Positions 1-47,372 of a stretch of DNA of 47,372 bases are shown piece after piece. Numbering within the stretch: position 1 is the first letter of the stretch; every line of letters starts with the position of its first letter. The stretch is from Bdellovibrionales bacterium (GTDB lineage Bacteria > Bdellovibrionota > Bdellovibrionia > Bdellovibrionales > UBA1609): positions 1 through 47,372 of the forward strand of contig JALHOQ010000004.1 of assembly GCA_022842925.1 (NCBI GenBank). The letters are read 5' to 3'. The translations under genes were made by a program, and so were the position numbers. The notes below the pieces were generated by a model, which saw only the letters and a list, made by a program, of their open reading frames with translations, was not told the DNA's origin and searched no databases.

Positions 1-396
1 GTCATACTTTTCCGGTGACCCTTCCAATTGGAATTGGCATGGCTTTCCATTTGTCACCACTGGTCGGCAGTCATCCAAATAGAATGCATGGGCGGCCGTA
101 GTAATGACGTCATTGCCTCCTGATAGCTGAGCTGTGTATCTCTCACCGGCGCAGTCGAATGATCCTACGCCTGAAAAATCACGTTCAAGCTGAGAAGGAG
201 AAAATCCCTCCTTCTTGGCATAGGTAGGTATAGAGCTTCGATCGTCACGTCCCAAAAGAGGAATTTTATGAATTAAAGCTCCCTGCGATTCAGAGCCAAG
301 GTTTCCAGTTGGACACTTAACAAGTGGAAGTGCATTGGACTGCACCAGTGGCAACACGGTGAACAGTAATAAAAACGATAATTTACAAGCCCACAT
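1..396 (-). CDS. Secreted trypsin-like (clan PA) serine protease, 5' part; runs off the window edge
   Basis: Not in the ORF track. Manual translation from ATG 396 (AGAGGA RBS upstream) gives MWACKLSFLLLFTVLPLVQSNA...LLGRDDR...NDVITTAAHAFY, open to base 1. Signal peptide plus TAAH catalytic-His motif. Confidence 0.75.
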   Translation of the reverse strand, partial: MWACKLSFLLLFTVLPLVQSNALPLVKCPTGNLGSESQGALIHKIPLLGRDDRSSIPTYAKKEGFSPSQLERDFSGVGSFDCAGERYTAQLSGGNDVITTAAHAFYLDDCRPVVTNGKPCQFQLEGSPEKYD

Positions 397-516
397 ATGG
401 TCCTCTTCGGCGATTCTTTCCTGCGCCCGTAATCCAATTCTACTTCCGACGTCTCATTATGAGAAATCTGCCGTATCCAAGGGCGTTTAAATCGCAAAAC
501 GTTTATAATTTAGCTG

Positions 517-2370
517 GTGAACCCCGTCCAGTTATTCATTCCCATTTTGGCATTAGTTCTCAATTGGCATGGCGTTGTCCAGGCCGGGGAGTGCGACGGA
601 CTTTCCGAGGGGACTTTAGCGCACGCTCAGTGCACTGCATGTAAGAACGGAAATCAGTCTACTGAGTGCCTTCACGCCGTAGATTCATGGTGTAACTCTT
701 TGGGCGGAATGATGTGCTCCAATGCAAGCTGCCAACACATGTCTGCATGCAAGGTGCCGGACGTAAACTGTACAAAAGTCGCCGGGGGAGCTTCCGACTA
801 CTGGTCGTTCGTAAATCAATGCGACGCCTGCGAAAACAAAAAAACCGGTCAGAGCGTGAACACGGTCTCTTGTGCTGACGGTGCGAAGAATTGGTGCTCA
901 AGCAATTGCGAGGATCCGATGTGCGCAACAATGGCTGAATGTGGTGGCGACGGAATAAAAGCCCTTCTGGGTACACCTCTTCCTGTTGAAGGAGAGCGGT
1001 GCCAGCCCGGCCAAACAACCAAAAAAGACGGCACCCCGTGTCCCCGGCCCGGGAATGAAGCGCTGATGCTGATGGGCAATACCAAAAATGCCGGTCAAGC
1101 GAACGCGGCGGCTCAGGCTTGTGAGGCTCTTAAGAATAAAGCCCAGCAGGAATGTCGGGCTGCGGGTGGTTTAAATACGTCGAGTGAACAAGCCAGCCTG
1201 AATGCGATGTGCGAGGCTTATCGCAACGGAAATCTCGAAAACTTCCGACGGCAGCTTCAGTTCGGAGACCGCTGTGGCGTCTCGTACATGGAGTGCAAAA
1301 ACCGGTGTATAGAAGGTGCGGGGGAGTTTGGCCAGTTTCTTCAGCAGTCTTCGCAAATGAGATCTGCGGCGCAGACCTGTCAGAGTTTTTCCGGTGCGGT
1401 GTCCAAATCGGGCAGCTCGGGACTTGCTTCCCTCAGTCAGGCCGAGGTCGGGCGCAAGTGCGATGAACAATCAGCAAGCAGGACTCGTCCTCAAAACGCT
1501 CCGGGTACCACGCCCGGTCCAGCTGCGGGCCCCTCACCCGGCCCGAGTTCAAATCCAGGTACGCAGCAGCCCGCGCCGGGCAACTCCAACCCCACCGGTG
1601 GCGACCAGGCCAGAAAAGCGAACTCTGACAACGGCGGCGGCGGAGGCGGCGGGATGCCCTCACTCCCAAGCCCGCAGAGTTCTTCGCCCTATAATTCAAA
1701 TGCCGCCTACGGCAATGGCGCGGGTTTTAGCAACTGCACGATGGATCCGAGTGCCCCAGGTTGCCAAGCTCAGCAGCCCAAGGAGCAGGTCGCGGAGTCG
1801 GGTCAACAAGGCGGATTTAGGGATGCGGACGAGCGCACCAACGAGAAGAATTTCAATGTAGGCGACACCGGCGGCTTGAACCGCGCCGGTTACAACGGCA
1901 ACGGCGAAGGCGGAGCCCCGAATATTCCCGGAGGCGGCGGACGAGGCGGCGCGGGTGGAGTGCCCAACAACACCGGCGGTGGAATTCCCGGCTCAGACGG
2001 CGGACCAGGCGCCCGCATTCAACCCCAAGCCCGCGGCTATGCCCCCCAGGGCGGCGCGAGCACGGACATTATGCAAGGATTCCAAGGCGGCGGTGGCTAT
2101 AATTACGGTGGAGGCGGCAGCGGCTTCGATGAAGATCGCAGGCGCCAACCCCAAGGCGCCAATCGCGCCCAAGCCCGCGGCCCCGCCAGCCAAGGCATGG
2201 ATCTGCGCCAATACCTTCCCGGCGGCACCATGGACCCCGGCCGCCGCGCCGGCGGCTTTCGCCCCAACGCGCGCATGGACATCAACGCCGCTCACGTCAA
2301 CATCTGGCTCAAAGTAGGCGACCGCCTCCGCGAAAAATGCCGCCTCGGCCTCCTCATCGACTGCCGTTAA
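517..2370 (+). CDS. Secreted Cys-rich / Gly-rich low-complexity protein, 617 aa
   Basis: Signal peptide ending VQA, Cys-rich N-terminal half with an internal repeat, Pro/Gly/Gln-rich linker, ordered C-terminus (MDLRQYLPGG...NIWLKVGDRLREKC). Confidence 0.85.
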   Translation: MNPVQLFIPILALVLNWHGVVQAGECDGLSEGTLAHAQCTACKNGNQSTECLHAVDSWCNSLGGMMCSNASCQHMSACKVPDVNCTKVAGGASDYWSFVNQCDACENKKTGQSVNTVSCADGAKNWCSSNCEDPMCATMAECGGDGIKALLGTPLPVEGERCQPGQTTKKDGTPCPRPGNEALMLMGNTKNAGQANAAAQACEALKNKAQQECRAAGGLNTSSEQASLNAMCEAYRNGNLENFRRQLQFGDRCGVSYMECKNRCIEGAGEFGQFLQQSSQMRSAAQTCQSFSGAVSKSGSSGLASLSQAEVGRKCDEQSASRTRPQNAPGTTPGPAAGPSPGPSSNPGTQQPAPGNSNPTGGDQARKANSDNGGGGGGGMPSLPSPQSSSPYNSNAAYGNGAGFSNCTMDPSAPGCQAQQPKEQVAESGQQGGFRDADERTNEKNFNVGDTGGLNRAGYNGNGEGGAPNIPGGGGRGGAGGVPNNTGGGIPGSDGGPGARIQPQARGYAPQGGASTDIMQGFQGGGGYNYGGGGSGFDEDRRRQPQGANRAQARGPASQGMDLRQYLPGGTMDPGRRAGGFRPNARMDINAAHVNIWLKVGDRLREKCRLGLLIDCR

Positions 2371-2506
2371 TTTTGCGGCCAGTTTGCTGACCCAATGCTC
2401 TCCTGGTGGGCAAATTCGCCAGGGGTGTGAGGTCGCGAGAGGCGAGGGAAATCCAGCTTAGGGTTTACCCTGTAAAACTCGTGAGGTGAGTGGAGGCGAG
2501 AGTGAG

Positions 2507-2541
2507 GGCGCCCGAGCCAAACAAGAAAAGCTCGGGTCGCC
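2507..2541. terminator. Hairpin between convergent genes, probable terminator
   Basis: GGCG-CCCGAGC ... GCTCGGG-T-CGCC inverted repeat about 20 nt past the stop of the 2563-2898 gene; no clear U-tract. Confidence 0.35.
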
Positions 2542-2562
2542 GGTCAGCGAGAGAATAAAAGC

Positions 2563-2898
2563 TTACTCGGACTTTTCGGTCTTTTTGTCTTTGCCGCGAC
2601 CCTTGTCCATCATGCCCTTGCCTTTGGGGCCGCCGTGCGGGTGCATCATAGCCATCATCGGGCACTTGCCCTCTTTGGCCATCGGACAGCTGTCCATCAT
2701 TTCTTTATGGCAATCGGCCATGGCTTTTTCGGAGCCTAAACACGTCGCCATTTGGGTGTGCATGGTCGCCATTTGGGCGCGTTCTTCTTTAGTCGGCTCC
2801 TTCATCATTCCGCCATGACCTTTGCCATGATGGTCGCCGTGAGCAAAGGCCAACGGGCTTAAAAACGAAAATACGATTGCAGCGATAACAGTGCGCAT
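2563..2898 (-). CDS. Small secreted His/Met/Cys-rich protein, possible metal or haem binder
   Basis: ATG 2898 with GGAGG RBS; signal peptide ending AFA; HGDHHGKGHGGMM, four Cys, two CPM motifs. Confidence 0.8.
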   Translation of the reverse strand: MRTVIAAIVFSFLSPLAFAHGDHHGKGHGGMMKEPTKEERAQMATMHTQMATCLGSEKAMADCHKEMMDSCPMAKEGKCPMMAMMHPHGGPKGKGMMDKGRGKDKKTEKSE

Positions 2899-2966
2899 GA
2901 ATTCCTCCGTGTTAGATTGGTTATTGTGAGAGCAAAACTCGGAGGGTGGCAAGAGCTATCTCAGGA

Positions 2967-3773
2967 CTACCAGCCCTTCACATTGGTGAAGATGTACTCG
3001 GCGATTTTTTGACCTTCCAGGAATAATAATAATTTCTTGGGATACCCCGTGGCGGGGTCGATTTCGCTCTCAAACGGCAGGAAAAACTTCGGCACCCGGA
3101 TTTCGACATCACCAGGGTGCTTAAACAACGACTCCAACGTGGGAAACCGATCGGCGTTCGCGGCCCGAATATGATAGGCGAACGTACCGTACTTCTCCTC
3201 TAAATCTTGAATCCGGTCGCCGCGCTTCAATGTCACGGTCGCGTATTCAATTCGCGGTGGAATATGCGTAACAAAACAATTGTCCCCACCCTTAAGACCA
3301 CCGTCAGCGGCCTTACGAAGAACGGGCATGTGATGCCGCAAGATCGTCGCCATATGACGGTACCCCGCCCGGTTCAGGGTAAAGATCTCGCCCTTCAAAG
3401 TGTCCTCGCTAATCAGCGGCACCGAATGGCCCATCAAGGCCCGCGCCGCCTTGTTTTTAAGCGCTCCTAAAAAAGTTGGCTCGCCCCAAACGATTTTCAG
3501 CATGTCGCTGCCGTCGTAGATCAGCTCCATACCGTTGTTCTTAATGCCAGAGGACCCGTCGGCCACGAATTTGTATTTGATGACCTGACCTTCGGTCCAA
3601 AGCTCGATAGGCTCGTCGAGCCATTTGCCGTCTGATAACTCCTTCTTCTGCAAGTGAAGCGAGTACCCTTTAGTTCCAGCCATCTTAGACAGGAACTTTT
3701 CCGCACAAGCCAAAGCCTTTGGATCCGTTTGTGCGAAGGAGATTTGTAAAAGAGCCGTTAACCACAGAATCAT
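2967..3773 (-). CDS. Secreted protein resembling DUF1571 (LolA-like) with a LysM-like insertion
   Basis: Likely start ATG 3773 with signal peptide MILWLTALLQISFA; LysM-like segment TVTLKRGDRIQDLEEKYGTFAYHIRAAN; C-terminal IDPATGYPK...AEYIFTNV. Family assigned by pattern recognition only. Confidence 0.55.
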   Translation of the reverse strand: MILWLTALLQISFAQTDPKALACAEKFLSKMAGTKGYSLHLQKKELSDGKWLDEPIELWTEGQVIKYKFVADGSSGIKNNGMELIYDGSDMLKIVWGEPTFLGALKNKAARALMGHSVPLISEDTLKGEIFTLNRAGYRHMATILRHHMPVLRKAADGGLKGGDNCFVTHIPPRIEYATVTLKRGDRIQDLEEKYGTFAYHIRAANADRFPTLESLFKHPGDVEIRVPKFFLPFESEIDPATGYPKKLLLFLEGQKIAEYIFTNVKGW

Positions 3774-3841
3774 GCGTTGATCATTTCCGTTTGCCTCAAT
3801 GTGAGACACCCCGCAGCCAACAACTGATAACTGATCTCATC

Positions 3842-3857
3842 TGACAAAGCTGTGACA
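3842..3857 (+). promoter_or_regulatory. TGACA-N6-TGACA direct repeat, HemR-type OmpR-family operator
   Basis: TGACA-AAGCTG-TGACA with 11-bp periodicity, 40 nt upstream of the probable hemA ATG; matches the motif described for Leptospira HemR. Confidence 0.8.
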
Positions 3858-3896
3858 AACGAGAGGCTCTCACACGTTAATTTTGATTATACATAT

Positions 3897-4742
3897 ATGC
3901 TTAAAGATTTTCAGGTAATTCATAGGCGCAAGCCGGAGTCTTTTCAGGCGGCAAACCCGTTTATTTGGGAGACGTGCCTGCGTTCAATTTCGTTTACAGC
4001 CGATCCCCGCCATGTCGACTTGCGCGACGGTGACGAGCTTTTTATCAATCATCACGCCTTCCAGTTTATTCTCGAAATCATCTGCGGACTGCATTCGCCC
4101 ATCGTCGGCGAAACCGAAGTATTTGGCCAATTCAAAACCTTCGCTAAAGAATGGCAGCGCCAGGAACCGCGGCGTGCGGCCTTGATTCAGCGGTTTTTTA
4201 CCGATGCTAAAGACCTGCGTTCGCGATACCTCTGCGGAATGGGAACGCAGAGCTACGGCGGCTGGCTGAAGCGCAATGTGCGCGGCGGTGGTGAAGTGCA
4301 TATTGTGGGCGGGGGACAACTCGCCCTCGAAATCGCACCCCACCTGCAAAAGGCCGCGGACCGATTGACCTTGCATGTGCGAAGCCCACAAAAAATTCAA
4401 GCCAAGGGCTCCGTGGTAAACGCGCTCAGCGACAAAGCCTTTACCGCCGGCTCCTCGCTGATTATTGCCGCCCCGATCCAGGCCGCCGATGTGCACTCTT
4501 GGCTGGATGGCCGCTCGCCGCTCGAGATTTTCGATCTTCGCGCGGAATCTAAACACGACCCGCTGACCGTAAAATGTGAGCGCATTCAGGCGCTCGGCGA
4601 TATTTTTGCCGACATTGAGCAAACTAAAGCCCGACTCCTCCCAATCATTGGTCAGGTCAAAAGCGAAATCGCGGCCCGGGGTGAACGCCTCGCCAGCGAG
4701 GTCGTGGTGCGGCCGCAAGGTTGGGATGATATATGCGCCTGA
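3897..4742 (+). CDS. hemA: Glutamyl-tRNA reductase, short form
   Basis: ETCLR catalytic Cys motif, GLHSPIVGETEVFGQFK signature, GGGQLA nucleotide-binding loop. ATG 3897 preferred to GTG 3852, which lies inside the operator. Confidence 0.88.
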   Translation: MLKDFQVIHRRKPESFQAANPFIWETCLRSISFTADPRHVDLRDGDELFINHHAFQFILEIICGLHSPIVGETEVFGQFKTFAKEWQRQEPRRAALIQRFFTDAKDLRSRYLCGMGTQSYGGWLKRNVRGGGEVHIVGGGQLALEIAPHLQKAADRLTLHVRSPQKIQAKGSVVNALSDKAFTAGSSLIIAAPIQAADVHSWLDGRSPLEIFDLRAESKHDPLTVKCERIQALGDIFADIEQTKARLLPIIGQVKSEIAARGERLASEVVVRPQGWDDICA

Positions 4743-6217
4743 AAGTCGCCTCTCGCAAAAGTGATCTCGCCCGCTGGCAAGCCGTGCAAGTCGCCCGCGC
4801 GCTAGAGAAGCACGAACAAAATCCGAGCGCAGAGTTTATTTTTAAAGAATCCCTCGGCGATCAGAATCTCGATCTGCCTTTGGCTAGCATGGGCTCAAAG
4901 GGCGTGTTCACCGAGGACTTCTACGAAGACCTCATCGGTGGGCGCTGTGACCTGGTCGTTCACTCGTGGAAAGACCTGCCAGTTGAACCGCGCCATGAAA
5001 CCGCCATTGTGATGACGCTGCCGCGGGCGGATGTGCGCGATCTTATGCTGGTGCCTGAGGAAGTTTGGCAAGAAGCATGCGCGAATAAGACTCTGAAAAT
5101 CCTCACCAGCTCTCCACGCCGGTTGTATAACCTCTCTCAAATCTTGCCATCTCTTCTGCCTGGCGATGTGAAACTCGAGTTTGTCACCGTTCGCGGCAAT
5201 GTGCCGACCCGTTTACGAAAAATGCATGAACAGAAGGCGGCCTTGATTCTGGCTAAGGCGGGGCTCGACCGCCTGCTCCAGGCGGAAAAAGAAGGTTTTT
5301 TTGAAACCAAGATTTCAGCCTTGATACAGGGCTGTCGCTTTCAAGTGTTCCCCATTAGCGTGAATCCGCCGGCACCGGCCCAAGGGGCCCTGGCCGTCGA
5401 AGTCGCGAAAACCAACGAGACCACTCGCGAAATCTGCGCCGCTCTGAACCACAAGACCACATTTCAATGTGCTGAAGCGGAGCGCGAAATTCTACATCGC
5501 TATGGCGGCGGCTGCCATCAAAAGATCGGCGTCGCTGTTCTCGAAATGGATTACGGCCGGGTTTTGTCGCTAAGGGGCGAAACGGATGCAGGCGAGATCT
5601 TAAATGAATGGAAAGTCGAAAATCCGACCGAGTGGACACGGGCCAAACACGGAGAAAACGTATTTCCTCTTCAGCCCAAGGACAATAGCTGGTTCGAGCG
5701 CCGCTCGCTCGAGCTTAGCGCCGACCTCAGCAGCCGAACCGGATTGATGGTCGCGCGCGCCGATGCCTGGCCCGCGGGTTATAAGCCGAGCGACGGGCAA
5801 ACCGTATGGACCGCGGGAGTGAAATCCTGGCAGAAGCTCGCTGCAGCCGGGATCTGGGTCAGCGGTTGCGCCGATGGCTTAGGTGAAGATGAAGATCCGG
5901 GCCTGCATTGGCTCAACGAATCCATCCAGTGGAGCAAGCTCACCCACAAACAGGCTGCCGGCCCCCGAGATATTGCCACATACGAGCTTCAAGCCAAAGC
6001 CGATGCGCCTGACCTGAATGAAAAAACCCATTTTTTTTGGATGAGCGGTTCGAGCTTTGATCGTGCGCGGCAGCTGTACCCCGACGTGATCCAAAATGGT
6101 CGGCACGCTTGCGGTCCAGGGAACACTTATAAACACCTGAAGGGCATTTCGGGCCTGAAACATCCAGTCAAAATCTTTATCAGCCTCGAGCAGTTTCTGG
6201 CCGAAACTCTTCCTTGA
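4733..6217 (+). CDS. hemC: Hydroxymethylbilane synthase with a C-terminal HemD-like extension (probable HemC/D fusion)
   Basis: SRKSDLARWQA, KGVFT, VHSWKDLP, TSSPRR, VRGNVPTRL and cofactor Cys in GGGCH; about 190 extra C-terminal residues. Confidence 0.92.
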   Translation: MRLKVASRKSDLARWQAVQVARALEKHEQNPSAEFIFKESLGDQNLDLPLASMGSKGVFTEDFYEDLIGGRCDLVVHSWKDLPVEPRHETAIVMTLPRADVRDLMLVPEEVWQEACANKTLKILTSSPRRLYNLSQILPSLLPGDVKLEFVTVRGNVPTRLRKMHEQKAALILAKAGLDRLLQAEKEGFFETKISALIQGCRFQVFPISVNPPAPAQGALAVEVAKTNETTREICAALNHKTTFQCAEAEREILHRYGGGCHQKIGVAVLEMDYGRVLSLRGETDAGEILNEWKVENPTEWTRAKHGENVFPLQPKDNSWFERRSLELSADLSSRTGLMVARADAWPAGYKPSDGQTVWTAGVKSWQKLAAAGIWVSGCADGLGEDEDPGLHWLNESIQWSKLTHKQAAGPRDIATYELQAKADAPDLNEKTHFFWMSGSSFDRARQLYPDVIQNGRHACGPGNTYKHLKGISGLKHPVKIFISLEQFLAETLP

Positions 6218-6232
6218 TAGGAGAGCGAAACC

Positions 6233-7525
6233 GTGAAAGAAAATCCCTCTATGAATTCACAGCAATTATTTGATCGTTCGCTCAAAGTGGCGCCCGGTGG
6301 GGTGCATTCTCCCGTTCGCGCGTTTCGCAGTGTGGGCGGAACGCCGGTGTTCTTCGCCCGCGGTGAGGGCGCCTTCCTCTACTCGGTAGAAGGAGATCGC
6401 TATATCGACTTCTGCCAAAGTTTTGGCCCCAATATTCTCGGTCATCGCGATCCTGATGTGGAGCGCGTGTTACGTGAGACGGTGGAGCTCGGCTGGTGTT
6501 TTGGTACCTGCGAGCCTTATTCGCTAGAACTAGCCGAACTGATTCAGAGTACCGTTCCGTGTGCGGAGCGCGTGCGCTTTGTCTGCTCCGGCACCGAAGC
6601 GGTGATGAGCGCCCTGCGGGTCGCGCGTGCGGCAACGGGCCGGGCCAAGATTTTGAAATTTGAAGGCTGTTATCATGGCCACGCCGATTCGTTACTCGTG
6701 AAAGCGGGAAGCGGTTTGGCCGGCCCCTCGGCTAGCGACAGCGCCGGCGTACCTGAGTTTATCGCTCAGCAAACGCTGGTCTGCCCACTGGATGACGAGA
6801 GTGCTTTTGATCAGGTTATGCAGAAGCACGGCGCCGAGATCGCGGCCGTCATTGTTGAGCCCATGCCGGCCAACTACGGTTTGCTTATGCAGCGGCAAGA
6901 GTGGCTCGAGGCCGTGGTCGCGGGCGCGCGCAAAGCAGGCGCACTGGTGATTTTTGACGAAGTGATATCAGGATTTCGAGTCGCCTGGGGTGGTATGGCC
7001 GAGCGCTCGGGCTTAAAGCCGGACCTAGTAACTTACGGAAAAGTGATCGGCGGCGGACTCGCCGTCGGCGCTTACTGTGGGCGCGCGGATTTGATGAACA
7101 TGGTGGCGCCCGCAGGCAAGGTTTACCAAGCCGGCACGTTGAGCGCCAACCCCCTCGCGATGCGGACAGGCACCGCGACTTTAAATAAAATTCGCTCGAG
7201 TGGCGCCTACGAAGTGCTGGAGCGCCGGACCAAGCGCTTCGTTGAGGAGCTCAACGCGATCTTGAAACCCGTTGAGTTCGGGGCCACGCAGATGGCCTCC
7301 ATCTTCTGGATTCACCCCCAAACTCAAAAACCGATCCGCAGCCTTACCGATCTGCCAGAGGGAATGGGCCAACGCTTTGGTTCGCTTTTCCACACTCTGC
7401 TAAGCAAAAAAATTTACCTCGCGCCGAGCGGCTACGAGGTCGGGTTCGTTTCTCTCGCCCATACCGACGCGATTCTGGATGAAGCTCTCGGGCTGATTCG
7501 TGAGGCGGTGAGTGAACTCCGCTAA
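6233..7525 (+). CDS. hemL: Glutamate-1-semialdehyde 2,1-aminomutase
   Basis: [38 protein letters not shown] (PLP Lys), [10 protein letters not shown]. Confidence 0.97.
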
Positions 7526-8393
7526 CCGTCGCGAGACCATCCGCCTTATTTTGATTATTTGTTGGCTAGTCTTTACGGTTTCCTTCGCTATTTGGTGGTT
7601 CACGCTTACGACTGGATATATTTCGCTTCTTCAGGAACTGCAGCCGGATCAGGGTGAACATTGGCTTCGGCAAAAGCGCATGATTTTTTGGGAGGGCTCG
7701 GCGTGGATCGTGCTTCTCGCTCTCGGCGGCGGCGCGCTGGTGGCACTCGTGCAAAAAGAAAAGTCGCGGGTGAAGCGAATCAAGGAATTCTTCGCCAGCT
7801 TTTCGCATGAAATAAAAACTTCGCTGGCGTCCCTACGCTTGCAGGCCGAAGCCTTAAAAGATGAGTCGACTTCGGAATCGCCGATTCTGGATCGCCTTAT
7901 CGGGGATACTGTGCGCTTGCAGGTGCATCTGGAAAACTCGTTGTTCTTCGCCTCCCAAGATAATCTAAAGCTTTTTATGGAGCCGGTGCAACTGAGCGGC
8001 GTGGTCGAGCGCATGCGTGAACAGTGGCCGAGTTTGAAAATTGAATTGAACCAGGACGTGGTCGTAACGGCGGACGATCGGGCGTTGCGCACGATTCTCA
8101 GCAATCTTCTACAGAATGCGCTGGTTCACGGTCATGCGAGCCAGGTGCAGATTGAGGTCGAGCAGACAGACAACGGTCGAGTTGAACTCTCCATTACTGA
8201 CGACGGCGTGGGCTTTAAGGGTGATGCCGAGGAGTTGGGCCGTCTCTTTCACCGTCCCACTTCCACCAGCGGTAGCGGACTCGGACTTTATATTTGCAAA
8301 ATCCTCATGAGCCGCATGGGCGGTGAGTTTGTCAGCGAGCCCTCCGCTCAGGGATTTAAAGTCGCTTTGGCTTTGCCAGGAGATGGCTCGTGA
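7512..8393 (+). CDS. Membrane sensor histidine kinase (Leptospira HemK/Hklep-like position)
   Basis: Two TM helices with a short loop; H-box SHEIKTSL, N-box NLLQNA, DDGVG and GSGLGL. Confidence 0.93.
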
Positions 8394-9040
8394 CAAAGAT
8401 TCTCTTGATCGAGGATGACTCGTCACTGGGCGCCACCTTGCGCGATCGTTTGCAAAAAGAAGGTTACGAAGTGGTATGGACCCGAACGGTAAAAGCCTCG
8501 AAGGAAGCCGTGGATAAGAGTGAATTTGATCTCTACCTGTTTGACGTAGGCCTGCCCGACGGAGACGGCTTTGAGTTGGCGCAAGCGTTGCCAAAAAAGC
8601 CGTTTATCTTTTTGACCGCGCAAGGAGATGCGGAGTCGCGACTTAAGGGTTACGATCTGGGCGCGGAAGAGTACATTCCGAAACCCTTTCATCTGCGCGA
8701 AGTCCTGCTCCGCATCCGGCACGTCCTCGACAATCATATGCCGGTGCCGGGACTGGAAATCGGAGAGATCAAAGTCAATTTTGATTCTTTTGAATTTTAT
8801 CGCGACGGCGCAAAAGAGCCGATCGCGGTGAAAGACCTCTTGTTACTGAAACTGCTCGTGACGAAAAGCCCGAATGCCGTCACGCGCGACGAAGCTCTTG
8901 GCTGCATTCGGGGTGATGATAAATTTCCCAGCAATCGCACGGTCGACAATGCGATTCTGCGCCTGCGCTCCGCCTTAGGCGACGCAGGTCCGCGGATCGA
9001 GTCCGTGCGGGGAGTGGGTTACCGATGGCGAAAGGATTAA
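8390..9040 (+). CDS. OmpR/PhoB-family response regulator (HemR-like)
   Basis: IEDD, FDVGLPDGDG (phospho-Asp), FLTA, KPF, winged helix RTVDNAILRLR...VRGVGY. Confidence 0.95.
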   Translation: MTKILLIEDDSSLGATLRDRLQKEGYEVVWTRTVKASKEAVDKSEFDLYLFDVGLPDGDGFELAQALPKKPFIFLTAQGDAESRLKGYDLGAEEYIPKPFHLREVLLRIRHVLDNHMPVPGLEIGEIKVNFDSFEFYRDGAKEPIAVKDLLLLKLLVTKSPNAVTRDEALGCIRGDDKFPSNRTVDNAILRLRSALGDAGPRIESVRGVGYRWRKD

Positions 9041-9044
9041 TACC

Positions 9045-10064
9045 ATGAATACGAGATTTCAGAATGCATTGAAGGGTGTGGCCCAGCCCATTCCACCGGT
9101 CTGGTTTATGCGGCAGGCGGGTCGGTACCATAAACATTATCAGGCCCTGCGCCGCGAGCACTCGTTTGTGGAGCTTTGCAAAAAGCCCGAACTGGCAGCC
9201 GAAGTGGCCATGGGTCCCATTCGTGATTTCGACTTCGATGTGTCGATTTTGTTTAGCGACTTACTTTTTCCACTCGAAGCTCTGGGAATGGGTTTGACCT
9301 ACGACCCGGGACCCAAGCTGGGATGGAACCTGACTGAGGAGCGGCTAAAAGAGCTGCGCCCCCATGCGACGGCTCTCGCCGATCTACAGTTCCAGAACGA
9401 GGCGATGAAGGCGACCCGCAAAGTCTTGCCCTCGGAGAAAAGCCTGATCGGCTTTGTCGGTGGGCCATGGACCTTGTTTACCTATGCAGTAGAAGGCGAG
9501 CACAAGGGCAGTTTGATCAAAGCGAAAACACACTGGCGCCTGTATCATAAGTTTTGTGAGTCACTGTTGCCCTTGCTGGAATCGAACATTCAGCTGCAAT
9601 TGGACGGCGGGGCCGAAGTGGTAATGGTGTTTGATACGGCGGGGGGCGAGTTAAGCCCGGCGCTCTTCGTGCAGAATCTGGAGCCGCATTTGCGGAAGCT
9701 AGCGGATCGTTTTCCCGGTAAGCTCGGCTACTACTCCAAAGGAACCACATCCGCCCATCTGCGCTCGATCAAGACCTGCACGACCTTCGCTGGGTTTGGC
9801 GTCGATCACCGATTTGATATGGCGGAAGAGCTGAAAAATCATCGCCATGGATTTCTGCAGGGGAACTTCGACCAGGCCCTGCTGTTTTCTTCACCGCAGG
9901 ATTTTGAAAAACAATTGGAGCTGTATTTGACCGAGTTGCGGTTGCTGACGCCTGAGCAGCGGCGGCACTGGGTTTGTGGTTTGGGTCACGGCGTTCTACC
10001 GGCGACGCCCGAAGAAAACGTGCGTCGTTTCGTGAAGCGGGTGCGCGAGGTGTTCAATCTATGA
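9045..10064 (+). CDS. hemE: Uroporphyrinogen decarboxylase
   Basis: PVWFMRQAGRY, ILFSDLL, LIGFVGGPWTLFTY, LGHGVLP. Confidence 0.97.
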   Translation: MNTRFQNALKGVAQPIPPVWFMRQAGRYHKHYQALRREHSFVELCKKPELAAEVAMGPIRDFDFDVSILFSDLLFPLEALGMGLTYDPGPKLGWNLTEERLKELRPHATALADLQFQNEAMKATRKVLPSEKSLIGFVGGPWTLFTYAVEGEHKGSLIKAKTHWRLYHKFCESLLPLLESNIQLQLDGGAEVVMVFDTAGGELSPALFVQNLEPHLRKLADRFPGKLGYYSKGTTSAHLRSIKTCTTFAGFGVDHRFDMAEELKNHRHGFLQGNFDQALLFSSPQDFEKQLELYLTELRLLTPEQRRHWVCGLGHGVLPATPEENVRRFVKRVREVFNL

Positions 10065-11413
10065 ACCTCTCGCAGCTCGTTAAAAAGTATGATGTCCCCG
10101 TTCCCCGCTATACAAGCTATCCGACCGTTCCTTATTGGTCGGATTCGCCTACGTCCGAGGAGTGGATTCAGTCTTTAAAAAGAGCCATGGTGAATGAGAA
10201 CAGCACCTTTGCCCTCTATGTTCATATCCCGTTCTGCGAGACGCTTTGCACCTTCTGCGGCTGCAACACGGTGATTGGTAAAAGTCATGAGCGCGAAGTT
10301 CCCTATGTGGGGCACTTAGTAAAGGAATTTGAAAATTATCTGCGCCAGGTTCCCGCGATCGGCAAAAAGCCGCTGCGACAGCTGCACTTGGGCGGCGGCA
10401 CTCCGACATTTCTCTCATCCGAAAATCTCGCCACGCTTGTCGGTTCCATTCTTGAAAAATGTGTAATCGATCTTAGCCACTTCGACGCCAGCGTGGAAGT
10501 GGATCCCCGTCGGACCACGGCTGAGCAACTTAAGGTCCTCTACGATCTCGGATTCCGAAGAGTCAGCCTAGGCGTTCAGGATTTTGATCCAGAGGTGCAG
10601 CGGTTGGTGAATCGGATTCAACCATTCGAAGTGACTCAGCGCCTGACGAATCAAGCGCGCGCGATGGGCTACACTTCGGTGAACTACGATCTGATTTACG
10701 GTTTGGCCAAGCAGACGCCGGATTCCTTTCGCGTTACCATCGATCAGACCATTGAACTCCGACCCGACCGCATTGCCCTTTATTCGCTGGCACTGGTGCC
10801 ATGGATCAAGCCTCAACAGCGTCTGTTCAAAGATGAAGACCTGCCGTCGGGGGCAGAGAAGCGAGCCCTTTATGAAATGGCCTATCAAAAGCTGATAGCC
10901 GCTGGCTATGTCGAGATCGGCATGGACCATTTCGCTCTGCCGAACGACGCCTTGGCCGTGGCTTTGAAAACCGGCGGCTTACACCGCAACTTTATGGGTT
11001 ACACCGAAATGCGGACCGATGTTCTACTCGGACTCGGCGTCAGCAGTATTTCTGAAACGCCGGACTGCTTTCATCAGAACGAAAAGGTTTTGCCCGTTTA
11101 TGAGAAAAAAGTAACGGCGGGCGAAGTCCCGACTTTGCGGGGACATAAGCTTACGCCCGAAGATCGCCATCACCGCGAACAGATTTTGTCGTTTATGTGC
11201 AAAGGCGAAGTGCGAATGTCCTCCAGCCCACAAGTCGAAGACGTTAAGTCGTTTTTAACTGATATGATTCAGGATGGTTTGGTGCGAGTGGAAGGCGACG
11301 TATTGAGGCTGACCGATCAAGGTCGGCCCTTTCTGCGCAACGCTTGCGTGGCGCTGGATCGCCGTCTCCGCGACAAACAACCCTCCACCCGGATTTTTTC
11401 ACAAGCCCTATGA
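10061..11413 (+). CDS. hemN: Oxygen-independent coproporphyrinogen III oxidase (radical SAM)
   Basis: PRYTSYPT, YVHIPFCETLCTFCGC, GGGTPT, IGMDHFA, RNFMGY; ATG 10061 overlaps the hemE stop (ATGA). Confidence 0.96.
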   Translation: MNLSQLVKKYDVPVPRYTSYPTVPYWSDSPTSEEWIQSLKRAMVNENSTFALYVHIPFCETLCTFCGCNTVIGKSHEREVPYVGHLVKEFENYLRQVPAIGKKPLRQLHLGGGTPTFLSSENLATLVGSILEKCVIDLSHFDASVEVDPRRTTAEQLKVLYDLGFRRVSLGVQDFDPEVQRLVNRIQPFEVTQRLTNQARAMGYTSVNYDLIYGLAKQTPDSFRVTIDQTIELRPDRIALYSLALVPWIKPQQRLFKDEDLPSGAEKRALYEMAYQKLIAAGYVEIGMDHFALPNDALAVALKTGGLHRNFMGYTEMRTDVLLGLGVSSISETPDCFHQNEKVLPVYEKKVTAGEVPTLRGHKLTPEDRHHREQILSFMCKGEVRMSSSPQVEDVKSFLTDMIQDGLVRVEGDVLRLTDQGRPFLRNACVALDRRLRDKQPSTRIFSQAL

Positions 11414-12618
11414 AGGTTACGATTGTCGGCGCCGGTTTTGCCGGACTCACACTGGCTTACCAACTTTTAGAGCAGGGGATTGAGTGTGAGATTATCGAAA
11501 AGCAGAATAAGGTCGGGGGGCTGATCGACACCTTGCCCGATGAGAACGGCATGGTCGAGACGGCAGCCAACGCGCTCATGTCCGATCGCAATGTCGAGAA
11601 TATGTTTGCGGATTTGAATTTGAACTTCGCCGAACGCCTACCGGCGGCCAAGAAACGCTATATTTTCTGGGAGAAGCCCACGCGCTGGCCCCTCACGTGG
11701 TCGACTTCATTTAAGGCCTCAAAAGAGTTATTTAAAGCGTTTGTTCGGGGCGACGAAGAAGCGTGGCCCGAAAGCGGCGAGAGTATTGAAGAGTGGGCGA
11801 CTCGCCTGGTGAATGAAGAGTTTTGTGAGCGCCTCGTCTCTCCCGCCTTGCAGGGTATTTATGCCGGCGACATCCGCAAGCTGAGCGCGACTTTGATTTT
11901 GAAATCCATGCTTAAAGATCGTCCGCCCAAAGGGGATTTCAAAGGCAGCGTGGCCCCGCCCGGTGGAATGGGCGAACTTATGGATAAACTGGCCGGTTAC
12001 CTCGAGCAAAAGGGCTCGCCGATTCAACTCAAGACGGCGTTCACCATGCCGGACTATATCACCAACCCCCTCGTAATCGCGACCAGCGCCTGGAATGCCG
12101 CGGAAATATTGAAAACGGCGAAGCCACTGATCGCACAGGTTTTGGAGCGGTGCGAGTCTCTGCCTTTGATCCGCGCGGTGTGCTTCTTTCAGCCCACCGA
12201 CGACGACCTTGAAGGGTTCGGTTGTCTATTCCCGACCAAAGAAAAGTTTAACAGTCTCGGTGTACTCTTTGATAACTGCGTTTTTGCTGAACGCTCACAA
12301 GTCCGGGCCGAGAGTTGGATTATCGGCGGCGCCCTTAATCCTTCCGCTTTGACCGCGAGCGACCCAGAAGTGATCGAGGCCATTGTAGCCGATCGCGCTC
12401 GAGTGATGGGGAGCCATGCTCGTCCCCTGACGTATCAGATTACGCGCTGGCAGAGGGCCTTGCCACATTACACCTGCGCGTGGGAAGACGCCCTTCGTGA
12501 CTTAAAGAACGAGCCGCCACTTTATTTGCATGGCAATTACCTCGGCCAATTGGGGTTGAGTCGAATTTTAAACCGGTCAGTTACTCTGGCCGCAGAAATC
12601 AAGGCGAACCATGGTTAA
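11410..12618 (+). CDS. hemY: FAD-dependent protoporphyrinogen oxidase, HemY type
   Basis: VGAGFAGL FAD motif, GIYAGD, GFGCLFP, RWQRALPHY, LHGNY; ATG 11410 overlaps the hemN stop. Confidence 0.9.
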   Translation: MKVTIVGAGFAGLTLAYQLLEQGIECEIIEKQNKVGGLIDTLPDENGMVETAANALMSDRNVENMFADLNLNFAERLPAAKKRYIFWEKPTRWPLTWSTSFKASKELFKAFVRGDEEAWPESGESIEEWATRLVNEEFCERLVSPALQGIYAGDIRKLSATLILKSMLKDRPPKGDFKGSVAPPGGMGELMDKLAGYLEQKGSPIQLKTAFTMPDYITNPLVIATSAWNAAEILKTAKPLIAQVLERCESLPLIRAVCFFQPTDDDLEGFGCLFPTKEKFNSLGVLFDNCVFAERSQVRAESWIIGGALNPSALTASDPEVIEAIVADRARVMGSHARPLTYQITRWQRALPHYTCAWEDALRDLKNEPPLYLHGNYLGQLGLSRILNRSVTLAAEIKANHG

Positions 12619-13639
12619 AAAACCCGGACTACTATTACTGCAACTGGGATCTCCCGCTGCGCCCACGCCCGGTGCTATATACAAGTTTTTGACTGAATTT
12701 TTGACCGATCCCCAGGTCATTGATATCCCGGCGATTCCGCGGCACTTGCTCGTGCGCGGAGTGATCGCTCCGCTGCGCTCACGCCGAGTGGCGGAGGCCT
12801 ATAAGTCCATTTGGACCGAAAAAGGTTCTCCGCTCATGCTCTACACCCAGGACTTCAGCGAAAAAGTGAAAACCGCGTTGGAAAGGCGCTTCGACGTCCG
12901 CTGGGCCGTTCGCTACGGTAACCCCTCGGTGAAGTCCGTGCTTGATGACTGGAACATAAACGAACTCTATGTTGTACCGCTCTATCCGCAGTACGCCCTA
13001 TCGAGCAGTCAGACGGCGATGGATCAAGTCAAGGACCTGGTGGCCAAGTCGGGCAAGTCGATCAAGATGTTTTTCTTGCGTGATTTCTTTGTCGAGCCCG
13101 AGTTTATCCACAGTCAAACGGCGCAAATTCTCGAGGCCGCGCGCGAATTTAAGCCCGACCACTATCTCCTCAGCTTTCACGGCCTTCCCGAACATCACGT
13201 AACCAAGCTCCATCCCGACAAGTGCTTTGTGCAGGCGGGTTGCTGCGAAAAAGTCACCAGCTCGAACCGTTGGTGTTACCGTGCACAGAGCATGGCCACA
13301 GCGCGAGCGTTGAAGGAGGCTCTGGGCCTTACCGGCGGACAGATGTCAGTCGGCTTTCAATCCCGATTAGGCAATCGACCGTGGATCAAGCCCTACACCG
13401 ACGAGCTTCTGCCGAAACTGGTCGAAGACGGCGTGCGCCGCCTGTTGGTGAGCTGCCCCTCATTTGTGTCCGATTGTTTGGAGACGTTAGAGGAAGTGCA
13501 GATTCGCTTGAAAGAGCAGTTTCTTGAGCTGGGTGGCACGGATTTAAAACTCGTTCCGGCGTTGAATGCCGAAGACCACTGGGTCGATGATTTTAGCCAG
13601 ATGTTGACCCGCCACAATCTGCATTGGTGGGAGTCGTGA
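12611..13639 (+). CDS. hemH: Ferrochelatase with an internal Cys insert ([2Fe-2S] type)
   Basis: LGSP, RYGNPS, PLYPQYA, SFHGLP, FQSRLG..PWIKPYT, FVSDCLETLEE; insert C-X5-CC-X9-C. Confidence 0.96.
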   Translation: MVKKPGLLLLQLGSPAAPTPGAIYKFLTEFLTDPQVIDIPAIPRHLLVRGVIAPLRSRRVAEAYKSIWTEKGSPLMLYTQDFSEKVKTALERRFDVRWAVRYGNPSVKSVLDDWNINELYVVPLYPQYALSSSQTAMDQVKDLVAKSGKSIKMFFLRDFFVEPEFIHSQTAQILEAAREFKPDHYLLSFHGLPEHHVTKLHPDKCFVQAGCCEKVTSSNRWCYRAQSMATARALKEALGLTGGQMSVGFQSRLGNRPWIKPYTDELLPKLVEDGVRRLLVSCPSFVSDCLETLEEVQIRLKEQFLELGGTDLKLVPALNAEDHWVDDFSQMLTRHNLHWWES

Positions 13640-13669
13640 AGAGTTGGCCAACTCTTGAGGTAGTTAAAT

Positions 13670-14107
13670 ATGAATCCAGCGGAACTTGAGGAATTTCTAT
13701 ATAAACAAATTCCAATAACCCGCCTGCTCGGTGTGACGATCGTTCACCTCGACGAAAAGCGGGCGGAAGTGCGGGCTCCATTGTCCGAAAACCGCAATCA
13801 CCTCGGGACTGTTTTCGGCGGAAGCTTGAACGCGGTACTGGTTGTCGCCTGTTACGCCTGGTTGTTTAATGTTTTACAGTCCCGCGGCCTGCCATTTCAC
13901 GTCGTTATAAAAAACAGTCAGACTCAATATCTAAAACCAGTCCCATCCGATTTCACCGCGATTTGCGAATCCCCCGACGGGGCCGCGGTCGAAAACTTCC
14001 TCAAAACTCTCGAACGCCGAAACAAAGGCCAGCTCACTCTTCACGCCACAGTCTTCGCCGGCGGGGCCGCTGCCTGCCGCTTTGCGGGCGAATTCGTCGC
14101 GCAGTGA
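13670..14107 (+). CDS. Hotdog-fold thioesterase (YiiD C-terminal-like)
   Basis: QIPITRLLG, APLSENRNHLGTVFGGSL, YLKPV. Confidence 0.85.
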   Translation: MNPAELEEFLYKQIPITRLLGVTIVHLDEKRAEVRAPLSENRNHLGTVFGGSLNAVLVVACYAWLFNVLQSRGLPFHVVIKNSQTQYLKPVPSDFTAICESPDGAAVENFLKTLERRNKGQLTLHATVFAGGAAACRFAGEFVAQ

Positions 14108-14126
14108 TTCGGGATTTACAGTCCGG

Positions 14127-14492
14127 TCACGGACAGGCCGTGTTCCCAGCAGTGTCGACTTCGCAAGTGTAAGAGTTGATGTTGGAGTTCTGGCCGAATT
14201 TCTCGGTTAGCTTCACTTTAACCGAAACTTGTTCGGCGTCGGCGCCCATCCTCTTCAAGCAGTCTTCGCCTTTGGCGATCGCGCGGTTTTTGCACTCCTG
14301 ACCATTTCTCACTTCGGATTCCGCGGACTCCACAAGGGAGTCGCACTTTTTGAGGTGTACAGCCTTCACCTTACCGGTCCGGCTTGAGAACTGCTCGGTT
14401 TTGCAGAAAAATTTGGATTCGGTCAGAAGCACGGGCTGGGCCCAGGCGCTCAAACCGCTCACACAAATCGCGGCCAATAAAACAGATTTCAT
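14127..14492 (-). CDS. Secreted hypothetical protein with six Cys in the mature part
   Basis: ATG 14492, signal peptide ending SAWA. Confidence 0.7.
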   Translation of the reverse strand: MKSVLLAAICVSGLSAWAQPVLLTESKFFCKTEQFSSRTGKVKAVHLKKCDSLVESAESEVRNGQECKNRAIAKGEDCLKRMGADAEQVSVKVKLTEKFGQNSNINSYTCEVDTAGNTACP

Positions 14493-14529
14493 AGCAAACC
14501 CCCTAAGCATCAATTATAAGGGGTCCCGC

Positions 14530-15336
14530 ATGTACTATCAAGCTATCGACGGATTCTATCCTAGGGCCGCGCGGTTACGGGGGGTTTTTGACCGCCGATT
14601 TGTCAATCCATTAGACACCCATCGCGACCGCTTTGTCTGGGATTTTTGGCATGTTCCAGAGGAATATACCTATCTGCGGACGCCCGCGTTCCATTACTTT
14701 CCAAAGGCGATTTATGAACCCTTCCATCGCTATCTCGTGCGCTGGGGCCGCGAGAATCTGGGTTGCCACGATATCTCTCCGCCGTGGTTGAGTTGTTATA
14801 TCGAGGGCTGCCGACAGCAACCCCATCGCGATCTGCCGCACGGCCCTCTCGCATTTGTCTACTCACTCACTCCTAAGAAAAGACAGTTCACTGGTGGCGA
14901 AACCTTTATCCGAAATGCTCGGACCTTGATCGCTCCCAACTTCAATCGCCTGGTTCTTTTCAATCCGAGCGTGGAACATGGCGTGCGCCCCGTGCGCGGC
15001 ACCATCGATCCGCGGGAGGGTCGTTTGGTCATTCATGGATGGTTTGTGAACCCTCGTCCATTTTGGGTTGGACCTCTTTTAGCTCCAGAGGTTATGGGAG
15101 CCATTAGTACAGGTTTGAGAGATGTCGCTCTTCGCAGCCAGGAACGAGCTTTTATATCCTTACGATTGCGCATTTCAAAGCGCGGTACTGTGAGCGCCAG
15201 CCGCGTGCTGTTTCACACCCTGAGTGCTCGTGATCACTCGCAAATTGCTCGCCTGCTTGAAGTGGCGAAGAGCTTGCGATTTCCACCCAAAAGGTCGGCC
15301 ACTATGCTGACTCTGCCTCTCCTTATCGACCCATAA
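14530..15336 (+). CDS. 2OG-Fe(II) oxygenase with a C-terminal TonB-C-like domain
   Basis: HRD motif, FTGGET, FNRLVLF, HGVRPV and distal Arg; likely start ATG 14530. Confidence 0.8.
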   Translation: MYYQAIDGFYPRAARLRGVFDRRFVNPLDTHRDRFVWDFWHVPEEYTYLRTPAFHYFPKAIYEPFHRYLVRWGRENLGCHDISPPWLSCYIEGCRQQPHRDLPHGPLAFVYSLTPKKRQFTGGETFIRNARTLIAPNFNRLVLFNPSVEHGVRPVRGTIDPREGRLVIHGWFVNPRPFWVGPLLAPEVMGAISTGLRDVALRSQERAFISLRLRISKRGTVSASRVLFHTLSARDHSQIARLLEVAKSLRFPPKRSATMLTLPLLIDP

Positions 15337-15363
15337 CGGCCGCTTTGGGGAATGTGAAAATAT

Positions 15364-15387
15364 TACGTAAGTATGCGTATTTACGTA
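15364..15387. promoter_or_regulatory. Imperfect 24-bp palindrome, candidate operator
   Basis: TACGTAAGTATGCGTATTTACGTA matches its reverse complement at 20 of 24 positions; about 85 nt upstream of the 1519-aa gene. Confidence 0.45.
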
Positions 15388-15472
15388 GTTTATGCGTTAT
15401 GTTATGTCTGACTTCACAGGAAAAGTAGGGTAACGAGATTCTAAACGTCCAAGTCAGGTTAAGGGTACATAG

Positions 15473-18400
15473 ATGCGTAGGTTGATTAGTCTCACCGTTT
15501 CGTTGGCGCTCACGTTTCAATCGCTTCTCGCGATTCCGGCGTTTGCGCACGACAATTCGCAACCGGGGGTTCAGACAGGTGTTCGCGGCAGTCCCGTCGC
15601 CAGTGAACACGCGAAAGCTTGGGTTCACGCGGTCGACCCCAGTTCCATTTGGGACACGCCGACAGTCGACCGGGCTCCGGGCGAGCTCGAAAAACTTTGG
15701 GTCGATGCCCTGCAGAAGACCAACGGCAATCCACTCTCCCGCCAAGTCAGCGATGCGGACAAAGCGGCTTACTTCAACATGTGGATCGAACGTCTGCGCC
15801 ACAACGCCTTCGCGCAAGGTTCCGCTGATCCGGAATCCCGTTACTACTCCAACCACCCTCTTGACGTCTTTCAGCTGCTCGGCCAACGCGTGCATGTCAA
15901 GAATGAGCAGGCCGTTTTAGACGGAATCGAAGCGGGTAAACCGATTCTGAATCTCGTCGATTGGCAAAAATTAACTCTGACGATTCTCGATCAGCAAAAA
16001 AATCCCATCCTGCGCATCAATCCCGAAGGCCGAGACATTCGCCATCTGATCCCTGAAGATCGCGTCATTTCGCAAGGTCGCTCCTTCAGCACGGACTCCA
16101 CGACCGGAGCCACTCCGGGCGGCCTTTACACCTTTGAACTGAGCGCTCAGGGTCGGACCCTTCACTCCTTTCAGAACAACGTGAATTCGGTCGCGGTGAT
16201 TGGTCAGTATCTCGTGTTTTTGGAACCGTCTCGCGCGTTGGCTGATCACGGGGTAGTAAATCTCTCGTTTATCGATCTCGAATATTTCGAATCGGCTCTT
16301 GGTAAAACAGTACTGCCGGTTTTCCGCGTTCCGCTCGAAATCGGCGATCTGGCTCGCCAGCCCGATAAATTGAACCTTCGCTACACCCCTCAAGGCCTCG
16401 AAATCGGCGACAAGAAAATCTCGCCCGAGGTTTTCGAATTTTTCAGTCACTTGCAGCAGATGCCGTTCAACATGATGGTGTCGCTGACGGATCCGCAAAC
16501 TTATAAGACCTCAGCGCCGCTCGTCACCGAACTGATTGAAACATGGAACGAGGCTATGGAAGACCAAGCCAAGTCCATGGAAGCGCAATTCGAATCCGCC
16601 GGGATATCTTTCGATCTGATGCGCAAGTTCCAAGCGACCCAAATGGAAGAGTTAAAGCTCCGCTCCCAAGTGGGGGCGAATACCGCGGGCGGACCTCATG
16701 AAAATCTGACCAAAGCCAAAGACCAGCTGGAGCTCGAGGCCCTCGCCTCACTCGATAAAATTATTTTAGAAAACAACGGCGAAGAGGGCGTTGTGGACAT
16801 CGGGGAGTATCCGACTCCTCTCGCTCAGGATGCCAAAACCGCGACGGCCATGCGACTTCAAGCGGCCAAGGCTTTGGGTGAGCGCATCTCGCTCGATGTG
16901 AAAGCTCATACCGCGAAAACGAAAAAGTTTGGAGTGGAGCTCGTCGCCGATGCCGCATTCCAAACCGCGATGCAGAATTTTAACCAAACGATCGCCAAGC
17001 AGCGCAAACTCAGCAACCGCATGACCGCCTTCTGGTCGCGCTTGACCGTTCCCCAGCCGCTCGGCGCACCCAAAATTCAACAGGCCTTGGGTATGATCGC
17101 GGCGAGCGTTCATCACAAGGACTCGCAGGCCACCGAAGGTCTGGACCGATCCGCTTTGGCGCGAGAGGGCATCGCCCGGCTTCTCGCCAACGGCAAGGCC
17201 CGCATCGCTCTTCCTGTTTTGATTGGCGCGGGACTCGCCGCCATTTATCCAGCCGAAGCCGGCCAGTTTTACTATCAAGCTATAGAAGGCGTGCGCACCA
17301 GCATGGACGCCGTTCTGGGTTGGACCTCGAACTGGGGTTACTTAACTTCTGAAGCCTGGACAAAATCTTGGGCTTGGTTAAATGGCCAAGTGCTCGTGAG
17401 CACCTACTGGGTAGGTAACAATTTTGCCAACTTGATGACGGGACTTTCGGCTTTGATGGGCGGCTTGCTGCTGGCGGCGGGCGGACTTCACGTCGTGGTG
17501 AATACGACCACCTTTTTGAAGTCCATGATCAAGGGAGGTTGGAAAAAGTATCGGCAGGAAAATCTGTTTTGGCTGAGTCAGGCCAAGCGCTCCTTCATTC
17601 AGTACATCAATGAGGATAAGAAGGCCTTCTATGAGAGTCTAGCGCGAGCCGAAGCGAAGAAGCGCGGGCTCGAACTCCAGATATCCGGACGAGCCGACGG
17701 ACCTGGATTTAAAGGGGTTTTTCAAGATACGGCATTGAACGATCATACGGTTCTTTCCAAGGCCGAGCTGGAGCATAAGCCTCTCGAAATCGAGCTTCGT
17801 AGTGCCGACGGTCGCTACAAAGTTAAGGGAGTGCTCCACGCCCGGGGCGATCGCCATCATCCCAATTACACAGACGCCGACATAAAAGCTCGCGCGTGGA
17901 ATCTTTTCGATCTCACTCTTGCGGACGGACACAAACTGTCCCGCGCGCTGGAGATCACCGAGGGCGATACCGATCGTTTGTTCTCCGACGAGAATCTAGA
18001 AGCGGGCATTAATGTCGCCGTCAAATCAGAAAGAGGCGAAATGGTCGCCCGGCTGCAGAACTTGAACTGGACCGCCAATGAGAAGGCCGAACTGGATGGC
18101 GTGATGCACTCCCTCGAGGAGGCGGATCGAAAATGGGCCGCCAAGATGGAGCGTCTGGCGGATTTGCCCCTGATCGGCCGGTTCTTTAAGAAGTCTGATG
18201 GAGAGATCCGAACTTTGGGCAAGGCCCTCGGGCACTTCGCGATCGGTTATTCTTCGTGGACACATTCAACGCGCTTGTTTGGTAAGATTTGGAATCCATG
18301 GTTCTTGGTTCGGAATATCGCATTCCGCCCACGTACGTGGATGACCATGATGGTATATCCGAACTACTTTAATCGCACCGTCTTTGGCGCCAAAGAAGGA

Positions 18401-20032
18401 CACTTCGCGACCCAGTACAATGGTGGTAAGCGCACCCTTTTGGAGCTGCAGCTGTGGCAGAAGATCGGCGGATTTGTAATCGGCGATCAAGACGTGAAGA
18501 GTTTCTTAAAAGAACTGAACGAGTTCGAAAAAGAAGTGATTCCGATTGAGCAAACCTTGCACGCGGCCGCGATGCGCGCAGCATTCTTAAAGTTCGTGCA
18601 AAAGGGCGCGGAAGACGCCGATGTGGCGCGATTTCTAAGGAAGGGCGCGATCGTCGACCCGATGGATCCCCGACTGAATAACTCGGGCGCCATAAAAGGC
18701 GCGGTAGGGGCCGTGGGTCACGCGGTCTTCGGCAACGGAAGCTCCTCGGATAAGATCGACAAGAAATTGTCGGTTTACTTTAAAGCGTATTTCACAAAAC
18801 TTTACGACGACTCGATGGACGCCTACTTCCGCAAGGCTTTAGGCCCTCAAGCCGAGGGCCTGAGTACCAAAGAGTTGAAGGTGCTCGCGATTCAGAAAGA
18901 AGTGGATCTTAAAGTATCCGACGAGGACGCGATTGAGCTAGTTAAGGAAGTTGAATCCCGTGGTGAGGTTGAGCAGTATGCATCTCAGACGGCGGAAGAC
19001 TTCTTCGGCGGCGCCTGGGAGCGCATCAAGCAGACGCATATGTTTAAAGTGCGAAAGGCGCTCGATCCGTCGCACAACTACTCACTTAATCGCTATAAAA
19101 CGGCCGAGATTCAGATGGATAATCCCGAGGCCATGGCTCGCGCGACTCGCCAATATCTGGTGTCGTTGGTGGTCGATAAGCCAATGGAATTGATTTTCCT
19201 TCTACTCTTTGTCGCGGCGGTGGATCAGGGCGTGAACAAGCCTCTCCATGATGCGGCTTTTAGCGAGAACTCGCTCTTCCATATGTCACGGATGGTGTTT
19301 TGGAATGGTTATTTCACGGGCATTATGATCGCGCTCTTGGCGGATGTTTGGATGAAAATTCAGATGGACGCGCGGCTTGATCAGACCGGCGGTTTTGATG
19401 ATGTGGCCGATCAGGCGGACGCGAAGAAAGGCTTCTTGGCCTATTATCGCAAGAGCTTCTTCGCTAAAGACAATACTTGGTGGAGTAACCAGAAGTATGA
19501 AGTGAAGTTATCGCTGGCGAATATGCCGGCTTATTTCCTCACGGCATTGGTGACCAACTTGGCCTTCCTAGGGAGATTCGATTTAGACTCCTTCGTTACC
19601 GTGTATAAATCCATCCTGCTTCCCACGGGCGGGTTGGCGTTTAAACTTGAAAACTCCTTCGAGAAGTCGACGGCGTATGTGCTGGGGCGTGTGCCAGTGA
19701 AGTTCCATGTCGATCCGCGAGTTCGTGAGTACCGGAACAAAGCGATTGGAAAGCTGCGCTTTAAGTACAACCTGGTCTATAAGGCCTATGAGAACACCGT
19801 TTCGTCACTGCTCGGAAACTTGTTTAACATCACAACCGAGAAGCTTGGGCCCCGTTCGTTTGTACGTCAGTTCTACGGAGGATACTTTCCGACAGAATTG
19901 TTGGTGAATAACGTTCTTCGCCCTGTCGGTCGCTTAGGCGGCGTCTTTGAGAAGGTTGCCGCAGGTTGTGAGTTGTTCCTTACGAATAATCACACCGATG
20001 CGGTGAAGATTGAACCCAAGAAACCAAATTAG
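15473..20032 (+). CDS. Very large exported/membrane protein of unknown function, 1519 aa
   Basis: Uninterrupted 4.5-kb ORF; signal peptide ending AFA; two clusters of hydrophobic helices; no recognised catalytic motif. Confidence 0.9.
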   Translation: MRRLISLTVSLALTFQSLLAIPAFAHDNSQPGVQTGVRGSPVASEHAKAWVHAVDPSSIWDTPTVDRAPGELEKLWVDALQKTNGNPLSRQVSDADKAAYFNMWIERLRHNAFAQGSADPESRYYSNHPLDVFQLLGQRVHVKNEQAVLDGIEAGKPILNLVDWQKLTLTILDQQKNPILRINPEGRDIRHLIPEDRVISQGRSFSTDSTTGATPGGLYTFELSAQGRTLHSFQNNVNSVAVIGQYLVFLEPSRALADHGVVNLSFIDLEYFESALGKTVLPVFRVPLEIGDLARQPDKLNLRYTPQGLEIGDKKISPEVFEFFSHLQQMPFNMMVSLTDPQTYKTSAPLVTELIETWNEAMEDQAKSMEAQFESAGISFDLMRKFQATQMEELKLRSQVGANTAGGPHENLTKAKDQLELEALASLDKIILENNGEEGVVDIGEYPTPLAQDAKTATAMRLQAAKALGERISLDVKAHTAKTKKFGVELVADAAFQTAMQNFNQTIAKQRKLSNRMTAFWSRLTVPQPLGAPKIQQALGMIAASVHHKDSQATEGLDRSALAREGIARLLANGKARIALPVLIGAGLAAIYPAEAGQFYYQAIEGVRTSMDAVLGWTSNWGYLTSEAWTKSWAWLNGQVLVSTYWVGNNFANLMTGLSALMGGLLLAAGGLHVVVNTTTFLKSMIKGGWKKYRQENLFWLSQAKRSFIQYINEDKKAFYESLARAEAKKRGLELQISGRADGPGFKGVFQDTALNDHTVLSKAELEHKPLEIELRSADGRYKVKGVLHARGDRHHPNYTDADIKARAWNLFDLTLADGHKLSRALEITEGDTDRLFSDENLEAGINVAVKSERGEMVARLQNLNWTANEKAELDGVMHSLEEADRKWAAKMERLADLPLIGRFFKKSDGEIRTLGKALGHFAIGYSSWTHSTRLFGKIWNPWFLVRNIAFRPRTWMTMMVYPNYFNRTVFGAKEGHFATQYNGGKRTLLELQLWQKIGGFVIGDQDVKSFLKELNEFEKEVIPIEQTLHAAAMRAAFLKFVQKGAEDADVARFLRKGAIVDPMDPRLNNSGAIKGAVGAVGHAVFGNGSSSDKIDKKLSVYFKAYFTKLYDDSMDAYFRKALGPQAEGLSTKELKVLAIQKEVDLKVSDEDAIELVKEVESRGEVEQYASQTAEDFFGGAWERIKQTHMFKVRKALDPSHNYSLNRYKTAEIQMDNPEAMARATRQYLVSLVVDKPMELIFLLLFVAAVDQGVNKPLHDAAFSENSLFHMSRMVFWNGYFTGIMIALLADVWMKIQMDARLDQTGGFDDVADQADAKKGFLAYYRKSFFAKDNTWWSNQKYEVKLSLANMPAYFLTALVTNLAFLGRFDLDSFVTVYKSILLPTGGLAFKLENSFEKSTAYVLGRVPVKFHVDPRVREYRNKAIGKLRFKYNLVYKAYENTVSSLLGNLFNITTEKLGPRSFVRQFYGGYFPTELLVNNVLRPVGRLGGVFEKVAAGCELFLTNNHTDAVKIEPKKPN

Positions 20033-20055
20033 CTTTTGATATTCGGCGTACCACC

Positions 20056-20169
20056 CTAGTGGTACGCCGAGAAAATGATGATCAATGTTGCAAATCCGAA
20101 AGCGACAAGGCCGAGTCTCACAACGAGCTTATGCACTGGGGTTTCTCCCGGTTTTTTAACCTGAATCAT
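20056..20169 (-). CDS. Possible 37-aa single-pass membrane protein
   Basis: MIQVKKPGETPVHKLVVRLGLVAFGFATLIIIFSAYH: basic N-terminus and one TM helix; weak RBS. Confidence 0.35.
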   Translation of the reverse strand: MIQVKKPGETPVHKLVVRLGLVAFGFATLIIIFSAYH

Positions 20170-20461
20170 TCTGCTTAACCGTCGGATGCTCCGCAAGAGT
20201 CCCTCAGTCCAGGCGAGTGGCGTTTGCTTCCCGCTTTTGAAAACCAGACGTCGGTCGAGTCTGACGTGAGGCGGTAAAAAATATTTTGCGGTTCGATCGG
20301 GCTGAAGCAATGTTTGCAGCAGCGCAGATTCAAGCGTTTTTCTTCAAAAGCTTTAAAATTCAACATAAAAACAAAAGTTATATATGTGTTATGCTGTCGT
20401 TCCTCATGATCATTTGGGCGGTGATTGACAAGAACCGCAAGGTGACCTGACACTTTAATGA

Positions 20462-22129
20462 GTGTTCAAGCGGATTGGTCCCAGTTTTTATTTGATTGGC
20501 CTTTTGTTGCTCCTTCTGCTCGCGCACAGTTGGCACGGACCCGATATTTGGTATCACTTGTTTTGGGGTCGCGATCTGATCGAAAATGGCAATTGGATAC
20601 CCGATCCCCCGGTGGTGTTGGCGCAGCCGATCCCGGCTAATCCGTATTGGATTTTCCAGTCCCTGCTTCATTTTACTCACTCCCTAGGCGGGATATATCT
20701 AATCAGCCTCTTTTTCGCCGCGCTCTGGGTTGCCATTGGGTGGCTGTGGTTGCGGATCAGTGAACTTTATAAAAACCCACTTGGCGCTTGGGTTTTCGCG
20801 GCGTTCGTAATTTGTATGCAGCTGCGTTTTGAACACCGACCCGAAATCCTCTCCTATTTTTTTATAACTCTTTTTATTTTTCTGGGACTGGGCCTACGCA
20901 ATGCCGGAAAGTGGAGCCTTAAGGTTCTCACCACTCTGGCCCTCCTCCAGGTTATTTGGGTGGGCTGTCACGGCTATTTTGTGTTCGGGCCTTTTTTGGT
21001 TGGATCAATGGCCTGGCGATGCGGTGCGAAGCTGACGAAAGCCGTTTTTTTAACCATGGGCTTTCTTCTGCTGACACTAATTTCACCGTTTGGCTATCGA
21101 GTTTGGGAGAGCGTCTATCTTTATGCGCAGCTCGGGCGGGGTACGGCGGAGTTCAATTCCGAATTGATGTCTCCGCCATTCCTTCTCTCTTTTTTTCCGA
21201 ATGCGGTTTTTTGGCTGATATGGGCGGCTGTTTTCGCGCTGACTCTTTTTTCGCTTAAGAAGCGCGACTGGGTGTCGGCCGTACTGGCGATGGCGGCGTT
21301 AGTTCTATCGGCTCAGGCGATTCGGAACATGCCATTGTTATTTCTGCTTACACCGCTTCTTTGGCGCCACCTCCCAGCTGGAAAAAGGTGGCTTAATTAT
21401 GCGCGACCGGCTGGGGCGGCATTGGCCGCGGTTGTTCTTTTCCTCTCGGGCAGTGTGGTGTCCGGACACTATCATCGCTGGGTCAACAGCCTTTCGACGT
21501 TCGGGGTTAAGCTAGAATGGGCCTCGTATCCGATCGGTGCGGTCGAGTTTCTTAAAAGTTCCGGATTTAAAGGAACATTGTTCTGTGATTCCTACGACGG
21601 TGGATACATCGAATATCATCTCGATGGAGTGCGGATCGCGGGAGACTCGTATTTCGCCGATAGCGAAGTGACAAAACGGTTTTTCGCGTCGATCCGCTCG
21701 CCTGAACATTTGGCCCATCTCGATTCTCAGGTCCGTTTCGATGGATTCTTAATCAACATTGAGAATCTAGATATTATGGACATGCTTTTATCTCAGCCCA
21801 GTCTAGTGGTGGTTTACGCTGACTCCCACCGTGCGGTCTTTTTAAAAAAGGAGCGGGCGCCCGCGGGAGCTGTGGGAGACCTTTCGGTTTTTCGCTATTA
21901 CCATGGCGAGGATCTGCGCCATTGGGCCTATGCCTTTGGTGTCGTGTCATGGACGGGCCTTGCGGCCAAGCGACAAAATGTGAGCCTGATTAAGAAAATT
22001 CTTACAGATATCGGCGGGGCTCAGCATGTGCCCGAGGATTTGTTTCGGATTGCCCTTAAGTTCGCGATTGACCGTCGTGATGACGAGGTGGTCCGAATGC
22101 TCGCCGCGATCAAAGACCGAACCTTATGA
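20462..22129 (+). CDS. Polytopic membrane protein, probable GT-C-fold glycosyltransferase-like
   Basis: About 12 TM segments; PDIWYHLFWGR after TM1, RPE, W..CHG.F, and a periplasmic domain YPIGAVEFLK...YDGGYI. Confidence 0.65.
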   Translation: MFKRIGPSFYLIGLLLLLLLAHSWHGPDIWYHLFWGRDLIENGNWIPDPPVVLAQPIPANPYWIFQSLLHFTHSLGGIYLISLFFAALWVAIGWLWLRISELYKNPLGAWVFAAFVICMQLRFEHRPEILSYFFITLFIFLGLGLRNAGKWSLKVLTTLALLQVIWVGCHGYFVFGPFLVGSMAWRCGAKLTKAVFLTMGFLLLTLISPFGYRVWESVYLYAQLGRGTAEFNSELMSPPFLLSFFPNAVFWLIWAAVFALTLFSLKKRDWVSAVLAMAALVLSAQAIRNMPLLFLLTPLLWRHLPAGKRWLNYARPAGAALAAVVLFLSGSVVSGHYHRWVNSLSTFGVKLEWASYPIGAVEFLKSSGFKGTLFCDSYDGGYIEYHLDGVRIAGDSYFADSEVTKRFFASIRSPEHLAHLDSQVRFDGFLINIENLDIMDMLLSQPSLVVVYADSHRAVFLKKERAPAGAVGDLSVFRYYHGEDLRHWAYAFGVVSWTGLAAKRQNVSLIKKILTDIGGAQHVPEDLFRIALKFAIDRRDDEVVRMLAAIKDRTL

Positions 22130-22150
22130 ATTTTCCATGGGAGGAAAATT

Positions 22151-23089
22151 TTGAAGACATTGAACGTCTGCTTGTTGCTGTCTGCCGCCTTGCTTACCGG
22201 CTGTGCCACCACGGCGATTGACCCTCAGCTCTGCGGCGCAGCCGATTGGGAAAAAGTGGGTTGGGTCGACGGCCGCGAGGGCCGGCCGCTGAGCTATAAG
22301 CAGGAGCACACGCGTTCTTGTAAGGGGCGTGAGCCGCTTGATCCAATTGGCTATGATCGCGGCTGGGAGAAGGGTCAACTCGAATATTGCACGGTCGCCA
22401 ACGCCCATGAAGTGGGGTTGTGGGGGCGGCCCTTCAATTCCATTTGTCCTAAAGAACGGGAGAAGGAACTCTTAGAAGCCCATTCCCAAGGCGCGGCCTT
22501 GTTACGAAAGCGCTCTGAACTGCAGGAGATGGAAAAGAAAATCGCCGAGGAAAAGGAGCGTCGAGACAAGGACGAGTCCGTGGTGAATCATATTTCCCAG
22601 GCTTATCATCTCTTGGCTGGCACAAGTCCGACCCAAGGTATGGAGAATCAGGCAGCGCAGATGCGGGAGGATATGAACCGGCTTGAAGCCGGGGCGCCTC
22701 CGCGAATCTCCACCCCGGCATTCGAGCAAGGGATGCGGCAGGCCTATGACACTTTTGGAGCAGTGGTGGGCCTGGTCGCAGGCTTTGGCTCCGGTCACGC
22801 CATTCAGGGTCGCTACAAAACCGATGGTTGGAAGTGGACGGTGGGAGAGGCGGCCATGATCGGTTCCATGATCGTGGTCAGTCGCAGTGAGTGCCCGGTC
22901 AATGAGCGACCGTCGGGGGATATCAACGCCGAGCCCGCGCGGTGCGCGAGCTCTTGGCCGATGGTCACAATGCTCGCGTGGTTGGGCTTTCGGGTGTGGC
23001 AGACAGTGGACCTTTTTGGGCACGATGGGTCCTCGCGCTACGCCGTTGGTGTCTCGCCTCAGGGTTTGCAGGTCGTTTATAATTTCTGA
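22151..23089 (+). CDS. DUF2799-like lipoprotein with a coiled coil and hydrophobic C-terminal domain
   Basis: TTG start with GGGAGG RBS; lipobox LTGC; C...DW...GWVDG..G and GW..G...YC patterns. Confidence 0.75.
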   Translation: MKTLNVCLLLSAALLTGCATTAIDPQLCGAADWEKVGWVDGREGRPLSYKQEHTRSCKGREPLDPIGYDRGWEKGQLEYCTVANAHEVGLWGRPFNSICPKEREKELLEAHSQGAALLRKRSELQEMEKKIAEEKERRDKDESVVNHISQAYHLLAGTSPTQGMENQAAQMREDMNRLEAGAPPRISTPAFEQGMRQAYDTFGAVVGLVAGFGSGHAIQGRYKTDGWKWTVGEAAMIGSMIVVSRSECPVNERPSGDINAEPARCASSWPMVTMLAWLGFRVWQTVDLFGHDGSSRYAVGVSPQGLQVVYNF

Positions 23090-23112
23090 GATTTTCGACG
23101 CGGCATTCCCTA

Positions 23113-23142
23113 TTGACAGCGTTTCGGCCCCCCGCGTATTTA
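23113..23142 (+). promoter_or_regulatory. Sigma70-type promoter for tRNA-Leu
   Basis: TTGACA-N18-TATTTA about 50 nt upstream of the tRNA. Confidence 0.55.
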
Positions 23143-23194
23143 TAGGGTCGCTTTGGAAGCCTCAACCAAGCGATGCCCACGTTTTTTTAGGAAT

Positions 23195-23281
23195 CCCCAG
23201 GTGGCGAAATTGGTAAACGCACCAGCTTGAGGGGCTGGCGCCCGCAAGGGTTTGCTGGTTCAAGTCCAGTCCTGGGGACCA
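23195..23281 (+). tRNA. tRNA-Leu (anticodon GAG)
   Basis: Acceptor stem CCCCAGG/CCTGGGG, discriminator A, encoded CCA; anticodon arm CCAGC-TTGAGGG-GCTGG; long variable arm CCC-GCAA-GGG; T-loop TTCAAGT. Confidence 0.97.
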
Positions 23282-23285
23282 CTTC

Positions 23286-23312
23286 GAAAGGCCGACCTCT
23301 GGTCGGCTTTCT
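23286..23312 (+). terminator. Intrinsic terminator after tRNA-Leu
   Basis: AAGGCCGACC-TCT-GGTCGGCTTT hairpin directly after the CCA. Confidence 0.75.
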
Positions 23313-23526
23313 GCCTCTCCAGCTTTCTCCATTCTGTTGTGTGGGCCTGCTACTGCAGGCTGTTCGCTGAGCATGCGCTGGCTCACTTTGCTTGGCGAGC
23401 TGCCTGCGGCGCTCGAGAAGAGCCGTAGGGCCAGTCGACTTTTGACCAGCTTAAGATAACGGCAATTTTAGGTTCTTCTGCACAATATGGACTCTATCGT
23501 CCAGTGGATCATTCCGATCCATATAT

Positions 23527-24474
23527 ATGATGATGGTCCTAACTCACATAATCAAATGTTGTTTATTTGTAACGGTGCTGTGGGCGATCACCGGATGTTC
23601 TAAACCTTCGTCCGACGGATTCTTCTATGGGGCGTTCGATAATAAACCAAAGTTAATTATTTCGTCTAGTTCTGCGATCGCGACGTCGCCCTACATCGTG
23701 GCCCAGTATTCGATTGAGGGTGTGTTCGAAAAAGTTCTCTACGACTCGACCTTTGAGAACGTAGTGCCCAGGAGTATGGTTGCCATTGATCCGTTCACGT
23801 TCTTGATTGCGACTGAGACGACCGATAGCATTTTGCGTTTCAGTTTATTCGATGGCGTGTCTACATTTGTCTCGAACTCCAACTTTACGGGAAATATTTT
23901 TGAAGGAGCCCGTACAAGCAATGGCGACATTTTCGTCATTGAAGGCAACACGGTCGAGAGTTTCGACGCTTCGGGCGCTCGACTAGGTAACCCTCGTATC
24001 GGGACGACAATTGGCGGCTGCGTACTCAACGTCGCGCGCGGCATGGCTGTAACGGCCTCGGGTCTTCTGGTGGTGGGTAGCCAGGGCAATGATGATATTC
24101 AGTTTTATAATGTGTCCAATCCGGCGGCCACCGCCTGCTCGGTATCCAATCAAAGTTTGGGTAACGTGGACCCGGTGTCGATCGTCGCGCACAGCGATGG
24201 CGGTATTTATGTGGCGCACTCGGGTGGTACGGACGCCGTTTTGCGCTTCAATGCCGATGGGTCGGGCAGCAGCACATCCATTTACAGCAATCTTACAGCC
24301 CTTAACAACCCCACGGCGATGGTTGAACTTCCGGATGGAACTTTGTTGGTGGCCTCCGATGGCACCAACAACATCATTCGCATCGATACGGCGGGCAACC
24401 TACTCAACAATCCCTTTATTCAGGATGGATTTACCGCTTTCGTCCAATCCATGATTGTTTTGGAGACGCCCTGA
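23527..24474 (+). CDS. Lipoprotein with NHL-like beta-propeller repeats
   Basis: Lipobox ITGC; repeated blades PRSMVA, ARGMAV, PVSIVA, PTAMVE...DGTLLVA. Confidence 0.8.
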   Translation: MMMVLTHIIKCCLFVTVLWAITGCSKPSSDGFFYGAFDNKPKLIISSSSAIATSPYIVAQYSIEGVFEKVLYDSTFENVVPRSMVAIDPFTFLIATETTDSILRFSLFDGVSTFVSNSNFTGNIFEGARTSNGDIFVIEGNTVESFDASGARLGNPRIGTTIGGCVLNVARGMAVTASGLLVVGSQGNDDIQFYNVSNPAATACSVSNQSLGNVDPVSIVAHSDGGIYVAHSGGTDAVLRFNADGSGSSTSIYSNLTALNNPTAMVELPDGTLLVASDGTNNIIRIDTAGNLLNNPFIQDGFTAFVQSMIVLETP

Positions 24475-25097
24475 TGTTCAGAATCTCCCTTTTCATCTTG
24501 GGATCAATGGTGCTCGGCGGGTTGCCCGCCTGGGCCAAGCTCGATTCCAGTGGGGTGAAAATGGAGCTGTCCATTGGGCAACCCTCGCTCTCGATCGAAA
24601 ACCCCGACGGAACTAAAGCCGGCTATTCTGGATTGTCGGCGATGGGAAGGGGCTTTTTGCCCGTCTTCGGCGGCTCTGGATTTCGCGCGGACTTAACCGG
24701 GACAATTAAGTATTTAGACCTAAGCAACACGGCCAATGGCGAACAGAAGGAGTACGCGCAGTATCTTGGGCCTGGACTGGGATTTCAGCTGACGGTGTCG
24801 CGCTTTTTTATAGGCGCCGATTACCTGTACTTAAAAGGGCGTCACTCGGCCGTGGGACCATTTGTGAATCACCGAGAATTTGATATTTCCGGAGTGGACA
24901 TTTACGCGGGCGTTCGTATTGAGTTTGGAACCGGGTCCCTCGGCTTTGCTTGGAGTCAAATGAGCTCCTCGGTTCCGGCGTCTTCGACCAACCTTTCAAC
25001 TGATTCGCCGTGGAAAGACCAGGTTTACTGGCTGCAGTTCAGTTACAGCTTCAAAACTACACCTGGAAATCTGGTTAAATCACTGTTTGGCAAGTAA
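24474..25097 (+). CDS. Small outer-membrane beta-barrel protein
   Basis: Signal peptide ending AWA; alternating amphipathic strands (GLGFQL, FIGADY, YAGVRIEF, YWLQFSYSF); start overlaps the upstream stop (TGATG). Confidence 0.75.
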   Translation: MFRISLFILGSMVLGGLPAWAKLDSSGVKMELSIGQPSLSIENPDGTKAGYSGLSAMGRGFLPVFGGSGFRADLTGTIKYLDLSNTANGEQKEYAQYLGPGLGFQLTVSRFFIGADYLYLKGRHSAVGPFVNHREFDISGVDIYAGVRIEFGTGSLGFAWSQMSSSVPASSTNLSTDSPWKDQVYWLQFSYSFKTTPGNLVKSLFGK

Positions 25098-25112
25098 AGC
25101 GCAGAACTTTTT

Positions 25113-26363
25113 CTAAAAAGAAAAAGTCTGAAGGACCAGATCAAGACCCTCGTCTTTAAAGTTATAGCCCAAGTGCATGAACCCAATCGTGACGGCAATC
25201 ATCGGCCGGTTGTGGATGTATCCAGTCGAAATGCCAATTTCGGAAATGAAATCATAAAATGCATAAACGGATCCGCGGGCGTCCAGTCGGTCGCGAAAGT
25301 GATTGCTTAAAAGCAAACCTTCGACCGCAACTCCAATCTGCGGCGTCCAGCGCTTGGTCATGCCCAAGCCACCACCGGCGTCGAAGCTTTCGCCGACAAC
25401 TTTGATATTCATATATTCATTTCCGTTGCGGCTGTAGACGAGTTCCTTTCGGGTCATACCTAAAGTGAAAATATCAACGTTGAGGTCACGCTTCGAGGAT
25501 TCAAAGAGGCTGCGACGGACCCGGAATCCGTAGAAGGAGCCAAGGTCACCACCCATGTAAGAGGCGCCTAGAGCTGTATTACCCCACGAATAGTAACCAG
25601 CGGCCCCCGCATTGAAGCCAGCCAAAGTTCCATAGGAGAACCCCGGCAACACGATAAACCCTTCGCGTTCATTCCCGCCGGGGCGAAAGAACGCATTGTG
25701 AGGATATTTTGCGATTTTTTCGACTCGTTTCGGAAGTGAGAGAGGCGCGCCAGTTTTGATGAAATTTTCCGCGTTCTGGCGCAGAACGCTTAGGACTTTT
25801 TTACTATCGGTCCAACGCCTCATATCGTCGTCGGTACCTGGACCGTTTCCGAGCCAATAGAGATCCGGTTCGTAGGCTGCGGACTCACGTAAAAATAGAT
25901 CAGCGGCAGCTTTAGCTTCTCCCTCTCTTTTCAGTTCCAAAAGTGCAGCCGCCCTGAAATAATTCTGTGCGGAAACTCGCCCGATGCTTTCGCAAATTTG
26001 CTCCGCTTCGCGGAGTGCCTCCAGTGCCGCTTCATATTTTTCAGCATGCAGCATTTCTTCGGCCCTAAATTGTGCGGACTTAGCCTTGTGCATCGTAGTT
26101 AAGCCGCAATTTGGCAGTTTAAAACTTTCTTGTAAATCGAAAGGCGATTTCAGGGCGCGCAAACGTTCACTTGCCACCTTTTCATCCGTGATTAGCTGAC
26201 CACTTTGATCCCGAACCGCCTGTTCAGGGGAGGACAGAAGAACGACTTTTTGCCCGTTTATTTGAGCTCTATATAGGCCGTCGGCGTCCCGGTAGATCGA
26301 GTGATTGTCCAGTGTCGCACATCCAGTTAGGAGTAGGCTGGTCAGCAGAAAGTAGCGGTTCAT
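25113..26363 (-). CDS. Lipoprotein with TPR-like helices and a C-terminal beta-barrel-like domain
   Basis: ATG 26363 with AAAGGA RBS, lipobox LTGC; helical middle region; Gly/aromatic-rich strands ending LVLQTFSF. Confidence 0.72.
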   Translation of the reverse strand: MNRYFLLTSLLLTGCATLDNHSIYRDADGLYRAQINGQKVVLLSSPEQAVRDQSGQLITDEKVASERLRALKSPFDLQESFKLPNCGLTTMHKAKSAQFRAEEMLHAEKYEAALEALREAEQICESIGRVSAQNYFRAAALLELKREGEAKAAADLFLRESAAYEPDLYWLGNGPGTDDDMRRWTDSKKVLSVLRQNAENFIKTGAPLSLPKRVEKIAKYPHNAFFRPGGNEREGFIVLPGFSYGTLAGFNAGAAGYYSWGNTALGASYMGGDLGSFYGFRVRRSLFESSKRDLNVDIFTLGMTRKELVYSRNGNEYMNIKVVGESFDAGGGLGMTKRWTPQIGVAVEGLLLSNHFRDRLDARGSVYAFYDFISEIGISTGYIHNRPMIAVTIGFMHLGYNFKDEGLDLVLQTFSF

Positions 26364-26501
26364 GTGAGATCCTTTCGTGATCGCAGGCGGGGTTAGATCA
26401 ATTCCCGTGCCTTGCGGAAAGCCGGTCAAAGCCATGGTATTCATCGCTGATGATCGGGAAGTCTTATAAAGTGGACTGATATCCGAAATTCGGATCGGGT
26501 G

Positions 26502-26517
26502 TGGCATGGAAGTGGCT
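26502..26517 (+). promoter_or_regulatory. Putative sigma54 (-24/-12) promoter
   Basis: TGGCATGGAAGTGGCT has exact GG-N10-GC spacing, about 48 nt upstream of ATG 26565. Confidence 0.5.
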
Positions 26518-26564
26518 ATATGGAGGGTGTTCTTGAGCCTAAAGGCGAAATAAAGGGAGTTTGC

Positions 26565-27326
26565 ATGCGATCCGGGACGATTGTGGAACCAAAATCCGGC
26601 ACCAAGCTGAAACTATTACTGCTGGTCGGCGTTTTGACCGCGCTCACCGCCTGCGGAAAAAAGAAGAAGTCGCCGCCGCGCCCTTGTGGAGTTGGAGTCA
26701 ATCAGTCGGTCTGTGCGGCTGAGGTGCGGGGGCACACCGCGTGGTCGACCTGGCTCAAGTCGTATAGCGTAGATGAAAAGACCAAGCAGCCCGTACCCGG
26801 TAGTGAGAGAAAAATCACCGTGATTTACGAATTTATGGAGGCCTCACCGGCGGCCCAGTGGCGACGAACGCTGATTGTCGAAGCCGCCGACGGCAATACC
26901 GGCATGTATCAGCAAGGTCGAGTTAAGAGCCTGACGGGCAATCAAATTGAATTCATCACGGAGCAAAGCACCTGCGACGATTATAATGGCCCTCGCTTCG
27001 CCAATGCCGACTTTACACTCTACTACAACCGCTACGGAGCTACGATTAAGATGGATAACCAGCCCATCGTAGAAAAGCGAGCCCGAAGTTTAGGCGACGC
27101 CATCGCAAATGCCATGACCGAAGTAATCGGAGCAGGACTTCGCCTGGTGCTCGAACAAGCCTTCTCATTTGGCAGTGCCCGCAAATTCTTGGAGTCGGGG
27201 CACGGATCGTTTTCATTGGATCCGAATCCGTCGCTCCAACAGTTGGCGACTAAAAACGTTGAGCTCGGTTGTTTTAGTACTTTTGGAACGGGCTATACCA
27301 AGTCCGCAATCAAGCCAAACTGGTAG
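26565..27326 (+). CDS. Hypothetical lipoprotein
   Basis: ATG 26565 with AAGGGAG RBS; lipobox LTAC followed by GKKKK. Confidence 0.75.
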   Translation: MRSGTIVEPKSGTKLKLLLLVGVLTALTACGKKKKSPPRPCGVGVNQSVCAAEVRGHTAWSTWLKSYSVDEKTKQPVPGSERKITVIYEFMEASPAAQWRRTLIVEAADGNTGMYQQGRVKSLTGNQIEFITEQSTCDDYNGPRFANADFTLYYNRYGATIKMDNQPIVEKRARSLGDAIANAMTEVIGAGLRLVLEQAFSFGSARKFLESGHGSFSLDPNPSLQQLATKNVELGCFSTFGTGYTKSAIKPNW

Positions 27327-27327
27327 C

Positions 27328-27747
27328 TTAATCGAAACCCAGTCTATGCAAGTCCTCTTCGCTAAGGCCGAAGAAGTGGCCGATCTCATGCAGCAAGGTG
27401 ATCGCAATCTCTTCCCGCAGTCGCGCCCGGCCGGCTGGGGTGCCGTCGCACTCCGAAAATTCAATTAGAGCATTTCGGAACAGATACACCAGAGTGGGCA
27501 AAAGATCGGGCGCCATGACCGACTGTTCGGTTAGCGGCACTCCCACATGTAAGCCGCAGAGTTCGTCGGGGTGCTCGGCCAATTCGGTGCCCTTTAGGTC
27601 ATCGAGCACGTCGCGGGAAGGGAAATTCTCAATTCTAATTTGAATTTTATCAAAGTGACTCTTCAGATCATCGGAAATTAAAGGCAATAAATCGCGCCAT
27701 ACCTGATTCGCAATAGCGTCGAACTCTTGAGGCGAAACTCTCTTCAT
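27328..27747 (-). CDS. Minimal zincin metallopeptidase (Zincin_1/DUF1025-like)
   Basis: GLHVGVPL, P..VYLFR, TLLHEIGHFFGLSEEDL. Confidence 0.9.
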   Translation of the reverse strand: MKRVSPQEFDAIANQVWRDLLPLISDDLKSHFDKIQIRIENFPSRDVLDDLKGTELAEHPDELCGLHVGVPLTEQSVMAPDLLPTLVYLFRNALIEFSECDGTPAGRARLREEIAITLLHEIGHFFGLSEEDLHRLGFD

Positions 27748-27809
27748 CTCGACAAATCTCCACCGCGCAGCTAGGCTGAGTCATTGAAAATCAACTTGGA
27801 GACTAAAAT

Positions 27810-29864
27810 ATGATTCTGAGCCGCGTTGTCCTTGGCTTTGTTTTTCTCTTAACTGCTTGTGCCAGCCCGCAGAAGTCGGCCGTACCCGAAGACGGCTATC
27901 TGTGGCTCGAAGAGATTGAGGGGAAAAAGGCGCTCGAGTGGGTCGAGCAACAAAACAAAAAATCAATCAGTGAGCTAGAAGCCGATCCTCGCTACAAAAA
28001 GACCGAAAGTGAAATTCACAGGATTATCACGGCTCAGGACCGGATCCCTTATGTGTCACTTCGCAACGGCGAGCTTTACAACTTCTGGCAAGACACCAAG
28101 CATGTGCGCGGAATTTTGCGCAAGACCACATTGAAGGAATACAAGAAAACCAATCCCAAGTGGGAATTGATTTTGGATGTGGACGCTCTCGCTAAAAAGG
28201 AGAACGAGAACTGGGTTTACAAGGGCACGAACTGTCTGCCGCCCGAGTACACACGCTGTATGGTTAAGCTTTCGAGAGGCGGTAAAGACGCTTCGGTGCA
28301 GCGGGAATTTGACGTGAAGGCTAAGCGCTTTGTCGAAGGCGGTTTCGTTTTGCCAGAGGCCAAATCGATTGTTTCGTGGCTCGACGCCGACACCTTGCTG
28401 GTGGGAACGGATTACGGACCGGGAACTATGACCGATTCGGGTTATCCGGCGGAACTCCGAGCGTGGAAACGGGGAACCCCTATTCTCTCGGCGCAGCTCG
28501 TTTTCAAATGCAAAAAGACCGACGTCTACTGCTCCGGTATGAAGCACTTCACTCCGGAAGGAGAGACCACGATCATTTCGCGCTCCATCTCTTTCTATAC
28601 CAATGAATATTTTAAGGTGGGTCCCGATCTAAAAACGACCCAGCTTGATATTCCCGAGGAGTCCGAACTTCACGGCGTGTTTAAAGGCCATTATCTCGTT
28701 TTATTGCGCAAAGGTTGGAAGCAAGCGAAGGCCGGTGATTTAGTCGGTGTAAATGATAAGGGCGAGGTGAGCGTGATTGCCACAGCCACCGATCGCGGTG
28801 CCGTTCAAGGCGCGACCCGCAATCGGGATGCGGTCTATGTCACGAAACTGGAGAATGTCGCATCGCTCGTCGAACGAGCGACCTTCGACGGAAAGTCTTG
28901 GTCGAGCCAAAAGGTTCATCTGCCCGACCTGGGCAGTGCCGAGATCAGCTCCCTTTCGAATCAAGAGTCGATGGTGTTCTTTCAGTTCGAGGGCTATTTA
29001 ACCCCCACGACTCTCTACGTGAGTGACGATGGAGTAGCTAAGCCGGCCAAGGTAAAGTCTCTGCCCGAGCGGTTTAACGCCAAGAACTTTATGGTCGAGC
29101 AGTTCGAGGCCACCAGCCGGGATGGCACGAAAGTCCCTTACTTCCTGGTGCGATCGAAAGACAAGAAGGGTCCTGCTCCCACTTTACTCTATGGCTATGG
29201 CGGATTCGAGATTTCGGAGACTCCCTATTATTTGGGAGGAGTGGGCAAAGTGTGGCTCGAGAAGGGTGGCTCATTTGCCGTGGCCAATATTCGCGGCGGC
29301 GGGGAGTTTGGACCCAAATGGCATCAGTCGGCCCTGAAAGATCAGCGTCAGAAGAGCTTTGATGATTTTGCGGCCGTAGGCGAGGACCTGATCCAGCGCG
29401 GATTTACCACGGCCCAAAAGCTCGGCATCCGCGGCGGCAGCAATGGAGGTCTTTTGACCGGAGCGGTCTTTGTTCAAAGACCGGATCTGTTCAATGCGGT
29501 CGTTTGCCAGGTTCCGCTTCTCGATATGCTTCGCTACACAAAGCTTCTGGCTGGACCAAGCTGGGTGGCGGAATACGGCGATCCAGACGACAGCAAAATT
29601 GCTCAGTTCTGGATGCGGACTTCTCCCTATCAGAATATAAAACCCGGCGTGAAATATCCGCGCGCATTTATCTCGACGTCGACTAAAGATGACCGGGTTC
29701 ATCCGGGCCACGCCCGAAAAATGGTGGCGCGGATGATGGAACAGGGGCACCCGGTTTTGTATTATGAAAATACCGAAGGCGGCCATAGTGCGGCCGCCAA
29801 TCTCAAGCAACGGGCCCGCAAGGAAGCGCAGGCCTATGTGTACCTCTATCGTCAGTTAATGTAG
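27810..29864 (+). CDS. Prolyl oligopeptidase (S9A), lipoprotein
   Basis: Lipobox LTAC; YLWLEE, YGYGGF, NIRGGGEFG, GGSNGG (Ser), DDRVHP (Asp), GGH (His). Confidence 0.96.
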   Translation: MILSRVVLGFVFLLTACASPQKSAVPEDGYLWLEEIEGKKALEWVEQQNKKSISELEADPRYKKTESEIHRIITAQDRIPYVSLRNGELYNFWQDTKHVRGILRKTTLKEYKKTNPKWELILDVDALAKKENENWVYKGTNCLPPEYTRCMVKLSRGGKDASVQREFDVKAKRFVEGGFVLPEAKSIVSWLDADTLLVGTDYGPGTMTDSGYPAELRAWKRGTPILSAQLVFKCKKTDVYCSGMKHFTPEGETTIISRSISFYTNEYFKVGPDLKTTQLDIPEESELHGVFKGHYLVLLRKGWKQAKAGDLVGVNDKGEVSVIATATDRGAVQGATRNRDAVYVTKLENVASLVERATFDGKSWSSQKVHLPDLGSAEISSLSNQESMVFFQFEGYLTPTTLYVSDDGVAKPAKVKSLPERFNAKNFMVEQFEATSRDGTKVPYFLVRSKDKKGPAPTLLYGYGGFEISETPYYLGGVGKVWLEKGGSFAVANIRGGGEFGPKWHQSALKDQRQKSFDDFAAVGEDLIQRGFTTAQKLGIRGGSNGGLLTGAVFVQRPDLFNAVVCQVPLLDMLRYTKLLAGPSWVAEYGDPDDSKIAQFWMRTSPYQNIKPGVKYPRAFISTSTKDDRVHPGHARKMVARMMEQGHPVLYYENTEGGHSAAANLKQRARKEAQAYVYLYRQLM

Positions 29865-29870
29865 GCGCTC

Positions 29871-31964
29871 TTACTTAAGCGGCTTCATCAGAAGCCGCAG
29901 TTCGCACGGATCGGCGAAACGGGTTCCTTCGGGAGCCCTTTCGCCTTTCTCAATCAGCTCATCGATTACCTTCAAGCTCGCCTTATCGCCGCGCCAACGG
30001 GGTAACGCTCGCATTTCTCTCAGTCGCGCCACCACTTCCAAGCGCTCCCAAAGTGTACGGAGAATAATGTCCTCTTTTAGCACCTCAGGGATTTCAATCA
30101 TCTCGGGCCCATCGGTTTTCATGAGGGCGGTCGATGTTTGAGTCGGTTCCATCGGCTTGGGCGGGTCAATCAATCCGACGGCGGCGTTTAACACCTCGCT
30201 GGCATAGCTTCGAAAATCATCTTTTAAATCACTGATTCGCACTTCTCGGTAATGATCCGGCACGACGCCCACATTTTCGATCGGCCATCCATCCGGAAGT
30301 TCGGCGTAACCGTACGTACAGCGGAACGACATCTCAGAGCCCGGCATGCTCGCGGTATTGCGGTAAACAGGGCCACCCAAGCCGCAGGAGGTGTCGCCCA
30401 TCACTATGGCGCGTTTGTTGTTTTGCATTTGCGCCGGAAAGAAGTCACCCCCGCTGCCGGACATACGGTCATTGAGCAAAAGTATGGGTTTGGTGAACAC
30501 ACCTTCTTTGGCGGCGAAAACCTCGCCTGGCTTTTCGGCAAATTGCGGAAGTGAAAGTTCGAACGACGGGCCAAGGCCGGTCCATTCTTCGCCATTTTCG
30601 AAGCGGCGCTTGAGTTCGTTGTAATGGCGCTCATGTAGCCTCATCTCTGCGTAGACCCGAGACGTCTCGTCGATCGGATCGCCCTCGAAGTGTGGCTTAA
30701 TAAGGTTGAGCATGGTGATGTTGAGTTTGTAATCAGCCAAAACCGTTTGCATGGGCTGGTCGCCACTGGCGAAAAGGCTGAGCAGGCGGGAGCCGTAATA
30801 CACGTAACCGCCCGTATTACTGAGTTGGTCGATCACCAGCACGTCCACCATTTTCTCGGCTTTCTTAAGCGCCTGTGCGAGCCACTGGTATTCCGCTTTT
30901 ACGCCCGCCATTCCGTCGGGTGGGTTATAGCTGGGGATTCTTAGCACACCGATATTCTTGCCACCGTGTCGAACCATATAGAATTGCAGGCGCGAAACTG
31001 GCGAGAGACGCTTAAGTTCCGGCCTAATCATCGCCGAGTTAGCCTCATGCTGCGGCTTGGACGATTCCTCTTTGGTGCGAGTGATCTCCACATTTAAAGT
31101 GGCTCCGATGTCGACTAGGCTATCGGCCGCGTCGGTCTTGAGCAGTCCCGTTTTAAAGTAGCTGCGCACGGTTCCGCGTACGCCATAAGGCACGGCCACT
31201 TCCTCGACATTCATTTTTTGTAAAGGATCGCGCACTTCCTTAGGAAAGCGGGCGAGCAACATATTGTAGTCGTGGCGGTAAACCCAACGGAGACGGGCGG
31301 TGAACTCTTTACCGTCGCGACGAAGTTTTAAGATCGCGGTGTCGCCCTCGCGCTTCGGGCGCTGGAAGGCGTGGAAGTTATTGACGATGGTGAGCATGGC
31401 GGTTTGGTAGCGGTCACTAAAGGTGCCACCCGACATATAAATCAAATTGCGCTTGGCGTGTTCATTTACGGGTACGCCGTCCACTTCGATGATCTCGTCG
31501 CCCGGTTGGATATCCTTCATCGAAGAGTAAGGTACGATCAGGTCCTTTCGAATCATCGTCACAATCAGTTTTTCGCCAACCGATACAGCGATCACACCGA
31601 GCGTGGCCGACTCATTCGTTTGACGGGAGATATTGACGTGGCCGTCGCGCAATTCGGCGATCATGCCGACCATAAGCTGACGAAACTCTTCCGGCGGCAG
31701 AACCTTGCGATCGGATGGCGGGTCCCAGCCTAAATCTTCTTCCAGGGTCTTTCCTTGGTCGATTAATTCTTCGTATTTAGCAGCTAGTTCGTCTAGATCG
31801 GTCCCGAACATTTTGTTCTTAAATTTGATCATGCCGTAATGAGTTTTCAGTTCGGCGATGATCGCGTCGAGTGCAATCAACTGGTCATCTTTGGTTTTGA
31901 GAGCGTAGGCATTTGTAAATATAAAGAAACAGGCGAGGCAAAGCATCGCACGGAAGATATTCAT
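29871..31964 (-). CDS. Secreted S41-family protease with a PDZ-like domain, CPAF-like
   Basis: Signal peptide; LRDGHV, PGDEIIEVDG, LRIPSY, VIDQLSNTGG, SGSGGDFFPAQMQ, IENVGVVPD. Confidence 0.85.
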   Translation of the reverse strand: MNIFRAMLCLACFFIFTNAYALKTKDDQLIALDAIIAELKTHYGMIKFKNKMFGTDLDELAAKYEELIDQGKTLEEDLGWDPPSDRKVLPPEEFRQLMVGMIAELRDGHVNISRQTNESATLGVIAVSVGEKLIVTMIRKDLIVPYSSMKDIQPGDEIIEVDGVPVNEHAKRNLIYMSGGTFSDRYQTAMLTIVNNFHAFQRPKREGDTAILKLRRDGKEFTARLRWVYRHDYNMLLARFPKEVRDPLQKMNVEEVAVPYGVRGTVRSYFKTGLLKTDAADSLVDIGATLNVEITRTKEESSKPQHEANSAMIRPELKRLSPVSRLQFYMVRHGGKNIGVLRIPSYNPPDGMAGVKAEYQWLAQALKKAEKMVDVLVIDQLSNTGGYVYYGSRLLSLFASGDQPMQTVLADYKLNITMLNLIKPHFEGDPIDETSRVYAEMRLHERHYNELKRRFENGEEWTGLGPSFELSLPQFAEKPGEVFAAKEGVFTKPILLLNDRMSGSGGDFFPAQMQNNKRAIVMGDTSCGLGGPVYRNTASMPGSEMSFRCTYGYAELPDGWPIENVGVVPDHYREVRISDLKDDFRSYASEVLNAAVGLIDPPKPMEPTQTSTALMKTDGPEMIEIPEVLKEDIILRTLWERLEVVARLREMRALPRWRGDKASLKVIDELIEKGERAPEGTRFADPCELRLLMKPLK

Positions 31965-32203
31965 TTTGATTTTCCCCTTACCCTAATTATGGAACCACAA
32001 TGGCTATAAACGTCTGAATTCCCGGTCAAATTCGAAGGTGGGTTTGAATTTTTTCTTGGAAAAATTCCACGGCCGCCCGAATTGCTAACCCTCCGCGGCT
32101 AAGGCCGGGTCTGATGTTTGAGAGACGGCAGGACGCTATCTCTCAGGTTGATCAAGTCCAGCGCTGGGCTTCCATTGGTGTTCGGGGTCGAAGGAGTTCT
32201 CAA

Positions 32204-32326
32204 ATGAGTGATCTCGGTTGGCTTTACTTCTTTTTGGGATTGATGGGAGTGAACATTCTGGCGTCGGTCTTGTACTTCACGGGCTTTCGCCATCTACGCT
32301 CGACTTTTCGTCGCCGATCGCGTTAG
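32204..32326 (+). CDS. Small 40-aa membrane protein upstream of queA
   Basis: Strong GAAGGAG RBS; MSDLGWLYFFLGLMGVNILASVLYFTGFRHLRSTFRRRSR has one TM helix and an Arg-rich tail; ends 12 nt before queA. Confidence 0.55.
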   Translation: MSDLGWLYFFLGLMGVNILASVLYFTGFRHLRSTFRRRSR

Positions 32327-32338
32327 ATTCGGCGCCTT

Positions 32339-34449
<2,111 letters not shown>

Positions 34450-34518
34450 GTCGTCGTTGCCATTTCAACCTCTAAAAGGCCATAAAAGAGCCCTTAAGTA
34501 ATTTAAGGAGTCTGTATT

Positions 34519-34845
34519 ATGTTTTCATCTATGGCTTGGGCTCAAGCGGCCGCTCCCGCAGCTGCGACACCGTCCATCTGGGAACAACTTTTTCCCTTCG
34601 CGATCATTCTTCTCGTTTTCTTCTTTTTGGTTATCCGCCCGCAACAGCGGCGCAACCAGGAGCAACTTAAATTCCGCGGCGGCCTAAAAAAAGGCGATTC
34701 GGTTTTTACAACCAGCGGAATTCTCGGCACTATTGAAGGCCTCACCGATCATGTGATCACTTTGCAGATCGCGACCGGTGTGAAAATCAAAGTTCTGCGT
34801 ACGGCGATTGCCGGGGGCGCATCGGAAGAGTTGGAGAAGAAATGA
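34519..34845 (+). CDS. yajC: Preprotein translocase subunit YajC
   Basis: TM helix, then IRPQQRR and LKKGDSVFTTSGILG; lies between tgt and secD. Confidence 0.95.
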   Translation: MFSSMAWAQAAAPAAATPSIWEQLFPFAIILLVFFFLVIRPQQRRNQEQLKFRGGLKKGDSVFTTSGILGTIEGLTDHVITLQIATGVKIKVLRTAIAGGASEELEKK

Positions 34846-36530
34846 GCGAGGGGTTAAAGGGTCGGTCGGTCATTGTATTGCTGTTTCTAGCATTCTGTGT
34901 CGTGTACCTGCTGCCGAATTTCGTAAAGCTGCCCGAAGGCTGGTGGTTTCATAAAAAGAAAATCAACTATGGTCTCGACATTCAAGGCGGCGCCCATCTT
35001 GTTTACGGCGTGGATGTGAACGGCGTATTGGCCGAGCGAACTGAGCGCATGGGTCGGACACTGACTGAGGAACTTAAGGAACGGAATGTCATCGCTGAAG
35101 TGGCACTAAAGGGCGAGCGCAAGGAAATGATCGCTCTCACCGCGAAGTCGACTGAAGATCGCGCCAAGATTTCCGAATTTTTACAAGATCAGTATCCAGC
35201 GTGGCTGCAGATTGTTTCGGATTCCGGCACCACCGTTGAAGTTCGCTACTACGACGCAAAAATGTCCGAATTTCGTGAACAGATTTTAAGTCAGGCGATT
35301 GAAGTGATTCGGAACCGCGTCGATGAATTCGGTGTGGCCGAGCCGGTCATCGCCCAGCAGGGCAGTGAGCGAATCGTGGTTCAGCTCCCAGGGTTGGCCG
35401 ATCCCGCCGGCGCCAAGGAGCTGATCAATAAAGCCGCCAAGCTCGACTTCCGCATGGTCGATGAAAGCATGACCACCGAGCAGGTTCAAAACTTGGTGAC
35501 GGAAGCGGAGAAGCAGGGTGGTTTCACTCTGAACAAAGATCTGCGCTACGTCCAGTACACAAAAAAGGTAAATGAAGTCTTGAAGGGGAAGCTGCCCCCG
35601 AACACGATGATCGCTTTTGAAAAGCTCAGCAATGCGACCTCTCTCGAGGCGGGTAAGCGGGCTTGGTTGCTTAGAACAGACACAGAAGTCACGGGTGATC
35701 AGCTTGAGGACGCCCATGTGGGTTACGGCGAGTTTGGTGATCCGAACGTCGTATTCAACTTCAATCCCGAGGGGCGGCGTAAGTTTGCTAACTTGACCGG
35801 CAATAATATCGGGAAGCTGATGGCCATTGTGCTCGACGAAGTGGTTTACTCGGCTCCGCAAATTAAAGACCGTATCGACGGGCAGGGGACCATCACTCTC
35901 GGTGGTCGCAGCTTTGAAGAAAAACAAAAGGAAGGCCTGCTGATCGCCACGGCTCTCCGCGCGGGTGCGCTACCGGCGGCTCTTGAGCAATTGGAAGAGC
36001 GTTCAGTCGGTCCCTCTCTTGGTCGCGATTCGATCGAGAAGGGCAAGACGGCGGGTTATATTGGCCTCGCACTAATCACGATATTCGTGGTCTTCTACTA
36101 TAAAATGTTCGGCCTGGTGGCCGCGCTCGGACTCGGTTTGAATGTGGTTGGACTGTTGGCCGTGCTCAGTGCCCTTGGCGCCACTCTCACTTTGCCGGGT
36201 ATCGCTGGGATAACACTTACGGTCGGTATGGCGATTGATGCCAATGTCATTATTTTTGAACGGATTAAAGAAGAGTTGGCGCGTGGTGTGCCCATGAAGC
36301 TCGCCATTAAGGACGGCTTTCAAAATGCCTGGTCGGCGATCTTCGATTCCAACGTCACGACCGCGATCGCCGCCGCTGTCTTGATTTATTTCGGCTCGGG
36401 ACCCGTTCGCGGTTTCGGTGTGACTCTAATCGCGGGAATCGCCACGACCATGATCACAGCTGTATTCGTGACCCACTGGCTGCTCGACCTTCTGGTCGCG
36501 AAGTCAAAAAACCAAAAGATCGCGATTTAG
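34842..36530 (+). CDS. secD: Protein translocase subunit SecD
   Basis: GLDIQGG, IRNRVDEFGVAEP, VGPSLG, GMAIDANVIIFERIKEE, DSNVTT. Confidence 0.98.
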   Translation: MSEGLKGRSVIVLLFLAFCVVYLLPNFVKLPEGWWFHKKKINYGLDIQGGAHLVYGVDVNGVLAERTERMGRTLTEELKERNVIAEVALKGERKEMIALTAKSTEDRAKISEFLQDQYPAWLQIVSDSGTTVEVRYYDAKMSEFREQILSQAIEVIRNRVDEFGVAEPVIAQQGSERIVVQLPGLADPAGAKELINKAAKLDFRMVDESMTTEQVQNLVTEAEKQGGFTLNKDLRYVQYTKKVNEVLKGKLPPNTMIAFEKLSNATSLEAGKRAWLLRTDTEVTGDQLEDAHVGYGEFGDPNVVFNFNPEGRRKFANLTGNNIGKLMAIVLDEVVYSAPQIKDRIDGQGTITLGGRSFEEKQKEGLLIATALRAGALPAALEQLEERSVGPSLGRDSIEKGKTAGYIGLALITIFVVFYYKMFGLVAALGLGLNVVGLLAVLSALGATLTLPGIAGITLTVGMAIDANVIIFERIKEELARGVPMKLAIKDGFQNAWSAIFDSNVTTAIAAAVLIYFGSGPVRGFGVTLIAGIATTMITAVFVTHWLLDLLVAKSKNQKIAI

Positions 36531-36542
36531 GGGATTGGGACA

Positions 36543-37520
36543 ATGTCGACAATGACAAACACGCAAAAGAAAAACGACTGGGGCCGCTTCGATTTCCTAG
36601 GGGTTTCCAAGTACATCACGATCATGTCGGTTAGCTTCACGGCTTTATGCTTGGTGCTCATCGCGGTGAAAGGTTTCAACTTCGGAGTCGACTTTGCCGG
36701 CGGTATTGAGATCCAAGTCATGTTTAAAGAAAACGTGGACGCGGCTCGGGTCCGATCCTTTATGTCCGACTCCGGATTTCCCAAAGCCAACGTGCAGAGC
36801 ATCGGCGGGCAACACGAGTACTTGATTAATATTGAGAACCTGAAAGACGCCAGTGAAGAAGAGACCAACAAGTACATCACCGCTACGGTGGAGAAACTTA
36901 AAGGGTCATTGGCTTCGACCTTTGCTCAGCAAGGTGCCGAAGTTCGACAAGTCAATACGGTCGGCCCGCAGATCGGCAAAGAGCTCCGCCGAAATGGTAC
37001 GCTGGCCGGCTTTTACTGTCTTTTGTTAATTTTGATTTATGTCGGTCTGCGCTTTGACTATCGTTTTGCTCCGGCCGCCGTCTTCTGTTTGATCCACGAT
37101 GCGGTTATTACCATGGGGCTTTACTCGATCTTCGGTTGGGAATTCACGGTGCAAACGATGGCCGCGGTTCTTACGATCATCGGTTATTCGCTGAACGATA
37201 CGATCGTGATTTTTGACCGAATTCGAGAGAATCAAGAAGTACATCGGGACAAGGATCTCTATTGGATCGCGAACCGTTCCCTAAACGAAACCCTTTCGCG
37301 CACGATTTTGACGTATGTGACGACTAATTTCACGGTGATGGCGATGTACATCTTCGCGGATGGAGTCATCAAAGACTTCGCCTTAACTATGATGATTGGT
37401 ATGGCGCTGGGCGTGTTCTCGACGGTTTACGTCGCGACACCCTTGATGTTGTTGGCCGATCACTATCAAAAGCAGAAGCGGCAGCGCATTCAGCAGGCCG
37501 CCTATTCCGGGGGCAAATAG
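36543..37520 (+). CDS. secF: Protein translocase subunit SecF
   Basis: GVDFAGG, VGPQIG, IGYSLNDTIVIFDRIRE, TLSRT. Confidence 0.98.
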   Translation: MSTMTNTQKKNDWGRFDFLGVSKYITIMSVSFTALCLVLIAVKGFNFGVDFAGGIEIQVMFKENVDAARVRSFMSDSGFPKANVQSIGGQHEYLINIENLKDASEEETNKYITATVEKLKGSLASTFAQQGAEVRQVNTVGPQIGKELRRNGTLAGFYCLLLILIYVGLRFDYRFAPAAVFCLIHDAVITMGLYSIFGWEFTVQTMAAVLTIIGYSLNDTIVIFDRIRENQEVHRDKDLYWIANRSLNETLSRTILTYVTTNFTVMAMYIFADGVIKDFALTMMIGMALGVFSTVYVATPLMLLADHYQKQKRQRIQQAAYSGGK

Positions 37521-37706
37521 ATGATTCGCTGGAACGCCGGTTTCATTCGTGGTTTGGCCGAAAGCGTGCTCGCAAGAGCACGCGTGATCCGGAGTTCCCT
37601 CACTCAGTACAACGCGAGCGGCACGCAAGATCCCGCTGCGAAACAGCGGAAGCGCAAAAAAGCCGCGGTCAAGCGGGCGCGCACGCCTCGCCGGCCCAAT
37701 GGATAA
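37521..37706 (+). CDS. Possible small basic protein bridging secF and queC
   Basis: ATG directly follows the secF TAG and its stop overlaps the queC start region; Arg/Lys-rich; no recognised family. Confidence 0.35.
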   Translation: MIRWNAGFIRGLAESVLARARVIRSSLTQYNASGTQDPAAKQRKRKKAAVKRARTPRRPNG

Positions 37707-38361
37707 AGCGGTCGTACTTCTTTCTTCCGGCCTCGACTCCTCTTACAACCTGCTTAAGGCCACGGGCCAATTTGAAGTCGCTCTGGCTCTCACGTTCGAC
37801 TATGGCCAAAAGGCCGCGCAGCGAGAGTGCGAGCGGGCCGCAGCCTTGGCTAGACACTATAAGGTTCCCCACAAAGTCATTTCGCTCCCTTGGTTTAAAG
37901 ACTTCACTAAGACGACTTTGGTCGGTGGTGGTAAAATCCCCAGCGGCGCCGATGTGAAGATCGATGATTTAAAACAGTCGCTGGAGACGGCGAAGTCGGT
38001 GTGGGTGCCCAACCGTAACGGAATCTTTTTAAATATCGCCGCCGGTTTTGCTGAAGGATTGGGTGCGAAATACATTATCCCCGGTTTCAACCTCGAAGAG
38101 GCGCAGACTTTTCCCGACAATAGCGCCGCGTTTTTAAAATCCCTTGATGCGACTTTTGCCTTCTCCACCCAGAACGGTGTACGCACCCACTGCTATTCGG
38201 CGCACTTAAACAAAACTCAGATCGTCAAAGAGGCGATGGTCGCCGACCTGCCTTTTCAGGTGCTCTGGCCCTGCTATCTCGATGGCGACAGGTGGTGCGG
38301 AACCTGCGAGTCCTGCCAGCGGTTTAACCGGGCCCTTGCCGCTAATGGATTGAAAATATGA
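37699..38361 (+). CDS. queC: 7-cyano-7-deazaguanine (preQ0) synthase, variant type
   Basis: PP-loop SSGLDS, FDYGQ, WVPNRNGIFL, Zn ligands WPCY...CGTCESC. Confidence 0.93.
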   Translation: MDKAVVLLSSGLDSSYNLLKATGQFEVALALTFDYGQKAAQRECERAAALARHYKVPHKVISLPWFKDFTKTTLVGGGKIPSGADVKIDDLKQSLETAKSVWVPNRNGIFLNIAAGFAEGLGAKYIIPGFNLEEAQTFPDNSAAFLKSLDATFAFSTQNGVRTHCYSAHLNKTQIVKEAMVADLPFQVLWPCYLDGDRWCGTCESCQRFNRALAANGLKI

Positions 38362-38927
38362 AGTCCCGTTTTGTTGATTCAAACGAAAACTATGACGGCT
38401 CTCAACTCGTGAGCCTGCGCAACTACCTGAAGCATGAAATGTTAGGCGATTCGGTGGTGGCGTGGGTCGGTCCCTGTGAAGTCGAGGGCGACCATATGGT
38501 CGACGGCGAAGATCTGCTGGCGGGGAGTGAGATCCGGGGCGAAAAGATGCTGCACTTTATTGTGGAGCTTTTCGATTCCACGCTTTTCGCGGCCGTGGGC
38601 ATTCAGCGCTTGATGGCCGCCATCGTAAAAGACGCTCTCATGTTGATGTCACTTGAAAAGCTGCTGATTTGCGATCTCCGGCGCGAGGGCGACGATATTT
38701 TCGTTGCCGATAAAAAGTTCAGCATTTCCATCGCGACACAAAGTCCGACCAGCTCCTTAATTCATTTCGCCGTAAATGTGGTGAACCGGGGAACCCCTGT
38801 CCCTACCATAAGTCTGGAAGAATTCGGTCTGGATGCCCAAGCCTTCGCCCTTGAGGTGATGCAGCGGCTGACAACCGAAGTTGAAACCATTCGCGAGGCC
38901 ACTCGCAAAGTGAAGTGGGTGCGCTAG
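38358..38927 (+). CDS. DUF366 family protein
   Basis: YDGSQL, HMVDGED, MLHFIVE, RREGDDI, K.SISIAT.SP, IHFAVNV; ATGA overlap with queC. Confidence 0.85.
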   Translation: MKSRFVDSNENYDGSQLVSLRNYLKHEMLGDSVVAWVGPCEVEGDHMVDGEDLLAGSEIRGEKMLHFIVELFDSTLFAAVGIQRLMAAIVKDALMLMSLEKLLICDLRREGDDIFVADKKFSISIATQSPTSSLIHFAVNVVNRGTPVPTISLEEFGLDAQAFALEVMQRLTTEVETIREATRKVKWVR

Positions 38928-38956
38928 CGAGCGAAAGGTTTTTTGAAGGAGGGGGA

Positions 38957-40195
38957 GTGAGCTCAGTATTGGTCCTTTTAGTCTTTCTATCGCCGTTGGT
39001 CTCCGCCACATCTCGAATGCCGGTGGATCTACCACCCGATGCGAGCGCCGCCCAGCTTAAGCGAATCCTCGAACAGCAAGGGCAGTTTCACCTTTTTCGT
39101 GAGGGTGTGATTCCACTAGGGCCGGTTGAGGCGGCGATTCTTTTGGGCGAACGAAATCTCTCCTGGCTGAAGTTGATCAACAAGAATCGCGCGGTGCCGA
39201 TTTCCTTTAGCAGTCAGGCCACCACGGGTGGCATTTCGATCGACAAACCACATAAGTACTCGCCCGCCATTATTTTGGAGTGGAAAGAAGAGTTGAAGCG
39301 GGATTTGCCCGAGCGCATGCGCCAAACGCTTTTTGAAGGTGGAGTACTCTCGGCGGAAGTGCCGACCTCAGAAGACGAATATATAAAATGGGGCCGCAAA
39401 GTGGACCGCCTTTATCAGGCGGCGCTGCGCTGGAAAACGCTGGAGCCCTGGCGCGATCACTACGAGCAGAACCGAAGCGCCGATATTCGCGGGATATATT
39501 TTTTTGGCCGTATGGATTATAAGACCCGGCAGCAAAAGCTCGCGAGCGCCAAAGATTGGACGGAGCAAGAGCAGCGCGATCTCTCCGATTGGCTGGTCAG
39601 CATGTGCCTGAATAATTTTGGCGACGTAGCGTTCTGTCGCGGTCAAGTGAGGGAAGCCGTCGTAAGTGGAGAATCCCTTATGCCACTTTACGGAATGTGG
39701 GAGATGTCGGCTCAGATCACCTTCGATGAGAAATTTAGCGTGCAAAAGTCCCGCAGTGACGTGCGCTTCCAGGCTGATCATGTGTTGCATGTGCCATTTC
39801 GCGACCCACTCGACGAAGCGGTCCGCGAATTTCTCCGCCACAATGTCGAAGACGAATGGAAATTCGGAGAATGGGCCCTTAAGCTGATCTTCGGCCCCGA
39901 TGCCGCCGCCCACATACGCTTTGAAGCCGGCGTCACGCCCCATGTGAACGGTCTCGGCGGCGACCGCATCACCATGAACGCCGATCAACCCTTAAGCGAG
40001 TACGACGCCCAGTGGGCAATCCGCCACGAGTTCGGCCACGTCCTCGGCTTCCCAGACTGCTATGTCGAATTTTACGACTCCGAAGCGGAGGCCATGGTCA
40101 CCTATCAGATCGACGTGACGAATCTGATGTGCAGCCGTCATGGACGGCTGCAGGAGAGACATGTGAACGAACTGCGGCGGGTCTATAGGCGATAA
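38957..40195 (+). CDS. Secreted zinc metallopeptidase (metzincin-like)
   Basis: Probable GTG start at 38957 after GGAGGGGGA with a signal peptide; HEFGHVLGFPDCY and Met-turn NLMC. Confidence 0.82.
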   Translation: MSSVLVLLVFLSPLVSATSRMPVDLPPDASAAQLKRILEQQGQFHLFREGVIPLGPVEAAILLGERNLSWLKLINKNRAVPISFSSQATTGGISIDKPHKYSPAIILEWKEELKRDLPERMRQTLFEGGVLSAEVPTSEDEYIKWGRKVDRLYQAALRWKTLEPWRDHYEQNRSADIRGIYFFGRMDYKTRQQKLASAKDWTEQEQRDLSDWLVSMCLNNFGDVAFCRGQVREAVVSGESLMPLYGMWEMSAQITFDEKFSVQKSRSDVRFQADHVLHVPFRDPLDEAVREFLRHNVEDEWKFGEWALKLIFGPDAAAHIRFEAGVTPHVNGLGGDRITMNADQPLSEYDAQWAIRHEFGHVLGFPDCYVEFYDSEAEAMVTYQIDVTNLMCSRHGRLQERHVNELRRVYRR

Positions 40196-40237
40196 GTGTG
40201 GCGGCGATTGGCCGCGACAGCGAATAATCAAACCCCA

Positions 40238-40257
40238 CACTCGGCCCGGGCCGAGTG
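40238..40257. repeat. Perfect 20-bp palindrome
   Basis: CACTCGGCCCGGGCCGAGTG is identical to its reverse complement. Confidence 0.85.
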
Positions 40258-40275
40258 GATGATCTGCGCCCCTCA

Positions 40276-40391
40276 CTCCGCCGACTGTTCTGAAATAGAA
40301 AAAAGAGAGTTCACCTAAAACGTATTCTCTATGATCTCGATTTTAAATGGAAACGACGGTCTTTTTTTCTATTTCAGAACAGTCGGCGGAG
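40276..40391. mobile_element. MITE/REPIN-like element with 29-bp perfect terminal inverted repeats
   Basis: CTCCGCCGACTGTTCTGAAATAGAAAAAA at 40276-40304 is inverted at 40363-40391; 58-bp AT-rich spacer; CA on both flanks. The repeat is certain; mobility is inferred. Confidence 0.6.
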
Positions 40392-40488
40392 CATGCGGCG
40401 AATATTAATTCTGCGGTCTCATGGCCAACGATGGATTTAAAAGCATTGGATTCTGGACAAGGCTCCAAACGAACATTAGCTTTTAAGC

Positions 40489-40971
40489 ATGAAGAAAACT
40501 GCCTTAGCTCTCTTATTTTCTGTAGGCTGCGCGATCATGGTAGCAAAAAGTTTTGCGAACTCTGATTCAAGCGACGTCCTCTTCGAGAAAGATCGCGAAG
40601 CAAATCCTGGGTTAGCCAAAGAATACCCCATTAAAATTTGTGTTGGTCCTCTAGGTTACTCGGGTATGGAAGTAAAAACTAAGGATGATCCCAGATGCCG
40701 GGAACAAAAGGAAATTCCGTACGAAGAATGCATGAGACGACGCGTAAGCCGAGCCAATTTCAAGCTGCTTGTAATTAATAAGAGCATTAAGGTTCAGCCC
40801 GGAGAAGTCATCTATTTGAAGAAAAAGAAGTATTCATTCTTAATGGGGGCAAGTGGATTTCAGAAAAATTTCTCGAAAGAACAGAACTCAACCTTCAAGA
40901 TAGACACCGCCAATTACAGTGGTGTGACTATCGACTCCTTAAAAAGCTGCAAAGGTTTCAAAGTAGAATAG
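40489..40971 (+). CDS. Secreted hypothetical protein, AT-rich gene
   Basis: Signal peptide MKKTALALLF...SFA; Lys-rich; visibly more AT-rich than neighbours. Confidence 0.7.
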   Translation: MKKTALALLFSVGCAIMVAKSFANSDSSDVLFEKDREANPGLAKEYPIKICVGPLGYSGMEVKTKDDPRCREQKEIPYEECMRRRVSRANFKLLVINKSIKVQPGEVIYLKKKKYSFLMGASGFQKNFSKEQNSTFKIDTANYSGVTIDSLKSCKGFKVE

Positions 40972-41031
40972 GGTTCAAAACCACTGGATTCCTGGACACA
41001 GCAAAGTCACCAAAGTGCACAATACTAACTC

Positions 41032-41949
41032 TCACCTAGGAATTTCCCGCGCAATCGCTTTTCCGGCGGCGGCTAAGGCTTCTTCAGCCTTTTTGAAGCT
41101 GGTGAAGTTTTCCGCGCAGGCACCCACGGAAAAAGTGGCTCCCGACGGGACCGTGAGAATTCCAAAATCGCAGATCCGCTGGATTTGCGTTCCCGTTTTG
41201 TGTGCGAATTTGAATTCCGTAGGGAAGTGCGCTTTGAGACGGGCCTTTCCTGTTTTACATCGGGACATGATCTTAAAAACTTCCTCCGAAACAAAGGGGC
41301 TTACGGCCTTCTTCTCGGCCAGCAATTCGAGAAGGTCGGCGTATCCTCTCAACGTCCCGCTATTGTATCCCTTGGCGTAGTAGGCCGCGAACGCGCTCTC
41401 TAAGTTCGGCTGGCGCAGTTTGGAAACCGGAACCTGAACTAATTTGGCGAAATGTTCATAGCGCTTGCGATAGTCTTTCTTACTTTTAATATCAATGTAG
41501 TTGTTTCCGTCGAGACGGACGGCCTTGGGGTGCAGTTCGCTATACGCCAGCCTCCGCACATCCAGCAACGTCGTGATCGGAGAAAACTCGCGCGGCACCA
41601 ATTTTCTCAGGGTTTCATTGATATGATTCAAACCCACCCATTCGATCAGCATGTCGGATGAGGCATTGTCACTCTTCACCAGCGTCTGCTCGAGAAGATA
41701 CCGTATCGTGAGCCGGGTGCCGATTTTTTGAAAGCTCGTTTCGCCGGAGCCGTCCCGGCGCATGGATGGATCAAAAACGATCGTTTGATCGAAGGCCATC
41801 TTGCCGGCTTCAATCTGCTTTAGAACTTCAACCGCGATCGGCACTTTTACGGCCGAGGAGTAGTACCAGATCCGGTCATGATTGAGACCGGCAAAGCGTC
41901 CGGTCGAATTTTCACGAACGTAGAAGCCGATATTTCCGTCGAAGCCCGA
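41032..41949 (-). pseudogene. 5'-truncated class A beta-lactamase-like serine hydrolase
   Basis: The frame continues upstream of the called GTG as GFDGNIGFYVRENSTGRFAGLNHDRIWYYSSAVK (SxxK); SDN and HKTG present; no ATG/GTG/TTG or signal peptide before the in-frame TAG at 42088-42090. Confidence 0.75.
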
Positions 41950-42117
41950 CTGAACGGCGGCACTGGCGGAAGTCGCGGCGGCCCGGGCACGGCTGGCACT
42001 GCAAACACCGGCGGCGGCGGTGGCGGTTCGCGAAGCGCTGCGCCTGGCGGAGCAGTAGGATCACTCGGTGGGGCTGGCGGAACCGGCCTAGTGATAGTTA
42101 GATATTTAACTCCGTAA
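41950..42117 (+). pseudogene. 3' remnant of a glycine-rich fibre/adhesin-type gene
   Basis: GTAGTANTGGGGGG...GGAGGTGLVIVRY-stop is the typical end of Gly-rich domains in phage tail and fibre proteins; its 5' part is absent. Confidence 0.7.
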
Positions 42118-42122
42118 AGCGC

Positions 42123-42617
42123 TTAAGTGGGCGACGACGGAGTCAGAAACTTAAACGTCTTCTCGACGATAAAATCCTGCTCCATCGCCTCCTTGCACTT
42201 CGGGCAAGGGATTGATTCCGGCAGGAGAATTTCGGCGGCCTTGCTGCCGACGGCGTAAAAATAGTCTTTGTCCATCTTCGCGAGGTACAGATGCTCGGTG
42301 CCGCAGGCGTTGCAGATGTAGGGCACCTTCAAAGTTTCCACTTTCATATTTGGCTTCGCGAAACCGACCACGATGCTGGCTTGAGTTCCGATCACGAATG
42401 GGCAATTCAGCATCCGTACTACGCAGTCATGAGGGATCTTAACCGTCCATAAAATCCAGTGTTTGATGCCGATCGAATTGATAAAGGTGACTTCGTTCAT
42501 ATCGAGAACGATGTCCTTAAGGCCGGCCATGGGCAGCGTGAACAGAGCCGTGGTCTCGCCGATTGGACCGCTCATTTGCACGACCAAATTCGTCGGAGTG
42601 CGATTGACGATCTTCAC
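42123..42617 (-). CDS. STAS-like domain protein with a Zn ribbon
   Basis: IVLDMNEVTFINSIGIKHW STAS signature; PYICNAC and CPKC. Confidence 0.8.
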   Translation of the reverse strand: MKIVNRTPTNLVVQMSGPIGETTALFTLPMAGLKDIVLDMNEVTFINSIGIKHWILWTVKIPHDCVVRMLNCPFVIGTQASIVVGFAKPNMKVETLKVPYICNACGTEHLYLAKMDKDYFYAVGSKAAEILLPESIPCPKCKEAMEQDFIVEKTFKFLTPSSPT

Positions 42618-43009
42618 GGTTTAGAAGCCTCACACTTTTTAAGCAGATTTGCGGCTTGGGCCGCGGTGCCGCGATCAAACGAAGGTACAGAATCCAGTAT
42701 CGAAGAATAGCAATCGGCCTTACCGCGACCCGAGCAGCTGCGCACCAGGGGCAAAAACTGTTCGGCTTCCCGCCGTTCATGACTGCTCAGCGAATCGCCC
42801 ACCAACTGTACGCAACGGGTGTCGACTTCGATGCAGGCGTTGCGGATTTGCTCCACACCTTCCGTCGAGTTGTATTCGCTGGAGGACAGGTAACCCTTAA
42901 CCGTTTCGATGCAGGACTCAGGCACGCTGCCGGGCGGGTTGATGATCGTCTGCGCGAAAGCGCCGAGACCGAATACGCTGAGTAAAAAAACAGCAATACA
43001 GCGTTCCAT
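42614..43009 (-). CDS. Secreted protein with three Cys-flanked helical repeats
   Basis: Probable ATG 43009, signal peptide ending AFA; three roughly 33-aa C-X26-C units. Confidence 0.7.
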   Translation of the reverse strand: MERCIAVFLLSVFGLGAFAQTIINPPGSVPESCIETVKGYLSSSEYNSTEGVEQIRNACIEVDTRCVQLVGDSLSSHERREAEQFLPLVRSCSGRGKADCYSSILDSVPSFDRGTAAQAANLLKKCEASKP

Positions 43010-43070
43010 AGTCTTCCATGATGACCGAGACAAAGTGCATGGTCAAACAGGGAGAATTTCGACTGTGGCT

Positions 43071-43643
43071 CTATACGGCAATAACTTCAATAATTTCTGG
43101 AATTGCAGCCTTTAGGCGGGTTTCGATGCCTTCCTTCAATGTCATAACTGAACTGGGGCAGCCGGCACAGGCGCCGTGCATGCTGAGGTAAACACGGCCA
43201 TCCTCGTAGCTTGAGAAGTTAATATCACCACCGTCCATCGCGACGGCCGGTTTGATTTCTTCCACTAATATTTTCTTTATTAGCTGCACCACCGGCGGAT
43301 CGTTCGGGTCTGCCTCGCTGGTCGTTGAATTGGAATCAGTCGGACTGGCGGGAAGCAGGACCGGGAGCTTGCTGGCGATATGTTCCTTAATCAGGTCGGA
43401 AAGTGGGTCGGCGAGAATCTCCCACTCAACCCAATTTTGTTTAGTAACGGTAACGAAATCTGGACCGATAAATACGCCCGCCGCCCACGGAAAACCCAGA
43501 ATCTTCTGCGCTAGAGGACTGCGGGTGGCCTTGTCGTCGGCCTTGAAGGTCACATTTTCACTGGCAATAATCCGGTCGATCGTAAATTTAAGCGAGTCCG
43601 GATTGGGCGTGGCTTGGTAAAACACTTGAACATCTGTGATCAT
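43071..43643 (-). CDS. Nfu/NifU-family Fe-S carrier protein
   Basis: TPNPDSLKF and SPLA N-terminal domain; IKPAVAMDGGDI and GACAGCPSS C-terminal domain. Confidence 0.95.
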   Translation of the reverse strand: MITDVQVFYQATPNPDSLKFTIDRIIASENVTFKADDKATRSPLAQKILGFPWAAGVFIGPDFVTVTKQNWVEWEILADPLSDLIKEHIASKLPVLLPASPTDSNSTTSEADPNDPPVVQLIKKILVEEIKPAVAMDGGDINFSSYEDGRVYLSMHGACAGCPSSVMTLKEGIETRLKAAIPEIIEVIAV

Positions 43644-43646
43644 GCT

Positions 43647-44879
43647 TCAAGGGTTTAGCCGCTTTTCCTTAGCCTGTCTATGGTGAGCGATTCCCAAAAC
43701 CGCCGAGAAGAAGCCGAAAATCAGCCCGCACAGCCAGATGGTGAGAGGGGGACCCGTATAGTCGGCCAAATGCCCCCAGGGAAAGCTCATCAGTGGGCCT
43801 ATCGACGAAAAATTCATTCCGATCACCGAGCTCATACGGCCGCGGAATTTTTCTTCGACCTGCAAGTGCATGGATACGGTTAAAGAGGCGAACGTTAGGT
43901 AAAGCCCAAAGCCCGTCAGCGACATGGCGAAGACTGTCCAATCGAGACGAGGGAGCAACGGAATCACCATTAACATCACAAAAACCAAAGGGACTCCGAA
44001 CCACAGGGCGCGGATCGGCATTTTAGGTTGCAAGACCGCGAATGTGAGGGCGCCGGCCATGGAGCCGAGGGCAGGGAACGTAAAGGCCATCCCATACTCT
44101 TGCGAACTTAGATTGAATTTTTGGTAGATGTAGATCCGAAAAACCGCCACCATCAGGGGGTAAACACAGCAGATGGTGAGCACCAGCTGGGCCACTCGGT
44201 AGCGCAGGGACCGGTTACGGTAAATGTACCGTATCCCCTCTTTTAACCCCTGAAATGAACTCTGCTTCACCACGTCCCGCGGCACCTCCCGGATCTTGGC
44301 CCGCATCAACACGAAGACGATGAGAAGATAGGTCACGCCGTCGAAGAGAAACACGAGCGAAGGGCCGTGGAGCGACATCAACCAAGCGGCGACGATGGGA
44401 CCGAGCATGCGCGAGGCGTGAAAATTGGTGGAGTTGAGCGCGATGGCCTGTTGAAAATCCGTGCGCGGGACCATGCGAATGACCACGGCCTGAAAGGCGG
44501 GGGAATCAAAGGCTGTGACAAAACCTTCGACCACGGCGAACAGCAACAGGTGCCAAACTTCCAATTGTGAAAATTCAGTCACCAGAGCCAGCCCGACGGA
44601 GGCCAGTGCCATAATCGACTTCGTCCACTGCATGAGTCGGCGCACGTCGACTCGGTCGACCAACACGCCCGCCTGAAGAATCAGAAACAAGCAGGGGACG
44701 GCCACGGCCATATTCAGATTGCCGAGTGCGCCGCTGGAGCCCGTGGCTTCGGCTATGATCCACGAGCGGGCCAAGTCGTGCGACCAAGTGCCGATCAGGG
44801 ACAAAGTTTGGGCTATGAAAAATCCGCGGTAACTCGCGTTGCGAAACGGCGACAAGCGGGCTTTGAGCAGTTCGCGCAT
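43647..44879 (-). CDS. MFS transporter (MFS_3/DHA3-like)
   Basis: About 12 TMs; GVLVDRVDVRR, AFDSPAFQA, AIALNS, FRGRMSS; likely start ATG 44879. Confidence 0.92.
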   Translation of the reverse strand: MRELLKARLSPFRNASYRGFFIAQTLSLIGTWSHDLARSWIIAEATGSSGALGNLNMAVAVPCLFLILQAGVLVDRVDVRRLMQWTKSIMALASVGLALVTEFSQLEVWHLLLFAVVEGFVTAFDSPAFQAVVIRMVPRTDFQQAIALNSTNFHASRMLGPIVAAWLMSLHGPSLVFLFDGVTYLLIVFVLMRAKIREVPRDVVKQSSFQGLKEGIRYIYRNRSLRYRVAQLVLTICCVYPLMVAVFRIYIYQKFNLSSQEYGMAFTFPALGSMAGALTFAVLQPKMPIRALWFGVPLVFVMLMVIPLLPRLDWTVFAMSLTGFGLYLTFASLTVSMHLQVEEKFRGRMSSVIGMNFSSIGPLMSFPWGHLADYTGPPLTIWLCGLIFGFFSAVLGIAHHRQAKEKRLNP

Positions 44880-44975
44880 GACGTGTGCGGAAGTATAATC
44901 GCTTGATTTCGGATGTGTGACTGAATACTTTCGAGCCCTTCGTTTTGTAAGCAGCACAACTGAGGAGCGGTTAAA

Positions 44976-45899
44976 ATGACGCCAAGAGTTAGAGAAGTTT
45001 TAAGCTGGTATGGAGCCGACAACCCGGGAACCTTAACCAGTCTCGCCCGGATCATGAACCACGGCACCTTGGCCGGAACTGGCAAGTTTGTCATCCTCCC
45101 GGTTGACCAGGGCTTTGAGCATGGCCCCGCTCGCAGCTTCGCCATGAATCCAGACGCCTACGACCCCTCTTATCACTACGGTTTGGCGATCGAATCCGGT
45201 TGCAATGCCTATGCAGCCCCGCTCGGATTTATCGAGGCCTGCGCGCGCGAATTCGCCGGCGAGATTCCTCTGATTTTAAAGGTGAACAACTCGGACAATC
45301 TCTATAAGCCGAAGGGCGGCTTCGTATCGGCCATGACCTCGAACATCGACGATGCTCTTCGTCTCGGCTGCAGCGGCATCGGTTTTACGATTTATCCCGG
45401 GTCGAGCGAGCGCAAGCAGCAATATGAAGAGATTCAGAAGTGCGCATCGGACGCCAAAAAAGCCGGTCTCGCTGTGGTGATTTGGGCCTACGCCCGCGGC
45501 GAAGGCTTGTCGAAAGAGGGCGAAACCGCGATTGACGTGATTGCCTACTGTGCGCAAATCGCGGCCCAACTCGGCGCTCATATTATTAAAGTAAAGCCAC
45601 CCACCGCGCATATCGAACAGTCCGAGGCGGCCAAGGTTTATAAAGAGCAGGGAATTAAAATCGATAAGCTCAGCGATCGTATTCGTCATGTGGTGGAGTC
45701 GGCTTTCAATGGTCGCCGTATCGTGATTTTCAGTGGCGGCGAAGCCAAAGGAACCGAAGCGATCATGCAAGAAGTGAAAGAGATCGCCCTCGGTGGAGGC
45801 TTCGGCAGCATTATGGGTCGCAATGCCTTTCAGCGGCCGCGCAAAGAGTCCATCGAACTCTTAAAGCAGGTCATGACTGCCTTTCGAGGTCACCAGTAA
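44976..45899 (+). CDS. fbaB: Class I fructose-bisphosphate aldolase (DhnA type)
   Basis: ILPVDQGFEHGP, GFTIYPGS, LGAHIIKVK (Schiff-base Lys), FSGG, GRNAFQR. Confidence 0.95.
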   Translation: MTPRVREVLSWYGADNPGTLTSLARIMNHGTLAGTGKFVILPVDQGFEHGPARSFAMNPDAYDPSYHYGLAIESGCNAYAAPLGFIEACAREFAGEIPLILKVNNSDNLYKPKGGFVSAMTSNIDDALRLGCSGIGFTIYPGSSERKQQYEEIQKCASDAKKAGLAVVIWAYARGEGLSKEGETAIDVIAYCAQIAAQLGAHIIKVKPPTAHIEQSEAAKVYKEQGIKIDKLSDRIRHVVESAFNGRRIVIFSGGEAKGTEAIMQEVKEIALGGGFGSIMGRNAFQRPRKESIELLKQVMTAFRGHQ

Positions 45900-45900
45900 C

Positions 45901-47370
45901 TTGGAAACACGAGAAAATCCGCTGCGTGCGGAGAAAAAGAAGAAACTAGCCGAACTGCGAGAGATGGGACTGAATCCCTTTCCCCATAATTTTAAGCCCA
46001 ACACCAAAGTGGCCGATGTGATCGCTACGCATTCCGAAATCGAATCGGGGCAGCAGATTAACGGCGATGTGGTAATGGCCGGCCGCTTGATGACCAAGCG
46101 GGATATGGGCAAGGCCGCGTTTTTCAATTTTCAAGATCAGACCGGCACCTTACAGGCTTATATACGGGTTGAGGAACTCAACGACGACGACAAAAAGTTT
46201 TTTCAACAAGTCGATTTGGGCGACTGGGTGGGAATCACCGGATTCATCTTTAAGACCAAAAAGGGTGAGCTGTCGATTCACTGTCGGGGCTTTCAAATTA
46301 TTTGCAAAACCATCGAACCGCTGCCGGAGAAGTTTCACGGCCTAGCCGATGTGGAAATCAAATACCGGCACCGGCATCTGGACCTCATCTCCGATGAAGA
46401 GTCGCGCAAAGTCTTTATGATGCGCTCCCAGGTGATTCGCGAGGTACGGCGGTATTTGGATGACGCTGGTTTTTTAGAGGTGGAAACACCGACGCTCCAG
46501 CCGATTTACGGCGGCGCTGCGGCCTATCCGTTTTCGACCCACCACCGCGCGCTCGATATGAAACTCTTCTTGAAGATTTCACCTGAACTCTATCTTAAAC
46601 GCCTGATCGTGGGCGGTTTTGAGAAGGTCTACGAGATCGGGAAGAACTTTCGCAACGAGGGTATCGATCGCTCGCACAATCCTGAATTCACTATGCTCGA
46701 GTACTACGAGGCCTATACGGATTACTTCGACCAGATGAAGCGCTTCGAAGACCTCGTAAGCGGGGTGGTGAAAGCGGTACGCGGAACAACTCAGATCAGC
46801 TTTCAGGGTAAAGAGATGGATTTCACCACTCCTTGGCGTCGCCTCAGCGTTCTTGACGGAATTAAAGAATTCGGCGGTTTCGACCCCAGCCAGATGAGTG
46901 AAGCCGAACTCTTCGCCAAAGTTAAAGAATTGGGTTCGGATATGAAAAAGCCGGGCTCGCGCGGGGAACTGTGGATGGAAGCCTTCGACCTGGTGGTCGA
47001 GAAGAACATCTGGCACCCGACGTTCATCGTCGATTTTCCGGCGGAGATCTCGCCTTTGACCAAAGCTCATCGCTCGATTGCCGGCTTGGTGGAGCGGTTC
47101 GAACCCATTTGCGCCGGAATGGAAATCGGCAATTCCTACACGGAACTCAATGACCCTGAAGATCAACGTCGCCGCCTTGAAGAGCAGGAAGCTTCGCGCG
47201 TGATCGACGAAGAGGCTCAGCCCATGGATGAAGATTTCCTCCACGCCATCGAAACCGGAATGCCCCCCACGGGCGGCGTCGGGATCGGCATTGACCGACT
47301 GGTCATGCTGGTCACGGATCGCACCTCGATTCGCGATATTATTTTCTTCCCGACGATGAGGTTTAAATGA
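45901..47370 (+). CDS. lysS: Lysyl-tRNA synthetase, class II
   Basis: OB fold, YRHRHLDLI, EVETPTLQ, FRNEGID..HNPEFT, GMPPTGGVGIGIDRL; TTG start. Confidence 0.98.
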   Translation: METRENPLRAEKKKKLAELREMGLNPFPHNFKPNTKVADVIATHSEIESGQQINGDVVMAGRLMTKRDMGKAAFFNFQDQTGTLQAYIRVEELNDDDKKFFQQVDLGDWVGITGFIFKTKKGELSIHCRGFQIICKTIEPLPEKFHGLADVEIKYRHRHLDLISDEESRKVFMMRSQVIREVRRYLDDAGFLEVETPTLQPIYGGAAAYPFSTHHRALDMKLFLKISPELYLKRLIVGGFEKVYEIGKNFRNEGIDRSHNPEFTMLEYYEAYTDYFDQMKRFEDLVSGVVKAVRGTTQISFQGKEMDFTTPWRRLSVLDGIKEFGGFDPSQMSEAELFAKVKELGSDMKKPGSRGELWMEAFDLVVEKNIWHPTFIVDFPAEISPLTKAHRSIAGLVERFEPICAGMEIGNSYTELNDPEDQRRRLEEQEASRVIDEEAQPMDEDFLHAIETGMPPTGGVGIGIDRLVMLVTDRTSIRDIIFFPTMRFK

Positions 47371-47372
47371 AT

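Follow-up and report, generated by a model that had tools for sequence, protein, structure and literature searches.

The hem operon and its promoter region

The DNA analysed, a stretch of 47,372 bases referred to as the window, carries on its plus strand a run of nine genes in the order hemA-hemCD-hemL-kinase-regulator-hemE-hemN-hemY-hemH, which either overlap or are separated by no more than 15 nt. A direct repeat of the hem-box type is located directly upstream of the first gene, and two additional candidate elements were delineated next to it. The features are listed below, with the evidence used for each assignment.

3825 to 3839, no strand assigned: Fur-type 7-1-7 palindrome TGATAACTGATCTCA, 2 nt upstream of the hem-box; a lead
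3842 to 3857, plus strand: hem-box TGACAAAGCTGTGACA, direct repeat TGACA-N6-TGACA, proposed site of the phosphorylated regulator
3876 to 3883, plus strand: putative -10-like element GtTAATTT (hexamer 3878-3883), from a box-anchored alignment
3897 to 4742, plus strand: hemA, encoding a probable glutamyl-tRNA reductase that is divergent and short, 281 aa (Pfam GlutR_N, 30.4 bits)
4733 to 6217, plus strand: hemC/hemD fusion, 494 aa (TIGR00212 hemC, 186.9 bits, residues 3-280)
6233 to 7525, plus strand: hemL, glutamate-1-semialdehyde aminomutase (NF000818, 520.8 bits)
7512 to 8393, plus strand: HemK-like histidine kinase (Pfam HisKA and HATPase_c)
8390 to 9040, plus strand: HemR-like response regulator of the OmpR/PhoB type (Pfam Response_reg and Trans_reg_C)
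9045 to 10064, plus strand: hemE (PF01208, 273.4 bits)
10061 to 11413, plus strand: hemN, oxygen-independent coproporphyrinogen oxidase (TIGR00538, 429.4 bits)
11410 to 12618, plus strand: protoporphyrinogen oxidase of the hemY/hemG type (TIGR00562, 147.2 bits)
12611 to 13639, plus strand: hemH, ferrochelatase, last of the overlapping or abutting genes (PF00762, 291 bits)

A preliminary description of this DNA had placed a kinase/OmpR-regulator pair between hemL and hemE, and the coordinates bear this out, the two genes at 7512-8393 and 8390-9040 being flanked by those at 6233-7525 and 9045-10064. hemB is absent from the hem operon of the window; in five of the related loci described below it is found at the position that it occupies in Leptospira.

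The product of the first gene is divergent. Its match to GlutR_N is weak, just above the cut-off of 27, and on the NCBIfam hemA equivalog it scored 20.5 against a cut-off of 209.55, the protein falling short of those models by about 130 residues. Glutamyl-tRNA reductase (GluTR) was not found when solved structures were searched with the single sequence. When they were searched with a profile of the family, which keeps TCLR, GETEVFGQFK and G138/G140 among 27 aligned homologues, the three top matches were all GluTR (1gpj, 7.7e-5; 4n7r, 1.5e-4; 3oj0, 0.013). The protein shares 32% identity with the 289-aa 'hypothetical protein' heading the L. interrogans hem cluster, and Leptospira also provides, by a wide margin, its best match in the plasmid collection. 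ATG 3897 was preferred as the start of hemA since it occupies the column at which all 27 aligned homologues start; an earlier in-frame GTG, at 3852, falls within the hem-box. The gap between the end of the box (3857) and this ATG is 39 nt, which puts the start 40 nt downstream of the last base of the box, the distance previously noted for the exact repeat and the probable hemA start.

The hem-box was reportedly defined by Morero et al. 2014 (Mol Microbiol). When both strands were scanned, one exact copy of TGACA-N6-TGACA was detected in the window, against a mean of 0.03 in shuffled windows, 3 out of 100 of which contained at least one match. Allowing one mismatch, 3 sites were found where 1.58 were expected, a number reached by 13 of 100 shuffles; as this count is at chance level, the window holds no further credible hem-boxes. 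The downstream half-site, taken together with the preceding base, reads GTGACA and matches the -35 consensus TTGACA at 5 of 6 positions, so that part of the conservation of the box could reflect promoter function.

Comparison with Leptospira HemK/HemR

Around residues 8-34 and 61-82 the kinase is hydrophobic, corresponding to two membrane helices joined by a short loop; the HisKA and ATPase domains follow, and no PAS or other sensor domain was found by Pfam. H99 lies within a SHEIKT motif, with T103 at H+4. The features reported for the Leptospira kinase are H98, T102 and an N-terminal region given as the 'first 80 amino acids' (PMC11426443, PMC2266917). A small two-helix HisKA kinase, carrying H and T at H+4, and an OmpR-type regulator are common to Leptospira and the window. 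The kinase is 39% identical to that of L. interrogans over 292 aligned positions starting from residue 11, membrane region included; in the plasmid collection it matches Leptospira best (179 bits), the other matches listed scoring 88 bits or less.

The regulator is 48% identical to the one encoded in the L. interrogans hem cluster, which scores 200 bits in the plasmid collection, followed by 102 for the next match listed. Its acceptor, D52 in ...DLYLFDVGLPDGDG..., was read from the translation, aligned to a Leptospira-type receiver domain; the acceptor is D53 in L. biflexa HemR. The best solved relative is 4q7e (E 3.6e-33; next 8.2e-23), the receiver domain of L. biflexa HemR. The recognition helix NRT[VI]DN[AS]I[LV]RLR is common, in nearly identical form, to the regulator and the Leptospira-type rows.

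Two trees were evaluated. In an overview tree of 170 rows, the regulator belongs to a clade of 120 rows with 98% local support. In a more careful tree, built on 55 of the 170 rows, chosen by the author in order to span the overview tree, a clade of 36 rows with support 99/99 contains both the regulator and its counterpart from the L. interrogans hem cluster. With 4q7e as best solved relative, the grouping of the regulator with HemR, anticipated in the preliminary description, is upheld. The split between the Leptospira-type group, where P0248, P0251 and P0267 are located, and the rest has a support of 84/61 only. Organism names were available for four of the 120 matches listed by a profile search, all four being Bdellovibrionota. 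Membership of known families was evaluated against NCBIfam, and rejected, both for the regulator as a PhoB (121.5 against a cut-off of 270 and 107.9 against 296.2) and for the kinase as a PhoR-type protein (69.4 against 400, and 66.2 against 334.2 for the PhoR model).

In L. interrogans the pair (LB014/LB015) lies between hemL and hemE, as in the window, so that the position originally given for Leptospira holds for this species; in L. biflexa the pair is described as located away from the hem genes (PMC2266917). The similarity extends to the enzymes. Both operons start with a short HemA followed by a hemC/D fusion, the latter sharing 40% identity over 530 aligned positions with the bifunctional deaminase/synthase of L. 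interrogans. HemL and HemN are 61% and 57% identical to their L. interrogans counterparts, and HemE 55.7%, while the other 73 records matching HemE in the plasmid collection do not exceed 32.5%. For hemY and hemH the identity drops to 28% and 26%, and hemH, co-oriented at the end of the operon in the window, is on the opposite strand in L. interrogans.

The promoter layout is also similar. The L. interrogans box, TGACACTTCTTTGACA, ends 37 nt before the hemA ATG and is followed by TGgTATAGT, a -10-like element one base nearer to its box than that of the window. Binding of HemR to TGACA-N6-TGACA, mentioned in the preliminary description, is documented in PMC11426443, where the hem-box TGACA[N6]TGACA is bound by phosphorylated HemR, a proposed activator of the hem genes in Leptospira. 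The system is also named Hklep/Rrlep. An L. biflexa regulator mutant was reported not to be complemented by the L. interrogans regulator (PMC2266917), which indicates that HemR orthologues are not freely interchangeable.

Conservation of gene order and operator in related loci

The analysis was extended to the best 80 of 149 relatives, nearly all titled Bdellovibrionota, for 1,253,016 bases. The order hemA-hemCD-hemL-kinase-regulator-hemE is kept in all 60 loci whose length allows it to be seen. An exact box is present upstream of hemA in 75 of the 78 loci with upstream DNA, and two more carry it with one mismatch. Loci L030, L062 and L067, from laboratory strains of B. bacteriovorus, are among those with the box. 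The box is absent from L059, the sole locus with 10 kb of downstream sequence that lacks the kinase/regulator pair; the relation between absence of the pair and absence of the box rests on this one locus. Conservation of the motif upstream of hemA is thus found in all relatives with upstream DNA except the pair-less one.

The box is also position-specific. In the 1,253,016 bases, where 2.5 exact boxes are expected from base composition, 76 of 78 are found in the 130 nt preceding hemA, and the remaining two about 150 nt upstream of hemH; in L046 and L048 hemH precedes hemA. The distance from the end of the box to the estimated start codon has a median of 33 nt and falls between 26 and 40 nt in 69 of the 75 loci. 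The box is kept exact although HemA identity drops to 30% among the relatives.

Alignment of 78 promoters, anchored on the box, revealed that both half-sites are held at an exact 11-nt register, while the six intervening bases vary. The consensus of columns 19-26 after the box is g.TAa..t, from which the -10-like element of the window can be proposed, and with it a very short leader and the position at which transcription would start. No separate conserved -35-like hexamer at proper spacing was detected in the 78 aligned promoters, and a simple sigma-70 scan, using spacers of 16-18 nt, called no plus strand promoter at the -10-like element.

A HemKR-like circuit outside spirochaetes, as put forward in the preliminary description, is supported both for the window and for its relatives; its occurrence outside spirochaetes is not new, since PMC2266917 mentioned in 2008, as data not shown, that in Bdellovibrio bacteriovorus the two genes are linked to those for haem. 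Conservation of the operator is apparently unreported in the searchable literature, which excluded Morero et al. 2014.

Proposed mode of action and origin

The window system is very probably an orthologue of Leptospira HemK/HemR, built together with its operator into a nine-gene haem-synthesis operon. The orthology of regulator and kinase, the gene content and order, the conservation and position-specificity of the box and the L. interrogans layout are shown by the comparisons reported above. Binding by the regulator, activation over repression and the nature of the signal are suggested by analogy, being carried over from Leptospira.

PhoB, a regulator of the OmpR/PhoB family, acts on direct repeats with an 11-nt register which replace the -35 element, and activates from there. 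The window system would most likely work like PhoR/PhoB at the pho box, from which it differs in the sequence of the repeat and in the context, haem for the one and phosphate for the other. The small membrane kinase would autophosphorylate at H99 and then phosphorylate the regulator at D52; in this form the regulator would bind the direct repeat at 3842-3857 as a head-to-tail dimer. Should the -10-like element prove genuine, the box would span about -48 to -33. The bound regulator would aid RNA polymerase at a promoter that lacks its own -35 element, in the manner of PhoB at pho boxes. The transcript would cover hemA to hemH, and since the kinase and regulator genes would be included, the system would also set its own level. 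5-aminolevulinic acid, or a later porphyrin, may turn the kinase to phosphatase mode (T103), as in L. biflexa; the regulator would be dephosphorylated and hemA transcription would fall. Haem homeostasis is controlled by two-component systems also in Gram-positive bacteria, where HssRS and ChrSA/HrrSA sense haem itself and act mainly on its export or degradation; no specific relationship of the window pair to these systems surfaced in the searches.

The sign of the regulation deserves consideration, as pair and box could be orthologous to HemKR and the regulator act mainly as a repressor, blocking RNA polymerase at the -35 region, with haem synthesis switched on once the phosphate is lost. The box would indeed overlap the -35 region, if the proposed -10 element is right, and in Leptospira the same regulator is reported to repress hmuO (PMC11426443). 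Hem control is not simple even in L. biflexa: according to the same source, deletion of hemKR did not significantly change the hemA operon, and under iron limitation brought it to about 8-fold above wild type, while in PMC2266917 kinase and regulator mutants are described in which hemA, hemE and hemL transcripts are down 2- to 10-fold. The latter result argues for activation, as do the lack of a conserved separate -35-like hexamer, typical of activator-dependent promoters, and the effect of 5-aminolevulinic acid, reported to stimulate the HemK phosphatase via T102 and, by removing phosphate from HemR, to lower hemA (PMC11426443). A mainly repressing regulator is thus considered unlikely.

The repeat might also be core promoter, i.e. 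a -35-like hexamer with an upstream duplicate, unrelated to the neighbouring regulator. The 5/6 match of GTGACA to TTGACA and the constant location of the repeat, no farther than about 60 nt from the start codon, would fit this explanation, which is nevertheless very improbable. The TA...T element begins 21 nt past the box, and the resulting 20-nt spacer is outside the 16-18 nt of the sigma-70 scan; the half-sites keep a strict 11-nt register around variable inner bases; the motif is identical to the HemR site published in PMC11426443; and the 1.25 Mb analysed, which must hold hundreds of promoters, contain only two other copies, both upstream of hemH. A plain -35 element was rejected on spacing and on rarity elsewhere. 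It is scarcely credible, finally, that kinase and regulator form an ordinary system of the PhoR/PhoB-like or envelope-stress kind, with other targets, and merely happen to be located among hem genes. Some relatives are annotated as 'phosphate regulon response regulator PhoB', and in NCBIfam the PhoB and PnpS/PhoR models rank first, but all these scores are far under the cut-offs, the kinase is devoid of PAS or other sensor domains, the pair lies between hemL and hemE in all 60 loci that show the order, and the 99/99 clade places the regulator with that of Leptospira, apart from other OmpR-family rows.

The HemKR orthologue of the window belongs to a different phylum from Leptospira. The preliminary description regarded operon, regulators and cis-element as one module across distant phyla, and this reading is strengthened by the common short HemA, the identity of HemE, that of the kinase, membrane part included, and the L. 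interrogans promoter layout. Lateral transfer between Leptospira and Bdellovibrionota lineages, in either direction, is plausible. Somewhat more doubtfully, the hemA-to-hemN enzymes could have moved as one unit between ancestors of the two groups, together with kinase, regulator and a promoter made up of hem-box, -10-like element, very short leader and perhaps the Fur-type box, the cis-element having stayed letter-perfect in both phyla since. Where members of the group are predators, haem precursors set free by the prey may be what the kinase reads in order to time the cell's own haem synthesis; the bacterium carrying the window is not known as a predator.

HemKR, studied only in Leptospira, gains from these loci a second, very large natural set, which includes the cultivable and genetically tractable Bdellovibrio, and haem-synthesis control in Bdellovibrio-like bacteria gains a first, testable handle. 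The 75 exact boxes with free spacers show which bases matter, while the invariant recognition helix and the membrane part of the kinase hint at the needs of DNA reading and signal sensing. Regulator, sensor, target genes and operator also provide a clear case of parts kept together across two phyla, of use when considering how regulatory circuits travel.

The Fur-type palindrome adjoining the hem-box may supply the hemA promoter with the missing response to iron that is called for in the Leptospira work. When both strands of the window were scanned with a degenerate pattern built from the promoters under study, the site at 3825-3839 was the sole match. It departs from the canonical Fur box at 4 positions, and about 3% of random 62-nt windows contain a site with 4 mismatches or fewer. 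A divergent ORF occupies positions 2967-3809 of the window. In 12 of the 14 closest loci a Fur-type element is found at the identical 2-nt gap from the hem-box.

The haem operon of the window

According to the window gene calls, nine plus-strand genes, overlapping or at most 15 nt apart, extend from 3897 to 13639. As had been described, a histidine kinase and an OmpR-type response regulator are encoded between hemL and hemE, at 7512-9040.

Genes of the operon, as assigned by Pfam and NCBIfam
3897-4742, +, hemA, short glutamyl-tRNA-reductase-like, 281 aa
4733-6217, +, hemC/hemD fusion
6233-7525, +, hemL
7512-8393, +, histidine kinase
8390-9040, +, OmpR-type response regulator
9045-10064, +, hemE
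10061-11413, +, hemN
11410-12618, +, hemY-type protoporphyrinogen oxidase
12611-13639, +, hemH

No hemB was found anywhere in the 47,372-nt window.

The product of the first gene matches Pfam GlutR_N weakly (30.4 bits, cut-off 27) and scores 20.5 bits against the NCBIfam hemA equivalog (cut-off 209.55); a single-sequence search of solved structures returned no reductase among its matches. When solved structures were searched with a profile of the short-HemA family, the top three were glutamyl-tRNA reductases (1gpj, 7.7e-5; 4n7r, 1.5e-4; 3oj0, 0.013). Among the 120 family matches listed of 350, lengths range between 239 and 298 residues and source names read 'glutamyl-tRNA reductase' (JGI) or 'hypothetical protein [Bdellovibrionales]'; three segments do not vary in the family alignment: TCLR, GETEVFGQFK and one rich in glycine. 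The protein is accepted, on sequence grounds, as a probable short, divergent HemA.

Elsewhere in the window, a 617-aa protein (517-2370, +) has a hydrophobic N-terminus, resembling by eye a signal peptide, a first half rich in Cys and a tail rich in Gly, Pro and Asn; neither this protein nor a 1519-aa ORF (15473-20032, +) has a Pfam match. The queuosine genes queA, tgt and queC and the gene for a DUF366 protein, at 32339-34449 and 37699-38927, flank secD/secF, which is ordinary housekeeping context.

Gene order and hem-box among relatives

The exact TGACA-N6-TGACA direct repeat (hem-box) reported upstream of hemA, TGACAAAGCTGTGACA at 3842-3857, is the only one in the window and ends 39 nt before the hemA ATG at 3897. 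Shuffled sequences gave a mean of 0.03 exact matches, with at least one match in 3 of 100 shuffles. Allowing one mismatch, the window contains 3 sites against 1.58 expected, with no excess over chance.

Related loci were collected with the HemA family alignment as query against species-representative genomes, and the best 80 of 149 relatives were retained. HemA identity to the window protein falls to 30% among them; the closest locus, L001 from an uncultured Pseudobdellovibrionaceae, shows 70-89% protein identity along the operon. By title, 72 loci belong to Bdellovibrio or to bins of Bdellovibrionota type, and cultured B. bacteriovorus and Bdellovibrio sp. are represented among them by complete genomes. 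The other eight carry different group names, by bin title alone (L013 Opitutaceae, L023 Acidobacteriota, L046 Alphaproteobacteria, L048 Devosiaceae, L054 Hyphomicrobiales, L059 Gammaproteobacteria, L061 Bacillota, L079 Deltaproteobacteria). The best regulator relatives, at least 61% identical, come, where sources are named, from Bdellovibrionales or Pseudobdellovibrionaceae metagenome genomes; the lone exception is P0072, 69% identical, from a bin titled Calothrix sp. The module under these nine titles may reflect either mis-binning or real spread. L046, L048 and L054 represent distinct bins; the regulators of the latter two group together in the 170-row tree described below.

The order hemA-hemCD-hemL-kinase-regulator-hemE occurs in all 60 loci that show the kinase together with the regulator. 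In 19 of the 80 the contig ends too early to show the pair, and only L059 has 10 kb of downstream sequence without it. In L059, which lacks hemCD, hemL, kinase, regulator and hem-box, a short hemA is directly followed by hemE and hemN.

The operator is conserved as well. Upstream DNA is available for 78 loci (all except L070 and L072), and 75 of these carry the exact repeat on the hemA strand; the first half-site reads GGACA in L015 and L023, and upstream DNA of L059 contains no box even at one mismatch. The box ends at a median of 33 nt before the estimated start codon (26-40 nt in 69 of the 75), while the six bases between half-sites vary freely. Over the 1,253,016 bases of the loci, 78 exact boxes were counted on both strands, against 2.5 expected from base composition, and 76 of them are upstream of hemA at a distance of up to 130 nt. 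This strong, position-specific conservation is what would be expected of a binding site. The other two exact boxes, the only non-hemA ones in 1.25 Mb, are located about 150 nt upstream of hemH in L046 (660-675) and L048 (5114-5129), where hemH is placed before hemA.

Five loci (L023, L028, L046, L048 and L054) share the Leptospira arrangement, in which hemB separates hemCD from hemL; their HemB is 52-54% identical to that of L. interrogans. A further 39, for the most part Bdellovibrio proper, have hemB (35-41% identical) upstream of hemA on the opposite strand, starting about 100 nt from hemA in L030. In loci of this kind the box, being in the shared intergenic region, could serve hemB and hemA alike.

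Comparison with Leptospira

The Leptospira sequences compared come from two L. interrogans replicons filed in a plasmid collection, in which they are clearly ahead of all other matches listed. The hem locus found there (L081) encodes, in order, a 'hypothetical protein', a hemC/D fusion, hemB, hemL, kinase, regulator, hemE, hemN and hemG, so that the pair occupies the same hemL-hemE position, as previously stated; hemH is on the opposite strand to the rest, whereas it is co-oriented with the operon in the window. The 'hypothetical protein' (289 aa) is 32% identical to the window HemA, which has only two matches in the collection, both Leptospira records. Identity is 61% for HemL, 57% for HemN and 40% for HemCD, but much lower for HemG (28%) and HemH (26%). 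HemE and its L. interrogans counterpart are 55.7% identical; none of the other 73 matching records exceeds 32.5%.

The window's pair is orthologous to HemK/HemR. The regulator matches L. interrogans at 48% identity and 200 bits, the next match listed having 102 bits (at least 5000 records matched); the kinase does so at 38.7% and 179 bits, with none of the other matches listed scoring above 88 bits. Alignment of the kinases starts at residue 11 and includes both membrane helices; shared motifs are the conserved WW that ends helix 1, RM..EG ahead of helix 2, and SHE.KT, the site of H99 and T103 in the window protein. Both regulators have the recognition helix NRT[VI]DN[AS]I[LV]RLR; at its Ala/Ser position, an aromatic residue predominates in the closest of the other OmpR-family rows.

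An overview FastTree of 170 rows combined 62 regulators (window, 60 loci and L081) with 108 cluster representatives, kept from the best 150 after leaving out 42 with lengths outside 200-262 residues. Every locus regulator and L081 fall in a single 120-row clade with 98% local support. An IQ-TREE analysis of 55 rows, hand-picked to span the overview tree, gave a 36-row clade (99/99), containing L081 with three representatives (98/87) and the remaining 32 rows (84/61). By both clades, the window regulator groups with that of the Leptospira hem cluster; the Leptospira-type group may be either sister to, or nested among, Bdellovibrionota rows. A profile search seeded with 37 representatives detected 5770 proteins at E up to 1e-30; among the 120 matches listed, four organism names occur, all Bdellovibrionota.

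The conserved box, the promoter layout and short HemA common to both lineages, and the unusual similarity of HemE, HemL and HemN point to the stretch from promoter to hemN as one transferred or very old unit. The preliminary description had proposed a single module common to distant phyla, possibly by lateral transfer: the comparison supports the shared unit, and lateral transfer is plausible.

Proposed promoter layout and control

Aligning 78 promoters on the box revealed a conserved g.TAa..t, at columns 19-26 3' of it, which in the window reads GtTAATTT (3876-3883) and is a candidate -10 element. If so, the box would span about -48 to -33, overlapping the -35 region, and transcription would start only a few bases from the start codon. 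No separate -35 element is conserved among the 78 promoters, and a simple sigma-70 scan called no plus-strand promoter at the hemA promoter position. In L. interrogans the hemA promoter contains TGACACTTCTTTGACA, with 37 nt between its end and the ATG, and TGgTATAGT follows this box at a matching distance.

Twenty loci, all Bdellovibrio proper, have a third in-register half-site, TGACA-N6-TGACA-N6-TGAAA (e.g. L030, 9950-9976), which could accommodate a larger regulator assembly or act as a -35-like element. An ORF divergent from hemA (2967-3809, -, 280 aa), matching neither Pfam nor NCBIfam, starts 33 nt from the box, leaving an intergenic region of just 87 nt; a promoter-like minus-strand site, CTGAAA-17-TATAAT (3886-3914, -), faces it. 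Homologues occur only in L001 and L003 among the loci, about 900 nt from hemA.

According to PMC11426443, phospho-HemR binds the hem-box TGACA[N6]TGACA, as the preliminary description had stated, and is proposed to activate haem-synthesis genes and repress hmuO. 5-Aminolevulinic acid switches on HemK phosphatase activity, T102-dependent, and hemA is therefore lowered; the iron response of the hemA operon is attributed to additional, unidentified factors. PMC2266917 establishes H98 and D53, reports hemA, hemE and hemL down 2- to 10-fold in mutants, and already in 2008 placed the pair within the Bdellovibrio hem cluster.

For binding, sign of control, transcription start and signal, Leptospira and the layout suggest activation by the regulator with signal-induced shutdown as the most likely mechanism. 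The kinase would phosphorylate the regulator; a tandem dimer of the latter would then occupy the direct repeat over the -35 region and activate the whole operon, including the kinase and regulator genes. In response to a haem precursor, the kinase would turn to phosphatase mode, switching the operon off. Repression from the same site, the sign proposed for HemR at hmuO, is unlikely here. That the box is a plain promoter element is very improbable: its downstream half-site would lie over the -35 region, but the 20-nt spacer argues against an ordinary -35 hexamer. Slightly less probable still is an unrelated two-component system, against which the 99/99 grouping speaks. The original observation is genuine, and its core interpretation, a HemKR-like haem circuit with an intact operator, holds.

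In the searchable literature, 'hem-box' appears only in the 2024 paper (PMC11426443) and its preprint, and nothing on HemR or regulation of haem synthesis in Bdellovibrio was found beyond the 2008 remark, a remark in Morero et al. 2014 being possible. Relative to that literature, the near-universal, letter-perfect hem-box across Bdellovibrionota and the promoter layout common to Bdellovibrionota and Leptospira are new.

A Fur-type 7-1-7 palindrome, TGATAACTGATCTCA, occupies 3825-3839, separated from the hem-box downstream of it by 2 nt. Of the 14 closest loci (L001-L014), 12 have this element at an identical spacing, and L. interrogans has TGAAAATTAGTCTCA (L081, 2251-2265) 30 nt upstream of its box. 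About 3% of random control windows are as near to the canonical Fur box. The palindrome could represent the iron input at the hemA promoter for which PMC11426443 posits unidentified factors.

Follow-up and report, generated by a model that had tools for sequence, protein, structure and literature searches.

A variant QueC coupled to the DUF366 protein as a probable two-component preQ0 synthase

Gene organization of the locus

The stretch of DNA analysed here (the window; 47,372 nucleotides from a bacterium of the Bdellovibrionota) carries two overlapping genes, queC and a gene for a DUF366 protein, downstream of queA, tgt, yajC, secD and secF. The features of the locus are as follows.

32339-33352, plus strand: queA, a downstream step of queuosine synthesis (profile matches)
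33289-34449, plus strand: tgt, a downstream step of queuosine synthesis (longest open reading frame; the true start may lie later)
34519-34845, plus strand: yajC, between tgt and queC
34842-36530, plus strand: secD, between tgt and queC
36543-37520, plus strand: secF, between tgt and queC
37699-38361, plus strand: variant (FPDN-type) QueC, 220 aa (open reading frame, Pfam and NCBIfam)
38358-38361, plus strand: ATGA start/stop overlap of queC and the DUF366 gene (bases read directly)
38358-38927, plus strand: DUF366 protein, 189 aa (open reading frame and Pfam)

As an earlier note on this DNA had pointed out, the ATG start codon of the DUF366 gene lies across the TGA stop codon of queC, and such an ATGA overlap is the usual sign of translational coupling. 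Of 52 related loci in which queC and the DUF366 gene share a strand, 22 show an overlap, 21 a gap of 0-30 nt and 9 a gap of 31-126 nt. Since an overlap or short gap recurs across these loci, the tight junction is not due to chance. The order of the upstream genes and their common strand were also as described, but the gaps are not all very short, as that between secF and queC measures 178 nt. In this gap, riboswitch, promoter-like and terminator-like sites were searched for and none was seen; likewise, neither an Rfam match nor a promoter-like or terminator-like site was detected in 31900-39300 or 37300-39300. No acceptor-domain gene was seen near DUF366 at the loci examined. The public sequencing runs listed for the locus are four DNA runs from one study, with no RNA run among them.

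Synthesis of preQ0 is taught as a four-enzyme path comprising FolE, QueD, QueE and QueC, and its product feeds queuosine, archaeosine, the 7-deazaguanine DNA modifications of phages and bacteria, and deazapurine antibiotics. The translated tgt gene contains the reported motifs AFDEC and GGFSVGE, and profile searches of the window detected no queD, queE or queF, again as reported. In other respects the source genome is equipped to make queuosine de novo, by a pathway for which preQ0 is required. Its QueE (TIGR04349, 263.7 bits) is encoded on another contig (C34) and is unlinked to DUF366, while FolE and a PTPS-family gene (contig C11) as well as QueG are also present. QueF is absent from the source assembly alone (92.6% complete, 320 contigs) and was found in 143 of the 151 genomes sampled from the window's phylum, among them members of its own genus. 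With QueD, QueE and QueF accounted for in the genome or its relatives, the idea that DUF366 replaces a missing pathway enzyme did not hold, and we rejected it as a stand-in for QueF, QueE or QueD.

Sequence and fold of the two proteins

The product of the upstream gene matched the QueC models of Pfam (PF06508; 8.9e-47, 159.7 bits, cut-off 22) and NCBIfam (TIGR00364; 163.9 bits, cut-off 150.3), and both motifs singled out previously, LLSSGLDSS and NLEEAQTFPDNS, were present in its translation. Invariant residues were taken from 43 members of the variant clade. The PP-loop (S9-S-G11-L-D13-S14 in the window) conforms to SGGxDS in the form S-[SGA]-G-[LI]-D-S, with S9, G11, D13 and S14 invariant; as the second position can be Ser, Gly or Ala, SSGLDS is not the class trait it had been taken for. 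The VPxRN motif (W102-V-P-N-R-N107) is invariant or nearly so, and all residues of the zinc motif, including the Tyr after the first Cys (C192-Y193, C200-x2-C203-x2-C206), are invariant, the first spacer of the window protein having 7 residues rather than the 8 of C(x)8CxxCxxC. N131-x-EE134 and K172 were also recorded. Two motifs, however, depart from the canonical pattern. In place of YxQxHxxE the window protein has Y35-G-Q-K-A-A-Q-R-E43. This segment retains Tyr, Gln and Glu without the His, and its spacing exceeds the canonical one by a residue. In place of YPDC it has F138-P-D140-N141, where the aromatic residue is retained and the Cys is replaced by an invariant Asn; a Y131F QueC is described as partly active (PMC13329287). 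In a QueC tree, a single split with an SH-aLRT of 100 separated 55 FPDN-type sequences from 17 others, and the 55 stem from at least six named phyla, every source genome having DUF366. The window QueC belongs to a clade separate from canonical QueC.

The DUF366 protein matched Pfam PF04017 over positions 1-184 of 184 (3e-56, 190.3 bits) and the sequence of structure 2ddz (PH0223) with an E-value of 3e-30, and no NCBIfam model or PHROG family matched it. Its sole match in a phage database (MW495066.1) resembles bacterial DNA and has no adjoining QueC. Across 103 DUF366 sequences, 17 positions occupied by polar residues or glycine vary hardly or not at all (Y12, G14, G38, D49, D52, H66, E70, Q83, R109, D113, K120, S124, S132, H136, N140, E174 and K184), a conservation that, judged from the alignment, is enzyme-like. 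The predicted structure (pLDDT 97.6) superimposed on that of its own family, 2ddz, with Z 28.3 and an rmsd of 1.3 over 183 residues. In a comparison with 48,161 chains, ranks 2-19 were all taken by the biotin/lipoate ligase family (BPL, LplA, LipB or annotated members; Z 9.6-13.1, 148-172 residues aligned), followed by class II aaRS-like chains at Z 8.9 or lower, and Foldseek concurred (E 8e-8 to 7e-6, probability 1.00). The model thus has a biotin/lipoate protein ligase fold, in agreement with the earlier note.

Profile comparisons pointed in the same direction with less force. A profile of 80 DUF366 sequences, run against 177,635 PDB sequences, retrieved after 2ddz the Aquifex biotin protein ligase alone (E 0.044-0.11), and in this weak match RxGDD is aligned with KWPND, K120 with KKxSG, and IHxxxN with IGIGIN. 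Alignment with the clade's own biotin protein ligases by hhalign returned the same 36 columns, but with a probability of 20.5% and an E-value of 1e-3, and none of five DUF366 proteins was matched by Pfam PF03099 with the threshold relaxed to E 10. In two weak profile alignments, the invariant K120 is accordingly paired with the Lys of the ligases' KKxSG, which holds the acyl-adenylate in BirA and LplA. The biotin-ligase fold in itself shows no function for DUF366.

Association across genomes and proposed role

The association of DUF366 with QueC was followed in three samples of 151 genomes each, namely the window's phylum, a second, Bacillota-type phylum centred on Heliorestis, and the Planctomycetota; relatedness among the genomes means that these counts exceed the number of independent events. 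In the window's phylum DUF366 was present in 80 of 151 genomes, and QueC lay directly upstream on the same strand in 75 of these. None of the 80 has a QueC of 200 bits or more (Pfam); in the 63 DUF366-negative genomes that do carry QueC, the best QueC scored a median of 234.6 bits. The Bacillota-type sample contained 15 genomes with a score of at least 296 bits against the variant-QueC profile, the next best score being 158 bits, and all 15 were DUF366-positive with the two genes adjacent. Although the profile contained no Planctomycetota sequence, in that phylum it gave 45 genomes with both genes, none with DUF366 alone, 3 with the variant QueC alone and 103 with neither, and just 2 of the 45 pairs share one contig. 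The profiling that the earlier note had called for thus showed DUF366 tracking the FPDN type with few exceptions, and the proposed specific tie was upheld by adjacency, fusions and co-occurrence in three phyla, in one of them with unlinked genes. The family did not prove to be mostly archaeal: of 406 relatives detected among the species genomes of bacteria and archaea, the top 80 were without exception bacterial. Among archaeal control genomes, M. jannaschii and M. acetivorans have DUF366, while H. volcanii and S. acidocaldarius do not. The set of related loci, drawn with a four-sequence alignment, comprised bacterial loci only.

Two natural QueC-DUF366 fusions were found (L058, 475 aa, and P0231, 438 aa), which are 36% identical to each other. 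The fusions and the start/stop overlaps together suggest a one-to-one stoichiometry. A search for longer fused homologues with the window DUF366 found none, and one with the DUF366 part of P0231 retrieved as fused forms only QueC-, Clp_N- and SPOR-fused proteins, four in all. Single-sequence fold prediction of L058 gave no usable structure (pLDDT 36.3).

Specific genomic coupling, fusions, a ligase fold and enzyme-like conservation are thus what is observed for this pair, and on these grounds we consider it likely that the variant QueC and DUF366, the products of the overlapping genes, together make up a two-component preQ0 (7-cyano-7-deazaguanine) synthase. We infer that the two proteins would form a physical complex, with the substrate and the half-reaction of each as follows. 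The FPDN-type QueC would be a PP-loop, zinc-binding ATPase, in which the ATP loop, the Tyr of YxQ, VPxRN and the Cys4 site are retained. The His of YxQxHxxE is gone from it, as is the Cys of YPDC, and it would be active only jointly with DUF366. The latter would be a small protein of the biotin/lipoate-ligase fold, whose known relatives bind a carboxylic acid and ATP and hold an acyl-adenylate. Its presumed site of action is the 7-carboxy-7-deazaguanine (CDG) node, between the production of CDG by QueE and its consumption by QueC. Most likely DUF366 would bind CDG or its adenylate and aid one of the two ATP-dependent steps, from CDG to the amide ADG and from ADG to the nitrile preQ0, both of which canonical QueC carries out alone. 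Against this reading stand the genomes and phage contigs, given below, in which DUF366 is found with another type of QueC or with none, a genome of the Bacillota-type sample (G310) with DUF366 and no QueC match, and the three Planctomycetota genomes that have the variant QueC and no DUF366 match.

Conceivably, DUF366 could primarily be a partner of QueE that takes CDG or released ammonia from the radical-SAM enzyme or assists it, its link to QueC reflecting only a shared operon and pathway. Of 80 loci outside the window's phylum, 47 have QueE as the next gene downstream of DUF366 and 24 have the variant QueC as the next gene upstream, and the operon order in Bacillota is PTPS-QueC-DUF366-QueE-FolE. 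Furthermore, DUF366-QueE pairs without adjoining QueC occur in WOR-3, Stahlbacteria and heliobacteria. Heliorestis (G153) has DUF366-QueE-FolE with a fully conserved DUF366 and a canonical YPDC protein as its sole QueC, and two other genomes of that sample (G186 and G221) likewise have DUF366 with canonical QueC. One WOR-3 chromosome (G151) has DUF366-QueE with QueC nowhere in the chromosome; its tgt is truncated, so that the pathway may be decaying. However, the variant QueC was present elsewhere in 6 of 7 WOR-3 or Stahlbacteria genomes checked, and in the window's phylum QueE is unlinked. DUF366 moreover follows the type of QueC in three phyla and not that of QueE, since the window's QueE type is also present in 18 of 20 genomes of another family (f7), which has canonical QueC and no DUF366. 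Finally, of the two enzymes only QueC was found fused to DUF366; an apparent DUF366-QueE fusion (L128) was rejected as an ORF-calling artefact, its parts being in different frames and Pfam finding radical SAM alone. A primary partnership with QueE is therefore unlikely.

Similarly, DUF366 could be an independent 7-deazaguanine enzyme or binding protein that needs no contact with QueC. It could then be a sensor, act in salvage, or be an ATP-dependent amidase or ligase that turns CDG into ADG or a conjugate. An enzymatic role would suit the ligase fold and the enzyme-like pattern of invariant residues. Three types of QueC are seen alongside DUF366, and in one case QueC is missing altogether. On two IMG/VR phage contigs (L172 and L175) DUF366 stands beside a QueC of the YRDC type, in which both His and Cys are retained. 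In phage clusters its neighbours also include FolE2 and a phosphoribosyltransferase, and one such cluster (L173) shows no QueC within 11.8 kb. Conversely, the variant QueC is almost never without DUF366 (15/15; 45/48; 75/80 adjacent), which argues that it depends on DUF366; the three exceptions are Planctomycetota genomes, which may be incomplete. This near-constant pairing, with the fusions and overlaps that suggest equal stoichiometry, makes full independence from QueC improbable. It is highly implausible that the DUF366 gene is ligase-like but foreign to the pathway, coding for instance for a protein-acylating enzyme, and merely rides in que operons: its fold relatives are protein ligases and many Planctomycetota DUF366 loci have no que neighbour, but the unlinked co-occurrence in that very phylum (45/0/3/103), the QueC fusions and its embedding in preQ0 operons of several phyla and phages speak against it.

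Within the two-component synthase that we favour, a stricter division of labour is a tentative idea, to which we give clearly less credence than to the partnership itself. DUF366 might adenylate the CDG carboxylate and make ADG, leaving the FPDN-type QueC as a dedicated amide-to-nitrile dehydratase. If so, the chemistry of the single-enzyme QueC would be divided between two proteins across a large share of bacteria, and a ligase-fold enzyme would act on a free nucleobase. Such a division would also account for the persistence of DUF366 with other QueC types and for its presence in phage clusters whose pathway may end with ADG or CDG derivatives.

In a search of main article texts (Table S2 of PMC13329287 may list PF04017), we found no paper naming DUF366 or linking it to QueC; for DUF366, PF04017, COG2029, PH0223 and IPR007162, the sole relevant match was a two-hybrid table listing PH0223. 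The present association would give a first functional context to a family with a structure deposited since 2007 without function. As the constant companion of an altered QueC in many phyla, DUF366 would be an unrecognised extra component of 7-deazaguanine synthesis. The last preQ0 step would then need, or at least always carry, a fifth protein in many lineages, including Bdellovibrionota, Desulfotomaculia, Desulfitobacteriia, Nitrospirota, Planctomycetota (with anammox relatives), WOR-3 and some phages. By the same token, FPDN-type 'QueC' annotations may not denote self-sufficient enzymes, a caution that bears on pathway reconstruction, on heterologous production of preQ0-derived compounds and on complementation experiments.

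Comparison with known systems

Canonical QueC (E. coli, B. subtilis; PDB 3bl5 and 2pg3) belongs to the same Pfam and NCBIfam families as the variant and shares with it the PP-loop, the YxQ Tyr, VPxRN, the aromatic residue before PD, the conserved Lys and the Cys4 zinc site, as well as the pathway position and operons with QueD, QueE and FolE. In contrast, the window QueC shares only 27-31% identity with the canonical QueC proteins of its phylum and matches the solved QueC structures at an E-value of about 1e-13. Two signature motifs of canonical QueC, Cluster 1 (Libby et al. 2026, PMC13329287), are incomplete in the variant, YxQxHxxE being without its His and YPDC without its Cys, and the variant further has an insertion before VPNRN and the invariant NxEE. 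It forms a clade of its own accompanied by DUF366, whereas canonical QueC acts alone.

BirA, LplA and LipB (PF03099) share their fold with the DUF366 model over 148-172 residues (Z 9.6-13.1), and K120, in K-K-x-S-x-S, would correspond to KKxSG, GDD to PND and H..N to GIGIN. Unlike them, DUF366 has no PF03099 match, no recognisable GRGRxGR or N-terminal motif of the LplA type and no C-terminal domain, is only 189 aa long, and has 7-deazaguanine enzymes as genomic partners instead of carboxylases or lipoyl domains. By analogy only, the pair also recalls ATP phosphoribosyltransferase, in which the synthetase-fold protein HisZ is an obligatory extra subunit of short-form HisG while long HisG works alone. 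HisZ chains scored Z 7.2-7.5 against DUF366, and each would be an extra subunit of ligase or synthetase fold; HisZ, however, is a regulatory HisRS paralogue, and a non-catalytic role is not implied for DUF366.

Finally, the QueC scaffold has repeatedly been re-fitted and partnered, as described for its offshoots Gat-QueC, phage QueC* (a proposed ADG synthase), Cap9 and QatC (PMC13329287; bioRxiv 10.1101/2023.04.13.536721). None of these is described with DUF366 in the accessible text of the two sources, and the FPDN clade differs from them further in that it stays in tRNA-queuosine/preQ0 operons and not in defence systems.

The queC-DUF366 locus in the window

The genes for a QueC-family protein and a DUF366 protein overlap in the ATGA at 38358-38361, where the start codon of DUF366 overlaps the stop codon of queC, and they follow queA, tgt, yajC, secD and secF on the same strand. 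This arrangement had been described in an earlier note and was found in the sequence. The 'very short gaps' that were claimed for this run of genes do not apply to queC, as 178 nt separate it from secF. This spacer gave no Rfam match and contained no promoter-like or terminator-like site.

Features of the window
37699-38361, + strand: QueC-family protein, 220 aa (Pfam QueC, 8.9e-47)
38358-38927, + strand: DUF366 protein, 189 aa (Pfam DUF366, 3e-56)
38915-40195: 426-aa ORF directly 3′ of DUF366
41032-41844, - strand: class A beta-lactamase-family ORF (PF13354, 9.2e-33)
3852-13639: heme biosynthesis cluster (GlutR_N-like, porphobilinogen deaminase, class-III aminotransferase, URO-D, HemN-like radical SAM, amine-oxidase-type oxidase, ferrochelatase)
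7512-9040: histidine kinase and response regulator pair, inserted within the heme cluster
15473-20032, 517-2370 and 20462-22129: large ORFs of 1519, 617 and 555 aa, no Pfam match at 1e-5

The QueC-family protein passes the NCBIfam QueC equivalog narrowly (163.9 bits, cut-off 150.3), and NCBIfam has no model for the DUF366 family. Close relatives of the DUF366 protein, with 64-65% identity, are labelled Bdellovibrionales in public sources, and it is from these labels that the phylum was taken. The 426-aa ORF, which overlaps DUF366 by 13 nt if its GTG start is real, belongs to no Pfam family; its sequence contains the zincin-like motif HEFGH and weakly matches an M6 metalloprotease domain (TIGR03296, E 0.0044), and no counterpart was found beside DUF366 in other loci.

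In our search of the openly accessible literature, which covered main texts, DUF366 (PF04017, COG2029) was named in no paper; the sole match was PH0223, listed in a two-hybrid table. Recent papers on the QueC family and on deazapurine genome mining do not name it in their main texts, and the word 'DUF' is absent from the main text of PMC13329287.

Co-occurrence of DUF366 with a variant QueC

The DUF366 and QueC search coordinates were combined for 151 genomes of the phylum. DUF366 was detected in 80 genomes and QueC in 141, the former being distributed by family: it was carried by f1 (10/11), f2 (9/9), f6 (9/9), f9 (19/20) and f10 (8/9), and absent from f7 (0/20), f13 (0/23) and f14 (0/14). 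In 75 of the 80 DUF366 genomes, a same-strand QueC gene was located directly upstream. The other five comprise two without a QueC match (G020, with DUF366 at a contig end, and G060, which is 75% complete), one with QueC on another contig, one with convergent genes (G140) and one with the genes 2.5 kb apart (G111). A Pfam QueC score of at least 200 bits was reached in none of the 80, while the best QueC of the 63 DUF366-negative, QueC-carrying genomes had a median score of 234.6 bits; three of these 63 fell below 200 bits, with a truncated match, a contig-end gene in an otherwise DUF366-carrying family, and fragments.

The DUF366-linked QueC proteins share 36-68% identity with that of the window, against 27-31% for canonical QueC proteins from this phylum. 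The canonical signature, as defined and tested by mutagenesis, comprises SGGxDS, YxQxHxxE, VPxRN, YPDC, a Lys and a zinc motif; that study lists Y35A, R99A, Y131A and Y189A as dead and Y131F as partly active (Libby et al., Biochem J 2026, PMC13329287). In the alignment, members of the linked class show S-[SGA]-G-[LI]-D-S, a YGQ..E in which the His is lacking, an insertion just ahead of WVPNRNG, and FPDN replacing YPDC; both WVPNRNG and N-x-E-E are invariant. FPDN, noted beforehand within EEAQTFPDNS, is a property of the class, whereas SSGLDS is not a class trait, because S, G or A occurs at that position. One exceptional genome, G125, carries both QueC types. Separately, f13 genomes (G042, G081, G018, G034 and G113; L054, L055 and other loci) possess a second QueC-like paralogue of 187-196 bits with a GYRDC motif; DUF366 is absent from these genomes, and L055 forms a long branch amid non-FPDN sequences in the QueC tree.

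Outside the phylum, 1.84 billion representative proteins searched with a profile contained only 533 DUF366 clusters (E <= 0.001), among which two of the longer proved informative, and two conserved peptides run against a single genome of each prokaryotic species gave 406 relatives. The best 80 of these 406 loci, from which context was taken, belong to Planctomycetota (Kuenenia and Brocadiaceae included), WOR-3, Stahlbacteria, TA06, Nitrospirota, Bacillota (Desulfosporosinus, Pelotomaculum, Desulfotomaculum, Thermosyntropha, heliobacteria), a Sericytochromatia MAG and others. Among them, a radical-SAM QueE was encoded directly 3′ of DUF366 in 47 and an FPDN-type QueC directly 5′ in 24. The Bacillota operon reads PTPS-QueC-DUF366-QueE-FolE-SurE, with representative members confirmed by Pfam. 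Where QueC does not adjoin DUF366, it is usually found elsewhere in the genome and is of the FPDN type, as in three of five genomes in one set and in all five further WOR-3 or Stahlbacteria genomes.

The two genes overlap or are at most 30 nt apart in 43 of the 52 loci that have both on one strand. Furthermore, they are fused in G122 (Bdellovibrionota; locus L058), where a single 475-aa ORF comprises QueC (residues 17-237) and DUF366 (276-471). The 438-aa protein P0231 has the same architecture and is 36% identical to it. Apart from these two, searches for fused forms yielded only proteins joined to Clp_N or SPOR.

The tree built from 72 QueC sequences contained one split with an SH-aLRT of 100, separating 55 FPDN-type sequences from 17 others; all 55 came from DUF366-carrying genomes, and the DUF366 tree mirrors the well-supported sub-clades of this QueC tree. 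In a Heliorestis-centred sample of 151 genomes, 19 of which have DUF366, the variant-QueC profile was bimodal (296-333 bits in 15 genomes, at most 158 bits in 31 others), and all 15 high scorers carried DUF366 with the genes abutting, a result that is partly circular as genomes may be shared with the profile members. For a Planctomycetota-centred sample (n = 151), the profile was built without any member of that phylum. DUF366 was present in 45 genomes, and the profile scored at least 203 bits in 48 and at most 173 bits in the rest: 45 genomes had both, none DUF366 only, three the variant QueC only and 103 neither. Only two of the 45 pairs shared a contig, in one case with 1 Mb between the genes. 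The pattern is seen both with and without linkage. Profiled against QueC subtype, as the earlier note had proposed, DUF366 adjoins the FPDN type in 75 of the 80 DUF366 genomes of the phylum, and it accompanies the variant QueC in 15/15 and 45/48 genomes of the other two samples, counts that exceed the number of independent events since relatives are non-independent. As a control, the window's QueE type was found in DUF366 families and also, at 40-48% identity, in 18/20 genomes of f7, a family with canonical QueC that lacks DUF366. DUF366 therefore tracks the type of QueC rather than that of QueE.

Exceptions and possible alternative roles of DUF366

The rule is one-sided: a variant QueC predicts DUF366, yet a DUF366 gene is not always accompanied by a variant QueC. 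Heliorestis encodes DUF366-QueE-FolE, with a canonical YPDC QueC elsewhere and every conserved DUF366 residue kept, and two further genomes of the Heliorestis-centred sample are alike. Tgt is also present in Heliorestis (G153), and no QueF domain was found there with PF14489. One WOR-3 chromosome has DUF366-QueE, no QueC and only a truncated tgt. On two IMG/VR phage contigs, PTPS-FolE2-..-QueE-phosphoribosyltransferase-QueC-x-DUF366 lies close to a gene for a family A DNA polymerase. The QueC encoded there is of a third type (YRDC, His and Cys kept). Another such contig carries DUF366-FolE2-phosphoribosyltransferase. Like Heliorestis, the exceptional genomes retain the conserved residues of DUF366. 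This asymmetry would fit a DUF366 with a separate activity, one that canonical QueC is likewise able to provide, and because of it DUF366 as a QueE-side partner and DUF366 as a stand-alone protein are kept as alternative, less probable readings.

These phage-like IMG/VR contigs, L172, L173 and L175, carry 7-deazaguanine genes including DUF366, FolE2, phosphoribosyltransferase, dUTPase and a UDG-fused family A polymerase, which hints at deazaguanine incorporation at the nucleotide level. The DUF366 region of L151 ('Microcystis phage MaAM05', MW495066.1, 273,876 bp) is annotated with secF, glyS, mtgA, engB, fabI and fliM, a gene content that suggests a bacterial chromosome and not a phage.

QueC and DUF366 are each encoded once in the window's own genome (3.66 Mb, 320 contigs, 92.6% complete).

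Other pathway genes in the window's own genome
Contig C34: QueE (TIGR04349, 263.7 bits)
Contig C11: FolE, then a PTPS-family gene
Contig C35: QueG

Neither QueH nor QueF was found in this assembly; QueF is present in 143 of the 151 phylum genomes, same genus included, and in 10 of 11 of its own family, and its lack here is most likely an assembly gap. The idea that DUF366 replaces a missing queD, queE or queF enzyme, or fills any missing step, was therefore rejected. The only good QueD candidate, 3′ of FolE (L004:1477-1956), scores 51.9 bits, far under the QueD equivalog cut-off of 89.25, shows by eye no obvious CxxxHGH spacing and could be a folate-type PTPS paralogue. Eight small f6 genomes (G001, G011, G020, G028, G036, G044, G052, G068; 1.3-1.7 Mb) all have DUF366, seven with variant QueC (no QueC match in G020) and seven with QueE (none in G028); their QueF-domain matches are only weak (E about 1e-5 to 1e-6, ORFs of 167-204 aa) and may represent FolE rather than QueF.

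Fold of DUF366 and a possible division of labour

Across 103 DUF366 sequences, Y12, G14, G38, D49, D52, H66, E70, Q83, R109, D113, K120, S124, S132, H136, N140, E174 and K184 are invariant or nearly so. An AlphaFold model from 80 sequences (pLDDT 97.6, pTM 0.92) was compared with 48,161 representative solved chains. The top match was 2ddz of the same family (PH0223; Z 28.3), and ranks 2-19 (Z 9.6-13.1, 148-172 residues) all went to biotin/lipoate protein ligases, octanoyltransferase or chains annotated to that family; class II aaRS-like chains, HisZ among them, reached a Z of at most 8.9. Foldseek gave the same answer, which agrees with the biotin/lipoate-ligase-like fold named in the earlier note. 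In PDB sequences, the one match of the DUF366 profile besides 2ddz was to Aquifex biotin protein ligase (E 0.044-0.11), aligning RxGDD with KWPND, IHxxxN with IGIGIN, and K120 with the second Lys of KKxSG, the motif whose Lys in BirA and LplA holds the acyl-adenylate. Using hhalign, the clade's own ligases matched over the same 36 columns (probability 20.5%, E 1e-3), compared with 1.1% for LipB and 0.3% for QueC as a control; PF03099 did not match DUF366. At the sequence level, these alignments point weakly to a specific DUF366-ligase link.

Because of the ligase fold, the place between QueE and QueC, the fusions and the near-constant companionship of an altered QueC clade, we consider it probable that FPDN-type QueC and DUF366 constitute a two-component preQ0 synthase. 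DUF366 would be placed between QueE, the producer of 7-carboxy-7-deazaguanine (CDG), and QueC, its consumer; a physical complex, its substrate and the way in which the two share the reaction are our inferences. Canonical QueC, according to PMC13329287, converts CDG via its amide (ADG) to the nitrile in two ATP-dependent steps. Two canonical pocket residues are missing from the FPDN clade, which has DUF366 as its near-constant companion. A more doubtful proposal is that DUF366 might make CDG-AMP or ADG, leaving FPDN-type QueC only to dehydrate the amide. CDG is a carboxylic acid, and the fold of DUF366 is that of enzymes which bind a carboxylic acid and ATP.
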